Positions 1-40,134 of a stretch of DNA of 40,134 bases are shown piece by piece. Every line of letters starts with the position of its first letter. Positions within the stretch are counted from its first letter, which is position 1. The notes under the pieces were generated by a model that made no database searches, was not told where the DNA came from, and was given only the letters and a program-made list of their open reading frames with translations. This DNA is from Deltaproteobacteria bacterium. Its GTDB lineage: Bacteria > Desulfobacterota > Syntrophia > Syntrophales > JAFGHS01. Location: positions 1 to 40,134 of the forward strand of contig JAFGHS010000175.1 of NCBI GenBank assembly GCA_016930075.1, given 5' to 3'. Both the position numbers and the translations under genes were made by a program.

Positions 1-919
1 CGCTGCCGCTCACAACGCCGACGTTTACCTGTCGGTTGGCAATGCCGGCGGAAGATGTAAGGTTAACGGCCTCGCCGTCGGTGACGGAGAGCCGATTCGT
101 CGCGTTATTGCCGGTAAATGAAGCAATGATGCTGTTATTGTCCGCCTTCAGGCTGAGGGTGTCCTCCAAAGTACCGTCCACAATCAGGGCGATGTCATTG
201 GTTCCGCTGAGAGCGGCAAAACCTATGGCTGATGGGTCGGCGCCGTCCGTGATGACGTTGTTGTACTGGGCCGTACCGACAAACAGGCCTGCATTACCGT
301 ATAGATCTGTGCCGGCGGCTGTCAGGACGGCCGTACCGGCATGGCTGCTGTCAAAGGTGAGTTCAATATCGCCCTGGACGGTCTGCACAGTCTTGTTGAG
401 GCCCGTATCCGCGTAAATGCTGTTGCCGCTGAGACTGACAGTCGATCCTGCGTACAGGCCATGGATGATGGTGGTCACCGTTGAGTCGCTCACTAAACTG
501 TAGGCCGTGACTGTTGTGTTTTCCTGGGCGCTGATGGATGTGAGGGCGCTGCCGACCGCATTTCCCGTTACGGCTAAAATATCCGTCGTCAAGATGGAAG
601 TGTTGAGCGGAGGGGCAAAGACTGCGTAGATTGTGCTGCCGTCATGAGTCGAACTGATAATAGCGGCTGGTGTAATTTCCACTGAATCTACACCGGCGGA
701 GATGGTCGCACTGAAATTTGCCGAGGAGTTAGCCTGATAGGTACTGTTGATCACGCTGCTGTTGGCAATGACCGGCACCGTGCTGACGTCATAGGTTACA
801 TCAGCCTGTGTCGTACCGACAGTCGTTGTCAGAATTGTGAGCATGCATAGAAGGGCATAACTTTTCCATATCAGCTTACGAAGATAACGAATTTTTTGTT
901 TTGATTTTAAGTTATTCAT
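1..919 (-). CDS. Partial gene, N-terminal 306 aa; the ORF runs off the window start. Large secreted Thr/Ser/Gly/Asn/Val-rich beta-repeat protein, possibly a surface or adhesin-like protein and a candidate cargo of the adjacent CsgG-like channel
   Basis: Manual minus-strand translation from the ATG at 917-919. It is absent from the ORF track because it has no in-window stop. Translation: MNNLKSKQKIRYLRKLIWKSYALLCMLTILTTTVGTTQA/DVTYDVSTVPVIANSS... Basic n-region, hydrophobic core and an AXA-type signal-peptidase site. The rest is low-complexity T/S/G/N/V sequence with alternating polar/hydrophobic residues. A GGAG-type SD lies upstream. The antisense ORF 36..416 is an artefact of this gene. Confidence 0.6.
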   Translation of the reverse strand, partial: MNNLKSKQKIRYLRKLIWKSYALLCMLTILTTTVGTTQADVTYDVSTVPVIANSSVINSTYQANSSANFSATISAGVDSVEITPAAIISSTHDGSTIYAVFAPPLNTSILTTDILAVTGNAVGSALTSISAQENTTVTAYSLVSDSTVTTIIHGLYAGSTVSLSGNSIYADTGLNKTVQTVQGDIELTFDSSHAGTAVLTAAGTDLYGNAGLFVGTAQYNNVITDGADPSAIGFAALSGTNDIALIVDGTLEDTLSLKADNNSIIASFTGNNATNRLSVTDGEAVNLTSSAGIANRQVNVGVVSGS

Positions 920-1020
920 TTTCGATTCCCCTCTCTCCAAATGCTTGAGACATAAAGTATTAATTATCATGACGACAGGTTTCCATAATTCGATGTTTAT
1001 TTTTTCCGTTTGCCCTTTGA

Positions 1021-2046
1021 TCAGCGCTGAAGTGCAGGGTTCTGCTTATTATCATCAACTTTCATTTCACCCGATGATGCCGGCAGAGGGACAGGGCGCG
1101 TTTTCTGCTCTTCATCATATCCTTTCCGCTGCATATCGGATATTTTCTGTTTTTCATCATTGTCTTTTTCTTCTTCCGAATAAGTCCAGGTTTCCGGCAT
1201 GCAACTGTCCGGCGAAACGCCTGTCGCATCGGCAATGAGATGCATGACCGACTCTTCGATGATGGCCCTTATTCCCAACTGTAATGGCTCCTGGCTTTTG
1301 TTACCGATATTGACGTCAAAAAGCTGGTCCGTTCCGTTGGCGCCGAAAAACCTGAAGAGCTCGAATCCCACTTCGAAGCCGGTGAACTGTTTCTGAAGAC
1401 TGACGGCGGAGACGACTTCAAGAGTCTGGGTTTTGACCAGTCGCAGGTCGGCGGCAACGCTCATGGTGTAAACGCGCGCCTTGGGGCCGATCTGACTCAC
1501 CCGGAATTCCGCGCCGCCGGACTGGATGTTGTAGTTCAACTCCGTAATGCCGCCCAAGATCGTATAGTCCGACTTCTTGACCGATCCCCCGAAATAGGGC
1601 ATCCAGGGCACCGTTTGGCCGTTGACTTCATGGTTCTGACCGTCTCCCAACTGTTTTAACCCGATATATCGGAGTTCGGCGTCCGTGACGCGCATGTCGA
1701 AGCGATCATGGATGTTTACGGCGTCTTTGAGTTTATAGAGGCCGGAAAAAAGCATGAGCGAGCCGCCCTGGGTGATAGCCGCGCCTTCCGACTCGGAGGC
1801 CTTGCCGGTGTAATCCTTGATTTCGCCGACGGCGATCTGGAGCTTCTTGCCGGCGAGATTATCGCTTAAGGCAAGCTTCCGGTTATAGCAGGACATGGCG
1901 CCGTCGAGCGGCGTTTTGTTGGCGCGGACAGACGGACCGACGACCAGTGGCGCTTCTCCGGAGGCCAGCTGCTCCATGCTGATGGAGGCGCATCCGGTTA
2001 TTGACAAAGTCATCAGAACTGCAAGTGCAAGTATGCGGAAGTTCAT
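1021..2046 (-). CDS. csgG: CsgG-family outer-membrane secretion lipoprotein (curli production assembly/transport component CsgG-like) with a ~80-aa charged Lys/Glu/Asp-rich C-terminal extension
   Basis: MNFRILALAVLMTLSITGCAS has a lipobox (ITG-C). The central region aligns by eye with E. coli CsgG blocks: LDGAMSCYNRK...IAVGEIKDYTGK, ILGGITELNYNIQSGGAEFRVSQIG...VYTMSVAADLRLVKTQTLEVV, FTGFEVGFELFRFFG. GGAGGTG SD 8 nt upstream. The start ATG at 2044-2046 sits 2 nt downstream of the upstream gene's stop codon (2049-2051), so the two are translationally coupled. Confidence 0.8.
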   Translation of the reverse strand: MNFRILALAVLMTLSITGCASISMEQLASGEAPLVVGPSVRANKTPLDGAMSCYNRKLALSDNLAGKKLQIAVGEIKDYTGKASESEGAAITQGGSLMLFSGLYKLKDAVNIHDRFDMRVTDAELRYIGLKQLGDGQNHEVNGQTVPWMPYFGGSVKKSDYTILGGITELNYNIQSGGAEFRVSQIGPKARVYTMSVAADLRLVKTQTLEVVSAVSLQKQFTGFEVGFELFRFFGANGTDQLFDVNIGNKSQEPLQLGIRAIIEESVMHLIADATGVSPDSCMPETWTYSEEEKDNDEKQKISDMQRKGYDEEQKTRPVPLPASSGEMKVDDNKQNPALQR

Positions 2047-2048
2047 TA

Positions 2049-2801
2049 TTATTCACCTCCGCTGTTGATCGGCGAACCGATGCTGCCGGACACAACATTG
2101 AAATGGCACGCCGAGCTGTCATAAATGGCGGAGGAAACATTACTGTTGTTCATATCCTGCGAAGAATTGAGAGCAACGCTCGCCCCGCCTCCCGTACCGG
2201 AAACCCCGGAAATATTGGACGAGAAGGTGTTGCCCGTGGCGGATGACGTCTGGGTGCTGCCGTCATTGCTCTGGGTCGTGTCGATCGAATTGGTGCCTCC
2301 GGCGGTCGAGGTGTTGCTTGCCACGTTGTCGTCGCCGGTTTGCGAGGTCAGCCCCGTATTGGACGTGGCGCCTCCCGATGTGATGGCGCCGGTGCCCGAA
2401 TTGCCGCTGGCGGATGATGACGTGCTGGAGCTCACCCCGATGGAAGGCGATGCGACGGGGGCATCCTGGGCGACGCTTCCCTGGTTTCCCAGGGCCTGGG
2501 ACGTCATGTTGCAGTCGATATAGGGCCCGGCAATGTTATAGTTGGTCGTGCTGTTGTAGGTGTTGCTGTATGTGTTGTAGTATCCCCCCTTGACCTTCAG
2601 AATAAAGTCAAGAACTGCGGCCTTCTGACTTCGTTCCGTCGTTGTTTCGAACTGCCAGGCCTGATTTTCGGAGAGGTCATTGGCCAGGGCTGCAAACGGG
2701 ACAACCGAGAATAGCGCAACGGCGGACATTAAGCATCCGGCCGCCCAAAATGGGGCGCGCCCCCAAAAGTGTTGAACGATACATCTGCAACTGTACCACA
2801 T
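2049..2801 (-). CDS. Secreted low-complexity protein, ~250 aa. The N-terminal region is N/Y/T-rich (GGYYNTYSNTYNSTTNYN) and the remainder is S/T/G/N-rich. Candidate CsgG-dependent secreted or amyloid-like subunit, or CsgF-like accessory
   Basis: The ORF track extends to 2840. I place the start at the ATG at 2799-2801 because a perfect AAGGAGG SD sits 8 nt upstream. The predicted N-terminus MWYSCRCIVQHFWGRAPFWAAGCLMSAVALFSVVPFAALA/NDL looks like a long signal peptide with an ALA-N cleavage site. Alternative starts are 2840 and 2729. Composition is extremely biased (S, T, G, N make up more than 60% of the C-terminal 170 aa). The stop lies 2 nt upstream of the csgG-like ATG. Confidence 0.55.
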   Translation of the reverse strand: MWYSCRCIVQHFWGRAPFWAAGCLMSAVALFSVVPFAALANDLSENQAWQFETTTERSQKAAVLDFILKVKGGYYNTYSNTYNSTTNYNIAGPYIDCNMTSQALGNQGSVAQDAPVASPSIGVSSSTSSSASGNSGTGAITSGGATSNTGLTSQTGDDNVASNTSTAGGTNSIDTTQSNDGSTQTSSATGNTFSSNISGVSGTGGGASVALNSSQDMNNSNVSSAIYDSSACHFNVVSGSIGSPINSGGE

Positions 2802-2886
2802 ATATGCGACCTCCTTAATCATAATTGTATTACATAGCAATATTTCGACCAGCGTCGTTGCAAAAACTCATAAACTTTTTCATCAC

Positions 2887-2902
2887 TGCAAAAAATGTTC
2901 CT
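2887..2902 (-). promoter_or_regulatory. Candidate sigma54 (-24/-12) promoter reading toward the low-complexity/CsgG operon
   Basis: Minus-strand sequence AGGAAC-ATTTT-TTGCA against the consensus TGGCAC-N5-TTGCA. The GG and GC dinucleotides and the spacing are correct, and TTGCA is perfect. It lies ~85 nt upstream of the 2801 start. A perfect 10-bp palindrome CTGCATGCAG at 3035-3044, ~135 bp further upstream, is a plausible enhancer-binding-protein site. An NtrC-family activator is encoded immediately upstream on the same strand. Confidence 0.35.
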
Positions 2903-3164
2903 ATGCGTTGAATACATTAGAAAATATGAGGGCCGAAAAAAAATCGAATTCGCATCGGATCGCCTATGATTCGAGTATCACGGTCATATCAGCTTAATCG
3001 GGGCAGGATAATATCTATGTATTTAATTATTCGACTGCATGCAGGAGCAGTAAATGATGAGAAACAGGTTAATTAGGGAAATGCGACTATGGAATCATTT
3101 CCATTATTAGCGGGAGGGTTATCCCTATCAACGGGTTAAGAGTAAAGGAGTATATGAGAGGCGA

Positions 3165-4706
3165 TCACCCCTTCCCGGATGTCCTGCTCCGGGATTTGCC
3201 TTCACCATGACGGAGAGGCAATGTAACTGTAAAGATGCTTCCCCGGCCTTCCACGCTCTCGACGTCGATGCTCCCATGATGCTGCTTCACGATGGAATAA
3301 CACAGAGGCAAGCCAAGGCCGGCCCCTTTTCCTATGGGAGATGTTGTATAGAAAGGATCAAAAATCTTGACGATATCCCGAGCAGGGATGCCGCAGCCGG
3401 TATCCGCAATCCGGGCATGAACCTGAGAACGGTCCGTTCTTACGTCGATGTCGAGGCGGCCACCAGAGGGCATGGCATGGATGGCATTTAAAAAAATATT
3501 CATAAAGACCTGCTGAAGCAGTGTGCCGACCCCTTCGATCATGACCGGCTTTTTGGGAAAAGAGGCGCGGATTTTGATATTGAAGAGGTTGGCCTGATAC
3601 GTCACGAGGGTCTGAGTCTCCTTGATCAGGGGAACAATGTCGATCAGGGGCTTCCGGGTCGTCGTGGAGGGATGGGCATATTTCAGCAGATTTTCGACGA
3701 TGTCCGAGGTTCGCCGGATGCCTTTGTATATCTTCTCGGCGCACTCACGGCGGAACTCCGGCGTTACATCTTCGTCTAAAAGAAACTGGGCGCTGGATGA
3801 GCAGATGGCCAGGGGGTTCCTGATCTCATGGGCAATGCCGCCTGCCATGACCCCGAGAGCGGCAAATTTCTGCGATTGATACATCTCCAGTTCATATTTT
3901 TGATGCTCCGTCAAATCCCGGCCTATGGCCACGATGCCCGTCGTCCGGTTATCGCTGTCCTTCAGGGGAGAAAAAACCCAGGAAACGGGGATCAATGCGC
4001 CCTTACGGGTCAGCAAGGGGCATTCTTTCATCCGGGTGAGGTCGCGGGCATCGGTATGACGAAGAATCTCCTCAATGTCGCTGCGGTCTTCCTCGGCGAA
4101 AAGGTAGGCGAATCGGAGTTTCGCGGCTTCTGCCGGCAAATAACCGGAAAGCCTTTCCGCCGCTGGGTTCCATGTCAAAATCATGCCTTTTTTATCCACG
4201 GAGACAATGAGGTCGCTGGCGCTCTCCACAACGCCGGCCAGATGCCGTTCCATTCGCCGCATCTCTTCCATGAGATGCGCCTGTTCCGTCACATCGTTTA
4301 CCAGAATAAGGGTTCCTTCAACACGGTTCTCCCGGATAAAAGGCAGGAGGCGGTAATAGAAAAAGCGGACGGGCATTCCTGCGGCGCGATAGGTCATGCG
4401 CTCCCATTTGGATGGTTGTATATTCACAATGACCTGACGAATGCGCTCGACAATATCCATCTGGTCGATGAGGTCCGAGGGGAATATCTCTTCAAGGCGA
4501 CGGCCGATAGTTTCTTCTGTGGTCTTTTGGCTGTATTCCAGAACGGAGCGGTTTACCGAAATAATGCGCAAATGCTTGTCGACGAGGAGGACGGCTGAGG
4601 GAATGGCGTCAAGAAGCATGGTGTAGAGATGTTTGTATCTGCCTGAATGTTCGCGCCTTTCAGAAACAGTGGGCTTCGTTTTCACACCGACTTTTTTTTC
4701 TGTCAT
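3165..4706 (-). CDS. Cytoplasmic PAS-PAS sensor histidine kinase (NtrB/AtoS-like HisKA + HATPase_c)
   Basis: H-box AHEIRNPL. G-boxes DTGCGIP and GKGAGLGL. Two PAS-like segments and no TM helices. I prefer the ATG at 4704-4706 (MTEKK...), which has an AAGGA SD, over the TTG at 4742 used by the ORF track. It lies downstream of and on the same strand as the sigma54 activator. Confidence 0.9.
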   Translation of the reverse strand: MTEKKVGVKTKPTVSERREHSGRYKHLYTMLLDAIPSAVLLVDKHLRIISVNRSVLEYSQKTTEETIGRRLEEIFPSDLIDQMDIVERIRQVIVNIQPSKWERMTYRAAGMPVRFFYYRLLPFIRENRVEGTLILVNDVTEQAHLMEEMRRMERHLAGVVESASDLIVSVDKKGMILTWNPAAERLSGYLPAEAAKLRFAYLFAEEDRSDIEEILRHTDARDLTRMKECPLLTRKGALIPVSWVFSPLKDSDNRTTGIVAIGRDLTEHQKYELEMYQSQKFAALGVMAGGIAHEIRNPLAICSSSAQFLLDEDVTPEFRRECAEKIYKGIRRTSDIVENLLKYAHPSTTTRKPLIDIVPLIKETQTLVTYQANLFNIKIRASFPKKPVMIEGVGTLLQQVFMNIFLNAIHAMPSGGRLDIDVRTDRSQVHARIADTGCGIPARDIVKIFDPFYTTSPIGKGAGLGLPLCYSIVKQHHGSIDVESVEGRGSIFTVTLPLRHGEGKSRSRTSGKG

Positions 4707-4800
4707 GTGTTTTTTCCTTATGTCCGGCGAACAGGCCGTCAAATCCTTCTTTATGAAAGGGGCTTTCCTGCAATTGTCTCAATAGAAAAAAATATCCGCG

Positions 4801-6228
4801 TCATTCTGCCTGTGTCTCGTCGTCATCTCTGCCGATTTGCTCAATGCCGTACTTCTTTGCCTTTGTGTGAATGGTTTTGTAATCGACCCGCAACAATCTT
4901 GCCGCACGGGCCTTGTTGCCGCCGGTAAATTTGAGCACCTCCGTGAGCACCTCTTTTTCCACGGCAAGCACGCTCTGCTGGACAATCTCGCTTAAGGAGG
5001 CATTCTTCCAGGGCGTTCCCTGAATTTTCGGGGAAAAGGCCATGCCCGGCGTTGCCGCCCGCTTGATATTGAGATCCTTTTCGGTGATGACGTCGACGGC
5101 CACCAGGGCCGCCCGCCGGATTACCGAGCGAAGCTGGCGCACGTTTCCCGGCCAGTTGTATGACATCAGTTTTTCCACCGCCTCGTCCGTGAATCCGGTA
5201 ATCGTTTTTTCCAGTTCTGCATTGGCCGAATCAAGAAAACGTTTGGCCAGATAAGGGATATCATCTTTTCTTTCGCGGAGAGCGGGAATGTGGATGGTAA
5301 ACTCGCTTAAGCGATAATAAAGATCGCTGCGAAACTCCTCGCGCAGCACCATTTCCTGGAGGTCCTGGTTGGTGGCCACAATGAGCCGGAGATCGACCGG
5401 CACGGCCTTGACGCCGCCTACCCGGTAGATCTTCCGGTCCTGGAGGACCCGCAGGCACTTTGCCTGGGAACCGGCGGGCATGTTACCAATTTCATCCATA
5501 AGAAGGGAGCCGCCGTGGGCCAGTTCAAATTTCCCCAGCTTTTGTCGCTCCGCTCCGGTGAACGATCCCTTTTCATGACCGAACAATTCACTCTCCAGGA
5601 GGTTTTCGGGAATGGCGCCGCAATCGACGGCCAGGAAAGGTCCCTTCGCACGGGGGCTGTCGTCGTGAATGGCCCTGGCGACCAGTTCTTTTCCCGTGCC
5701 CGTTTCGCCGAGAATGACTACGGAAAAATCGGATTTTGCCACACGGTGAATCTCCGCCACCAGGCGGGCGACCTTGTCGCTCGGCCCCATTTGCTCGATG
5801 AGGCTGTAGTTGCCGCTGTAACGGGTATCGATGGATTTTATGTTCTTCTTTAACTGTCTCTCCGCCAGGGCGCGGCGAACGATCCAGAGCACTTCGTCAT
5901 TATCGAAGGGTTTGGAAAGGTAATCATAAGCCCCTTCCTTCATGGCCGTAACGGCTTGACGGCTTTCGGCGTATGCCGTAATCAGGATCACAGGCAGATC
6001 ATTGTCGATCTGCTTGATTTTTTTGAGGACCTCCATGCCGTCAAGACCCGGCATGCGCACGTCGAGGAGGACGGCATCCGGTTTTTCGGAGAACAGCTTC
6101 TGCATGGCTTCCCGTCCGTCCGAAGCGGTGAAGACCCGGAAACCGTCCTTTTTGAGGAGAAGCCTCAGAATATTCCTGATTTCTTCCTCGTCATCGACAA
6201 CGAGGATGCCTGTGTCCTGCTCCGTCAC
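4801..6228 (-). CDS. Sigma54-dependent response regulator, NtrC/AtoC family (REC + AAA+ sigma54-interaction + Fis-type HTH)
   Basis: N-terminal ILVVDDEEEIRNIL...DAVLLDVRMPGLDG receiver. Walker A GETGTGKE. GAFTGA-type loop ESELFGHEKGSFTGA. C-terminal HTH ARLLRVDYKTIHTKAKKYGI. The first possible start is a GTG at 6226-6228, immediately preceded by an in-frame TAA. Confidence 0.92.
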   Translation of the reverse strand: MTEQDTGILVVDDEEEIRNILRLLLKKDGFRVFTASDGREAMQKLFSEKPDAVLLDVRMPGLDGMEVLKKIKQIDNDLPVILITAYAESRQAVTAMKEGAYDYLSKPFDNDEVLWIVRRALAERQLKKNIKSIDTRYSGNYSLIEQMGPSDKVARLVAEIHRVAKSDFSVVILGETGTGKELVARAIHDDSPRAKGPFLAVDCGAIPENLLESELFGHEKGSFTGAERQKLGKFELAHGGSLLMDEIGNMPAGSQAKCLRVLQDRKIYRVGGVKAVPVDLRLIVATNQDLQEMVLREEFRSDLYYRLSEFTIHIPALRERKDDIPYLAKRFLDSANAELEKTITGFTDEAVEKLMSYNWPGNVRQLRSVIRRAALVAVDVITEKDLNIKRAATPGMAFSPKIQGTPWKNASLSEIVQQSVLAVEKEVLTEVLKFTGGNKARAARLLRVDYKTIHTKAKKYGIEQIGRDDDETQAE

Positions 6229-6318
6229 TTATTTCCCCGTATTTCCTTCCGTTTTATAATTCGCGGTTTGCCGCTATTGCTGCATGTTGCCCTGTCCCGA
6301 AAGATTGCGGTTGCGGGA

Positions 6319-6549
6319 TCAGTGCTCAGGAATGTTTTGACGCTTATATGGAATTATGACGGTCCTGTCAAGGGCGAGTGGAACAGGACCGGTGCGGTGC
6401 CGGAGGGCCTTATCCGCCGCCTCGAAATCATGGCGCGTACCGGCTGTGTAAAAAAGGGCCCGTGGGAGAACCTGCCGGATATTCCGTTCACAGGGCTCCG
6501 CATCCGGGGCGGCCTCTTCGGCTATCAGAATGCGAAGCATTTTAGCCAT
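6319..6549 (-). CDS. Hypothetical small protein (~76 aa), function unknown
   Basis: ORF with a strong AAGGAG SD 7 nt before the second ATG (MAKMLRILIAEEAAPDAEPCERN...). No motif recognised. It sits between the two-component operon and the sigma-region-4-like gene. Confidence 0.35.
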   Translation of the reverse strand: MAKMLRILIAEEAAPDAEPCERNIRQVLPRALFYTAGTRHDFEAADKALRHRTGPVPLALDRTVIIPYKRQNIPEH

Positions 6550-6623
6550 CGGCATTCTCCTTTTACAGGGATGAACAGAAAGTCTTTTTCATATTGAAAG
6601 TCAGATAACGGCCGCCGGATGAA

Positions 6624-6908
6624 TTACATCAAATCCCAGTCGCTGTCCGGGGAGGCGAAATCCTTGAGTTGGTTTCTTCTTTTCTTGTGCTGCAACTTTT
6701 TCAGGGCCTTGGCTTCGATCTGGCGGATTCGCTCTCTCGTTACGCCCATCATCTCGCCGACTTCTTCAAGGGTGAAAGGACCGTAATTGCATGCGACCCA
6801 TGTGCAATTAAGGAAATCTTCATTCTTCAGACGCCATTCGCAGGTCGTCTCATGACAGATTTCGGAAATAAGATTGCCGTGCTTTTTGCATCGATATTGA
6901 TTGATCAA
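6624..6908 (-). CDS. Small Cys/His-rich protein with a C-terminal sigma70 region 4.2 helix-turn-helix that nearly copies the primary sigma factor
   Basis: The C-terminus [33 protein letters not shown] closely matches RpoD region 4.2 ([28 protein letters not shown]). The N-terminal 45 aa carry C7, H10, C18, H19, C23, C35 and C40, a possible Zn-binding module. The start is a TTG at 6906-6908 with an AGGAG SD 9 nt upstream. There is no in-frame ATG before residue 52. Confidence 0.6.
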
Positions 6909-6974
6909 GGTATTAATCTCCTGTTCATTATGATGCCGTAAAATATTTCCTGTTTAGTCTTTTGTCAAGACTAA

Positions 6975-8276
6975 TCATGAATTATCATGCAGGCGTTTTT
7001 GCAGGCGATTTGAACGGTGCACTAAACTGTTGCGTCCTTTTTGCGTCTCGACGCACGCCAGGGCCGTGCTGACAAAATGTTCGGCCCGATGGACGTCGCG
7101 AAGCCGGTGTTCGCACCATTTTGCCAGTTCTGTAAGGGCAAAGACATCGCCGGGATCATGTTCAAGCATGGTTTCCCAAACGGCTACGGCTTCCGCCCAA
7201 CGGCCGGCCCGCTTGTGGATGAGGGATAACAGTTTTAAAGACCCGGCTTTAACCTCGTCATTATCCGAGTTCATCAAAGAAAGAAGCCGCCGGTGTGCCT
7301 CGGGAACCTGTCCCCGGTCGTGAAAAAGCTTGGCGGCGCAAAGCAGGTCGGACGGATGGCAACGATCCGAATCCGCCGGATGGTTCATAAGCTCCGTGAG
7401 GTGACGGGCCAGGGCGGCCATGGAGATGATGTCAAGGCGGTTGTGCTCAAATACATCAACCATCAGGCGGGCGTCGTGCCTTTTCAACCAGTCGAAATAC
7501 CGCTGCGGTATTTCGCTTCCCGGCAGATCATCCTCGCGGTAGAAACCGATAATCGATTCTTCCAGCGTGGCAAGGCGATGATTGATCAGGCGACTGCCGA
7601 AGAGCCGCCGGGACGGATGGAGCAGGTCCAGATGGGGCATGGCGGAGAAGGGATTGGGAAGCCGGTTAAGAATGAGGCGCGTTGTGAGGAGTCCGATATC
7701 GAAGGCCTTGCCGTTGAAGGTGACGAGAAATTTCCTGTCTCTGACGATTTCATTGAGAAAGACAAGAGCGGCCTGTTCTTCCGCAAAATCGCGGGCGAAT
7801 ATCTGGCGGGTGACAAAGACATCGCCTTCAAACCACCCCAGACCGATGAGAAAGGCAAGGGTGCCCGTCCCCCCCATGAGCCCCGTCGTTTCCGTGTCGA
7901 GAAACAGGCCGTCGGCCGCGGTGCAATCGGCAATGTCCGGATCGTTGGCGATGAAGGCGGCCGCCTGCATGTCCATGGCGGCGCAATCCCTGACGCATGT
8001 GTTCCCGTGACAGGACGAACCGTCGACGTTGCCGGGGACAACATAGAAGCGCCCGAAGGCATTGGCAATTTCCTCGCCGCAAATGAGATCGGTCAGCAGA
8101 CGGCCCTTTCCCCGGAAGGCATTCTGAGGCGCTGTCCGGATTGTTGCATCGGGTCTGCGCGCCATAATCGTTTCGATCTTATTGCGCAACTCCCCGATTT
8201 CGGCCTGCCGGGAGGGCTGATGGGGCTTCTGTTTTGTTTCTCCGGAGAGTCTTTTTAGTCTGTCGATAACATTCAT
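6975..8276 (-). CDS. mrfB: MrfB/YprB-like DEDD-family 3'-5' exonuclease (RNase H-like fold) with a C-terminal TPR-like helical domain
   Basis: Exonuclease motif I FLDTETTGL. Further blocks: FLVTFNGKAFDIGLL, HLDLLHPSRRLFG. The C-terminal ~120 aa are helical and TPR-like. The start ATG (8274-8276, MNVIDRL) overlaps the helicase stop in an ATATGAATG arrangement, indicating translational coupling. The ORF-track start at 8372 would overlap the helicase by 100 nt and is rejected. Confidence 0.75.
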   Translation of the reverse strand: MNVIDRLKRLSGETKQKPHQPSRQAEIGELRNKIETIMARRPDATIRTAPQNAFRGKGRLLTDLICGEEIANAFGRFYVVPGNVDGSSCHGNTCVRDCAAMDMQAAAFIANDPDIADCTAADGLFLDTETTGLMGGTGTLAFLIGLGWFEGDVFVTRQIFARDFAEEQAALVFLNEIVRDRKFLVTFNGKAFDIGLLTTRLILNRLPNPFSAMPHLDLLHPSRRLFGSRLINHRLATLEESIIGFYREDDLPGSEIPQRYFDWLKRHDARLMVDVFEHNRLDIISMAALARHLTELMNHPADSDRCHPSDLLCAAKLFHDRGQVPEAHRRLLSLMNSDNDEVKAGSLKLLSLIHKRAGRWAEAVAVWETMLEHDPGDVFALTELAKWCEHRLRDVHRAEHFVSTALACVETQKGRNSLVHRSNRLQKRLHDNS

Positions 8277-10651
8277 ATCGCGATCAAATCGAGAATGGCC
8301 AGGGCCGCTTCTTTTGCCAGGGGGCCCACGTCGAGGCTGGGGCCGACGCAACTGGGGCAGCCGTAGCTGCACGAGCAGTTTCGGATCAGGCCGGCCGCCG
8401 CCGTCAGCGTCCCGTCGTGTTCCTCAAAAAGCAGCTCGGAAAAGCCGATGCCGCCCGGATAAGCGTCGAAGATGAAGATGGTCGGATCGAAGGCGTCCAT
8501 CATAGCGTTTTGTTCTTCGACAGGTTTGTCTTTTCCGTCCGTTCCGACGCGGGTCAGCATCCGCCCCCCCCTGCCGTGGCGGACAAACCATTCGCCACTT
8601 TTGTCGCCGATGCACTTGTCGATGTCCCGGACGTCGGCCATGAGGATCATGGCCGCCAGGTGATAGAGGCAGTAGGCTAACCCCGACAGGCCGTCAATGA
8701 TCTGCGCTTCGTTGTAAGGCAGTTTCTGGAGGAGATTCCGGGGGATCGTGAACCAGTAACTCGTCGTGTGCATGTCCTTTTCCGGGAGGGTGACATCGCC
8801 GTAGCCCAGATTTTCCGAGGTATAAAACTTGATCTTTTTATAGCCTACCACTTTTCTGACGACCTGGACCTCGCCGTGCTCGCAGATGACGTTTTTTGCC
8901 TTCTTCTCGTCGAAGACGTCGATGACCCGGACATTGGTGTATGTCATGGCGTCGGTGTAATGATCGACATCGCATTTTTTGACGTAGGCCTTTTTTGCCT
9001 CCAGATCGAGGTTTTCCACATGGTACTGCTGGGATTCCACCATGTAGACGGCGTCTTTGTGGACGGCGGTGAAGGCGCTGTCCCAGTCGACCTCCGCGAT
9101 GACCTTATGGGCCCCCGCCTCCGTCACGTCGATGACGACGACATTTTCCGGATTGATGCTGCGCAGGCTCACCTCGTCGGCGGGATAGCTCTCTGCCGCC
9201 CAGTGCCACCGTTCGCCCACCCGGTGCAGGACGCCCTTGTCTTCGAGATAGCTCAGCAGATCGACCAGATTTTCTTTCCCGAATTGTTCGCCTTTTTCGA
9301 AGGGAAGTTCAAAGGCGGCGCTTTTCAGGTGGTGGAGCAGGATCAGCAGGTTGTCCGGATTGACGCGGCAGTGTTCGGGCGACCGGGAAAAGAAATAGTC
9401 GGGATTTTCCACGATGAACTGGTCCATGGGATTGCTCCGGGCGATAAGAAGGGCCAGGCTTTTCCCCAGCCGGCGTCCCGCCCTGCCGGCCTGCTGCCAG
9501 GTGCTCGCAATGGAGCCGGGATAGCCGACCATGATGCACGCCCCCAGATCGCCGATGTCGATGCCCAGTTCGAGGGCGTTGGTGCTGACGACGCCCATGA
9601 CGTCGCCCGTTCGCAGGCCGCTTTCGATCTGCCGGCGCAGATTGGGGAGGTAGCCGCCCCGGTAGCCGGAGACGAAATTCTTATCCACCGGAGCGCCTTT
9701 TTTAAAAACGTCCTTGAGATATTTGGTGAGAATTTCCACGTTGAGGCGGCTTGTCGTGAAGACGATGGTCTGAATGTCGTTGGCGATCAGTTCGGAGGCC
9801 ACGATCCGAGCGGGCGTCAGGGCCGACTGCCGGATGCCGAGCTCACGGTTGACGACGGGCGGGTTGTAAAGAAAAAAGGTTTTGGCCGCTGTGGGGGCAC
9901 CGCTTTTTTCAATCAAGGCCACGGGACGCTCCAGGATATTTTCGGCATGCTCTTTCGGATTGGCGACGGTGGCGGAACAGCAGACAAACGTGGGCGACTG
10001 GCCGTAAAACCGGCAGACGCGCACAAGCCTTCGGATGACATTCGTCAGGTGAGAGCCGAAAACGCCGCGGTACACATGGAGTTCGTCGATGACCACATAG
10101 CGGATATTCTGAAAGAGTTTTTGCCATTTCGTATGGTGGGGAAGAATCCCCGCATGGAGCATGTCGGGATTTGTGACGACAATGTGCCCCTGTTTGCGTA
10201 TGGCCTGGCGGGCGTCGTCGGGCGTATCGCCGTCGTAGGTATACGTTTTGATGTCGGCTGTGAGTTCGTTGATCAGCCCCTGGGCTTCGTGCATCTGATC
10301 CTGCGCCAGGGCCTTGGTCGGAAAGATGTATAACGCCCTGGTCTCCGGCTCTTCCAGAATTTTCTGGAGGACCGGAAGATTGTAGCACAGGGTTTTGCCG
10401 CTTGCCGTCGGCGTGACGAGAACGACGTCCCGGCCGTTTCGGGCGTGCTCGACCGCTTCGGCCTGATGGCTGTATAGCTGTTTGATGCCCCTTTTTCCGA
10501 GGGCGTTGATGATGGCCGGATGAACCCAGGGCGGGAAGGGGAGGAATGAGCCGTCCGTCGCGGGCAAGTGTTTGACGGCCTTGACGTTTTCCATGAACCG
10601 CCGGTTGTTTTCAGCCCTTGCAAGCCATTCCTCCATGGTCAGCTTTGCCAT
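8273..10651 (-). CDS. mrfA: MrfA/YprA-like DEAD/DEAH-box helicase with a C-terminal DUF1998 (Cys4 zinc) domain
   Basis: Walker A TPTASGKT. DExH-like VVIDELHVYRG. Helicase C-terminal motifs. A C-terminal CSCSYGCPSCVGPS Cys cluster typical of DUF1998. GGAGGG SD 8 nt upstream of the ATG at 10651. The antisense ORF 8768..10333 (521 aa) is an artefact. Confidence 0.85.
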   Translation of the reverse strand: MAKLTMEEWLARAENNRRFMENVKAVKHLPATDGSFLPFPPWVHPAIINALGKRGIKQLYSHQAEAVEHARNGRDVVLVTPTASGKTLCYNLPVLQKILEEPETRALYIFPTKALAQDQMHEAQGLINELTADIKTYTYDGDTPDDARQAIRKQGHIVVTNPDMLHAGILPHHTKWQKLFQNIRYVVIDELHVYRGVFGSHLTNVIRRLVRVCRFYGQSPTFVCCSATVANPKEHAENILERPVALIEKSGAPTAAKTFFLYNPPVVNRELGIRQSALTPARIVASELIANDIQTIVFTTSRLNVEILTKYLKDVFKKGAPVDKNFVSGYRGGYLPNLRRQIESGLRTGDVMGVVSTNALELGIDIGDLGACIMVGYPGSIASTWQQAGRAGRRLGKSLALLIARSNPMDQFIVENPDYFFSRSPEHCRVNPDNLLILLHHLKSAAFELPFEKGEQFGKENLVDLLSYLEDKGVLHRVGERWHWAAESYPADEVSLRSINPENVVVIDVTEAGAHKVIAEVDWDSAFTAVHKDAVYMVESQQYHVENLDLEAKKAYVKKCDVDHYTDAMTYTNVRVIDVFDEKKAKNVICEHGEVQVVRKVVGYKKIKFYTSENLGYGDVTLPEKDMHTTSYWFTIPRNLLQKLPYNEAQIIDGLSGLAYCLYHLAAMILMADVRDIDKCIGDKSGEWFVRHGRGGRMLTRVGTDGKDKPVEEQNAMMDAFDPTIFIFDAYPGGIGFSELLFEEHDGTLTAAAGLIRNCSCSYGCPSCVGPSLDVGPLAKEAALAILDLIAI

Positions 10652-10771
10652 GCTTTTTCCCTCCGTGTTTATCTTTTCGGCATCCTATATAGTATAGCCA
10701 CTCAAATAAGTAAATCATCATATCGCCTGCCTGCGTCCCTTAATTTTTAGCCGTTTCGATGTTATTTCTTA

Positions 10772-10800
10772 TTGACATGACTTATGTATTTTCTTATGAT
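10772..10800 (+). promoter_or_regulatory. Sigma70-type promoter candidate (TTGACA-17-TATGAT) for the cNMP/GGDEF gene
   Basis: TTGACA at 10772-10777, a 17-nt spacer, then TATGAT at 10795-10800. It lies ~50 nt upstream of the 10851 start. Confidence 0.4.
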
Positions 10801-10850
10801 GACAAAAATTTATCACGGGCATGCAACCTTTTCCATGGCGGGAGGTCATT

Positions 10851-11807
10851 ATGAGTAATGAAAGATACATGGATGACGAGACCTTGCGGCAGATTCAATT
10901 ATTCCGGTATGTGGACTTCGATGCGGTAAGGGGCTTGATTGACACCTGTATGACCGTCACGTTGCAGGCTGAAGAAATTCTTCTCACGCCGGGCGATATG
11001 AACAGCACGGTTTATCTGTTGGTGTCGGGCCGCTTAAGGGTGCATCTCAATTCTTTGGACGACGAACCGATCATGATCGGCGAAGGCGAGAGCGTGGGAG
11101 AGATGTCGGTGATCGATCACCAGCCCGTTTCCGCTTACGTCGTTGCCGATGAACCTTGCGTCTTGCTTGCCATGAATGAAGAAGCCCTCTGGTCTCTCGT
11201 CAGATCCTCTCATGCCGCAGCCTGTAATCTGTTGTTTACGCTCACCGGCAGGTTGAGAAGCACCGATAAGCTGATCAATGGAGACAATCTTGCCCTGGAA
11301 GACGTCTACTCGCACTATTGCAGCGTCGATGCCCTTACGGGGCTTCACAGCCGTTACTGGATCGACAATATGTTCGCCCGCCTCTTCAGCCGGTCTTTAA
11401 ATAACAGCGAGCCCATGTCCGTCATTTTGATTGATATTGATAAGTTTACACAATTCAACGAATTGTACGGCTCCACTCAAGGCGACCGCATCCTTTACTA
11501 CATGGCCCATACATTGACGGCGAATCTGCTGCCGACGGAAATCATTGCCCGCTCGGGGGATGATGAATTTTTGGTCCTGTTGCCGGGGTGGGGAATCGAC
11601 AATGCAAGGCTGGTAGCCGAACGTTTGCTGAATGCCGTCGTCAATACGGTTCCGGCAATGCCGGACGGTACGGTCATGCCTCATCCGACCATTTCGGTGG
11701 GTATTGCCCAGATGCAGCCGGAGCAAACGATTGACCAGCTCATTGCTGCGGCGGAAGACGCCCTTTCCCGCGCCAGGATGATCGGGGGAAACAGCATATC
11801 GGAGTAG
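10851..11807 (+). CDS. Cyclic-nucleotide-binding (cNMP/CAP-like) domain fused to a GGDEF domain whose signature is degenerate (SGDDEF)
   Basis: The N-terminal beta-roll region has ...GDMNSTVYLLVSGRLRV...GEGESVGEMSVI... as in CAP/cNMP-binding domains. The C-terminal GGDEF fold (LTGLHSRYW..., DIDKFTQFNELYG) carries RSGDDEF where the active-site motif is normally RxGGDEF, so the second Gly is replaced by Asp. I prefer the ATG at 10851, which has a GGAGG SD, over 10821. Confidence 0.85.
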   Translation: MSNERYMDDETLRQIQLFRYVDFDAVRGLIDTCMTVTLQAEEILLTPGDMNSTVYLLVSGRLRVHLNSLDDEPIMIGEGESVGEMSVIDHQPVSAYVVADEPCVLLAMNEEALWSLVRSSHAAACNLLFTLTGRLRSTDKLINGDNLALEDVYSHYCSVDALTGLHSRYWIDNMFARLFSRSLNNSEPMSVILIDIDKFTQFNELYGSTQGDRILYYMAHTLTANLLPTEIIARSGDDEFLVLLPGWGIDNARLVAERLLNAVVNTVPAMPDGTVMPHPTISVGIAQMQPEQTIDQLIAAAEDALSRARMIGGNSISE

Positions 11808-11907
11808 AGCGGTTTCATTCCCGTTTTGTACGCCGTCACGAAAAAGCTGCAAGTCTGTCCGGCCGTCGCGTCCCAAGTTAATCCAAAGGATTAATATATC
11901 GATCAGC

Positions 11908-12381
11908 GTGAACATGATGAATCTGTGCTTCATATATCAGAGGATGCGCATATTTTTAACGGTTGCTGCAGCCGTCATAATACTGACAGCGATCATAAGC
12001 CCCGATACCGGCTGCTGCGGCGACGAACGGTTATCGGCGCCCTGGGATTTCAACCATGGGGCTGAAGCTGAGGAGAAAGACACAGCCCCGGAAACAAAAC
12101 CATCGATCGGCGGCGCTCTTTTGATCGGCGCCGTCAGGTTTTACCAAAACCACCTGTCGCCGGTTATCGGCGACAGGTGCCCCATGTACCCATCCTGTTC
12201 GGCATACAGCATCCAGGCTATCAGAAAACACGGTTTTTTCATGGGATGGCTAATGACGGCAGACAGGCTGATACATGAAAATACGGAAATGGATTTAGCG
12301 CCCTTGATCAGGGTCAAGGATGAATTCCGCCGTTATGATCCGGTCTCGGGTAACGACTTCTGGTGGTACAAGCAGCAATAA
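11908..12381 (+). CDS. yidD: YidD-family membrane protein insertion efficiency factor-like protein, with an N-terminal TM extension and a C-terminal tail
   Basis: Core motif RFYQNHLSPVIGDRCPMYPSCSAYSIQAIRKHG matches the YidD (hemolytic-domain) signature R-F-Y-Q...C-x-F/Y-x-P-S-C-S-x-Y. At 157 aa it is roughly twice the usual length. The start is uncertain because there is no clear SD. Confidence 0.7.
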   Translation: MNMMNLCFIYQRMRIFLTVAAAVIILTAIISPDTGCCGDERLSAPWDFNHGAEAEEKDTAPETKPSIGGALLIGAVRFYQNHLSPVIGDRCPMYPSCSAYSIQAIRKHGFFMGWLMTADRLIHENTEMDLAPLIRVKDEFRRYDPVSGNDFWWYKQQ

Positions 12382-12494
12382 TCTTATGTCGCCGAAAACA
12401 GAAAATACATGTTGTCCGAAGCGATGCCGCTGAGATATATCTGGAGGCAGGGGATCAGGATACAGGTTTTAAAATTTAAAAAGAAAGAAGCTGT

Positions 12495-13427
12495 TTGATG
12501 GGTAATCATATGAATAAGATAAAAAGGAATAAACGGATAATCGGGATCTGCGTCATGATTTTCAGTTGCTTTGTGATCATGAGCGTCATCGGCTGCGCCC
12601 CGAAAACGGCGCCGCCGCCGCAAGCGGTATCGACAAAACCGGCAAGGGTTGCCCTTGTTTTGGGCGCCGGCTCGGCAAAGGGGTTTGCCCATATCGGGGT
12701 GATCAAGGTACTGGAGTCGCAAAAGGTGCCCATTCACATGGTTGTCGGCACATCGGCGGGCAGTTTTGTCGGTTCAGTCTATGCCTATGGATATAATGCC
12801 TACGAGATGCAGAATATGTCTTTTGCCCTTGAACGGGATGATGTGTTTGATTTCGTCATACCCGACAATGGATTTGTCAAGGGTGAGAAATTGCAAAACT
12901 ATGTCAACAAGACGCTCAGGAATACGCCTCTTGAGAAATTGAAGATTCCTTTTTATGCCATAGCGACGGACATTCAGTCCGGCGAGGAAGTCGGTTTCGC
13001 CACAGGAAATGCAGGGATTGCTGTCCGCGCAAGTTGTTCCATTCCGGGCGTATTCCAGCCGGCAAAAATATCAGGGAAAACCTATGTGGACGGCGGCGTT
13101 GTCAGTCCCGTGGCGGTTGATTTTGCAAGAAAGCAGGGTGCCGATGTCGTCATTGCTGTTGATATTTCAGCGGGAATCGGTGGGGCGGTTCCGAAAGGCA
13201 CGATCGACACCATCCTGCAGTCCATCGATATTATGCATTCGAAAATCTCGGAAGCCCAACTGAGCAAAGCGGATGTAGTGATCAAACCGAAAGTGGGATA
13301 TATTGGCGCGAGCGATTTGACGAAGCGTCACGAGGCCGTTCTGGAAGGCGAAAAAGCAGCTCTTGCGGCAATGCCGGCGATCAATAATATCCTGGCAAGG
13401 CTCAGGACGGAAGGCCGGATGCCATGA
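12495..13427 (+). CDS. Patatin-like phospholipase (lipoprotein/secreted)
   Basis: Oxyanion-hole GAGSAKGFAHIGV. GxSxG nucleophile GTSAGS. Asp-Gly dyad VDGGV. N-terminal hydrophobic segment with a ...VIGC lipobox-like site. The start could be 12495 or 12510. Confidence 0.85.
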   Translation: MMGNHMNKIKRNKRIIGICVMIFSCFVIMSVIGCAPKTAPPPQAVSTKPARVALVLGAGSAKGFAHIGVIKVLESQKVPIHMVVGTSAGSFVGSVYAYGYNAYEMQNMSFALERDDVFDFVIPDNGFVKGEKLQNYVNKTLRNTPLEKLKIPFYAIATDIQSGEEVGFATGNAGIAVRASCSIPGVFQPAKISGKTYVDGGVVSPVAVDFARKQGADVVIAVDISAGIGGAVPKGTIDTILQSIDIMHSKISEAQLSKADVVIKPKVGYIGASDLTKRHEAVLEGEKAALAAMPAINNILARLRTEGRMP

Positions 13428-13451
13428 CCTTATGTTTTAAAGGGATTCAAT

Positions 13452-14192
13452 ATGGTTGTTATCGGCGGCAGGGCACACACGATTGAGGAGATTCATGAAG
13501 TTGGAAGGCTCGGCTATCCGTATGCCGAGATTTCGCTTTATGTCCCGGAACAGGCTCAAAACGACCTCGATCAATTATTGAGGATGAAAAACGAATACGG
13601 CATCACCTATCTTGCCCATTTTCCCAATGAGGGCAATCCTGCCGATTTGGAGAATTTACGGGAACGTTTTGTTCCCCGCATGAAAAAGCTGTTCGCGTGT
13701 GCCGCTGCACTCGGCATCAGGAAAGGGACGTTCCATTTCTGGATCGACGAACGGCATATTGCACACGATGCTATTGTCGAAAAGATCGAGTTGATTATGG
13801 ACATGGTGCAAGCTGCCGGGCGCCTCGGCATTGTATTGTGTCTGGAGAACTTAAGCGAGCCTTTCCATAATTTTATGCCCGCTTTCAGCCGCGTTCCTAA
13901 TCTCAGAATGACGCTCGACATCGGCCATGCCCAGCTCATAACGGAAAAAAACACATCGTTCGGCTTTATCGACCATTGCTTCGACCGCATCGCCCATCTT
14001 CATGTTCATGACAACAAAGGCGGCCTGTCCGTGAAAGATGACCTTCACCTGCCTCTGGGCGACGGGATTGTGGATTATCCGCAGATATTCGCCCTTCTTA
14101 ATCAAAGGGGCTATGCATCGACAATCACCATGGAGGTGAAGCCCCCGGCAATGGCAAAAACAAGGGAGGAAATTCTAAAATACCTGGAATAA
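13452..14192 (+). CDS. Sugar phosphate isomerase/epimerase, xylose-isomerase-like TIM barrel family
   Basis: Motifs LCLENL, LDIGHAQL, HLHVHDN...LPLGDGIVDY, typical of AP-endonuclease 2 / xylose isomerase-like TIM barrels. Confidence 0.8.
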   Translation: MVVIGGRAHTIEEIHEVGRLGYPYAEISLYVPEQAQNDLDQLLRMKNEYGITYLAHFPNEGNPADLENLRERFVPRMKKLFACAAALGIRKGTFHFWIDERHIAHDAIVEKIELIMDMVQAAGRLGIVLCLENLSEPFHNFMPAFSRVPNLRMTLDIGHAQLITEKNTSFGFIDHCFDRIAHLHVHDNKGGLSVKDDLHLPLGDGIVDYPQIFALLNQRGYASTITMEVKPPAMAKTREEILKYLE

Positions 14193-14271
14193 ATGATTTC
14201 TTAACGCAATGATCGTGTCATATCGTATCGAAAAGTATCGGAATGGTCTTTTCAAAAGGAGGTAGTTGCAA

Positions 14272-14841
14272 ATGACCGCATTGGAAATCGTCTACATTAT
14301 ATGTTTTGTCTTTGGTCTGGCCTACGCCGTCATATCAACCGTTTTTGGGGGAATACATGCCGACGGCGGTTTTGACGCCCCGGGCGACGCTTCCGGTTCC
14401 ATGCATGCCGATATTGGACATGACAGCGGAACCATGCATTTCTCGCCCCTCAGCCCTGTCGTTATCGCCATGTTTCTCACCGCATTCGGGGCAGCAGGCA
14501 TGATATGCCTGAAAGCCTTTAAATTGCCGATTTATTATGGATTAACCATTGCCGTTCTCGTCGGCCTCGCCGTTGCCGCCGTAACTTTTTTCATTTTCGT
14601 TACGCTGTTCAGCAAAACGCAGGGCAGCAGCGAATCCAATGTTGCATCGATCATCGGCAAGGAAGCAGAAGTCATCACCCCCATCCCGGCAGACGGCGTC
14701 GGAGAAATTGCCTATATATCCAAGGGTGCGAGATACACAGCCCCGGCGCGATCAGCTCTGCAGACGGATATAAGATCGCACACCATCGTTACGGTTGATA
14801 AAATTGTCGGCAATATGTTTATCGTTAAAGCGTCGGAATAA
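14272..14841 (+). CDS. NfeD-family membrane protein (short form; flotillin/stomatin-associated), OB-fold C-terminus
   Basis: N-terminal TM helices and a C-terminal beta domain (VGEIAYISKGARYTAPARS...IVTVDKIVGNMFIVKASE), as in YuaF/NfeD. I prefer the ATG at 14272 with an AAGGAGG SD 9 nt upstream over the TTG at 14266. A flotillin gene lies immediately downstream. Confidence 0.8.
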   Translation: MTALEIVYIICFVFGLAYAVISTVFGGIHADGGFDAPGDASGSMHADIGHDSGTMHFSPLSPVVIAMFLTAFGAAGMICLKAFKLPIYYGLTIAVLVGLAVAAVTFFIFVTLFSKTQGSSESNVASIIGKEAEVITPIPADGVGEIAYISKGARYTAPARSALQTDIRSHTIVTVDKIVGNMFIVKASE

Positions 14842-14882
14842 TCTTACGTACATATTTAAAAGCGGAAAGGAGTAGGTTCACA

Positions 14883-16346
14883 ATGGCTGAATACATCGGT
14901 ATTTTTGGAAGTTATGGATGGGTTGCGCTGGGAACGATTGCGGTAGTCATCGTACTGATCCTGTTGCTCCGGCTGTACGGCGATCGTTACACCAAGGTCG
15001 GCCCCAATCAGGTCCTTATTGTTTCCGGTCTGAGGCATAGGACGACGGAAGGACAGGACGTCGGTTTCAGATTGTTGAAGGGCGGCGGTACATTTGTCTG
15101 GCCCATATTTGAAAAGGCTGAGTTACTTTCCCTGGAATTGTTGACACTGGATGTGCGGTTGAAAGAGGTTTATACCATAACCGGTGTTTCGATAAATGTC
15201 GATGGCGTAGCCCAGGTCAAGATCAAAGGCGAAGATCGCTCCATCCGCACAGCCGCCGAGCGGTTTCTCGGAAAAACAGAGGAACAGATAAAAAGCATCG
15301 CCCTGCAAACCGTTGAGGGTCATTTGCGGGCGATTGTCGGCACCTTGAGTGTTGAGGATATCTACAAAAACCGGGATGTATTTGCCCAGAAAGTGCAGGA
15401 AGTGTCGGCGGGAGACCTGGCCAATATGGGGCTGGCAATAGATTCCTTTACGGTTCGCGACATTAAAGATGACCACGGCTATCTGGATGCCTTGGGAAAA
15501 CCGCGCGTTGCGCAGGTTAAGCGGGATGCCATTATTGCCCAGGCGGAAGCGGATCGCGATTCGATGATCCGCAGTTCTCAGGCCAGTCAGGCCGGTCAGG
15601 AGGCGAAATTTCTGGCAGACACAAAGATCGCGGAGGCAAATCAGAACTTCGAGGTCAGTAAGGCGTCTTATCAGATGAATATCAATCAGCGAAAGGCCGA
15701 AGCTGATCTGGCCTATGATCTTCAGAGATACAAAACGAATCAAGCCGTCAAGGCCGAAGAAATCCAGGTGACCGTTATCGAGAAGGAGCGAATGATAACC
15801 GTCCAGGAAAGAGAAATCACGCGCCGGCAGAAGGAATTGGAAGCAACGATATCCAAGCCCGCCGATGCGGAGAAATACAGAATCGAAACGCTGGCCAACG
15901 CCGAGAAGTATAAAACCATGACTGAAGCGGAAGGCCGGGCCAACGCCTTGAAGAATATCGGCATCGGGGAGGCGGAAGCGACGCGCGCCAAAGGTCTGGC
16001 GCAGGCCAATGTCATCCAGGCGACCGGTCTTTCCGAAGCGGAAGCCATGGCCAAAAAGGCCGAATCCTGGAAGGCTTATAACCAGGCGGCGGTCACCCAG
16101 TTGATCATTGAAAAATTGCCGGAACTGGCCCGCGCCATCGCGGAGCCGCTGGCCAAGACGGAAAAGATCATCGTCATCAGTCAGGGAGGCGATTCCGCCG
16201 GCGCCTCGAAAATAACGCAGGACGTAACCAACGTCATTGCCCAGTTGCCGCCTGTCGTTGAGGCGCTCACCGGCATGAAGCTGGAAGACCTGGTCGGAAA
16301 ACTTCCCAAGCTGGGAGGCGAAGCAAAAAAAACTGAGGGTAAATAG
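14883..16346 (+). CDS. Flotillin (SPFH/band-7 family, FloT/YqiK-like) with an Ala/Glu-rich coiled-coil
   Basis: N-terminal TM/hairpin (GWVALGTIAVVIVLILLL). SPFH core. A long EA-rich heptad region (AEAD..QAEADRD..EAKFLAD...). AAAGGAG SD. Confidence 0.9.
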   Translation: MAEYIGIFGSYGWVALGTIAVVIVLILLLRLYGDRYTKVGPNQVLIVSGLRHRTTEGQDVGFRLLKGGGTFVWPIFEKAELLSLELLTLDVRLKEVYTITGVSINVDGVAQVKIKGEDRSIRTAAERFLGKTEEQIKSIALQTVEGHLRAIVGTLSVEDIYKNRDVFAQKVQEVSAGDLANMGLAIDSFTVRDIKDDHGYLDALGKPRVAQVKRDAIIAQAEADRDSMIRSSQASQAGQEAKFLADTKIAEANQNFEVSKASYQMNINQRKAEADLAYDLQRYKTNQAVKAEEIQVTVIEKERMITVQEREITRRQKELEATISKPADAEKYRIETLANAEKYKTMTEAEGRANALKNIGIGEAEATRAKGLAQANVIQATGLSEAEAMAKKAESWKAYNQAAVTQLIIEKLPELARAIAEPLAKTEKIIVISQGGDSAGASKITQDVTNVIAQLPPVVEALTGMKLEDLVGKLPKLGGEAKKTEGK

Positions 16347-16350
16347 CAGA

Positions 16351-17613
16351 TTGATTTATTTCAATGAAAAGACGATTCATAAACGTGTCCACATGGCATT
16401 AGCGTGCCTTCTGACGTTCTTTTTCATGACAGGATTTTGTCGGCCTGCCGATGTTGCAGCACAACCTCTTATTGCGACTGATCTCGTATTCATGACGGAG
16501 CAGTATCCGCCCTTTAACTTTGAAGAAAAAGGGCGGCTGCAGGGGATAGCCGTCGATCTGCTCGAAGAGATATTGAAAAAGGCAAATGTCGATTTCAACC
16601 GGAACCAAATTTGCCTGACGAGTTGGACGGAAGGTTACCGAAGGGCCCTGAAGGAGAAAAATACGATTGTATTTTCTACGACCAGAACGCCGGAGCGGGA
16701 AAAGCTCTTCCAGTGGGTCGGCCCCATTGCTCCAACGAAAATCGTCATCATCGCCCGGAAGGACCGATCGTTAAAAATACATGCGTTCGATGATTTAAAG
16801 AAGTTAAAAATCGCCGCACTGCGGGATGACATCGGTGAACAGCTCCTGATGCGGGGAGGGATCAAAAGCAGGGCTATTATCGTCAAGGAAAAAGCTGAAG
16901 ACGTCATCCGCATGCTTGAGGCAGGAACCGCCGACGCCTGGGCCTATGAAGAAACGGCAGGACTCTGGCTGATCAAGCACATGGCGGCCGATCCGGGAAA
17001 TTTTGCGGGTCTATATCGTCTCGATGAAGGCGAGCTCTACTTTGCCGTTAATCGGAAGACGCCGGAAGAAGCGGTCAAAAAGATGCAGAACGCGTTGAAC
17101 GATCTCAAAAACGAAAAGGCGATGGACGGTTTCAGTGTTTATGAAAGAATCTTCGATTACTACCTCAAGCCGCGCTACATCAAAGACCGGATCACCGATG
17201 AACAGGCGATGCAAATGGTTCAACGCGTCGCCAGGGATTTGGCCGGGGACGCTTCCGGGACGATCAGCAGGATCAACGCCGGAGAGCATCCCTACAGGGA
17301 CAGGGATAATCCCGCATTTTACGTTTTTATGTACGATACGGATGTAACGATGATCGCTCACGCCGATAATATCAAAATGGTAGGCAGAAACTTCAAGGGC
17401 AAGACGGATGTGAACGGCAAAGCTTTCCGGGATGAAATTGTCGCCAAAGCGCTGCAAAACGGGAGCGGGTGGGAGGATTACATCTATACCAACCCCAGCG
17501 AAAGCGGCCTTTACTACAAGACGACCTACTTCATGACGGCAAGGGGAAGCGACGGCCGGATGTACATCGTCTGTTCGGGAAAGTTCAAAGATCATCAGGG
17601 ATTATTCCATTAA
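16351..17613 (+). CDS. Periplasmic sensor-like protein with no transmitter domain: SBP_bac_3 (amino-acid-type solute-binding) domain fused to a single Cache-like domain
   Basis: After the signal sequence, the N-terminal half has SBP_bac_3 features (LVFMTEQYPPFNFEEKGRLQGIAVDLLEEILKKANVD...). The C-terminal ~130 aa (YVFMYDTDVTMIAHADN...GKAFRDEIV...GWEDYIYTNP...YYKTTYF) resemble sCache_2. The TTG at 16351 gives a basic n-region followed by a hydrophobic core. The alternative ATG at 16393 has no obvious SD. Confidence 0.8.
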   Translation: MIYFNEKTIHKRVHMALACLLTFFFMTGFCRPADVAAQPLIATDLVFMTEQYPPFNFEEKGRLQGIAVDLLEEILKKANVDFNRNQICLTSWTEGYRRALKEKNTIVFSTTRTPEREKLFQWVGPIAPTKIVIIARKDRSLKIHAFDDLKKLKIAALRDDIGEQLLMRGGIKSRAIIVKEKAEDVIRMLEAGTADAWAYEETAGLWLIKHMAADPGNFAGLYRLDEGELYFAVNRKTPEEAVKKMQNALNDLKNEKAMDGFSVYERIFDYYLKPRYIKDRITDEQAMQMVQRVARDLAGDASGTISRINAGEHPYRDRDNPAFYVFMYDTDVTMIAHADNIKMVGRNFKGKTDVNGKAFRDEIVAKALQNGSGWEDYIYTNPSESGLYYKTTYFMTARGSDGRMYIVCSGKFKDHQGLFH

Positions 17614-17643
17614 GACGTCTGCTTTTTTTGTGAGAAGGGTCCA

Positions 17644-19437
17644 ATGAAAATAAAAGTCCTCGCTGTCGAAGATGAGATCATCAATCTGAAGCTGCTGAAA
17701 GCCATCTTTGAAGCTGAAGGCTGGGATGTCCTGACGGCTGAAAACGGCAAGGACGCCCTGGAGATTGCGCGGGCTGAACTGCCCGACCTGATCTTGTCCG
17801 ACATCCTCATGCCGGTCATGGACGGCTATGCCTTATGCCGTCAATGCAAATCTGACGAGACGTTGAAGCATATCCCGTTTGTCTTTTACACAGCCACCTA
17901 TACGGAACCGCAGCATGAACAGTTTGCGCTGGATATCGGCGTGGACAGATTTATTCGCAAGCCTTTGGAACCGCATACGCTGGTAGAAATCCTGATGGAT
18001 GTCCTGGGAGAGAAGAAAACGGTCGCCCCCGCTGTCTCGAAACCCCTGGGGGAAGAGATGGAGTTTTTCAGACGTCACAATGAAGTTCTGTTCGGCAAGC
18101 TTGAACAGAAAATGCTGGACCTGGAGGCGGCAAATCAGGAACTCAGGGCATTGGAGGAAAAATATCGCCTCAGTTTTGATCATGTAACGGATATTATCTG
18201 CATGATCGGCACGGATCTCAGGATTTTAAGCATAACCCCGAGCGTGGAGAGGATGCTGGGGTACAAATCACAGGATTTTATCGATAAAATTCTTTCTGAT
18301 TTAGGCCATATCTTTACGCCGGAATCATTAAAACAGGCGATAACCAAAATCAACCTGTTGTTAAAGGGTGAAACCATTGCAATGGCGATTCATGAGTTTA
18401 TCGACCGGGACGGACACGTCAAGATCGGCGAAGTCGGCGGATCTCCCATCATGCGCGACGGAAAAACCACCGGCGCTGTTTTCGTTGTCCGCGATATCAC
18501 GACGCGCAGGCGGGCGGAGGACGCATTGGCGGAGGAGAGGCAGAGGCTTGCCTACATACTCGAGGGCACCAACGTCGGTACATGGGAGTGGAATGTTCAG
18601 ACAGGAGAAATGATATGCAATAACCGTTGGGCGGAGATCATCGGATATACAATGGATGAGCTTGCTCCGGTCTCAATCGATACCTGGGTCAGGTTCATTC
18701 ATCCGGATGACCTCAATATCATGATTGATTTGCTTGATCAGCATTTCAAGAAGAAATTATTGTACTACGAATTGGAAGCGCGCATTCGCCATAAAAGCGG
18801 GGATTGGGTCTGGGTGCTCGATAACGGCAAAGTTGTGTCATGGACGGATGACGGGACACCGCTTATCATGTCCGGCACGCATCAGGACATTACCCGGCGG
18901 AAGCTGGCTGAAGAGCAGATACAGCATATGGCCACCCATGACGGATTGACCGATCTGCCGAGTCTGAGACTGGCCAGAGACCGGCTGTCCATGTCCCTCA
19001 GCATGGCTCGCCGGCAGCGAAACATGACGGCCGTGATGTTTCTCGATCTGGATGAGTTCAAAGCGGTCAATGATACTTTCGGCCATGATGCCGGGGACGA
19101 TGTGCTGAAAGAGGTAGCCAAGCGATTGCTTTCCTGCATTCGTGAAACCGATACGGCCGCTCGCGTCGGAGGAGATGAATTTCTTGTTGTTGCAACCGGA
19201 CTTCATGATGCTGAGAATGCTGTGCAGATAGCGGAGAATATCATCCGTCTTGTGTCCCAGCCGATTGTCATCGACAGCCGGCAAACCGTTGTGACTGCCA
19301 GCCTCGGCATTTCTCTTTTCCCCCAAAACGGCGGCGACGTCGAGGGCCTGATCAAACTGGCAGACGACGCCATGTATGAAGTCAAGAAGTCAACCCGAAA
19401 CGGATACGGCTTTGCCAAAACCGTCCACGCCCCTTAG
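17644..19437 (+). CDS. Response-regulator diguanylate cyclase: REC-PAS-PAS-GGDEF
   Basis: Receiver domain (KVLAVEDEIINLKLL...DLILSDILMPVMDG...K). Two PAS segments. A canonical GGDEF domain with RVGGDEFLVV and a DxLT motif. A GAGAAGGG SD follows the upstream stop by 30 nt. Confidence 0.9.
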   Translation: MKIKVLAVEDEIINLKLLKAIFEAEGWDVLTAENGKDALEIARAELPDLILSDILMPVMDGYALCRQCKSDETLKHIPFVFYTATYTEPQHEQFALDIGVDRFIRKPLEPHTLVEILMDVLGEKKTVAPAVSKPLGEEMEFFRRHNEVLFGKLEQKMLDLEAANQELRALEEKYRLSFDHVTDIICMIGTDLRILSITPSVERMLGYKSQDFIDKILSDLGHIFTPESLKQAITKINLLLKGETIAMAIHEFIDRDGHVKIGEVGGSPIMRDGKTTGAVFVVRDITTRRRAEDALAEERQRLAYILEGTNVGTWEWNVQTGEMICNNRWAEIIGYTMDELAPVSIDTWVRFIHPDDLNIMIDLLDQHFKKKLLYYELEARIRHKSGDWVWVLDNGKVVSWTDDGTPLIMSGTHQDITRRKLAEEQIQHMATHDGLTDLPSLRLARDRLSMSLSMARRQRNMTAVMFLDLDEFKAVNDTFGHDAGDDVLKEVAKRLLSCIRETDTAARVGGDEFLVVATGLHDAENAVQIAENIIRLVSQPIVIDSRQTVVTASLGISLFPQNGGDVEGLIKLADDAMYEVKKSTRNGYGFAKTVHAP

Positions 19438-19472
19438 TTTCACAAATATCCAACATGGGATATTTGTGAAAC
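19437..19472. terminator. Perfect 15-bp inverted repeat with a 6-nt loop between convergent genes; probable bidirectional terminator or protein-binding palindrome
   Basis: GTTTCACAAATATCC-aacatg-GGATATTTGTGAAAC sits exactly between the GGDEF gene stop (TAG at 19435-19437) and the VIT-vWA gene stop (19497). There is no flanking U-tract. Confidence 0.45.
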
Positions 19473-19496
19473 TAAGGACAAACCCCGATAGAACGG

Positions 19497-21842
19497 CTAC
19501 GATATCGTCATCGATACGGTTGCCGCAGCCTCATTTCCGCCGACCGTTGCCGGGAAGCGCCACTTTCTAACCTGATCCATCAAGCACGTATGGTATTTTG
19601 CATCCCTGATCTTGCCGGATATGATCTCCACATTTTTGACCGTACCGTCCGGGTTGATGGTCAGAGTGATTTTTATTATTCCTTGATAATTTAAACCCGA
19701 CAAGCACTTTTCTATATTACTGATCTCAACTTCCGCTACTTTGATAATGTCTTCCTTCGTTAAGCCTTTTTCAACCGTAGCGCTGATAATACTCACCTTT
19801 CTTGTTTTATCCTTTTTCTCGTGAGAAGAAGACTTAACTTCTTGCACGGCATCTGCCTCAGAAAGACAATTTTCCGTTTTTACCCTCATGCTGCCGATCA
19901 TGCTTTTTTGTACGGCCGGAGCCGCAGCGTAGTTTCCGCGGCCGCCGACCGCATAATCCGAAACACCTTCGGGCAGCGGCAGGGGCTTCTTGACGGTTGT
20001 CCATTTCCCGTTCACGTTGCGCACTTCATTATCCACGGCCACAAAGGATGTGTATGCGGTCAGAAGATTATAGCCGAGGCCCAGTTCGGTAATTTCCTTT
20101 ACCCGCTTGCTGTCGTTGCGGAGGTTGTTGTAATCGGATAATAACATGATGCGATGGCGCGCCCAGAGATATTTCAGTGCCGTATTGTCTGGGGATGCCC
20201 GATAATTTTCCACCTTAATCGCTTCTGAATACTTACCCTCGCCGGAAATGCCGCACAACGTAATCGTTCCTTTGGGATTGCCGCGCCATTTGCCGAAAAC
20301 GAGGACCGGACGTTCGGCCAATACATCAGGAATTGCCACCGGCTCTACATCATAGACATCAAACCCGTTGAAACGGACCTTCGCCTGCGTTAAGACCGGC
20401 GACTGGATCATTTTGCGGAAACGTTCCGCCTCGGCCTGCGCCGTATCCGGTTTTGTGATGATAAAGGGCTCGCCCATGCCGACGTGCGCCATGCCTTCGA
20501 TAAGGTGGCGGTTGACGCTGGAGCCGATGCCGAAGGCAAACATATTGGCTTTGTTTAAGTTATTACGGATCAGGTCAAATGCTTCTTCCTCGACGCTGAC
20601 ATAGCCGTCGGTGACAATGACAACGGTCCGGGAAAAATCATCGTCCTTCTTAAGCGATAGGGCGCGCTTGAGCGCAGGCAGCAGTTCCGTGCCGCCGCCG
20701 CCCTGCTGGCGTTCAATGGTATTGATGGCCCTCTGAATGTTTTCCCTGGTTGCAGGCAGTGATTCCTCCGCCATCAAAGAAGAGGCGCCGGAAAAAAGCA
20801 GAACATTGAATTTGTCCGTCTTACGGAGATTGCCGATCAGATTGGTCAGGAGCTTTTTGGAAATTTCCAGAGGAAAGCCATGCATCGAACCGGAAACATC
20901 CACAATAAAGATATACTCACGCCCCGGAATATGGCCGCTTACGACTCTTCTCGGCGGCTGCATCATGAGGGCAAAGAAGTTTTCCTTTTCACCCCGCAAA
21001 AGCAACAGACCGGTCTGAATTTTATGGCCGTCGAGACGGTAGCGCAGACTGTAATCGCGATTGCCGCTGCGGGATTCGGTTTTATCCAAAGACACCTTTG
21101 CCTGTGATGCGTTCTCATAGACCGTCTTCACTTTATGTGATGAACAGGTTAAATCTTTAATGGGCATTCCGGCGTTAATGGCCACGGAAATATTGAAGGT
21201 GGTCGTGGATAATTCACCCTGGCGCAGATAAGGATTTTCCACCCAATGCCCGGAAGGCGAAGCGTTTGACGCCTTTTGATTGGAATAGCGTGGTCCTACG
21301 ACGGTGGGGTAAACAAATTCATAGACCCGATCTGTGGGAACAAGCAGTTCCGTATATTTGAGTTCAACCTTGATTTCATCGCCCGGCATGATGTTGGCGA
21401 CATTCATCTGAAAGACATTGGGGCGCTGCTGCTCCAGTAGGGAAGCGTTCTTCCCCGCATCCCGGGCCTGCTCATAATCGCGCCGCGCCTCATCACGCTT
21501 TTTGATTTTCGCCTCAATTACCCTCTTGCCGATCGTCATTTTCATGCCGTAAACGGCGGCGCGGGTGGATGCCGGGAAAACATAAATGGCTTCCATCGGC
21601 TTTTCCCCTGCATTTTTATAGACCTGTGTGACAATCACGTCCGCGATGACGCCGGAAATATTGACGGAAGCGTGAGTGGATTTCAAGGGCAGCCGATCCG
21701 CCGCCGGATTGTCGCTGTTGACAAAGAAATAGGGGGATAAAGTCCGGTCCTCGGATATCTGCTGCTGACTGAAAGCCTGCGCGCAGCAACTAACGGATAC
21801 GAATGCCAAAACGACAGTTAACCAACATTTAACCTTTTTCAT
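19497..21842 (-). CDS. Secreted VIT (vault inter-alpha-trypsin) + von Willebrand factor A protein with a C-terminal TonB_C-like domain
   Basis: Signal peptide MKKVKCWLTVVLAFVSVSCCAQA. VIT region (SVNISGVIADVIVTQVYKN...). vWA MIDAS motif DVSGSM plus downstream T and D residues. The C-terminal ~90 aa (GIIKITLTINPDGTVKNVEIISG...LMDQVRKWRFPATVGG..ATVSMTIS) resemble the TonB C-terminal domain. I place the start at 21840-21842 with a GGAGG SD 7 nt upstream, not at 21878. Confidence 0.85.
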   Translation of the reverse strand: MKKVKCWLTVVLAFVSVSCCAQAFSQQQISEDRTLSPYFFVNSDNPAADRLPLKSTHASVNISGVIADVIVTQVYKNAGEKPMEAIYVFPASTRAAVYGMKMTIGKRVIEAKIKKRDEARRDYEQARDAGKNASLLEQQRPNVFQMNVANIMPGDEIKVELKYTELLVPTDRVYEFVYPTVVGPRYSNQKASNASPSGHWVENPYLRQGELSTTTFNISVAINAGMPIKDLTCSSHKVKTVYENASQAKVSLDKTESRSGNRDYSLRYRLDGHKIQTGLLLLRGEKENFFALMMQPPRRVVSGHIPGREYIFIVDVSGSMHGFPLEISKKLLTNLIGNLRKTDKFNVLLFSGASSLMAEESLPATRENIQRAINTIERQQGGGGTELLPALKRALSLKKDDDFSRTVVIVTDGYVSVEEEAFDLIRNNLNKANMFAFGIGSSVNRHLIEGMAHVGMGEPFIITKPDTAQAEAERFRKMIQSPVLTQAKVRFNGFDVYDVEPVAIPDVLAERPVLVFGKWRGNPKGTITLCGISGEGKYSEAIKVENYRASPDNTALKYLWARHRIMLLSDYNNLRNDSKRVKEITELGLGYNLLTAYTSFVAVDNEVRNVNGKWTTVKKPLPLPEGVSDYAVGGRGNYAAAPAVQKSMIGSMRVKTENCLSEADAVQEVKSSSHEKKDKTRKVSIISATVEKGLTKEDIIKVAEVEISNIEKCLSGLNYQGIIKITLTINPDGTVKNVEIISGKIRDAKYHTCLMDQVRKWRFPATVGGNEAAATVSMTIS

Positions 21843-21996
21843 ACATAACCTCCTCTGTAAGATATTTCGTATTATCAAAATGTTCGGCCTTTTTTTTCGA
21901 TTTCAGACTATTAGACAAAGGAGGCCGCAAAAAAGTTCCCGGTTTTTTTTAAGCCCCGTTTTCCTGCTTTTTCTCCATATCTTTCTTCTTTCTTCC

Positions 21997-22025
21997 TTGA
22001 CTTAAAACATCCGGCGGCCTATATT
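21997..22025 (+). promoter_or_regulatory. Sigma70-type promoter candidate for ssrA (TTGACT-17-TATATT)
   Basis: TTGACT at 21997-22002, a 17-nt spacer, then TATATT at 22020-22025. It lies ~40 nt upstream of the mature tmRNA 5' end. Confidence 0.45.
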
Positions 22026-22065
22026 ACGACCCAATGCGGCGATCTTTTATCATTCTCCAAAATAT

Positions 22066-22420
22066 GGGGGCGTCACGGTTTCGACGGGGATAATTGAAGC
22101 TGTAGCAGCGTACCGAGGTTCCTGCCGGCCTCGTTAAAAAGGCGGGAAACATATAATCGCAGACAAATACGATTACGCTTTAGCCGCTTAAGACGGCTAA
22201 CGTCCTCCTGGTTTTTTCTGCCGGGTCAGATGAGGGCGTCATTTAGACAGAATAGCTGATCTCTCCTGCCTGGCGGGGGAAAGGCGAATTCTTACAGGCT
22301 AGCGACGGATCAATCCCGCCTCCGGGAGTTTTCCGCTGCGAATTCAAATCGGAGGATACGTACGTAGAAACTGCAGTGGAAGATTTTCGGACGCGGGTTC
22401 GACTCCCGCCGCCTCCACCA
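22066..22420 (+). ncRNA. ssrA: tmRNA (SsrA), standard one-piece
   Basis: 5' GGGGGCGUCACGGUUUCGACGGGG and 3' GGACGCGGGUUCGACUCCCGCCGCCUCCACCA form the tRNA-like acceptor and T-arm. The internal tag reading frame GCA GAC AAA TAC GAT TAC GCT TTA GCC GCT TAA gives (A)ADKYDYALAA-stop. Confidence 0.9.
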
Positions 22421-22554
22421 AGAAGACAAACCACGAGAGTCAGGAGAGGGACAAAGCCTGAATTAGCCATGATGACTGGTAATTGACAAAAGTTTATGGC
22501 CGGTGTTATCGCTTCGGCAGTTAAACAAAACCTTTAAAGAAGAGGGGGTTCAGC

Positions 22555-23355
22555 ATGATACGGATTCTAAAGCTCCTGAGTGTATCAGGATTGTTGGCGT
22601 GTGTGATATTGCTAGGCGGTTGCAGCGGTGGCGGTGACGACGGCGGTTCGGGAGCGCCCCCTGCCGCGGAAGAACCTGTTGTGAATGTTGATGTGCAGGC
22701 AGCCAATGCTGCGCAGAATAATCCATATAATGCGTCAAATGCCAAGGTCGTGTTTGCCGTTCATCCGATCAGCACGTTTACGTATAATGTGTCCAACTTT
22801 GCCGCCGGCGACAGGATCATCTTTGATGACGGTGCTGCGGTAAATCTGATCAATACCAACGGGACGGACGGCATTATCGATATTGTCGGGACGTTGAACG
22901 GACAGGTCGCGACGATTCATCTGACCGGCATTGCCGCCGCATCGGACAGCGCGGTCAGCAGCATCGCAAGCTTTAATATCACTTTCGGTCCCGGTTCTTT
23001 GGTCTGGGCAAGCGGAGACATTGGTTCGCCTCTTGCGGTCCAAGTCTCGGCGGCCAATACGCAGCCCTATAATGCATCAGCAGGGATATTTGTGTTTAAC
23101 GTCCACCCAACCAGCACTTTTACATACAACATAGGAGGCTTTGCCGCCGGCGACAGGCTGGTTTTTGACAGCGGAACCGCCATAGGTTTGACCAATGCAA
23201 GCGGGACGGACGGCATTCTCGATGTCATCGGCACATTGAGCGGTCAGGCCGCAACGATACGCCTGACGGGTCTCGATCCCGCATCCGATGCCGCGATCTT
23301 CGGCGTCAACAGCTTCAACAGCGTATTTGGTCCGAGTTCTCTGGTTACGCAGTAA
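22555..23355 (+). CDS. Lipoprotein of unknown function built from two tandem ~110-aa repeats
   Basis: Lipobox LLGGC. A G/D-rich linker. Two homologous halves: NPYNASNAKVVFAVHPISTFTYNVSNFAAGDRIIFDDGAAVNLINTNGTDGIIDIVGTLNGQVATIHLTGI and QPYNASAGIFVFNVHPTSTFTYNIGGFAAGDRLVFDSGTAIGLTNASGTDGILDVIGTLSGQAATIRLTGL. GAGGGGG SD. Confidence 0.75.
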   Translation: MIRILKLLSVSGLLACVILLGGCSGGGDDGGSGAPPAAEEPVVNVDVQAANAAQNNPYNASNAKVVFAVHPISTFTYNVSNFAAGDRIIFDDGAAVNLINTNGTDGIIDIVGTLNGQVATIHLTGIAAASDSAVSSIASFNITFGPGSLVWASGDIGSPLAVQVSAANTQPYNASAGIFVFNVHPTSTFTYNIGGFAAGDRLVFDSGTAIGLTNASGTDGILDVIGTLSGQAATIRLTGLDPASDAAIFGVNSFNSVFGPSSLVTQ

Positions 23356-23598
23356 AAAGATTGAGTCAAATGTTGAATGGGAGAATCAGCCGCCTATAAA
23401 AGACGGCCGTTGATTCTCCCATGACGAGACCTTTGAGAAACGCCCCTTTTGTCATGGCGGGCGAAGCGAAGCAGTTTCATAAGCATCCGATAATATAAGA
23501 GATTGCCGCGGCGCTCCGCACCCCGCAATGACAGGAAAATACGGAAATTCAAAACTCCGGTAACGGAGGACGTCTCAAAATAAATCAACTCTCCAAAT

Positions 23599-24390
23599 CT
23601 ATTTCAACGGAATGCGCGAAATGTGACCGTCTTTTGTGCGAATCGTTACGGCGTCGTCATCCATACGTAAAATCTGCCCCTCAATGACGTCTCCGTTCGG
23701 CATGACAATCGAACTGACGGCTTTATAACGTGGATCTGCGGCAATTTCAGGCTCGGCCTTTTTATCCGGTTCGGGGATGGATTTGTCGCGGCCCACGGCG
23801 GATTCGGCTTTTTCGGGGGGCTTTAGAACGGCAGGTCCGGGTTTTTCTGCACGTTTTGCCGTCGATCCTTCAGAGCGCGTTGTTTTCGGAACGCCTTCGT
23901 TCCAGTCAACGCCTTCAGCGATCAAAATACGCTGCGCCTCTTTAAGGCCGAGTCTTGCTGCAGCTTTCATATCTTCGAGCGCCTGTTTGTCGTTTCCCAA
24001 TTCGTTATAGGCGCTGCCGCGGACGGCATAAATCCTTGCGTCATCAGGGTTCAGTTCTATAGCCTTGCTGTAATCGGCAATGGCCTGTTTAAAATTGACA
24101 AGGATATAATAAGCGGCGCCCCGGTAAAAATAGGCATCTGGAGATTGCGGATTAAGTTCGACGGCTTTATTAAAATCTGCAATGGCGAGATTATAGTTCC
24201 CCTGTTTGCCGTAGACGATTCCACGTTTTATATAAGACGCCGCATCATCCGGATGCTCCTTGATGGCCTTGCTGTATGCGGCAACGGCATCGGCATCCCC
24301 GGCGGTTTTTGTTTCGGCGGATGCAGAGCCGCAAATATATGCGGCAAGCAGATAAGCAATCAGAATGATTCTGATGAAGGCGGATTTCAT
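23599..24390 (-). CDS. Secreted TPR-repeat protein with a Lys/Pro/Glu-rich linker and a small C-terminal beta domain
   Basis: Signal peptide MKSAFIRIILIAYLLAAYICGSASA. At least 3 TPR units (AASYIKRGIVYGKQGNYNLAIADFNKAVELNP...). I prefer the ATG at 24388-24390 with a GAGG SD over the TTG at 24405. Confidence 0.8.
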   Translation of the reverse strand: MKSAFIRIILIAYLLAAYICGSASAETKTAGDADAVAAYSKAIKEHPDDAASYIKRGIVYGKQGNYNLAIADFNKAVELNPQSPDAYFYRGAAYYILVNFKQAIADYSKAIELNPDDARIYAVRGSAYNELGNDKQALEDMKAAARLGLKEAQRILIAEGVDWNEGVPKTTRSEGSTAKRAEKPGPAVLKPPEKAESAVGRDKSIPEPDKKAEPEIAADPRYKAVSSIVMPNGDVIEGQILRMDDDAVTIRTKDGHISRIPLK

Positions 24391-24460
24391 GACGGTTAGC
24401 CTCAAAGATAAACAAATGCATCCTTATTTGCCGGTTTGAGAAAATAACGGCAGGGATTGA

Positions 24461-25369
24461 TTATTGATTCCATATGTCTCGAACGATCCTCCAGGCGCCG
24501 TCGGGCTGCTTTCTGAGAATCATGAGATAATGACCGGAGATGTTTCTATTTTGCCCGCCCCCTGAGGGTTTGTCAACCCGGCTCCAGTCGCCGCTCAGAA
24601 AGGCCCAGTTGCCGAGCAGTTGTATGTTGCCGGTCTTAAGTTCAAAGGTTGAACTGACATGGGAGAAGAATTTTTCGTAACGCGCCTTTATGCTGTTTCG
24701 GCCGACGACGGACGGTTCTCCCGGCGGCATCCAGACGGCGTCGTACATCAGGAGACCTGCTATCCCTGAAGCACTGCTTTCATTGTATGCGGCGTTAAAA
24801 CCCAATCTTACCTTGTCGATGGCCGCCTTTTCCCGGTCTGCGGCTTGCGGGCTTCCGGCGGTGGTGGTGTCGTGGAGGCGCTGGGCCTCGATTCCGGCGA
24901 TTTCGCGCATAAGGATGAATCCGAGACGCGGCCGTTTATCCATGATTTTGGCGAGTGTCGCATTGTTGAGCTCGATGATGTCGGTTTCCCGGAGAATAAT
25001 GACATCGACGAACAGCGGGCGATTCCTCAGAAATTCCGTTTCACCGATCAGGAACTGTCCCGAGAGGGTTGTAACGGGTTTACCGTCCGTCAAAACATCG
25101 GCGCTGCCGTCGAGTACGATAAACATTTTATCGATAACGTCGCCCTGCTTCGTCAGATACTCTCCGGATTTCATGCGGCGCAGCGAGGCCGCCGGCTTCA
25201 GCATGTTCCTGTCCGCATCGGTCAGTCCCGGGAAAATTTTTACTTGAGAAAGAGCCCTCGACAGCGCCAAATCACCGGTTTTACCTTCCACAGAGATGCA
25301 GCATGCCAGTATACCGAATACCGCTGCCGTAAATACCGACCAAAATCGGGTTTCCTTTTTAAAATACAT
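24461..25369 (-). CDS. Exported or membrane-anchored protein: cyclic-nucleotide-binding-like domain fused to a SnoaL/NTF2-like (DUF4440-type) domain
   Basis: N-terminal positive n-region (MYFKKETR) followed by a hydrophobic segment. cNMP-binding-like beta-roll (GEYLTKQGDVIDKMFIVLDGSADV...GETEF). C-terminal NTF2-like region (AIDKVRLGFNAAYNE...YDAVWMPPG...WRIVRDIWNQ). Start at 25367-25369 with an AGGAG SD. A TTGACA-17-TAATAT promoter candidate lies at ~25455-25488 on the minus strand. Confidence 0.75.
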   Translation of the reverse strand: MYFKKETRFWSVFTAAVFGILACCISVEGKTGDLALSRALSQVKIFPGLTDADRNMLKPAASLRRMKSGEYLTKQGDVIDKMFIVLDGSADVLTDGKPVTTLSGQFLIGETEFLRNRPLFVDVIILRETDIIELNNATLAKIMDKRPRLGFILMREIAGIEAQRLHDTTTAGSPQAADREKAAIDKVRLGFNAAYNESSASGIAGLLMYDAVWMPPGEPSVVGRNSIKARYEKFFSHVSSTFELKTGNIQLLGNWAFLSGDWSRVDKPSGGGQNRNISGHYLMILRKQPDGAWRIVRDIWNQ

Positions 25370-25604
25370 AGCATGTATCTCCTTTCGCACAATCAGTGAA
25401 GCGGACAAACAAATTCACGGATACTTATTGGAATAACATCACTTTCTTTACCGTTTAATGAATATTAGGAGAAGCGTCATTTTGTGTCAATAACAAAATG
25501 GCCCGGATGATGTCATGCATCTGGCGGGCGACAGAGAAGATACGTTATGGAAATCCGTTGATGCAATCAGGTGTGTTGCGCAGCCATCATGCCGGGGAAA
25601 CCTG

Positions 25605-26303
25605 TCAGGGATGACGTTTGAACAGGTCTCCCCAGTTGCCGCAGATGGTTTCGTGTCGCAGGGACTCTTCAAGCAGCGCCGAAAAACGATGTCGGGGTAT
25701 ATGCCGGGCGCCGAGGCTTTTGAGGTGCGCCGTATAGACTTGGCAGTCGATCAAATCAAAATTCAGTTCCTTTAAACGATTGACCAGGGTGATGAAGGCC
25801 GTCTTCGATGCGTTGCTCACTGCTGCAAACATGGATTCGCCGAAGAAGCATCTGCCGAGAGAAACGCCGTAAAGGCCGCCGGCGAGTTTATCTTCATGCC
25901 AGGCCTCCACGGAGTGGGCATATCCCATGTCATGCAATTTTATGTACGCTTCCCGCATATCTTCCGTTATCCATGTTTCCCTTTCCTTGCGGCGGGGCTT
26001 CTGGCAGGATGCGATGACGTCGGCAAAGTTCCGGTCGCAGGTGATATGGAAAACATTTCTTTTCAAGACGGGTTTCATCGTTTTGGCGATATTGAGTTCA
26101 TCCGGAAAAAGGACGAACCGGGGATCCGGCGACCACCAGATGATCGGTTCGTCTGCGGAATACCACGGGAATATGCCGTTTCGATAAGCCGCAAGGATTC
26201 TTTGCGGCGAAAGATCGCCTCCCACCGCAAGGATTCCGGTTCTTGAAGCAAGTTCGACGGGCGGAAAAATGTGATCGTCGTCAGGGAGTCGGTAAATCAG
26301 CAT
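25605..26303 (-). CDS. aat: Leucyl/phenylalanyl-tRNA--protein transferase
   Basis: GIFPWY, WWSPDPR, GGLYGVSLGRCFFGESMF motifs. It overlaps the clpA 3' end by 23 nt and belongs to the clpS-clpA-aat operon. Confidence 0.9.
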   Translation of the reverse strand: MLIYRLPDDDHIFPPVELASRTGILAVGGDLSPQRILAAYRNGIFPWYSADEPIIWWSPDPRFVLFPDELNIAKTMKPVLKRNVFHITCDRNFADVIASCQKPRRKERETWITEDMREAYIKLHDMGYAHSVEAWHEDKLAGGLYGVSLGRCFFGESMFAAVSNASKTAFITLVNRLKELNFDLIDCQVYTAHLKSLGARHIPRHRFSALLEESLRHETICGNWGDLFKRHP

Positions 26304-28563
26304 GGGTCCTTTTCACCGTCACGTCGTCGTTTTCAATATCGGCTACGGCGCCGCCGCCGTTTTTGAGCTCTCCGAATAGGACCTCGTCCACAAAAAAGTG
26401 CTTGATCTTATCCTGAATCAGTCTGGCAATTTCACGGGCGCCGAACTCCGGGGAATAACCTCTTTTGCACAACCATGCGTAGCATCGATCCGTGACGTCG
26501 AGGGTTACATTTTTCGCCGCCAGCTGCGACCGGAATTCGTTGATCGCCTTCTTGACGATCATCAGAACCACATCATCCGTCAGGCCGTTAAAATTGACGA
26601 CGGCATCGAGGCGGTTTCTGAATTCCGGAGCAAAAATCCTTTCCAGGGCGGGGAAGACGGCGTCACGGTCAATGGGCTTCCCTTCAAAACCGATGGACTG
26701 CCTGCCGATCTGCCGGGTTCCCGCATTGGATGTCATGAGGACAATAACATTGCGGAAGTCGGCCCGTTTGCCGTTGTTGTCCGTGAGCGTTGCATAGTCC
26801 ATAATCTGCAGTAGGGTATTAAAAATATCCGCATGGGCCTTTTCGATTTCGTCGAGGAGCAAAACGGCGTGGGGCGTTTTGCGGATCGCTTCGGTCAAAA
26901 GCCCCCCTTCTTCATAGCCGACGTAGCCGGGAGGGGCGCCGACAAATTTCGCAACCGTATGCTTTTCCTGATATTCGCTCATGTCGTAACGGAGAAGCGG
27001 TATGCCCAGCGTGGCCGCAAGCTGCCTGGCCAGTTCCGTTTTGCCGACGCCGGTGGGACCGACGAACAACAGGGATGCGACGGGTTTATCGGGTTCACGG
27101 AAACCGGCCCGCGAGCGCTTAACCGCCTCGACGACCATACCCACGGCCTCTTCCTGTCCAAATACATGGGTCTTCAAGTCGGCATCCAGATCCTTTAACC
27201 TGTCCAACTCCGTTGAAGAGACGCTTTTCTCCGGAATCTTGGCGATCCTTGCCACAACGGCTTCGATATCGGACAATCCGACAGGTTTGCCAGCCTTTTC
27301 TTCGGTGTTTTCGATATTTATATAAGCTCCGGCTTCGTCGATTACATCGATGGCCTTGTCCGGCAAGCGGCGGTCATTGATAAATTTATCCGATAGCTCC
27401 GCCGCGGCGTGAAGCGTGTCGTCGGAATAAGACACCTGATGATAGGCTTCGTATTTGTCGCGCAAGCCTTTTAAGATCAGAAAAGTTTCTTCAACCGTCG
27501 GTTCGGGGACTTCGATTTTCTGGAACCGCCGGGACAGGGCGCCGTCCTTTTCAAAGTATTTTCGATATTCATCATACGTGGTTGAGCCGATACAGCGCAG
27601 TTTGCCCGACGCCAGGGCAGGCTTCAGGATATTGGCTGCGTCCATGGACCCGCCGGAGACGGCCCCGGCGCCGACGACGGTGTGAATTTCGTCGATAAAC
27701 AGAATGACTTTTTCCTTTTGCTGCAATTCGGCGATAATGCGCTTCATGCGTTCTTCAAAGTCGCCCCGGTATTTGGTTCCGGCAAGAATCGATCCCATAT
27801 CGAGAGAATAAATTTTTGTGCCTATGAGTTTTTTCGGCACATTGCCGGAAGCGATGAGTTGGGCAAGTCCCTCGGTGATGGCCGTTTTGCCGACGCCGGG
27901 CTCGCCGACATGGACGGGATTGTTTTTAAAGCGGCGGCTCAAGACCTGAATAGTCCGGGCCAGAACATCTTCTCTGCCGATCAGGGGGTCCATTTCGCCG
28001 GCCAGGGCCTTTGCCGTTAATTCGGTTGTAAAAGATTGCAGAATCCTGCTCTTTTCCTGCTCTTTGGTTAAAGCCCCGGAACCTGTTTCGTTCCCGGCGC
28101 CGGGATCGGCGCTTTCGGCGGCGCTGTTCTCTTCCGGAAAGACAGAAACGCCGTGGGAGATGTAGTTGAGCAGGGCGTATCTCGTGATGCCGCTTTTGCT
28201 CAAATAATAGGCGGCGAACGACTCCTTTTCATCCATCATGGAAACAAGGACATCGCCGAATTCGAGCATTTCTTTCTGGGCCGATGTCGTATGCCAGACC
28301 GCCCGTTCAAGGACGCTTTGAAAACCGAGGGATTGGACGGTCATGGTGCCTTCTTTGGCAGGATGAATGTCTTTGAGGTGTTTTTCCAAAAGCTTCTTTA
28401 TCTGCGACGCATTTCCGCCGCAGCTGTTGATGGTTTTTGCGCCTTCCTCAAAAAAGAGGGAGGCGTAAAGCAGATGTTCCGGTGTGATGAATTCATGATT
28501 TTGCGTGGTGGCTTCCGAATAGGCCGCCATAATAATCTGATTGAGTGTTTCACTGATCTTCAT
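26281..28563 (-). CDS. clpA: ATP-dependent Clp protease ATP-binding subunit ClpA
   Basis: N-domain. Two AAA+ modules ([16 protein letters not shown]). Sensor motifs. ~760 aa, typical of ClpA. It follows clpS by 18 nt. Confidence 0.95.
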
Positions 28564-28581
28564 GGTATTTTCCTTTTATAT

Positions 28582-28905
28582 TCAAGCTTCTTCCAGCGAA
28601 CATTTCAAAGGGAATTCCCTTTTCGCCGCCAAATGATGGACCTGGGCGACACGGGTGGCGGCGATATCGTAAGTATAGACGCCGCAAATGCCTTTGCCTT
28701 TCTTATGCACATCGAGCATGATCTTTGTCGCTTCAGCAGCCGGTTTACGGAACAGGGAGACGAGGACTTCGACAACGAAATCCATTGTCGTGTAATGGTC
28801 GTTATGCAGGATCACCTTGTACATCTTCGGCTCCGTAAGATCGATGTCCGTGTCGGCACGGGTGAACTCATCGGTTTTTATTCCGTTTGTTGGATGATCC
28901 GGCAT
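28582..28905 (-). CDS. clpS: ATP-dependent Clp protease adaptor ClpS (N-degron recognin)
   Basis: 107 aa. MYKVILHNDHYTTMDFVVEVL...HKKGKGICGVYTYDIA is characteristic of ClpS. Confidence 0.92.
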   Translation of the reverse strand: MPDHPTNGIKTDEFTRADTDIDLTEPKMYKVILHNDHYTTMDFVVEVLVSLFRKPAAEATKIMLDVHKKGKGICGVYTYDIAATRVAQVHHLAAKREFPLKCSLEEA

Positions 28906-29138
28906 GCCTGTCCCTTTATTGTTCTTGATTATTTTATAATAGTATAAGTCCTGACGCGGGGAGTGTCAATACGGTCTGAAATTCTCGAAATGCCTCATTA
29001 AAAACATGACACAAACGGTGTTTTAGTGAAGTTCGTTGATTCACAGACGGCAGTTGCCGAATTTAAGTTACAGCCGCATCATTACATGAAAAAAGGCTAC
29101 AATCGTAAGACTGTAACCTTTTCATTTGTTGATTTGTC

Positions 29139-29215
29139 TGGTGGGTCGTGCGGGATTTGAACCCGCGACCAACGGATTAAAAGTCCGCTGCTCTACCGAA
29201 CTGAGCTAACGACCC
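29139..29215 (-). tRNA. tRNA-Lys (anticodon UUU)
   Basis: The reverse complement reads GGGTCGTTAGCTCAGTTCGGTAGAGCAGCGGACTTTTAATCCGTTGGTCGCGGGTTCAAATCCCGCACGACCCACCA. It has the cloverleaf with a 7-bp acceptor stem, the anticodon loop CTTTTAA and an encoded CCA. It is nearly identical in layout to E. coli tRNA-Lys. Confidence 0.9.
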
Positions 29216-29282
29216 ACGAACCGTTCCTGCTTTCGCGGCTTGCCCTCTTAACAGCATACCCGTTCAAATGTCAAGGGGAAAA

Positions 29283-30587
<1,305 letters not shown>

Positions 30588-30604
30588 TTAATTTCTCCCC
30601 GATA

Positions 30605-32188
30605 TTACATGTGCAGGCTCTTCACCGATATGAAATGCGGCAGGCTTCGCAGCTTTTCCATCACTTCTTCGGAAACCATGCTGTCGGTGCTGAGTACGAC
30701 GAGGGCCTGTTTCACTTCTTCATCCAGACTCAAGTGCATTCTGGCGATATTGATGCTGTTTTCACCGAGCGTCGTTCCAATGTTGCCGATGACGCCCGGT
30801 CTGTCATAATTATAAACCACGAGCATGGGACCTTGAGGATTGACTTCCACCATAAATTTATCAATTTTGACAATGCGCGGTTCCTGCTTGCCGAAGATAG
30901 CCCCGGCGGCAAAACTCGTTTCTTTTGATGTCTTGATGGTGAGAGAGATCATGCTGGTGTAATCTTTCACGGCGCTGCTTTTCGCTTCGATCACCTTGAT
31001 GCCCCGTTCTTTGGCGATAACGGTGGCGTTGATGTAATTGACGTTTTCGTTCAGGATGGGAGTCAATAATCCCTTCAGAAGGGCAATGGTGATGGGGGCT
31101 ACATTGTACTCGATGATTTCGCCGCTGTATTCGACCGTTACTTCTTCAATGCCGCCCGCAACCAGTTGCGCCTCGAATTTGCCGAGTTTTTCCGCCAGAA
31201 CCAGATAGGGCTGCAGCACATTGAGCAGCTCAGCGCTGACGGATGGGAAATTCACAGCGTTTCTGATCTCCCCTTTGGTCAGATAATCCGCCATTTGTTC
31301 GGCGATGGCGATGGCGACGTTGGTCTGGGCTTCGTCTGTTGAAGCGCCCAGATGGGGCGTGGCAATGACCTGCTCCAACGCGAGCAATTCCGTGTTTTTC
31401 GTCGGTTCTTCTTCAAAAACATCAAGGGCGGCGCCGGCGATTTTCCCTTCGATAAGGGCCTCGTACAGGTCTTTTTCATTCACAATGCCGCCCCGTGCGC
31501 AGTTGATGAGCAAGGCCCCTTTCTTCATTTTGGCGAAGGCGGCCTTGTTCACGATGCCTTTTGTTTCTTTGGTCATGGGCGTATGAATGGAGATAAAATC
31601 GGCCGTTTTGAAAAGGTCGTCCAGACTGACCAGGGTAATGCCGATCTTTGCCGCCGCTTCCGGTGCGATGAAGGGGTCGTAAGCGATGACGTTCATTTTC
31701 AAACCCTGACAGCGGTCGGCGACGATGGAACCCACGCGTCCGATGCCGATGATGCCCAGGGTTTTATTGAAAAACTCCGTTCCCATGAATTTGTTTTTTT
31801 CCCACTTTCCCGCCTTCATGGAGGCCGTCGCCTGGGGGATTTTTCGGGCCAGGGCGATCATCATGGCAATGGCGTGTTCGCCCGTCGTGACCGTATTGCC
31901 GCCCGGCGTATTCATCACGACGATGCCTTTTTTGCTGGCTGCATCGACATCGATATTGTCGAAACCCACACCGGCGCGGCCGATGACGCTGAGCTTTTCG
32001 GCAAGGCCGATGACCTCTTTGTTTGCTTTCGTGGAACTCCTGACGGCAAGGCCGTCATAATCTTTAATGATCGCCTTAAGTTCATCGGGTGTAAGATTCG
32101 TCTTGACGTCAACCTCAATGCCCGGCGTATTCTTAAATATTTCAATACCTTCTTCCGATAGGCTATCACTGACCAAAACTTTTTTCAT
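30605..32188 (-). CDS. serA: D-3-phosphoglycerate dehydrogenase (long form with C-terminal ACT domain)
   Basis: NAD-binding GIIGIGRVG. Catalytic His/Glu region. ~527 aa with an ACT-like C-terminus. It lies 17 nt upstream of purA. Confidence 0.93.
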   Translation of the reverse strand: MKKVLVSDSLSEEGIEIFKNTPGIEVDVKTNLTPDELKAIIKDYDGLAVRSSTKANKEVIGLAEKLSVIGRAGVGFDNIDVDAASKKGIVVMNTPGGNTVTTGEHAIAMMIALARKIPQATASMKAGKWEKNKFMGTEFFNKTLGIIGIGRVGSIVADRCQGLKMNVIAYDPFIAPEAAAKIGITLVSLDDLFKTADFISIHTPMTKETKGIVNKAAFAKMKKGALLINCARGGIVNEKDLYEALIEGKIAGAALDVFEEEPTKNTELLALEQVIATPHLGASTDEAQTNVAIAIAEQMADYLTKGEIRNAVNFPSVSAELLNVLQPYLVLAEKLGKFEAQLVAGGIEEVTVEYSGEIIEYNVAPITIALLKGLLTPILNENVNYINATVIAKERGIKVIEAKSSAVKDYTSMISLTIKTSKETSFAAGAIFGKQEPRIVKIDKFMVEVNPQGPMLVVYNYDRPGVIGNIGTTLGENSINIARMHLSLDEEVKQALVVLSTDSMVSEEVMEKLRSLPHFISVKSLHM

Positions 32189-32235
32189 GGGACCTCTCCT
32201 CCTGATATAAACTGTTTTTAAATAGTGGTATGTCC

Positions 32236-33363
32236 TTAAAGGGTAGCCGTCTTTTCCTGATAAACTTTTTCCAGTTCAGCGATGGCGGTTTTAACATCCG
32301 TCGGTTCGATGGTCGGGCCGCACCAGAAACGGAATCCCGGAGGAGCGTCTTTGTAAGAGCCGATATCATGGGCCGCGTTTTTCTTGCTCAATTCGCTCGC
32401 GATGCCCTTGAGAAATTTTGACTGATCCTCTTTTGACAGGGCCTTGAACTTATCCGCCGTCACATTCAGGCAGACGGATGTGTTGGAGCGGATCTCTGCC
32501 GATTCGGCAAGAAACTCGATCCAGTCCGTTTTGTCAACCCAGTCTTCGAGCACTTTCAGATTCGCCTTGCTTCGGGCGATAAGGCCGCTGAGGCCGATTC
32601 CACCTGCCCACCGGAGGGCGTCTAAATAATCTTCTACACAGATCATGGATGTTGTATTAATGACCTCGCCGTCGAAGATGGCCTTGTTGATGGTATTGCC
32701 CTTTTTCAGACGGAATATCTTCGGCATGGGCCAGGGCGGATCGTAGGATTCAAGACGGGCGACGGCGCGGGGGCTCAATACGAGCATGCCGTGCGCGGCT
32801 TCTCCGCCAAGGCATTTCTGCCAGGAAAAGGTCAGGACGTCGATTTTCGACCAGTCGATATTCATGGCGAAGGCGGCGCTGGTGGCATCGCACAAAGACA
32901 ACCCTTCGCGGTCAGCGGGAATCCAGTCCCAGTTGGGGACTTTGACGCCGCTTGTCGTACCGTTGGCGACAAAGACAACATCGTTTGACCAGTTTACGGC
33001 CTTCAGGTCGGGGAGTTTCCCGTAGTCGGCCTTCATCACTGTGGGATTGAGCTTCAGTTCCTTGGTAATGTCGGACGCCCACCCCTGGCTGAAGCTTTCC
33101 CATGCCAATACCGTGACCGGTTTCGGTCCAAGGAGGCTCCACATGGCCGCTTCGAAAGCGCCCGTGTCGGAAGCCGGCATTATGCCAAGCAGATAATCGC
33201 TGGGAATTTCAAGGATTCGTTTACTTTCGCTGATGGCCGCCGCCAGCTTTTCCTTGCCCGGCGCCGAGCGATGGGATCGTCCGGTAAGGGCGTCTTTTAA
33301 GGCGTCAAAGTTCCATCCGGGTCTTTTACTGCAAGGGCCTGAGCTGAAATTCGGGTTGTGCAT
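32236..33363 (-). CDS. serC: Phosphoserine aminotransferase (long, Mycobacterium/archaeal-type SerC; class V aminotransferase)
   Basis: NFSSGPC N-terminal motif. PLP-lysine region [11 protein letters not shown] prefer the ATG at 33361-33363 ([11 protein letters not shown]) over 33405. It forms an operon with serA and purA. Confidence 0.85.
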
Positions 33364-33564
33364 AGAACCATCCTTTGTGTGTGTTTTTTTTGCGAAGGGA
33401 AACATATACCAGCAACATCATATTTACTCAAGATGATTTTAGATCATTTCCATTTAATATTTGCCCAGGTTTCAGGTTGACGGTTTTAGTGAAAAAACAT
33501 ATATACAGCAAGGTTCGAGGCAAAAGGTTCAAGGTAAGTGGAACTCTCTAACTCCCTTCCATTT

Positions 33565-33712
33565 GGGAGACTGTGTCACAATAGGAAAAATTGTCATTAA
33601 AGACGTCATTCCGGCGAAAGCCGGAATCCAGAGGAATATGATTTTATTAACGTTTTCTGGATTCCCGCCTGCGCGGGAATGACAAAAAAGTGAATTGCGA
33701 CACAGTCTCTTG
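33565..33712. repeat. REP-like composite palindromic element in the divergent serC/radA intergenic region: an 11-13-bp outer inverted repeat enclosing two GC-rich hairpins
   Basis: Outer IR GAGACTGTGTC (33567-33577) pairs with GACACAGTCTC (33699-33709). Inner hairpin 1 GTCATTCCGGCGAAAGCCGGAATCCAG (33605-33631). Inner hairpin 2 CTGGATTCCCGCCTGCGCGGGAATGAC (33657-33683) is the reverse complement of hairpin 1 with compensatory changes in the stem core. The translations give the VIPAKAGIQ / WIPAFAGMT / SRAGGNP peptides seen in the spurious ORFs 33461..33682 and 33529..33795. Confidence 0.5.
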
Positions 33713-33781
33713 AGGGGGGGGGGGTAGGGTGGTGGTGAATAAGTTTCGAGAACCATACAGCAAGGCCCGGGAGCTGAGGCG

Positions 33782-35146
33782 ATGAAAAAAATCAAAACGC
33801 AATTTTTCTGTCAGAATTGCGGCCATTCATCACCGAAATGGCTGGGGAAATGCCCCTCCTGCAACGAGTGGAATTCGTTTGTCGAAGAGGAGGTCAGGAC
33901 GATTGATGGGGAAGGGGCGCAGGACCTGAAGTTCAATGGCGTCCCCATGCCCATTGATGCCATTACGGCCGATGAAGGGGAACGGGTCAGATCAGGAATC
34001 CTCGAAATGGACCGGGTTTTGGGCGGCGGGATTGTCCGCGGATCTGCCGTTCTCGTCGGCGGCGATCCGGGAATCGGCAAATCGACGCTCCTCCTCCAGG
34101 TTCTGCAAAAACTTGCCGAGCAGGAACTGACGGTGCTCTACGTATCCGGCGAGGAATCGGCCAAGCAGATCAAGCTGCGGGGGAAGCGCCTTGGGGCGTC
34201 CTCGAAAAACCTCCTGGTCCTGGTCGAGATCGATCTGGATGCCATCCTTCGGCAGATCAAGGAGATCAAGCCGGCGGCTGTCGTCATCGATTCCATCCAG
34301 ACCGTTTATTCGTCCGTTCTATCTTCGGCGCCGGGGAGCGTCGGTCAGGTGCGGGAGGCGACGGAAAAACTCATCCTTGTTGCGAAGAAGACGGGCATTC
34401 CCATATTTCTTGTCGGACATGTCACGAAAGACGGGTCCATCGCCGGACCTAAGGTCATGGAACATATGGTGGATACGGTTTTGTATTTCGAGGGCGATTC
34501 GGGGCATGCCTACCGGATCATCCGGGGAATCAAGAACCGCTTCGGCCCGGCCAACGAGATCGGCATCTTCGAGATGCGGGACAACGGCCTCATCGAGGTG
34601 GCCAACCCGTCGGAATTTTTCCTGTCCGAAAGGCCGGAAGGGGCGTCGGGTTCAGTGGTCTCGCCGAGCCTGGAAGGGACAAGGCCCATCCTTGTGGAAA
34701 TCCAGTCCCTCGTCAGCGCTACCAATTTGGGGATGCCGAGACGCACCGCCATCGGCGTGGATCACAACCGTGTTTCCATGCTCGTCGCCGTGATGGGCAA
34801 GGTCTGCGGCCTCCAACTGGGGAACCAGGATATCTTTATCAATGTGGCAGGCGGCGTCAAGGTCGAAGAGCCTGCCATCGATATGGGGATCGTGGCTTCC
34901 ATGGCCTCCAGCTATCTGGATCGCCCCATCGATGCAGGAACGGTGGTTTTCGGAGAAGTCGGTCTGTCGGGCGAGGTCAGGGGCATATCCCAGATGGATG
35001 TCCGGATCAAAGAGGCGGCGCGCATGGGATTCAACCGCTGCATTCTGCCCAGGACCCAGGGCCGGGACCGGCAGACAGGGGAGGGCGCCCGGATGAAACT
35101 GATCAGGATCAGCAGCCTGAAGGAGTTGTTGGGGCATCTGTTTTAA
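33782..35146 (+). CDS. radA: DNA repair protein RadA (Sms)
   Basis: N-terminal C4 zinc finger (CQNCGHSSPKWLGKCPSCNEWNS). RecA-like Walker A GDPGIGKST. KNRFG motif. C-terminal Lon-protease-like domain. Confidence 0.95.
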   Translation: MKKIKTQFFCQNCGHSSPKWLGKCPSCNEWNSFVEEEVRTIDGEGAQDLKFNGVPMPIDAITADEGERVRSGILEMDRVLGGGIVRGSAVLVGGDPGIGKSTLLLQVLQKLAEQELTVLYVSGEESAKQIKLRGKRLGASSKNLLVLVEIDLDAILRQIKEIKPAAVVIDSIQTVYSSVLSSAPGSVGQVREATEKLILVAKKTGIPIFLVGHVTKDGSIAGPKVMEHMVDTVLYFEGDSGHAYRIIRGIKNRFGPANEIGIFEMRDNGLIEVANPSEFFLSERPEGASGSVVSPSLEGTRPILVEIQSLVSATNLGMPRRTAIGVDHNRVSMLVAVMGKVCGLQLGNQDIFINVAGGVKVEEPAIDMGIVASMASSYLDRPIDAGTVVFGEVGLSGEVRGISQMDVRIKEAARMGFNRCILPRTQGRDRQTGEGARMKLIRISSLKELLGHLF

Positions 35147-35179
35147 TTGCAATGTCCCGGCAATGAACAGGTTTTTTTT
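35138..35179 (+). terminator. Rho-independent terminator of radA
   Basis: Imperfect stem CTGTT..ATTGC / GCAAT.GAACAG followed by T8 (35172-35179). It begins inside the radA stop codon region. Confidence 0.5.
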
Positions 35180-35291
35180 CAGAGCGTCATTTCGCTTGCG
35201 GAAAACATCCACCGAGGGACGGGCATTTATGCAGATAGTTTATTAACCAATAGAATCAATTCCTTATTACCTCAATTCCAGCCATAAATTA

Positions 35292-35320
35292 TCTTGACAT
35301 GAAAAAATACCGCTCCTATA
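35292..35320 (+). promoter_or_regulatory. Sigma70-type promoter candidate (TTGACA-17-TATACT), which would give a ~300-nt leader before the sirtuin gene
   Basis: TTGACA at 35292-35297, a 17-nt spacer, then TATACT at 35315-35320. It overlaps the start of the doubtful 73-aa ORF 35299..35520. Confidence 0.35.
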
Positions 35321-35634
35321 CTTCGCACAAAAGGGATAATACGGATCGTATTACAAAGAGGATTCTTCTTGATAATGCGGGGACCTATGTGGAAAGCCTT
35401 TTGGAAGCAGAGGATTTTCAGTTTACGGTAATGATGGAAAAAATGCCGAAGCTGGACATCAAAAGCACGAAGATATGCAAAAAAAGAGTGCCGACATTTT
35501 CAATCGCATGGGAGCCGTGAGTAGCATTCAAGAAGGCCGTACGGCCCGGCACATCCGGAGCTATGAGCCGGCTGTTGCCGCATTCCAAAGCGCCCTTCTC
35601 GATATGTGAATTAAAATTTGAGGGAGCAATATTA

Positions 35635-36342
35635 ATGACGAATGAAGATCTGGAAAAAAGAATACAGACCCTCGCCCAATGGCTTTATGAAGCCAGATAC
35701 CCCGTTGTTTTTACCGGCGCCGGGATCAGCACGGATTCGGGTATTCCCGATTTCAGGGGGCCGGACGGTCTCTGGACGAGGAGGGACAAGGGGCTGCCGG
35801 CAAAACCCATGAAGCCATGGGATTCCGTTGATCCGAACATCAACCACCTTGCCGTTACGGAACTTCAGAATATGGGGAAGCTGAAATTCCTGATCTCGCA
35901 AAATGTCGACAACCTGCATCTGAAAGCAGGCATTCGCCCCGAAATTCTGGCGGAGCTGCATGGAAATATTGCACTGCTGCGTTGTCAGAAATGTCAAAGA
36001 ACGATTGAAAAATCGTCGGATAAGCGCATTTGTGCGTGCGGCGGCGAGCTGAAAAGCAGTGTCGTCGATTTTGGCCAGTCCCTGCCTGCCAAAGATCTGG
36101 CCCAGTCATTTGAACATTCGGGGAAAAGCGATCTTTTTATCGTCATCGGGTCGAGCCTTGTCGTGACGCCTGCCGCTCACATGCCCCAGGAAGCACTGGC
36201 TGCCGGAGCCAGGCTGGTGATCATCAATCAGGGGGATACGCCTTATGACATGAATGCACAATTAAGGTTTTTTGAATCCATAAGCGAGGTGCTTCCGCCG
36301 GCCGTTAAAAAACTGAAGAAGCTTATGGGGCTGTTCGAATAG
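35635..36342 (+). CDS. cobB: NAD-dependent protein deacylase, Sir2 family (CobB-type sirtuin)
   Basis: GAGISTDSGIPDFRG NAD-binding motif. QNVDNLH catalytic His. Zn-ribbon CQKC...CACGG. GAGGGAG SD before the ATG at 35635. The ORF-track start at 35563 lacks an SD. Confidence 0.85.
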   Translation: MTNEDLEKRIQTLAQWLYEARYPVVFTGAGISTDSGIPDFRGPDGLWTRRDKGLPAKPMKPWDSVDPNINHLAVTELQNMGKLKFLISQNVDNLHLKAGIRPEILAELHGNIALLRCQKCQRTIEKSSDKRICACGGELKSSVVDFGQSLPAKDLAQSFEHSGKSDLFIVIGSSLVVTPAAHMPQEALAAGARLVIINQGDTPYDMNAQLRFFESISEVLPPAVKKLKKLMGLFE

Positions 36343-36360
36343 CAAACAGGAGTCAACGAT

Positions 36361-36588
36361 ATGAAACCAATTAAAAAAAAGCTGCAAGATCCGAGACATC
36401 ACGAACGGGATGCCGAAGACGAGTGGAATGAGGATGACTTCTCCATTGGTGAGGAGGACGAAATAGACAAGTGGGACGATTTATCCCTGGACGATCTTGA
36501 AGAACTCGACGAAATGGACGAAATGGACGAATGGGATGAAGATTCCCTGATGGATGACGGCGAAGACGATGAGGACGAATGGGATTAA
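36361..36588 (+). CDS. Hyper-acidic small protein (75 aa, ~50% Asp+Glu, four Trp in D/E-W-D/N contexts), co-transcribed with the sirtuin
   Basis: MKPIKKKLQDPRHHER followed by DAEDEWNEDDFSIGEEDEIDKWDDLSLDDLEELDEMDEMDEWDEDSLMDDGEDDEDEWD. CAGGAG SD 8 nt upstream. It lies 18 nt after the cobB stop. Its stop overlaps the convergent alpha/beta-hydrolase stop by 4 nt. Confidence 0.5.
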   Translation: MKPIKKKLQDPRHHERDAEDEWNEDDFSIGEEDEIDKWDDLSLDDLEELDEMDEMDEWDEDSLMDDGEDDEDEWD

Positions 36589-37409
36589 CAAGTCGCTGAC
36601 AGGTGTTTTTTGATAAAATCTTTTGCCGCGCCGTTGAAATCATCGGCGGCATCGATGTTGACGGCATGTCCGCCGTTGAACTCAACGATATGAAGGTGCG
36701 GCATGTTGGCTTCGGCAAAATTGCGGAACGGGGTAAAACGTTTTTCCTGCCTGCCGCTGATCAATAAAGTAGGCGTCGTATTTTTGTGAATCTCCTGACG
36801 AACGGATAGCTGTGGAAACGTGTAGCGCATGGTATTGGCGACTCCCAGAGGGCTGATCAGCTTCGAATCTTCCACCAGCGCCGCTTTCACGTCTGCGCGG
36901 AGCCGTCGGGCGTTGGCCGGATGAATAGGGAGTTTGCGAATCCCGTCGATGCCTTCCTGAAGAATGGCTTCGGCTGAGGCCGTTGTCCCCTTTCTTGTTT
37001 CTTCCATGTCATGGATTTCCCGGAAAGCGGATGTCGTATTCGTGAATATCTGGGCGGTCACGCGTTCCGGGCATTCGAGGGCGTATCGCAGCGTAAGGCC
37101 CGCGCCCAGCGATTGTCCGCAGAGCATCCATTGCGATATGCCGAGGCTTTTGCGGATGTTTTCAAAGGCGCTGATGTATCCTGCAGGGCTGTACGCATCG
37201 GGCCGGTCGGGCGCCGGCGAGCGGCCATGCCCCAGCAGTTCGACAATGACAAGCCGGGCCGTTTGAGAAAGGGATGCAATATTCGGGATCCACTGGGCGC
37301 GGCTGGAAAGGAATCCGTGAAGCAGCAGGATGTGGGGGCCGTTTTTCCCGTGCACCTCCCAGTAAGGTTCGTATGACCGAGGTGAATGATTCATAATTGC
37401 TGTCGTCAT
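36585..37409 (-). CDS. Alpha/beta-fold hydrolase
   Basis: HILLLHGF oxyanion region. GxSxG nucleophile CGQSLGAG. C-terminal His (GGHAVN). Confidence 0.85.
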   Translation of the reverse strand: MTTAIMNHSPRSYEPYWEVHGKNGPHILLLHGFLSSRAQWIPNIASLSQTARLVIVELLGHGRSPAPDRPDAYSPAGYISAFENIRKSLGISQWMLCGQSLGAGLTLRYALECPERVTAQIFTNTTSAFREIHDMEETRKGTTASAEAILQEGIDGIRKLPIHPANARRLRADVKAALVEDSKLISPLGVANTMRYTFPQLSVRQEIHKNTTPTLLISGRQEKRFTPFRNFAEANMPHLHIVEFNGGHAVNIDAADDFNGAAKDFIKKHLSATC

Positions 37410-37789
37410 GCTTTGGTCAACAGGGAGGAGATTTCTTTCAAATTGTCCATTAATTTTTGCGTGCTGATCGGTCTTGCATCAGGGTTGGCCAAATCCATTT
37501 CGGCCATAACGACGGCGCCCGACAGGGAAACGTCACAGCCTTCGGTGTTTGTATTGATATGGATCTCCATTTTTATTCTGTCACGAACAAACAATCGTGA
37601 AATGAATGTTTCCATAAATGCGACGACACCCGAGGACTCAGGTTTCCTGTCGTAAATCGTGATCAGGGCTTCCCGGTCGCTGAACGTTTCCACGCCAAAG
37701 ATGTACCGTCTGTCTCTGGAGAATTTTTGCAGGGAATCCTTAATTTTTGCAATGCCCGTTCCTTTTATCGAAAGAATCTGTTCAGACAT
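37406..37789 (-). CDS. Hypothetical protein (~127 aa), translationally coupled (ATGA overlap) to the alpha/beta-hydrolase gene
   Basis: ORF with its stop overlapping the hydrolase ATG. I prefer the ATG at 37787-37789 (MSEQILSIKG...). No recognisable motif. The SD is weak. Confidence 0.45.
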   Translation of the reverse strand: MSEQILSIKGTGIAKIKDSLQKFSRDRRYIFGVETFSDREALITIYDRKPESSGVVAFMETFISRLFVRDRIKMEIHINTNTEGCDVSLSGAVVMAEMDLANPDARPISTQKLMDNLKEISSLLTKA

Positions 37790-38299
37790 GGTTGCTCGTA
37801 CCGCCTTTTGATGCCTCGTTCCGTTTAGTGATCCGAGGCATTTATCGGGATTTGCTTTTGCCATTTTGCGGGGCGAAGTATAAGAGCAAGACGACGACGA
37901 GTCAAGAATTTTAAAACGAATTTTAAAACGACAGAATATAAAACAACACTCTTCCTTCGCACCATAGCAAACAGGTTCGCACCAACCGGGCCATTTGCGG
38001 GAATTTCATAACCATGAAGCCGCCATCTTCATCGACGACGCGCCTGATGTCTTTCCTCGCGCAGCTTCACCTACTGCCGATTTCATCACAGACTTTGCGA
38101 CATATTTTGAATGTCTCTGATTTCTCCACGTTCACCTTCCCTTTTTCCCCTGTCGCTATGGGCTGATTGAAGAGATGGAAGATTCTCACAGTATATTCTC
38201 CCGACAAGTGTCACTGCTGCAGGCCCGGCTTGCCTGACCTGCCAACAGGAAGGATTTTTGAAGGTAACATTCCCCCTCCCCCATATATAAGTCCCTGAC

Positions 38300-38326
38300 C
38301 AGGATATGCGGCAGCCGCATATCCTG
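38300..38326. repeat. Perfect 13-bp inverted repeat (CAGGATATGCGGC-a-GCCGCATATCCTG) in the AT-rich spacer upstream of the OLD-family gene
   Basis: Read directly from the sequence. It is not positioned as a terminator for any called gene. It could be an operator, a recombination site or a boundary hairpin. Confidence 0.4.
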
Positions 38327-38562
38327 ATATTACAGACCAAATGTGCACGTCTGGTGGTGTTCTCATTTGAATTCTTTGTTGCTCATACAGAACATTCGTT
38401 CTATTAAGTCAGGAAAAACATTAATAATATGCCAGAATATCGATTACAATTGTCTTCAAAAATACTTGTCATTCTTTTGATGCTGTAGTATTTTCCAATT
38501 GCTTTTTTTCAGAAAGGAAACAAGCCGTATAATAATCGTTATATGAAGAAAGTGACTGAACT

Positions 38563-40131
38563 ATGAGAATAAAAGATATACATGTCACGAACGCTTTGCC
38601 CGTTGAATTATTTGACGTAGAAGATATTTCAGACATCGTTGTAATTGCTGGCCCTAATGGTGTCGGGAAAACTCGACTTGTTTCCGCACTTATTTCTCAT
38701 TTCCAGAATTTGAACGGTAAGAACATAAAGTTCAAAATTCAAGCCACTTCAGATGATGAAATCGCTGCATGGGGGAAGCGAGAACTTGATACCAGTGTGC
38801 AGCAAGATGCCGATTTACTAACACAGATGCTTCAGCAGAATCGACAACGACGAAATCTCAAAAGCAGCGTATTTTACTATGAGAGTAATCGAAGCATCCA
38901 AAAAATCCAACCACTATCTTATCAGTGGGATATGCCTGACCCTTGGGAAGAAAAAATATCTTGGAATTTCACGTTTGGCGGATTAGCTAGCAGGTTTCAG
39001 GATACGCTTCACGCAATTTTTAAAAAAATTCAAACTCAAAAAACGTCTATCGCAAATAGGGCAATAAGTTTGAAACAAGAAGGGTACGAGTCAATGAAAC
39101 TCGAGTTCTCAGACCCCCTCGATCCTTTCAGGGAAGCTTTCTTCAAACTTCTCGGTCCGAAACGACTCCTAAAGGCGGATGTTCAAGGCAACACTCTCCG
39201 TTTCGAACACAAGGGAAAAGAATACGACATTAATGCATTAAGCTCTGGAGAACGGGAAGTTCTCAATATCGCGTTTGATTTTTTACTTCGTAGCCCTTCC
39301 GATTGCATCGTTTTCGTAGACGAACCCGAACTGCATCTTCACCCGGAGCTATCTTCCAAATTGATCAGCACGCTAAAGAGCGCTGGAAAAAACAATCAAT
39401 TCATACTTTGCTCGCATTCACCGGACATAATTTCGTCCTCTCTTGAAGATACGGTGATCTTTCTAACCCCACCTGGTGAGAACAGCGTAAACCAAGCAGT
39501 AGTGCTTAAGCCAGATGATCAGTCAACAGAAGCGCTCAATCGTCTGGGACATTCGGTGGGTGTCGTCTCACTTGGAAAGAAGATCGTCCTAATAGAAGGC
39601 ACTAAAGCAAGTCTGGACAAACAAACATATGTGCATATTCTAAAGAATCGATTCCCAGAGCTGGTTCTTCTTCCTGGCGGCGGTAAGGGAAATCTCGCGG
39701 CATTTGATCAGGTCGCCGAAAAAGTTTTGACCAAAACCATGTGGGGAATTGATTTTTACATGCTCGCAGACCGCGACGCGTTGGGAGACAGTTCAACGAT
39801 GCCGCGGTCAGTTGGTGGGCGTTTCAGAACGCTTAGCAAATACCACTTAGAAAATTACTTTCTTGATGCGAATATTCTCGCTCGTGTGTTCCAAATCATG
39901 GAGCCTGCCGATTCCTGGCTCTGCAAACCAGACGGAATAGATATCGTATTGCGAGAGATAGCGTGCGAACACATTCCTTATGCATCAGTTCTTATTGTGG
40001 CAAACGAAAGGCGGCGAGCTGCGGGAAATGTGGATGTGATGCTAAAGCGGAACGTGTCAATGAAAATGAGACACTTCCATAAAGAATTTAGTGTCGCAAA
40101 GGATCACTATTTTCCGGCACCGGTTTATTGA
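38563..40131 (+). CDS. OLD-family (overcoming lysogenization defect) / GajA-PARIS-like ABC-type ATPase fused to a TOPRIM-like nuclease domain
   Basis: Walker A AGPNGVGKT. ABC signature LSSGEREV. Walker B CIVFVDEPELHLHPE. H-loop FILCSHSP. C-terminal TOPRIM-like elements IVLIEGTKA (Glu) and FYMLADRDAL (DxD). The gene and its 5' flank are visibly AT-richer than the rest of the window. TATAAT at 38528-38533. Confidence 0.85.
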   Translation: MRIKDIHVTNALPVELFDVEDISDIVVIAGPNGVGKTRLVSALISHFQNLNGKNIKFKIQATSDDEIAAWGKRELDTSVQQDADLLTQMLQQNRQRRNLKSSVFYYESNRSIQKIQPLSYQWDMPDPWEEKISWNFTFGGLASRFQDTLHAIFKKIQTQKTSIANRAISLKQEGYESMKLEFSDPLDPFREAFFKLLGPKRLLKADVQGNTLRFEHKGKEYDINALSSGEREVLNIAFDFLLRSPSDCIVFVDEPELHLHPELSSKLISTLKSAGKNNQFILCSHSPDIISSSLEDTVIFLTPPGENSVNQAVVLKPDDQSTEALNRLGHSVGVVSLGKKIVLIEGTKASLDKQTYVHILKNRFPELVLLPGGGKGNLAAFDQVAEKVLTKTMWGIDFYMLADRDALGDSSTMPRSVGGRFRTLSKYHLENYFLDANILARVFQIMEPADSWLCKPDGIDIVLREIACEHIPYASVLIVANERRRAAGNVDVMLKRNVSMKMRHFHKEFSVAKDHYFPAPVY

Positions 40132-40134
40132 TCC

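Follow-up and report, generated by a model that had tools for sequence, protein, structure and literature searches.

Gene Content of the Contig End

The window analyzed here is the whole 40,134-nucleotide stretch of contig JAFGHS010000175.1, and at its left end lies an operon that is real and widely conserved, though unstudied. Three co-oriented genes, designated ORF-A, ORF-B and ORF-C, occupy the contig end on the minus strand, next to two regulatory genes:

4801..6228, minus strand: NtrC-type response regulator (receiver, sigma-54 AAA+ activator and Fis HTH)
3165..4742, minus strand: PAS/PAS histidine kinase, putative sensor for the cassette (Pfam PAS_4, HisKA, HATPase_c)
2836..2851, minus strand: candidate sigma-54 (-24/-12) promoter, TGGTCGAAATATTGCT, 35 nt ahead of the ORF-A ATG
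2801..2049, minus strand: ORF-A, 250 aa, secreted partner of an unannotated family
2682-2801, minus strand: signal-peptide-like N-terminus of ORF-A, residues 1-40, ending in AALA
2640-2681, minus strand: invariant mature N-terminal motif of ORF-A, NDLSENQAWQFETT
2586-2639, minus strand: helix of ORF-A predicted by AF2, residues 54-71
2535-2588, minus strand: variable N/Y/T stretch of ORF-A, GGYYNTYSNTYNSTTNYN, residues 72-89
within 2502-2519, minus strand: Cys97 of ORF-A
2229-2276, minus strand: S/T/G/N-rich region of ORF-A with a Q-x-N-x-G motif
2106-2174, minus strand: module-like C-terminal motif of ORF-A with Cys232
2046..1021, minus strand: ORF-B, 341 aa, CsgG/HfaB-family outer-membrane lipoprotein, putative secretion channel
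1990-2007, minus strand: lipobox LSITGC of ORF-B, with Cys19
1762-1815, minus strand: constriction-loop equivalent of ORF-B
1462-1530 and 1342-1392, minus strand: stretches of ORF-B aligned to CsgG residues 119-231
1024-1221, minus strand: charged tail of ORF-B, 66 aa, residues 276-341
2..919, minus strand: ORF-C, first 306 aa of a giant secreted repeat protein whose gene is truncated by the contig end
803-919, minus strand: long basic signal peptide of ORF-C, residues 1-39, read by eye
89-142, minus strand: single recognizable module motif of ORF-C, DNNSIIASFTGNNATNRL, found with the module HMM

The most likely start of ORF-A is the ATG at 2801, with a strong ribosome-binding site (AAGGAGG) 7 nt upstream, and a longer reading frame from a TTG at 2840 is disfavored against it; the gene ends with a TAA at 2051..2049. 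The junction with ORF-B reads TAA-TA-ATG, that is a 2-nt spacer and not the stop/start overlap previously described from the letters alone; in relatives, according to their gene calls, the two genes overlap by up to 4 nt or lie up to 12 nt apart. A GGAGG sits within the 3′ end of ORF-A, and a search for terminator-like sites between the cassette genes found none. ORF-C starts at the ATG at 919 and its frame runs off base 1.

The Putative Channel Lipoprotein ORF-B

ORF-B is, by family and fold, a protein of the CsgG/HfaB type. Its earlier identification as a CsgG homologue is borne out by a match to Pfam CsgG (PF03783) at 52.6 bits (cutoff 20.8). The HfaB model NF037935 is matched from position 2 to 262 of its 264 with 192 bits, under its 300-bit equivalog cutoff, and the CsgG equivalog model with 45 bits (cutoff 505). 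As HfaB is its best model, the nearest known system is the hfaA-hfaB-hfaD holdfast anchor of Caulobacter, not curli. The sequence-only reading, which proposed a curli-like module with different cargo, thus holds as to a non-canonical CsgG-family system, but the channel itself is HfaB-like. Comparison with E. coli CsgG by hhalign gives a probability of 97.9% (E 4.5e-13), and Foldseek places CsgG (4uv2) first (E 1.8e-13), with PelC and GNA1162-type lipoproteins at lower ranks. With phmmer against the PDB, ORF-B residues 159-274 align to CsgG 119-231, which we take to be the part holding its two membrane hairpins. The lipobox Cys19 is invariant throughout the clade, whereas the constriction loop is shortened by 4 residues relative to CsgG, whose constriction Tyr and Phe (presumably Y51 and F56) it does not have. 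The additional C-terminal tail noticed earlier is indeed highly charged (15 D/E and 10 K/R), but comprises 66 residues and not about 80.

The Small Secreted Partner ORF-A

ORF-A belongs to a family of 258 representative clusters among 1.84 billion, and has no Pfam or NCBIfam match. Orthologues at loci L002, L004 and L005 share 55-63% identity and the same gene position. Conservation is highest over the first 11 mature residues, where E-x3-W-Q-F is invariant; the invariant positions of the family are E45, W49, F51, G73, C97, Q215 and C232. The same N-terminal motif also occurs 5′ of more distant HfaB-like genes (29-35% identity) on Loktanella and Brucella plasmids. The N/Y-rich stretch, which looked amyloid-prone to the sequence-only reading and contains three copies of a 12-nt DNA repeat (2548-2583), is the least conserved part of the protein and varies more in length across the family than any other. 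In residues 100-250, Ser accounts for 25%, Gly for 15%, Thr for 12% and Asn for 10%, and Q-x-N-x-G motifs are found in this Q/N/G/S-rich protein. AF2 (mean pLDDT 49.7) is confident solely for the helix at residues 54-71 and predicts no beta-solenoid.

Curlin-repeat, CsgF and CsgE models match none of 30 family members at E ≤ 10. With hhalign, ORF-A gives probabilities below 1% against E. coli CsgA, CsgB and CsgF (an insignificant 0.4% for CsgF); of these three queries, the CsgA and CsgF sequences were confirmed against the PDB. The C-terminus of ORF-A resembles a segment of the giant-protein module (hhalign E 7e-4; on average 5.9 of 15 residues identical), a weak and compositionally biased likeness that does not covary within loci, with 2203 of 5000 shuffles reaching the observed score.

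The Giant Downstream Protein

Thr makes up 13%, Ser 12% and Ala 11% of the visible 306 residues of ORF-C, which match a 2771-aa protein of locus L004 by phmmer at E 5e-57; the alignment covers residues 27-321 of a 323-aa call (2..970), corresponding to about residues 10-304 of the 306-aa ORF-C. Complete homologues measure 980-2771 aa (2458 and 2771 aa in the closest relatives) and are built of 10-24 degenerate modules of about 100 aa. Neither they nor ORF-C match any Pfam or NCBIfam family at E ≤ 1, so that no known domain points to another secretion route.

Conservation of the Cassette

Comparison of the neighborhood covered 81 related loci in Desulfobacterota, MAGs of Nitrospirota, and Alpha- and Betaproteobacteria. 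In 78 of them the channel gene is immediately preceded by an ORF-A homologue, fixed in position and strand, and in 72 a homologue of the giant gene lies downstream; recurrence of the three-gene order in 72-78 of 81 independent loci is beyond chance. The cassette is present in 80 genome loci of Alpha- and Betaproteobacteria, recurs with differing flanking genes in MAGs of Desulfobacterales and Nitrospiraceae, and occurs twice in some sphingomonads. Its cultivable carriers include Variovorax, Novosphingobium, Sphingomonas and Aureimonas. In close relatives and part of the clade, the giant gene is followed by a fourth gene, whose product is a periplasmic protein that binds peptidoglycan. ORF-A and the giant gene are therefore genuine, conserved and strictly syntenic with the channel gene, and two points of the sequence-only reading stand: the low-complexity protein is real, its gene being closely linked to that of the channel, and the large signal-peptide repeat protein downstream is a partner, conserved in relatives.

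The curli accessory genes are absent here. Models for the curlin repeat, CsgE and CsgF match neither ORFs A-C (to E = 1) nor the other window ORFs of 150 aa or longer, together with a 94-aa ORF at 6624-6908 (E 1e-3 to 1e-4), which agrees with the earlier remark that no CsgA, CsgB or CsgE was visible and adds CsgF. By comparison, an Azospirillum plasmid carries a canonical curli locus in which a csgF-annotated gene precedes the channel gene and curlin-repeat genes follow it.

Regulation

The candidate sigma-54 promoter, a single match to the consensus, sits in the 320 nt that separate ORF-A from the sigma-54 activator operon. The pattern TGG-N8-TTGCW occurs twice in the whole window against 3.05 matches expected (both strands), and the candidate promoter is not kept in relatives whose neighbors are LuxR-type regulators. 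The adjacent NtrC-type regulator matches Response_reg, Sigma54_activat (225.8 bits) and HTH_8. The operon appears to be sigma-54-driven with this two-component system, the regulator being the putative activator of the candidate promoter and the PAS kinase, by its adjacency, the putative sensor controlling the cassette.

Proposed Mechanism and Alternatives

We favor, with a probability of about 0.6, an Hfa-type (curli-like, type VIII-like) cassette that exports and anchors a giant surface protein; the roles given below to the pore, its substrate, the docking, the templating and the regulation are inferred. All three proteins would cross the inner membrane by the Sec route. ORF-B would be lipidated at Cys19 and form a CsgG-like oligomeric outer-membrane pore, its constriction loop being shorter and more polar than that of CsgG. 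The ORF-C protein, probably of about 2500 aa in degenerate, beta-rich modules of about 100 aa, would thread this pore unfolded and fold outside as a long surface fiber, adhesin or layer; we know of no precedent for a protein longer than 2000 aa exported through a CsgG-type pore. ORF-A would be a dedicated small partner, whose free N-terminus (E-x3-W-Q-F) and following helix may dock onto the channel, in a role comparable to that of CsgF or of the targeting segment at the N-terminus of curlins. Its C-terminal Q-x-N-x-G-...-A-S-V-x-G-S segment may imitate part of a giant-protein module, through which ORF-A could nucleate or tether the giant at the surface, as in the co-assembly of Caulobacter HfaA and HfaD. 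The fourth, peptidoglycan-binding gene probably lies just past the contig end, and transcription would probably start at the sigma-54 promoter under the control of the adjacent kinase and regulator.

It is also conceivable, though unlikely, that ORF-B is no protein conduit but a scaffold in the outer membrane or periplasm, with a part in anchoring or exporting an exopolysaccharide, its partners being matrix or anchor proteins that surface otherwise. This is modeled on the additional holdfast-anchoring role proposed for HfaB and on the Acinetobacter CsgG-like cluster: deletion of the A. baumannii CsgG homologue lowers PNAG and Cup pili (bioRxiv 10.1101/2021.05.19.444899), and delta-hfaB is more severe than the delta-hfaA delta-hfaD double mutant (bioRxiv 10.1101/2022.07.20.500906). 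The lower-rank PelC and GNA1162-type fold matches and the Wza/Wzc genes near the Loktanella HfaB-like gene fit as well. However, polysaccharide synthesis and export genes are absent from the 40-kb window and from beside the cassette in L002, L004 and L005, ORF-B aligns with the presumed hairpin part of CsgG, and the strict synteny of the three genes speaks for a protein system that is complete in itself. Moreover, since the partners have signal-peptide-like N-termini and the giant belongs to no known family, no alternative outer-membrane route is evident.

The giant could instead form a two-dimensional surface layer, exported by ORF-B and attached to the cell by ORF-A, which we consider improbable. 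Its A/S/G/T/V-rich, Cys-free composition seems typical of S-layer proteins. GenBank labels the orthologue on a Variovorax paradoxus plasmid an “S-layer family protein,” although this is an automatic annotation, and the literature notes a limited similarity of HfaD to S-layer proteins and adhesins (PMC6707917). Against this, SLH and other known S-layer families were not detected in the giants, lengths of 980-2771 aa with 10-24 degenerate modules seem to us more typical of fibrous adhesins, and some sphingomonads have two cassettes.

Far less credible is a divergent true curli system with an orthologous CsgG, a curlin-like amyloid subunit or CsgF orthologue in ORF-A and an unrelated giant: the channel family, the csgF position of ORF-A and its Q/N/G/S-rich Q-x-N-x-G motifs would suit it, but the CsgG equivalog score, the negative curlin, CsgF and CsgE comparisons, the AF2 prediction and the conservation of the giant gene (72 of 81 loci) oppose it. 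That ORF-A is a spurious frame in a coincidental arrangement, as its low complexity, missing database family and low AF2 confidence might suggest, is refuted by conservation, given its 258 clusters, residues invariant across phyla, fixed placement in 78 of 81 loci and ribosome-binding site.

Comparison with Known Systems

With curli, the cassette shares the CsgG fold and lipobox, the stretch that we take to hold the membrane hairpins, a small gene in the csgF position and a repeat-protein gene adjoining the channel gene, as on the Azospirillum plasmid. It differs in having no curlin repeats, CsgE, CsgF or CsgC, in the altered constriction loop, in a putative cargo 10-20 times larger than CsgA, and in an ORF-A N-terminal motif distinct from that of CsgF, to which no similarity is detectable.

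The Acinetobacter/Neisseria cluster, linked to matrix and biofilm phenotypes, likewise places a CsgG/HfaB-family protein in a small, widespread and poorly understood operon. There the CsgG homologue is accompanied by two lipoproteins, one homologous to GNA1162, whereas the partners here are a non-lipoprotein W-Q-F secreted protein and a giant repeat protein; since ORF-A, ORF-C and the giant relatives have no Pfam or NCBIfam match, they belong to no known lipoprotein-partner family.

In the Hfa system of Caulobacter crescentus, surface localization of curlin-like HfaA and S-layer-/adhesin-like HfaD requires HfaB, and the order hfaA-hfaB-hfaD is conserved (PMC6707917; bioRxiv 10.1101/2022.07.20.500906; 10.1101/523142). 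The present locus follows the same order of small secreted protein, CsgG-like lipoprotein and repeat/adhesin-like protein. HfaB is the top-scoring curated model for ORF-B over its full length, yet below the equivalog cutoff; the Q/N/G-rich repeats of ORF-A and the “S-layer family” label of a giant relative recall these descriptions of HfaA and HfaD. Holdfast polysaccharide genes are not nearby, and the host is a Desulfobacterota MAG and not a stalked alphaproteobacterium. The third protein is here 980-2771 aa long, whereas HfaD has a few hundred residues, and part of the clade adds the fourth, peptidoglycan-binding gene.

Organization of the cassette

The three co-oriented minus-strand genes found within the left 2.85 kb of the 40,134-nt whole-contig window form a genuine cassette, one of wider occurrence than the sequence-only reading could see:

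ORF-A, minus strand, ATG at 2801 to TAA at 2049-2051: small secreted protein of 250 aa, with AAGGAGG 7 nt upstream of the start
ORF-B, minus strand, 2046 to 1021: CsgG/HfaB-type lipoprotein and putative channel of 341 aa, joined to ORF-A by TAA-TA-ATG
ORF-C, minus strand, ATG at 919, off the contig at base 1: N-terminal part of a giant repeat protein, 306 aa visible

The ATG at 2801 is, from sequence, most plausibly the ORF-A start, and the GGAGG of ORF-B sits within the 3' end of ORF-A. The 101-nt spacer separating ORF-B from ORF-C was scanned for a terminator-like site and none was found, and there is no space for additional genes between the upstream sensor kinase gene and ORF-A. ORF-C cannot be completed, because the sole other public record of the locus (Logan SRR13394437) stops at the identical base. 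The sequence-only reading described the locus accurately save in three points: the ORF-A and ORF-B genes, said to overlap in a stop/start junction, are separated by a 2-nt gap; the charged C-terminal tail of ORF-B, put at about 80 aa, measures 66 aa (15 D/E, 10 K/R); and all cassette genes are on the minus strand.

ORF-B, a CsgG/HfaB-type lipoprotein

The proposed membership of ORF-B in the CsgG family was borne out by Pfam PF03783, which is matched above its gathering score over residues 66-275 (52.6 bits, cutoff 20.8). The best NCBIfam model is that of HfaB, the holdfast-anchor protein of Caulobacter (NF037935; 192 bits, E 1e-56, model positions 2-262 of 264), although the equivalog cutoff of this model lies at 300 bits; the score against the curli CsgG equivalog NF011731 is 45 bits, with a cutoff of 505. 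Among other channel copies, the Maricaulis member of the clade scores 204 with NF037935, and the Loktanella and Vibrio copies 139. In an hhalign profile comparison, E. coli CsgG is matched at 97.9% probability along 234 columns that run from the lipobox cysteine up to the final core helix, and phmmer aligns ORF-B residues 159-274 to CsgG 119-231, the stretch with its two membrane hairpins. The lipobox LSITGC (Cys19), read from sequence, is invariant in 17 clade members. The AlphaFold2 (AF2) model is of moderate confidence (mean pLDDT 59.9), with means of about 69-94 for 10-residue blocks of the core and values below 50 in the tail; searched with Foldseek, its top 25 PDB matches are all CsgG (best E 1.8e-13, target TM 0.57). 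As modelled, ORF-B has the predicted CsgG fold with both putative barrel-forming hairpins.

Two parts of ORF-B differ from CsgG or vary among relatives. According to hhalign, the equivalent of the constriction loop (1762-1815, residues 78-95) is 4 residues shorter than the CsgG loop and more polar, with Asn or Ser in place of N55, Glu in place of the constriction Phe (F56) and no equivalent of the constriction Tyr (Y51). The 66-aa tail is not conserved, and other members have longer extensions there, some with OmpA or SPOR domains.

ORF-A defines a family of its own

ORF-A has no Pfam or NCBIfam match, and a scan of 30 diverse relatives to E <= 10 likewise gave no family match and no curlin repeat, CsgF or CsgE. 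Judged by its conservation, it is nonetheless a genuine gene family, and an artefactual open reading frame is ruled out on the same ground. Three Desulfobacterales/Nitrospiraceae MAG loci with differing flanks carry orthologues of 55-63% identity at the equivalent position. With an HMM built from these orthologues, a homologue that directly precedes the channel gene in the same orientation, at a distance of -7 to +140 nt, was found in 78 of the 81 related loci compared. Carriers of the cassette include Desulfobacterota and Nitrospirota MAGs and many Alpha- and Betaproteobacteria, among them Sphingomonas, Novosphingobium, Variovorax and Aureimonas. Searched exhaustively, a set of 1.84 billion representative proteins returned only 258 clusters of this family (190 at E <= 1e-10). 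Its members have approximately 170-290 aa, each one checked is annotated as 'hypothetical', and profile and single-sequence searches gave only unnamed or 'hypothetical' matches, none of them named HfaA.

The ORF-A alignment begins with a signal peptide and an invariant mature N-terminus, A-N-x3-E-x3-W-Q-F-x-T, followed by a helix (residues 54-71) that is the sole part predicted confidently by AF2 (block pLDDT 76-90; mean of the whole model 49.7, from 121 sequences). An N/Y/T stretch of variable length leads to the invariant Cys97, and then an S/T/G/N-rich region with conserved G-N, Q-x-N-x-G and A-L-N-S-x-Q motifs to the invariant Cys232. The N/Y-rich stretch, earlier singled out as amyloid-prone, is indeed present, yet no other part of the protein is as variable, and the stretch holds a DNA repeat of 3 x 12 nt. 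No significant match was found to PDB chains, nor by hhalign to E. coli CsgF (0.4% probability) or CsgA and CsgB (<1%); the CsgF and CsgA query sequences were verified against PDB, that of CsgB being provisional.

The giant proteins and a fourth gene

The ORF-C fragment matches the N-terminus of the 2771-aa post-channel protein of locus L004 (E 5e-57), which in turn is matched over its entire length by the 2458-aa giant of locus L005, L004 and L005 being MAG loci with a complete giant gene. In 72 of the 81 loci an ORF downstream of the channel gene matches an HMM of the C-terminal module, and these proteins have 980-2771 aa when complete. The giants are rich in A/S/G/T/V and start with a signal-peptide-like segment. 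Self-BLAST found no strong internal repeats, and HMM analysis resolves 10-24 degenerate modules of about 100 aa with the consensus ...GNSVAASAVGNSATN...VQTNSGAVTASVTG...GNSISASAVGNSA... The giants match no known family (none in NCBIfam for the five scanned) and therefore have no recognised domain for an alternative secretion route. The C-terminal Q-x-N-x-G-...-A-S-V-x-G-S of ORF-A resembles a piece of this module (hhalign E 7e-4, probability 26%); the similarity is weak, with 5.9 of 15 residues identical on average, and no signal emerged when the C-terminal motif of ORF-A and the last module of the giant were compared for covariation within loci.

A fourth gene, encoding a secreted protein of approximately 200-280 aa, follows the giant gene in 21 of the roughly 81 loci, including both closest complete relatives:

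L004, 19567-20181: fourth gene
L005, 18701-19315: fourth gene
19 further loci: fourth gene

Its product carries the motif Y-A-V-R-G-x-G-S-Q-S-C ... SWLxGYxSxxNR; the L004 copy has a C-terminal PG_binding_1 domain (Pfam), and a comparable segment stands at the end of the family consensus. The fourth gene of the source genome would lie beyond the left end of the contig.

Variants in other genomes

HfaB-like genes at 29-35% identity are also accompanied by ORF-A-type proteins. On a Loktanella plasmid (34% identity) the small upstream protein has the ORF-A N-terminal motif ANGLGEGRPWDFRT (hmmsearch E 2e-11), and on a Brucella plasmid (29% identity) the motif is found as well (E 3e-8). The partner proteins of distant HfaB-like genes on a Loktanella plasmid (L087, 9310-11793) and on Vibrio and Photobacterium plasmids (L088/L091, 8795-9463 / 5810-6541) have 222-428 aa with Q-x-G-x-N-x-A-N or A-T-A-V-G-N-N-x-S repeats, and these loci may be intermediates between Hfa-type and giant-cargo cassettes. 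The L087 locus also has Wza/Wzc polysaccharide export genes.

Several Novosphingobium and Sphingosinicella genomes carry two whole cassettes about 15-35 kb apart on one contig (L031/L032, L023/L053, L024/L045, L025/L046). A single 684-aa ORF of a Pseudomonadota MAG (L073, 8045-10099) spans both the ORF-A homologue and the HfaB-like gene; since the internal lipobox is retained, a lost stop codon or a frameshift is more probable than a true fusion. The order is permuted in Frigidibacter sp. SD6-1 (L011, 3-10966), where a giant (>2800 aa), a peptidoglycan-binding protein, ORF-A and the channel follow one another, with an unrelated 2392-aa ORF downstream.

Regulation and genomic neighbourhood

The genes upstream of ORF-A encode an NtrC-type sigma-54 activator and a histidine kinase with PAS domains. 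The window has only two candidate sigma-54 motifs of the type in question, and one of them, TGG-N8-TTGCT, precedes the start of ORF-A by 35 nt. This motif was absent from the cassettes of relatives, where the neighbours are LuxR-type two-component systems; local two-component control thus seems common, its type varying. The remaining 34 kb hold signalling and housekeeping genes, including two GGDEF proteins, and a scan of the 40 kb found no curli genes and no genes for polysaccharide export or synthesis. We also recorded the following features:

10821-11807 (plus), 17644-19437 (plus) and 24461-25408 (minus): two GGDEF diguanylate cyclases, one with a cNMP-binding domain and the other with receiver and PAS domains, and a further cNMP-binding protein
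19497-21878, minus strand: 793-aa protein with VIT and von Willebrand A domains
22066-22420, plus strand: tmRNA gene (204 bits)
29142-29215, minus strand: tRNA gene
38001-40134: region of GC 0.42-0.45, against about 0.52 elsewhere
38563-40131, plus strand: AAA_15/AAA_21-type ATPase, stopping 3 bases short of the contig end

The low-GC region may belong to a mobile or defence island. Note also that the cassettes on the Variovorax and Brucella plasmids are flanked by c-di-GMP signalling genes (EAL proteins).

A possible mechanism of export

Most economically, the cassette is read as a machine for type VIII-like export and anchoring. ORF-B would form the putative pore, through which the giant protein would pass as unfolded cargo and fold outside the cell; ORF-A would dock through its invariant free N-terminus and its helix, and its C-terminal segment may nucleate or tether the giant. 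In its fullest form, to which we give a probability of about 35%, this reading describes an undescribed and widespread branch of the type VIII (CsgG-type) pathway, in which modular cargo of 1000-2800 aa would cross a nonameric lipoprotein pore and an adaptor family, recognizable by its E-x3-W-Q-F N-terminus, would plug the pore and template or anchor the giant.

That the cassette is instead an S-layer system is suggested by the GenBank label of the Variovorax plasmid orthologue of the giant, 'S-layer family protein'; we consider this reading unlikely. CsgG-type pores are known to export small curlin subunits and, by genetics, HfaA and HfaD. A type VIII branch of the kind proposed would extend the pathway to cargo some 10-20 times larger, with a new partner family in place of CsgF or HfaA; CsgG-like pores would then serve generally to export very large polymers of the cell surface, with HfaABD as one reduced offshoot, and the cassette may reveal the origin of HfaA and HfaD. 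It would further give a function to hundreds of proteins that, in genera common in the environment and in agriculture, are annotated as 'hypothetical protein', 'CsgG/HfaB family protein' or 'S-layer family protein'. Experiments on the cassette are feasible, since some of its carriers can be cultured (Variovorax paradoxus, Novosphingobium, Sphingomonas and Aureimonas phyllosphaerae).

Comparison with known systems

We found no paper describing this cassette; the literature found concerns only the Caulobacter Hfa system and a different Acinetobacter cluster. In the latter, found in Acinetobacter and Neisseria, a CsgG lipoprotein is encoded with two partner lipoproteins, one of them a GNA1162 homologue (bioRxiv 10.1101/2021.05.19.444899). 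Differently from these, the partners of ORF-B lack both a lipobox and any Pfam match. They are thus not DUF4810 or DUF799, presumably the families of the partner lipoproteins in GNA1162-type clusters.

The Hfa system is closer. HfaB is a CsgG-like lipoprotein needed for the surface localisation of HfaA and HfaD, of which HfaA is curlin-like and forms SDS-resistant multimers dependent on HfaD, and HfaD resembles S-layer proteins and adhesins (PMC6707917; bioRxiv 10.1101/2022.07.20.500906; 10.1101/523142); the gene order hfaA-hfaB-hfaD is conserved in Caulobacterales (10.1101/523142). The order of small secreted protein, HfaB-like protein and adhesin-like protein is the same in the window and in 72-78 of the 81 loci, ORF-B is nearest to HfaB, and ORF-A and the giant are likened to HfaA and HfaD by gene position and description; for HfaA, the ORF-A-type proteins beside HfaB-like genes at 29-35% identity give an indirect hint. 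In contrast, ORF-B falls under the HfaB equivalog cutoff, and the host is a Deltaproteobacteria MAG and not a member of the Caulobacterales, with no polysaccharide genes within 40 kb. A polysaccharide-anchoring scaffold built on ORF-B is an improbable reading.

A canonical curli system is rejected, and a divergent one is very improbable: the CsgG equivalog cutoff is not reached, Curlin_rpt was absent from ORF-A, ORF-C, the L004 giant and 30 ORF-A family members, as the earlier reading had already supposed for curlin repeats and CsgE, and neither ORFs A-C nor the other ORFs scanned across the window gave a CsgE or CsgF match. In a canonical curli locus, carried by an Azospirillum plasmid, csgF precedes the channel gene and curlin-repeat genes come after it, and from these shared positions ORF-A fills the CsgF/HfaA slot and the giant that of the repeat subunit. 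The cassette is best filed as a variant of the CsgG/HfaB (curli/holdfast-anchor) kind, distinguished by partners from an unannotated family and by a putative cargo of unusual size.

Follow-up and report, generated by a model that had tools for sequence, protein, structure and literature searches.

An NfeD–flotillin module followed by a secreted SBP–Cache protein and a response-regulator diguanylate cyclase in a Syntrophales genome

In B. subtilis yuaF(nfeD2)–floT (yuaG) and E. coli yqiJ–yqiK, a gene of the NfeD type lies directly upstream of a flotillin gene. The B. subtilis pair is co-transcribed and its products colocalise at >96% (PMC4928834). Substrate-binding proteins (SBPs) are linked to c-di-GMP turnover in NspS–MbaA of V. 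cholerae and ScrB–ScrC of V. parahaemolyticus, where the SBP gene (SBP_bac_3 in the case of ScrB) adjoins the gene of a c-di-GMP-metabolising enzyme (PMC8050422). Both enzymes, MbaA and ScrC, are transmembrane proteins whose periplasmic dCache-like domain receives the SBP. The sCache_2 fold occurs in PscD (5G4Y/5G4Z), McpP and Adeh_3718 (4K08), chemoreceptors in which two transmembrane (TM) helices flank the Cache domain. In Geobacter sulfurreducens, a member of a related bacterial group, a PBP-like fold serves for sensing as the periplasmic domain of the membrane histidine kinase HK29s (3H7M). PleD, a REC-REC-GGDEF protein, exemplifies receiver-controlled GGDEF enzymes with an RxxD I-site.

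The window analysed here, a 40,134-nt stretch of DNA, contains four co-directional genes on the + strand. They encode an NfeD-like membrane protein (gene 1, 14272..14841, 189 aa), a flotillin (gene 2, 14883..16346, 487 aa), a secreted SBP_bac_3 + sCache_2 protein (gene 3, 16351..17613, 420 aa) and a soluble REC-PAS-PAS-GGDEF protein (gene 4, 17644..19437, 597 aa). Re-reading the ORFs gave the same positions as the original prediction and the same intergenic gaps of 41 nt (14841 to 14883), 4 nt (16346 to 16351) and 30 nt (17613 to 17644). As read from the sequence, gene 1 starts at ATG 14272 behind AAGGAGG, gene 2 at ATG 14883 behind AAGGAG, gene 3 at TTG 16351 behind GAGGG and gene 4 at ATG 17644. 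The sole other in-frame start of gene 3, ATG 16393, would cost its signal peptide the basic n-region and leave a gap of 46 nt. The four genes belong to a same-strand run of eight that begins at 10821 with cNMP-GGDEF, YidD, patatin and TIM barrel genes, and their co-directionality is thus not special to them.

Gene 1 has three N-terminal TM segments in a Kyte-Doolittle scan and a C-terminal NfeD/OB domain. On its own it scores below threshold against Pfam NfeD PF01957 (19 bits, cut-off 29.1). We count it as NfeD because 18 of 25 orthologs match the Pfam family and the ortholog profile matches B. subtilis YuaF (2k14, E=9.7e-7). With its TM helices, its C-terminal domain and its position upstream of an SPFH gene, it is a flotillin partner of the YuaF/YqiJ type. 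Gene 2 is a flotillin of the SPFH superfamily. A single hydrophobic segment at residues 13-31 (Kyte-Doolittle scan) forms an N-terminal membrane anchor, which is followed by the SPFH/Band_7 domain (98.7 bits, 5e-28) and a C-terminal flotillin domain (Flot, 29.2 bits, 1e-6, cut-off 27), as in the B. subtilis system. It also matches human flotillin-1 (9l3g) with E=1.5e-104. Its score against the NCBIfam FloT equivalog NF058507 is 466.5 bits, below the 700-bit cut-off, so that it belongs to the flotillin family and is not assignable as a FloT equivalog.

To analyze conservation from the flotillin side, we compared 53 species-representative related genomes, one locus each, covering relatives beyond the same genus or species. 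NfeD lies directly upstream of flotillin in 50 of the 53 loci, and in the other three the contig ends there. In line with the original prediction, which took the two as a known pair, NfeD–flotillin is a conserved, autonomous two-gene module. Genes 3 and 4 and every other window neighbour occur in none of the 53 flotillin loci. The set includes eight loci whose flotillin is 80-85% identical to gene 2, none of them with gene 3 or gene 4 and all with unrelated genes downstream of flotillin. Labels of downstream genes at the closest loci were read off translations, not taken from Pfam: an opposite-strand TetR-like regulator (L012 and L016), a lipoprotein and a large unassigned ORF (L013), a repeat-rich ORF (L015), an opposite-strand amidohydrolase-like ORF (L017) and a LemA-like ORF (L019).

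The DNA homology is split in the same place. Window positions 14427-16315 are shared with L012-L019, while positions 16464-17611 are shared with L005-L007 at 85.6%. The two blocks meet at the flotillin stop, and we found no relative with both. Moreover, a canonical terminator with a GC-hairpin and a U-run lies directly 3' of flotillin in L012, L016 and L017, three of the five closest relatives (z -3.5 to -4.6). From the gene 3 side, flotillin or NfeD was found at 0 of 91 loci of its relatives. Because of this absence of synteny, the split homology and the terminators of the relatives, we read the locus as a conserved NfeD–flotillin module joined to two orphan genes in the lineage of the window only. 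The joining looks like a one-off juxtaposition, and the four-gene order may be kept over short evolutionary distances, within the same genus or species.

Unlike those relatives, the window lacks a canonical GC-hairpin and U-run terminator after flotillin, and in contrast to the yuaF–floT and yqiJ–yqiK pairs its operon continues into two unrelated genes. The three internal gaps contain no stable hairpin (z 0 to 1.2). A perfect 20-bp hairpin at 19432..19477, identified by RNA folding, overlaps the gene 4 stop codon and lies where two genes converge (-31 kcal/mol, z = -9.7, with none of 200 shuffles equally stable). It has no U-tract and likely marks the end of the transcription unit. These signals are compatible with genes 1-4 being transcribed together, which is probably the case. 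A selected operon, too, could account for the 4-nt and 30-nt spacings and the one hairpin after gene 4. A single operon is plausible for the window. In close relatives, an intrinsic terminator ends it after flotillin.

Gene 3, the periplasmic binding protein, is the most interesting part of the cluster. It matches SBP_bac_3 (4e-14) and sCache_2 (1.2e-10) in Pfam. Its signal peptide (~16351-16461), read from the sequence as a basic n-region, ALACLLTFFFMTGF and VAA|Q, precedes the SBP domain (~16489-17127) and the Cache domain (~17185-17586). As originally predicted, it has no TM-length segment in a Kyte-Doolittle scan and no output domain in Pfam. In the AF2 model (pLDDT 88), the polypeptide stops 8 residues past the last Cache strand. 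The SBP half is two-lobed in the model and, together with the export signal, fits a family-3 SBP. In Foldseek its best structural match is 3h7m, the sensor of a Geobacter kinase (E=1.3e-14, target TM 0.85), and ArtJ and GlnBP are also among the matches. HK29s is part of a membrane kinase, whereas gene 3 encodes a free protein. The cleft keeps an Arg/Glu pair (R116, E201) at the positions by which GlnH-type proteins clamp their amino-acid ligands.

The Cache half aligns to 4k08 and 5g4y and has the sCache_2 fold with a ligand pocket. Y324, H337, Y377 and K390 correspond to Tyr90, His103, Tyr143 and Lys156 of PscD, so that all four carboxylate-bonding residues are kept. Across 39 family members, each of them is either invariant or conserved to at least 90%. 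The position of PscD Phe126 is taken by an Arg that is conserved in the clade, and the flanking Trp residues are replaced by Phe/Tyr. Judged from these residues, the pocket most likely binds a small carboxylate, and the additional conserved Arg points to another anionic or polar group on the ligand. Conservation among family members is strongest in the Cache domain, not in the SBP domain. Unlike the PscD, McpP and Adeh_3718 domains, this Cache is C-terminal in a secreted protein. It lacks the flanking TM helices and the cytoplasmic transmitter (HK, MCP or GGDEF/EAL) of sCache_2 receptors.

The family of gene 3 is large, uncharacterised and widespread in Syntrophales, methanogens and Bacteroidota. 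All members among the matches listed, at least 120, have SBP_bac_3 and Cache domains only, and the architectural variants likewise have no output domain. In an exhaustive search, relatives of its Cache domain stood alone, occurred in tandem or were joined to SLH, 5'-nucleotidase_C, chagasin I42 or beta-propeller modules. The same clade also exists without any SBP domain. Since it is never fused to a transmitter among the proteins examined, "sensor" is an uncertain label for gene 3.

Gene 4 matches Response_reg, two PAS domains and GGDEF (8e-46) in Pfam. It begins with the receiver domain and has no TM-length or hydrophobic segment (Kyte-Doolittle scan), in agreement with the soluble receiver-PAS-PAS-diguanylate cyclase first proposed. 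The receiver residues E9-D10, D53, T83 and K106, the GGDEF motif at 509-513 and a RETD I-site at 500-503 are in place. We thus predict a response-regulator diguanylate cyclase with intact phospho-acceptor and catalytic motifs. It shares receiver control and the I-site with PleD but has REC-PAS-PAS-GGDEF rather than REC-REC-GGDEF architecture, and its score against the PleD equivalog (216 bits) is below the cut-off of 474. We found no full-length ortholog of gene 4. The best match reaches 58% identity, confined to PAS-PAS-GGDEF, and occurs in other architectures. The kinase for its receiver is indeed missing from the cluster: none adjoins genes 1-4, and the 40-kb contig carries just one, a soluble PAS-PAS kinase (3165-4742, -) that has an NtrC-type regulator as its partner. 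Gene 4 therefore needs an unlinked kinase.

We propose that the cluster is probably a lineage-specific operon fusion of independent modules and not a dedicated system. Flotillin forms oligomers at the inner membrane face and recruits its NfeD partner, and in close relatives the two genes form a bicistronic operon closed by the intrinsic terminator. In the window this terminator is absent and gene 3 starts 4 nt past the flotillin stop, so that read-through probably accounts for the expression of genes 3 and 4. The gene 3 protein would be exported to the periplasm as an extracytoplasmic ligand-binding protein and may hand its ligand or a signal to a membrane receptor or transporter encoded elsewhere. 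Gene 4 is an orphan response regulator. Phosphorylation of D53 by an unlinked histidine kinase, combined with input through the two PAS domains, would switch on c-di-GMP synthesis by the GGDEF domain, and the product could feed back via the RETD I-site. Nothing calls for flotillin as an organiser of genes 3 and 4.

It is also conceivable that genes 3 and 4 work as a functional pair in sensing, without flotillin, and that the ligand-loaded SBP–Cache protein would activate a TM kinase encoded elsewhere with gene 4 as its cognate regulator. Such a pair would resemble NspS–MbaA or ScrB–ScrC in that a periplasmic SBP gene adjoins a c-di-GMP enzyme gene, but it would work via a two-component relay. 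The 30-nt gap is consistent with it, as are the structural closeness of the SBP domain to the HK29s sensor and the PAS kinases, MASE11 hybrid kinase, REC-HD_5 and REC-PAS proteins near the closest gene 3 homologs. However, a GGDEF gene is adjacent at none of the 91 loci of gene 3 homologs, and HATPase_c occurs in just 3 of 77 immediate neighbours. As gene 4 has no ortholog, its pairing with gene 3 cannot be conserved, and signalling genes are so frequent in these genomes (five on the 40-kb contig) that their nearness to gene 3 is expected by chance. Gene 4 is soluble and predicted to be controlled by phosphorylation, and it is not a membrane partner with a periplasmic SBP-docking domain like MbaA and ScrC. 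In this locus it is the SBP that carries the Cache domain. We regard this pairing as unlikely.

A more far-reaching view, which we consider equally doubtful, is that gene 3 represents an undescribed large class of transmitter-less extracytoplasmic Cache proteins with a Tyr-His-Tyr-Lys(+Arg) carboxylate pocket. Its members would act as diffusible or lipid-anchored co-receptors or as organic-acid capture proteins, here wired between the flotillin operon and gene 4 and coupling organic-acid sensing to c-di-GMP.

Gene 3 could, with very low probability, be an ordinary transport SBP that serves an ABC transporter from another locus and has the Cache domain as an accessory. The SBP_bac_3 fold with its clamping Arg and acidic residue would suit this role, and source annotations (NCBI, JGI) call the family "polar amino acid transport system substrate-binding protein". 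However, no ABC permease or ATPase is among the 25 commonest of 94 Pfam families in the 77 immediate neighbours (commonest: TetR 5, POR 3, HATPase_c 3), and no ABC transporter gene adjoins gene 3 in the window, where the only ABC_tran-type match is an AAA_15/AAA_21 ATPase ~21 kb away (38563-40131). The Cache-centred conservation and the occurrence of the same clade without an SBP domain also argue against it.

The least probable reading is the flotillin-organised unit of the original prediction, in which the SBP–Cache protein would dock on an unlinked membrane kinase in flotillin microdomains and gene 4 would be phosphorylated to make c-di-GMP: although all parts are intact and tightly spaced, with one strong hairpin after gene 4 and none between them, and SBPs are known to stimulate kinases as well as GGDEF/EAL receptors (PMC8050422), none of the relatives shows synteny of the four genes (0/53 flotillin and 0/91 gene 3 loci), three close relatives terminate after flotillin, the contig has no membrane kinase, the gene 3 Cache clade is fused to non-signalling surface modules and, among the proteins examined, never to transmitters, and the FloT–KinC precedent is contested, with colocalisation of just 4% against >96% for FloT–NfeD2 (PMC4928834). 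Such a unit would have given a rare hint, from genome data, that flotillins in bacteria organise specific signalling pathways. The comparison with relatives takes this hint away, as NfeD and flotillin travel as an autonomous pair.

The entries annotated as amino-acid transport substrate-binding proteins in Syntrophales, methanogens and Bacteroidota are SBP–Cache fusions with no transporter linkage among the commonest neighbour families and with a pocket that looks made for carboxylates, the currency of syntrophic and methanogenic communities. The ligands and partners of these proteins could therefore reveal how the organisms that encode them perceive or capture organic acids. The genomic contexts of gene 3 relatives vary and include PAS kinases, a sigma-54 activator, haem biosynthesis and uvrA. 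Among six distinct contexts of Syntrophales-type homologs (at least 66% identical, the window counted), five have two-component genes within ~4 kb, including a REC-HD_5 protein (L006) and a REC-PAS protein (L066). The numbers are small and such genes are frequent in these genomes, but the contexts hint that gene 3 is linked to signalling in some way.

The cluster consists of four plus-strand ORFs at 14272-19437 that are spaced by 41, 4 and 30 nt. Gene 1 (14272-14841) starts at ATG 14272 with AAGGAGG 8 nt upstream, gene 2 (14883-16346) at ATG 14883 with AAGGAG upstream, gene 3 (16351-17613) at TTG 16351 with GAGGG upstream, and gene 4 (17644-19437) at ATG 17644, all as read from the sequence. 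The sole alternative start of gene 3, ATG 16393, would remove the basic n-region of its signal peptide (K/H/K/R n-region, ALACLLTFFFMTGF, VAA|Q). Co-directionality carries a caveat, as the same-strand run starts at 10821 and also takes in genes for a cNMP-binding GGDEF protein (10821-11807), a YidD-domain protein, a patatin and a TIM-barrel protein.

Pfam searches assign Band_7 and Flot domains to gene 2, SBP_bac_3 and sCache_2 to gene 3, and Response_reg, two PAS and GGDEF domains to gene 4. Gene 1 matches Pfam NfeD only below threshold, and the assignment is rescued because 18 of 25 orthologs match this family and the ortholog profile matches B. subtilis YuaF (1e-6). The gene 2 product matches human flotillin-1 at 1.5e-104, and genes 1 and 2 thus represent a member of the known NfeD-flotillin pair. 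In a hydropathy scan, NfeD shows three transmembrane segments and flotillin one; the products of genes 3 and 4 lack them altogether. Gene 4 has the receiver residues E9-D10, D53, T83 and K106, the GGDEF motif at 509-513 and a RETD I-site five residues upstream of it; it is an ordinary receiver-PAS-GGDEF enzyme and not a PleD equivalog. ORFs, gaps, domains, topology and motifs therefore confirm the cluster as the original prediction described it: an NfeD-flotillin pair, a binding protein-Cache protein lacking a membrane helix or output, and a soluble receiver-PAS-PAS-diguanylate cyclase, with the kinase missing.

Shuffled controls fold at least as well as the three internal gaps (z 0 to 1.2), and no terminator was seen in the gaps in a consensus scan. 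The sigma-70 and terminator scan gave nothing usable inside the cluster: terminator counts were close to the shuffle expectation, and promoter-like sites were weak (9/12 matches). At 19432-19477, between convergent genes and overlapping the gene 4 stop codon, a 20-bp inverted repeat without mismatches encloses a 6-nt loop (-31 kcal/mol, z -9.7). As this hairpin lacks a U-tract, it may act as a terminator in both directions or as a palindrome bound by a protein. The sequence thus leaves room for a transcript running from NfeD through gene 4, with no stable hairpin or terminator in the internal gaps and a hairpin at the gene 4 stop. Rfam searches turned up only two RNA genes, both away from the cluster: a tmRNA gene at 22066-22420 (plus strand, tag ADKYDYALAA) and a tRNA-Lys(UUU) gene at 29139-29215 (minus strand). 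Within the cluster and close to it, they gave neither a riboswitch nor any other RNA element.

To follow the cluster from the flotillin side, we scanned one genome per GTDB species and searched the resulting 53 loci by tblastn with all window proteins. NfeD lies directly upstream of flotillin in 50 of them, and the remaining three contigs stop there. None of the 53 loci has the SBP-Cache, REC/GGDEF, patatin or TIM-barrel genes or an adjacent VIT-VWA gene, and the eight Smithella/Smithellaceae-type loci, whose flotillin is 80-85% identical, are no exception. At the eight closest flotillin loci, the downstream genes are mutually unrelated. Three close relatives have a canonical intrinsic terminator with a long GC stem and a U-run directly 3' of flotillin (L012, 9485-9530; L016, 9460-9505; L017, 9470-9518), while the window has none at the equivalent position. 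The window's own VIT-VWA gene (19497-21878, minus strand) encodes a 793-aa exported protein with an unusual combination of VIT, VWA and C-terminal TonB_C; in three Chloroflexota loci (L045, L050, L051), flotillin has a VIT-VWA relative with 24-26% identity at a distance of 6-8 kb.

The same picture emerges from the other side. Among 91 gene-3 loci, collected from five context look-ups and a metagenome scan (80 loci), none has flotillin or NfeD nearby, and none has an adjacent GGDEF gene. In nucleotide comparisons, the flotillin loci match the window over one block, 14427-16315, and three gene-3 loci, L005-L007, match it over another, 16464-17611 (85.6%). No relative contains both blocks, and the breakpoint matches the flotillin stop and gene-3 start. 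No full-length ortholog of gene 4 was found; its best matches (58% identity) cover PAS-PAS-GGDEF only, in CHASE-type or other architectures, and its nearest receiver-bearing relatives have C-terminal HD domains. Lack of synteny in every relative had been named in the original prediction as grounds to reject it. Searches through the 53 flotillin loci, the 91 gene-3 loci and the gene-4 homologs returned no second instance of the four-gene order, and none of the relatives searched shares the synteny. By that standard the predicted functional unit fails, and as a "system" the four genes have no reality outside this contig. Transposase genes (DDE_Tnp_1 and IS66) lie a few kb or less from the gene-3 homolog of highest identity (80% amino acid and 85.6% DNA identity; L005:1-1515 and L006:6757-8373) on its contigs, a possible route for the rearrangements observed around gene 3.

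We consider it likely that an autonomous NfeD-flotillin module became fused to two orphan genes, one encoding a periplasmic binding protein and the other a response-regulator diguanylate cyclase. Such a fusion would arise by loss of the NfeD-flotillin terminator or by insertion beside the module. The four genes would then be co-transcribed, and gene 4 would be phosphorylated by an unlinked kinase. The contig is dense in signalling genes, which makes a chance adjacency more probable than it would otherwise be. One may instead suppose that genes 3 and 4 work as a pair in sensing, through an unlinked membrane kinase, a link hinted at by signalling genes in the vicinity of the most similar gene-3 homologs. 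However, the pair is unconserved and signalling genes are common in these genomes, and we regard this reading as unlikely.

The gene-3 family itself is broad. The best 120 homologs listed contain SBP_bac_3 and Cache domains only. Those from Syntrophales/Smithellaceae are 66-80% identical, and the others come from Methanothrix, Methanolobus, Methanomicrobiales, Bacteroidota and Melioribacteraceae, with lipobox-like N-termini in archaeal and Bacteroidota members. None of the known architectural variants (SBP-Cache-Cache, SBP-SBP-Cache and longer forms) has an output. A truncated sensor kinase or pseudogene fragment was rejected, as the output-less form is kept full-length in more than 100 proteins from bacteria and archaea. 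A Pfam census of 77 immediate neighbours gave TetR (5), POR (3), HATPase_c (3) and dCache_1 sensors (3); because these neighbours are heterogeneous, no conserved operon partner can be named. The listed families include no ABC permease or ATPase. Gene 3 thus differs from a classical transport binding protein in having no transporter linkage, and an ordinary transport role is improbable. It also differs from a classical Cache receptor, having neither membrane anchor nor transmitter. At two loci of relatives (L001:5462-7947, L003:10191-12661), a gene for a PBP_like_2 binding protein shares 4 nt with the 5' end of a gene for a PAS histidine kinase, and a gene-3 homolog and a MASE11 hybrid kinase lie alongside. 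The recurrent arrangement resembles an SBP-kinase pair for sensing.

Least probable of all is the flotillin-organised signalling unit originally proposed, whose parts are borne out but whose functional unit is not supported: the contig has no membrane kinase, its only kinase being a soluble PAS-PAS-HisKA-HATPase protein paired with an adjoining NtrC-type sigma-54 activator (3165-6228, minus strand), and the FloT-KinC precedent invoked for docking is undercut by a measured colocalisation of 4%, against >96% for FloT-NfeD2 (PMC4928834). The known SBP-to-c-di-GMP systems NspS-MbaA and ScrB-ScrC are unlike the present cluster, because their enzyme is itself the membrane receptor (PMC8050422). The literature searched yielded no paper tying flotillin to diguanylate cyclases and no description of SBP_bac_3-sCache_2 proteins, although absence there does not prove that none exists.

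Both folds of gene 3 are known ones, here joined without an output domain. Its AF2 model is confident (pLDDT 88) and predicts a two-lobed SBP, a linker and a Cache domain with a long N-terminal helix and a five-stranded sheet, with which the protein ends. For the SBP half, the top match in the PDB is 3h7m, a PBP-like sensor domain from a Geobacter histidine kinase. The Cache half gives gap-free alignments with PscD (5g4y) and Adeh_3718 (4k08). PscD bonds C2/C3 carboxylates via Tyr90, His103, Tyr143 and Lys156 (PMC5062169). These residues correspond to Y324, H337, Y377 and K390 of gene 3, which are invariant or at least 90% conserved across the family, and Arg360 occupies the PscD Phe126 position. 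Of 55 stand-alone Cache representatives, 42-47 retain the tetrad and 48 the clade-specific arginine. Gene 3 probably represents a transmitter-independent extracytoplasmic module that binds carboxylates.

An exhaustive HMMER search with the Cache half (17173-17610) found 1060 cluster representatives (E<=1e-3). The best 150 of the 1060 include stand-alone proteins of ~160 aa, SBP fusions in either order and tandem arrays with up to 15 matched stretches (P0265, 2099 aa). Clade members, which include P0265, P0268, P0284, P0301, P0310, P0311 and P0346, also occur fused to SLH, 5'-nucleotidase_C, a chagasin I42-type inhibitor and a DUF5122 beta-propeller. Within these best 150 of 1060, nine relatives with unexplained extra length were scanned and carry fusions of a non-signalling kind only, with no transmitter, and a word-indexed search for transmitter-bearing relatives returned short Cache-only proteins only. 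The interest of the locus comes mainly from this uncharacterised SBP-Cache/Cache-only clade and not from the flotillin link.

Elsewhere in the window, the YidD-domain protein (11908-12381, plus strand), at 157 aa, is roughly double its normal size and begins with a hydrophobic and acidic extension. At the contig end (38001-40134), the GC content falls to 0.42-0.45 and the gene for an AAA_15/AAA_21 (AbiEii-like/OLD-type) ATPase begins at 38563; the whole stretch may be a defence or mobile segment.

Follow-up and report, generated by a model that had tools for sequence, protein, structure and literature searches.

Trigger sensing, tRNA cleavage and abortive infection are known for the two-gene PARIS system of Escherichia coli (PMC11464382, PMC12409363), and its mechanism has been described (PMC11464382, PMC10802264, PMC12409363). 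In AriB, E285 is one of two residues whose mutation ended dimerisation-dependent defence. Merged AriAB proteins correspond to the 'merged 1/2' clades of Burman et al. 2024 (PMC11464382). Here, we have analyzed a stretch of 40,134 nucleotides of a Deltaproteobacteria bacterium (hereafter the window). On the basis of current results, positions 38563-40047 are likely the first 495 codons of a horizontally acquired, single-gene merged PARIS-type AriAB, which was disrupted by an IS3-family element after codon 495.

The ariAB-type gene and its family

The features of the gene are as follows.

38563-40047, plus strand: merged PARIS-type ariAB, 5' 82% (codons 1-495 of about 605), by homology to the relatives P0002 (protein) and L001-L005 (loci) and to PADLOC AriAB
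38563-39492, plus strand: ABC-ATPase (AriA-like) module, aa 1 to about 310 (Pfam AAA_15 1e-18, AAA_21 5.2e-17)
38650-38673, plus strand: Walker A, aa 30-37
39238-39255, plus strand: signature LSSGER, aa 226-231
39310-39330, plus strand: Walker B VFVDEPE, aa 250-256
39409-39423, plus strand: H-loop CSHSP, aa 283-287
39520-40047, plus strand: TOPRIM part of the AriB-like (DUF4435-type) module, aa about 320-495, with five acidic residues

An earlier note on this DNA had described a complete 522-aa protein with a full ABC ATPase motif set and a TOPRIM-like C-terminus. The motif set could be located in full and is accompanied by the AAA_15 and AAA_21 matches. The TOPRIM-like part was also confirmed, with acidic residues at E345 (in VLIEG), D352, D403 and D405 (in ADRDA) and E430 (in HLENY). 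Across 34 homologues, no change was seen in the ABC motifs or in E345, D352, D403, D405 and E429/430. In predicted models the TOPRIM core is only modestly confident (pLDDT ~47-70). Judged by these motifs, this is an OLD-superfamily ABC-ATPase plus TOPRIM protein whose catalytic motifs are intact. The five acidic positions are candidate counterparts of AriB E26, D30, D88, E90 and E122 (PMC11464382, PMC10802264), an equivalence drawn from order and spacing rather than superposition.

Among all models, PADLOC AriAB PDLC02981 was the best match of the window protein (E 5.7e-51, reaching profile position ~559), and the full-length relative P0002 matched it at E 1.6e-64, colinear from 162-598 to 247-689 of 694. 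The C-terminal half alone matched PADLOC AriAB at 8.1e-25, its other matches being solely AriAB PDLC02982 and AriB PDLC02983, and the segment 39520-40047 alone gave 4.7e-13. The earlier note had proposed an HMM search for AAA_15/AAA_21 together with TOPRIM_OLD or DUF4435. The ATPase families were found in the window protein and TOPRIM_OLD was not; Pfam DUF4435 had no match in the window protein or P0002 and matched 2 of 34 relatives, exceeding the Pfam cut-off in P0085 (31.6 vs 27 bits). In a single-sequence search of solved chains, AriA was best for the ATPase (8ux9_B, E 5.8e-10), and in a family-profile search retron PtuA-type ATPases were slightly ahead (9n69_A, 5.8e-13 vs 5e-12 for AriA). 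AriB was the top fold match for the C-terminal domain in a structural comparison of models. When a profile built from the C-terminal half was run against PDB sequences, AriB was not found; the AriB link rests on HMM and fold evidence. Of the family options raised earlier, the fused-PARIS-like one was therefore retained, on the PADLOC AriAB/AriB matches and the AriB fold, and GajA and retron-Eco8 were discarded.

Canonical 680-aa AriAB shows 28% identity to the family, colinear across 406 aa. The family scored 217 bits on the AriAB model vs 309-341 for canonical AriAB of ~670 aa, and over its first ~160 residues a PtuA model gives the better alignment. By these comparisons, the ~605-aa family is a divergent sister group of canonical merged AriAB, forming a shorter subclade. 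At least 120 relatives were found at 50% identity or more, and 1627 matches at E<=1e-5. The gene in the window draws attention to this large subclade of compact merged AriAB proteins from the environment.

Composition, homologue loci and upstream sequence

The right-hand end had been noted as low in GC from position 37865. The drop itself was borne out, with GC 0.436 over 37865-40134 vs 0.521 over 1-37864; composition is thus not uniform, and no 2270-bp window elsewhere in the stretch falls below 0.490. The starting point was not, as the maximum-likelihood change point lies at ~37384 (range 37326-37734), which places the 152-aa ORF at 37406-37864 inside the low-GC segment. The ariAB-type gene has a GC3 of 0.423 vs 0.51-0.755 in all 27 other long ORFs of the window, and its homologues are AT-richer than their own flanks in seven of seven loci. 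No match to plasmids could be obtained by blastn of 37865-40134. Eight homologue loci showed eight differing neighbourhoods with unrelated neighbours, among them a defence island (L009) and, in L006, a flagellar cluster that harbours the insert. The homologues thus lie in variable, often defence-rich contexts. Taken together, the GC and GC3 anomaly, the AT-richer homologues and the differing neighbourhoods indicate that the ariAB-type gene is compositionally foreign and was gained by horizontal transfer.

With no neighbour common to the eight loci, no partner gene is to be expected, and a downstream one need not be sought. A DUF429-like 198-aa gene downstream in L001-L005 was considered as a family partner and rejected, being missing from L006-L009 and L012-L015. 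In L006, a DEAD-box helicase gene is located 300 nt downstream of the homologue. Neither a UvrD-type gene in the eight loci nor a gene called with a reverse-transcriptase Pfam domain could be found beside the homologues.

Upstream of the gene, the following features were recorded.

37406-37864, minus strand: 152-aa ORF, GC 0.460, GC3 0.523
37906-37929, no strand: tandem 12-mer GAATTTTAAAAC, two copies, plus a shared G at 37930
38300-38326, no strand: perfect 13+13 palindrome, arms 38300-38312 and 38314-38326, 1 nt between
38506-38533, plus strand: putative promoter-like site for ariAB, TTTTCA-16-TATAAT, consensus scan 10/12
38536-38543, plus strand: second -10-like motif CGTTATAT; relatives carry TGTTATAC
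38543-38566, plus strand: mini-ORF MKKVTEL, 7 codons, TGA overlapping the ATG at 38563

A -10-like motif also occurs ~26 nt 5' of the ATG in L001, L006 and L014; blastn among the upstream regions of the eight loci revealed no extended conserved element, merely this short motif. The mini-ORF and its overlap with the ATG exist as described earlier. The accompanying suggestion of a leader peptide was rejected, because its ATG, which lies in or adjoins the likely -10 box, is not conserved and is replaced by ACG in the closest relatives (L001-L005). No equivalent was present in L006-L009, and the mini-ORF is probably due to chance.

The perfect hairpin reported at 38300-38326 is present with its 13-nt arms. 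It occurs once in the window, and folding gives a stem of 12 bp (z -4.6 vs shuffles). It is situated outside the region common to the window and the relatives. As an intrinsic terminator it was rejected, since no T-tract follows on either strand and a terminator scan made no call. The tandem repeat is likewise real, though as two copies of a 12-mer from 37906 and not of a 13-mer from 37905. Since it adjoins the -35 box of a promoter-like site on the minus strand (37905-37877), the repeat is more likely part of the operon to its left, which comprises the 152-aa ORF and the hydrolase. The 152-aa ORF may or may not have arrived together with ariAB. It had no match in Pfam, PADLOC or PHROG, nor did a 75-aa neighbour ORF; tblastx of the spacer and the 152-aa gene against all fetched loci, blastn of them against the rest of the window and a scan of genome contigs for relatives of the flanking hydrolase found nothing.

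The truncated 3' end, the IS3-family terminus and other readings

Residues 1-495 of the window protein share 88% amino-acid identity with the 604-aa P0002, and positions 38525-40046 share 81% nucleotide identity with L001-L005, but DNA homology to the relatives ends at 40046/40047. The homologues are 599-612 aa long, and their alignment to the window protein covers residues 1-495 only; beyond K495, the window ORF resembles none of them. The region that is absent here is a C-terminal helical bundle of six predicted helices (501-602 of P0002), which is present in all full-length relatives; in the full-length model of P0002 the break maps to the loop that joins helices 470-486 and 501-522. The remaining sequence of the window is composed as follows.

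40048-40134, minus strand: IS3-family terminus of an element of ~1.58 kb; the contig stops inside it
40048-40087, minus strand: non-coding IS end of 40 nt with inverted repeat
40088-40090, minus strand: stop codon of IS OrfB
40091-40132, minus strand: last 14 codons of transposase OrfB
40048-40131, plus strand: 27 IS-derived codons and TGA, an accidental closure of the truncated frame

This segment is 94% identical to element ends in the metagenome contigs L010 and L011, where the flanks differ. The minus-strand frame at the contig end reads INKPVPENSDPLRH followed by a stop, which is the C-terminus of the 334-aa rve protein of L011, whose element matched HTH_Tnp_1 (2.9e-5), rve (2.6e-25) and rve_3 (5.9e-12). 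Like IS3-family members, the L010/L011 element is ~1.58 kb long and has an OrfA (HTH_Tnp_1) overlapping an OrfB (rve/rve_3), imperfect terminal inverted repeats and, in L011, an AAAG duplication. On the other hand, the outermost 6 nt of its two ends mismatch each other, the L010 copy has no obvious target duplication and the window holds merely 87 nt of one end. A scan of genome contigs for an IS 26-mer found nothing, and an exact search of the contig index with the 522-aa protein gave no record.

Thus, the complete 522-aa protein claimed earlier consists of 495 native and 27 IS-encoded residues. From the alignments, the ariAB gene in the window is a truncated and not an intact member, with its ~110 last codons cut off, and the NCBI record MBN1665144.1, named "ATP-binding protein", is a chimeric frame of disrupted defence gene and IS-derived codons. 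The contig and the window end here because the assembler stopped within a repeated IS. It should be noted that the earlier note had seen a probable defence-island edge cut by the window and a partner gene just past 40134; by this comparison, the edge is an assembly break inside the repeated IS, and what follows is an IS3 transposase, in a family that has no conserved neighbour.

The join at 40047/40048 might have arisen as a chimera during metagenome assembly or represent a minority variant, in which case ariAB would be intact in the organism and functional in most cells. The contig belongs to a MAG and shows only one side of the insertion, and six of the seven bases that precede the IS end are common to the window and L011 (GCTAAAG vs GCAAAAG), which could seed a false join. 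However, we consider an intact gene unlikely: the shared stretch is too short to serve as an assembler k-mer, the break lies exactly at the element terminus set by L010 and L011 with their unrelated flanks, as transposition gives, and the last four bases of the window flank are AAAG, the tetranucleotide found at both ends of the L011 copy, which looks like a target duplication. It is extremely improbable that the 522-aa ORF is instead a true short variant with a dispensable C-terminal extension and a natural end at 40131, since all 33 aligned homologues extend ~110 aa further, with near-invariant W550, P555-G556-K557 and F590, and the last 27 codons lie in the IS-like sequence and overlap the opposite-strand transposase frame, even though the ORF is uninterrupted, has its stop inside the window and is annotated by NCBI as a protein.

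A different question is whether the gene encodes a class-1 OLD or GajA-type DNA endonuclease, in which a TOPRIM DNase that nicks or degrades DNA would be controlled by ATP/nucleotide sensing and might have a helicase partner past the window. The domain order is the same, GajA models match at 1e-14 to 3e-15, the predicted full-length model resembles retron-Eco8 OLD and GajA chains, and a helicase does follow the L006 homologue. Nevertheless, the matches to GajA/OLD models span the ATPase and extend no further than the first TOPRIM strand, whereas the C-terminal half matches no GajA, Old or Eco8 model and no Pfam family, hence no TOPRIM_OLD. Gabija was rejected on the ATPase-only GajA matches and the lack of UvrD beside the eight homologues, and class-1 OLD (P2 Old, Ts OLD) on its TOPRIM_OLD-type catalytic domain, which was not found here. 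For a retron Eco8-type system, also rejected, NCBIfam retron_eff_Eco8 reached 63 bits vs a cut-off of 250, and no gene with an RT domain was called in the homologue loci; Rfam at the gathering threshold called solely tmRNA and tRNA in the window and no retron msr-msd ncRNA. A DNA endonuclease of this type is therefore very unlikely.

Proposed mechanism and comparison with known systems

For the merged AriAB that we favour, the intact ~605-aa protein combines an N-terminal ABC ATPase (AriA-like sensor) and a DUF4435-type module (AriB-like effector) in one chain. If it works like two-gene PARIS, its nuclease would be kept inactive by the ATPase part as long as no phage protein is sensed; upon sensing, the nuclease would pair up and cleave host tRNA, leading to translation stop and abortive infection. 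In the window, the element appears to have inserted after codon 495, removing the helical bundle, the region where the AriB E285R dimerisation mutation would map, and adding 27 unrelated residues. With the bundle lost and foreign residues in its place, the window copy is most likely inactive and adds to the cases in which an IS has disabled a defence gene.

Since a fused nuclease cannot simply dissociate, activation would differ from AriB release. Tentatively, and with considerable doubt, the ~605-aa family might be a distinct compact single-chain PARIS-like lineage in which the AriA sensor inserts are largely missing and the nuclease is tethered; if so, activation would occur in cis or via pairing between chains, perhaps with another trigger class or RNA target than in E. 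coli PARIS.

[quoted passage not shown] In two-gene PARIS of E. coli B185 (PDB 8UX9, 8V45-8V49), AriA is the best single-sequence match for the ATPase and the presumed logic, an ATPase sensor restraining a TOPRIM tRNase, is alike, whereas the fusion makes AriB release as described impossible. From Walker A to the signature motif, where the trigger-binding and hexamer-forming inserts of AriA sit, the window ATPase is shorter than that of E. coli by ~135 aa. The compact ATPase may have neither the hexameric propeller nor the trigger pores. E. coli AriB shares ~13-14% identity with the AriB part of the family, with no sequence-level PDB match. The closest likeness is to merged AriAB (PDLC02981/02982, class-4 OLD), which has the same AAA_15/21 ATPase, DUF4435-type TOPRIM and helical bundle in a single chain, the same conserved ATPase motifs, the same five acidic residues in the TOPRIM, and the same stand-alone position in variable, island-like contexts. 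The family differs in its length (~605 vs ~660-694 aa), its score of about two-thirds of canonical bits and a smaller insert between the ATPase lobes, and the window copy in its cut at codon 495. It is thus a known kind of system, and the current understanding of PARIS or OLD systems is not changed.

Identity of the terminal gene

The window spans an entire contig (40,134 bp) of a metagenome-assembled genome. The last open reading frame (ORF) of the contig (38563-40131, plus strand; MBN1665144.1, deposited as 'ATP-binding protein, Deltaproteobacteria bacterium') encodes 522 aa, and we assigned it, as a truncated copy, to a divergent lineage of relatively short merged AriAB, the fused form of the PARIS anti-phage proteins. 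Pfam detected only an ABC ATPase in this protein (AAA_15, 1e-18; AAA_21, 5.2e-17). Merged AriAB was the top PADLOC model by far (PDLC02981, E 5.7e-51), and the runners-up (Septu PtuA, AriA, MADS3, retron ATPases and GajA) matched the ATPase part only. AriA was the best solved sequence relative of the ATPase in a single-sequence search; with the family profile as query, retron PtuA-type ATPases slightly outscored it.

The C-terminal half could be assigned through homologues. In a full-length homologue, the C-terminal 293 residues matched AriAB positions 412-690 of 694 (PADLOC, E 8.1e-25); their other PADLOC matches were a second AriAB model and AriB only, and none of the GajA, Old and Eco8 models matched them. 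The homologue aligned colinearly with a canonical 680-aa AriAB over 406 residues (28% identity), starting at the signature motif and reaching the C-terminal W...PGK motif. DUF4435 matched 2 of 34 family members, exceeding the Pfam gathering score in one of them, P0085, with 31.6 bits over positions 5-223 of the 238-position model. The AlphaFold model of the C-terminal half (pLDDT 82.5, pTM 0.77) predicted a TOPRIM-like beta/alpha core with a helical bundle C-terminal to it, and AriB (8ux9_A) was its only PDB match below 1e-3 in Foldseek. Residues E345, D352, D403, D405 and E429/430 were invariant in 34 homologues; by order and spacing, they would correspond to the AriB acidic residues E26, D30, D88, E90 and E122 (PMC11464382, PMC10802264). 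The AAA_15/AAA_21 hits and these invariant TOPRIM residues confirmed the OLD-superfamily ATPase-TOPRIM assignment of an earlier note, which had named absence of the TOPRIM acidic residues as a refuting result; of the three families it had named, the AriAB match retained the fused-PARIS-like one, and GajA and class-1 OLD were set aside.

Probable truncation by an IS3-family element

Almost all of the 119 listed relatives besides the window protein had 599-612 aa (a few shorter ones were apparently partial), and the window protein aligned to them over about 95% of its own length. Identity to the 88%-identical homologue P0002 ended at K495, and P0002 continued for 110 more residues; DNA homology to five contigs covered 38525-40046. 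A 26-mer from the last 87 nt of the window was found in two metagenome contigs, at one end of a ~1583-bp element common to both with different flanks:

L011, 100-1682: complete ~1.58-kb IS3-family element
L010, 204-1786: complete ~1.58-kb IS3-family element, the two copies 93% identical

Two overlapping ORFs of the element code for an HTH_Tnp_1 protein (156 aa) and an rve/rve_3 protein (334 aa). Its terminal inverted repeats are imperfect, and its two ends lack complementarity over their outermost 6 nt. AAAG stands on both sides of the L011 copy; no obvious target duplication was found for the L010 copy. ORF layout, inverted repeats and AAAG duplication thus follow the IS3-family pattern. The minus strand of the window reads INKPVPENSDPLRH*, the exact C-terminus of the 334-aa transposase.

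Since homology ends at K495 and the remaining 87 nt match the element terminus, the sequence places an IS3-family element immediately after ariAB codon 495. The join at 40047/40048 may instead be an assembly chimera; however, it falls exactly at the IS terminus. With the IS3-family element adopted, the final 27 codons and stop of the supposedly complete 522-aa protein are IS sequence, and the contig ends here because the assembler was unable to cross the repeated IS. In the model of a full-length homologue, the cut comes after helix 470-486 and before helix 501-522, in their connecting loop, and removes six helices. In AriB, F137A and E285R (the latter in the C-terminal part), predicted to break the dimer, abolish defence (PMC11464382). 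Considering the lost helices and these mutations, the truncated product is, by analogy, probably inactive.

Composition, upstream region and homologous loci

The right-hand segment was indeed AT-richer, with a GC content of 0.436 in 37865-40134 versus 0.521 in the remainder; no 2270-bp window elsewhere in the contig fell below 0.490. GC3 of the ariAB-like gene was 0.423, versus 0.51-0.755 for the 27 other long ORFs. The proposed start at 37865 had to be moved, as a likelihood change-point search located the shift ~480 bp further left (~37384, range 37326-37734), where the alpha/beta-hydrolase gene meets a 152-aa ORF. This ORF (37406-37864, minus strand; GC 0.46) lies inside the low-GC segment, its stop overlaps the hydrolase gene start, and it had no family match; it may have come in together with the defence gene, or it may simply belong to the host and be AT-rich. 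No relatives of the hydrolase were found in a search of genome contigs. An extremely acidic 75-aa ORF (36361-36588, plus strand), flanked by the hydrolase gene and one for a Sir2-family deacetylase, has D/E runs (C-terminal end ...DDGEDDEDEWD) and no match in Pfam, PADLOC or PHROG.

37906-37929: tandem 12-mer, two copies
38300-38326: 13+13 palindrome, stable (z -4.6), unique
38506-38533: promoter-like TTTTCA-16-TATAAT, upstream of ariAB

The repeat, previously reported as a 13-mer at 37905-37930, directly adjoins a promoter-like site on the minus strand (37905-37877) at its -35 and, for this reason, more plausibly serves the leftward operon. The perfect hairpin proved real and is without a T-tract. 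In the closest relatives, upstream similarity begins just 38 nt before the ATG. The motif TGTTATAC occurs ~26 nt upstream of the ATG in L001, L006 and L014, homologue loci with otherwise unrelated upstream DNA; its window counterpart is CGTTATAT (38536-38543). It resembles an extended -10 box, which possibly travelled with the gene. The ATG of the suggested leader peptide overlaps CGTTATAT and corresponds to ACG in L001-L005, leaving that peptide unsupported; its ATGA overlap with ariAB arises because the second codon, AGA, of MRIK is conserved.

L001-L005 (closest relatives): ParE toxin-antitoxin upstream, DUF429-like gene and NERD downstream of ariAB
L006 (Thiohalobacter thiocyanaticus AP018052), 5371-12736: ariAB in a ~7-kb insert inside a flagellar cluster
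L007: DUF4272 and IS3-type transposase near the ariAB homologue
L009: defence island with AbiU2, KAP NTPase, XhoI R-M, Mrr and SLFN
L012-L015: glycosyltransferase, recombinase with SIR2_2 and deaminase, or acyltransferases

No neighbour was common to eight distinct homologue loci, and in each of the seven other loci compared the homologue gene had a higher AT content than its flanks, which fits a mobile single-gene system. A GajB, reverse transcriptase or other partner is not to be expected just past 40134, where the earlier note had placed a possible partner gene.

In L001-L005, the gene that begins 24 nt after ariAB encodes 198 aa and gives a faint DUF429 signal, with the NERD-domain gene next (L001, 3048-4446); these neighbours and ParE were not kept in more distant loci. 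The L006 block comprises about six non-flagellar genes (DUF6338, 475-aa unknown, ariAB, DEAD-box helicase, 225-aa unknown and DUF2058) between flagellar hook-length/GGDEF genes and fliL-fliM, with a GC of 0.42 in ariAB versus 0.62 in the flanks. The L007 transposase pair (HTH_Tnp_1 and rve; 10787-11937) lies 1 kb downstream of the homologue.

Comparison with PARIS

In two-gene PARIS, an AriA hexamer sequesters AriB; upon binding of AriA by phage proteins such as Ocr, released AriB dimerises and nicks tRNA-Lys(UUU), along with a few further tRNAs, in the anticodon stem, and translation stops (PMC11464382, PMC12409363). The contig also carries a tRNA-Lys(UUU) gene (29139-29215, minus strand) and a tmRNA gene (22066-22420, plus strand; tag ADKYDYALAA); the presence of the former, the main E. 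coli PARIS target, is probably a coincidence. The ~605-aa fused family may follow the same logic, the sensor restraining the tRNase, and activation would then occur without dissociation. How fused, compact AriAB proteins get switched on is the one point of wider interest. Merged ariAB accounts for two of the eleven PARIS clades already described (PMC11464382), and PADLOC/DefenseFinder already include models for it. Compared with canonical AriAB, the present family scores lower (217 versus 309-341 bits) and has a PtuA-like N-terminus; compared with AriA, its sensor is much smaller, the stretch from Walker A to the signature motif being ~135 residues shorter.
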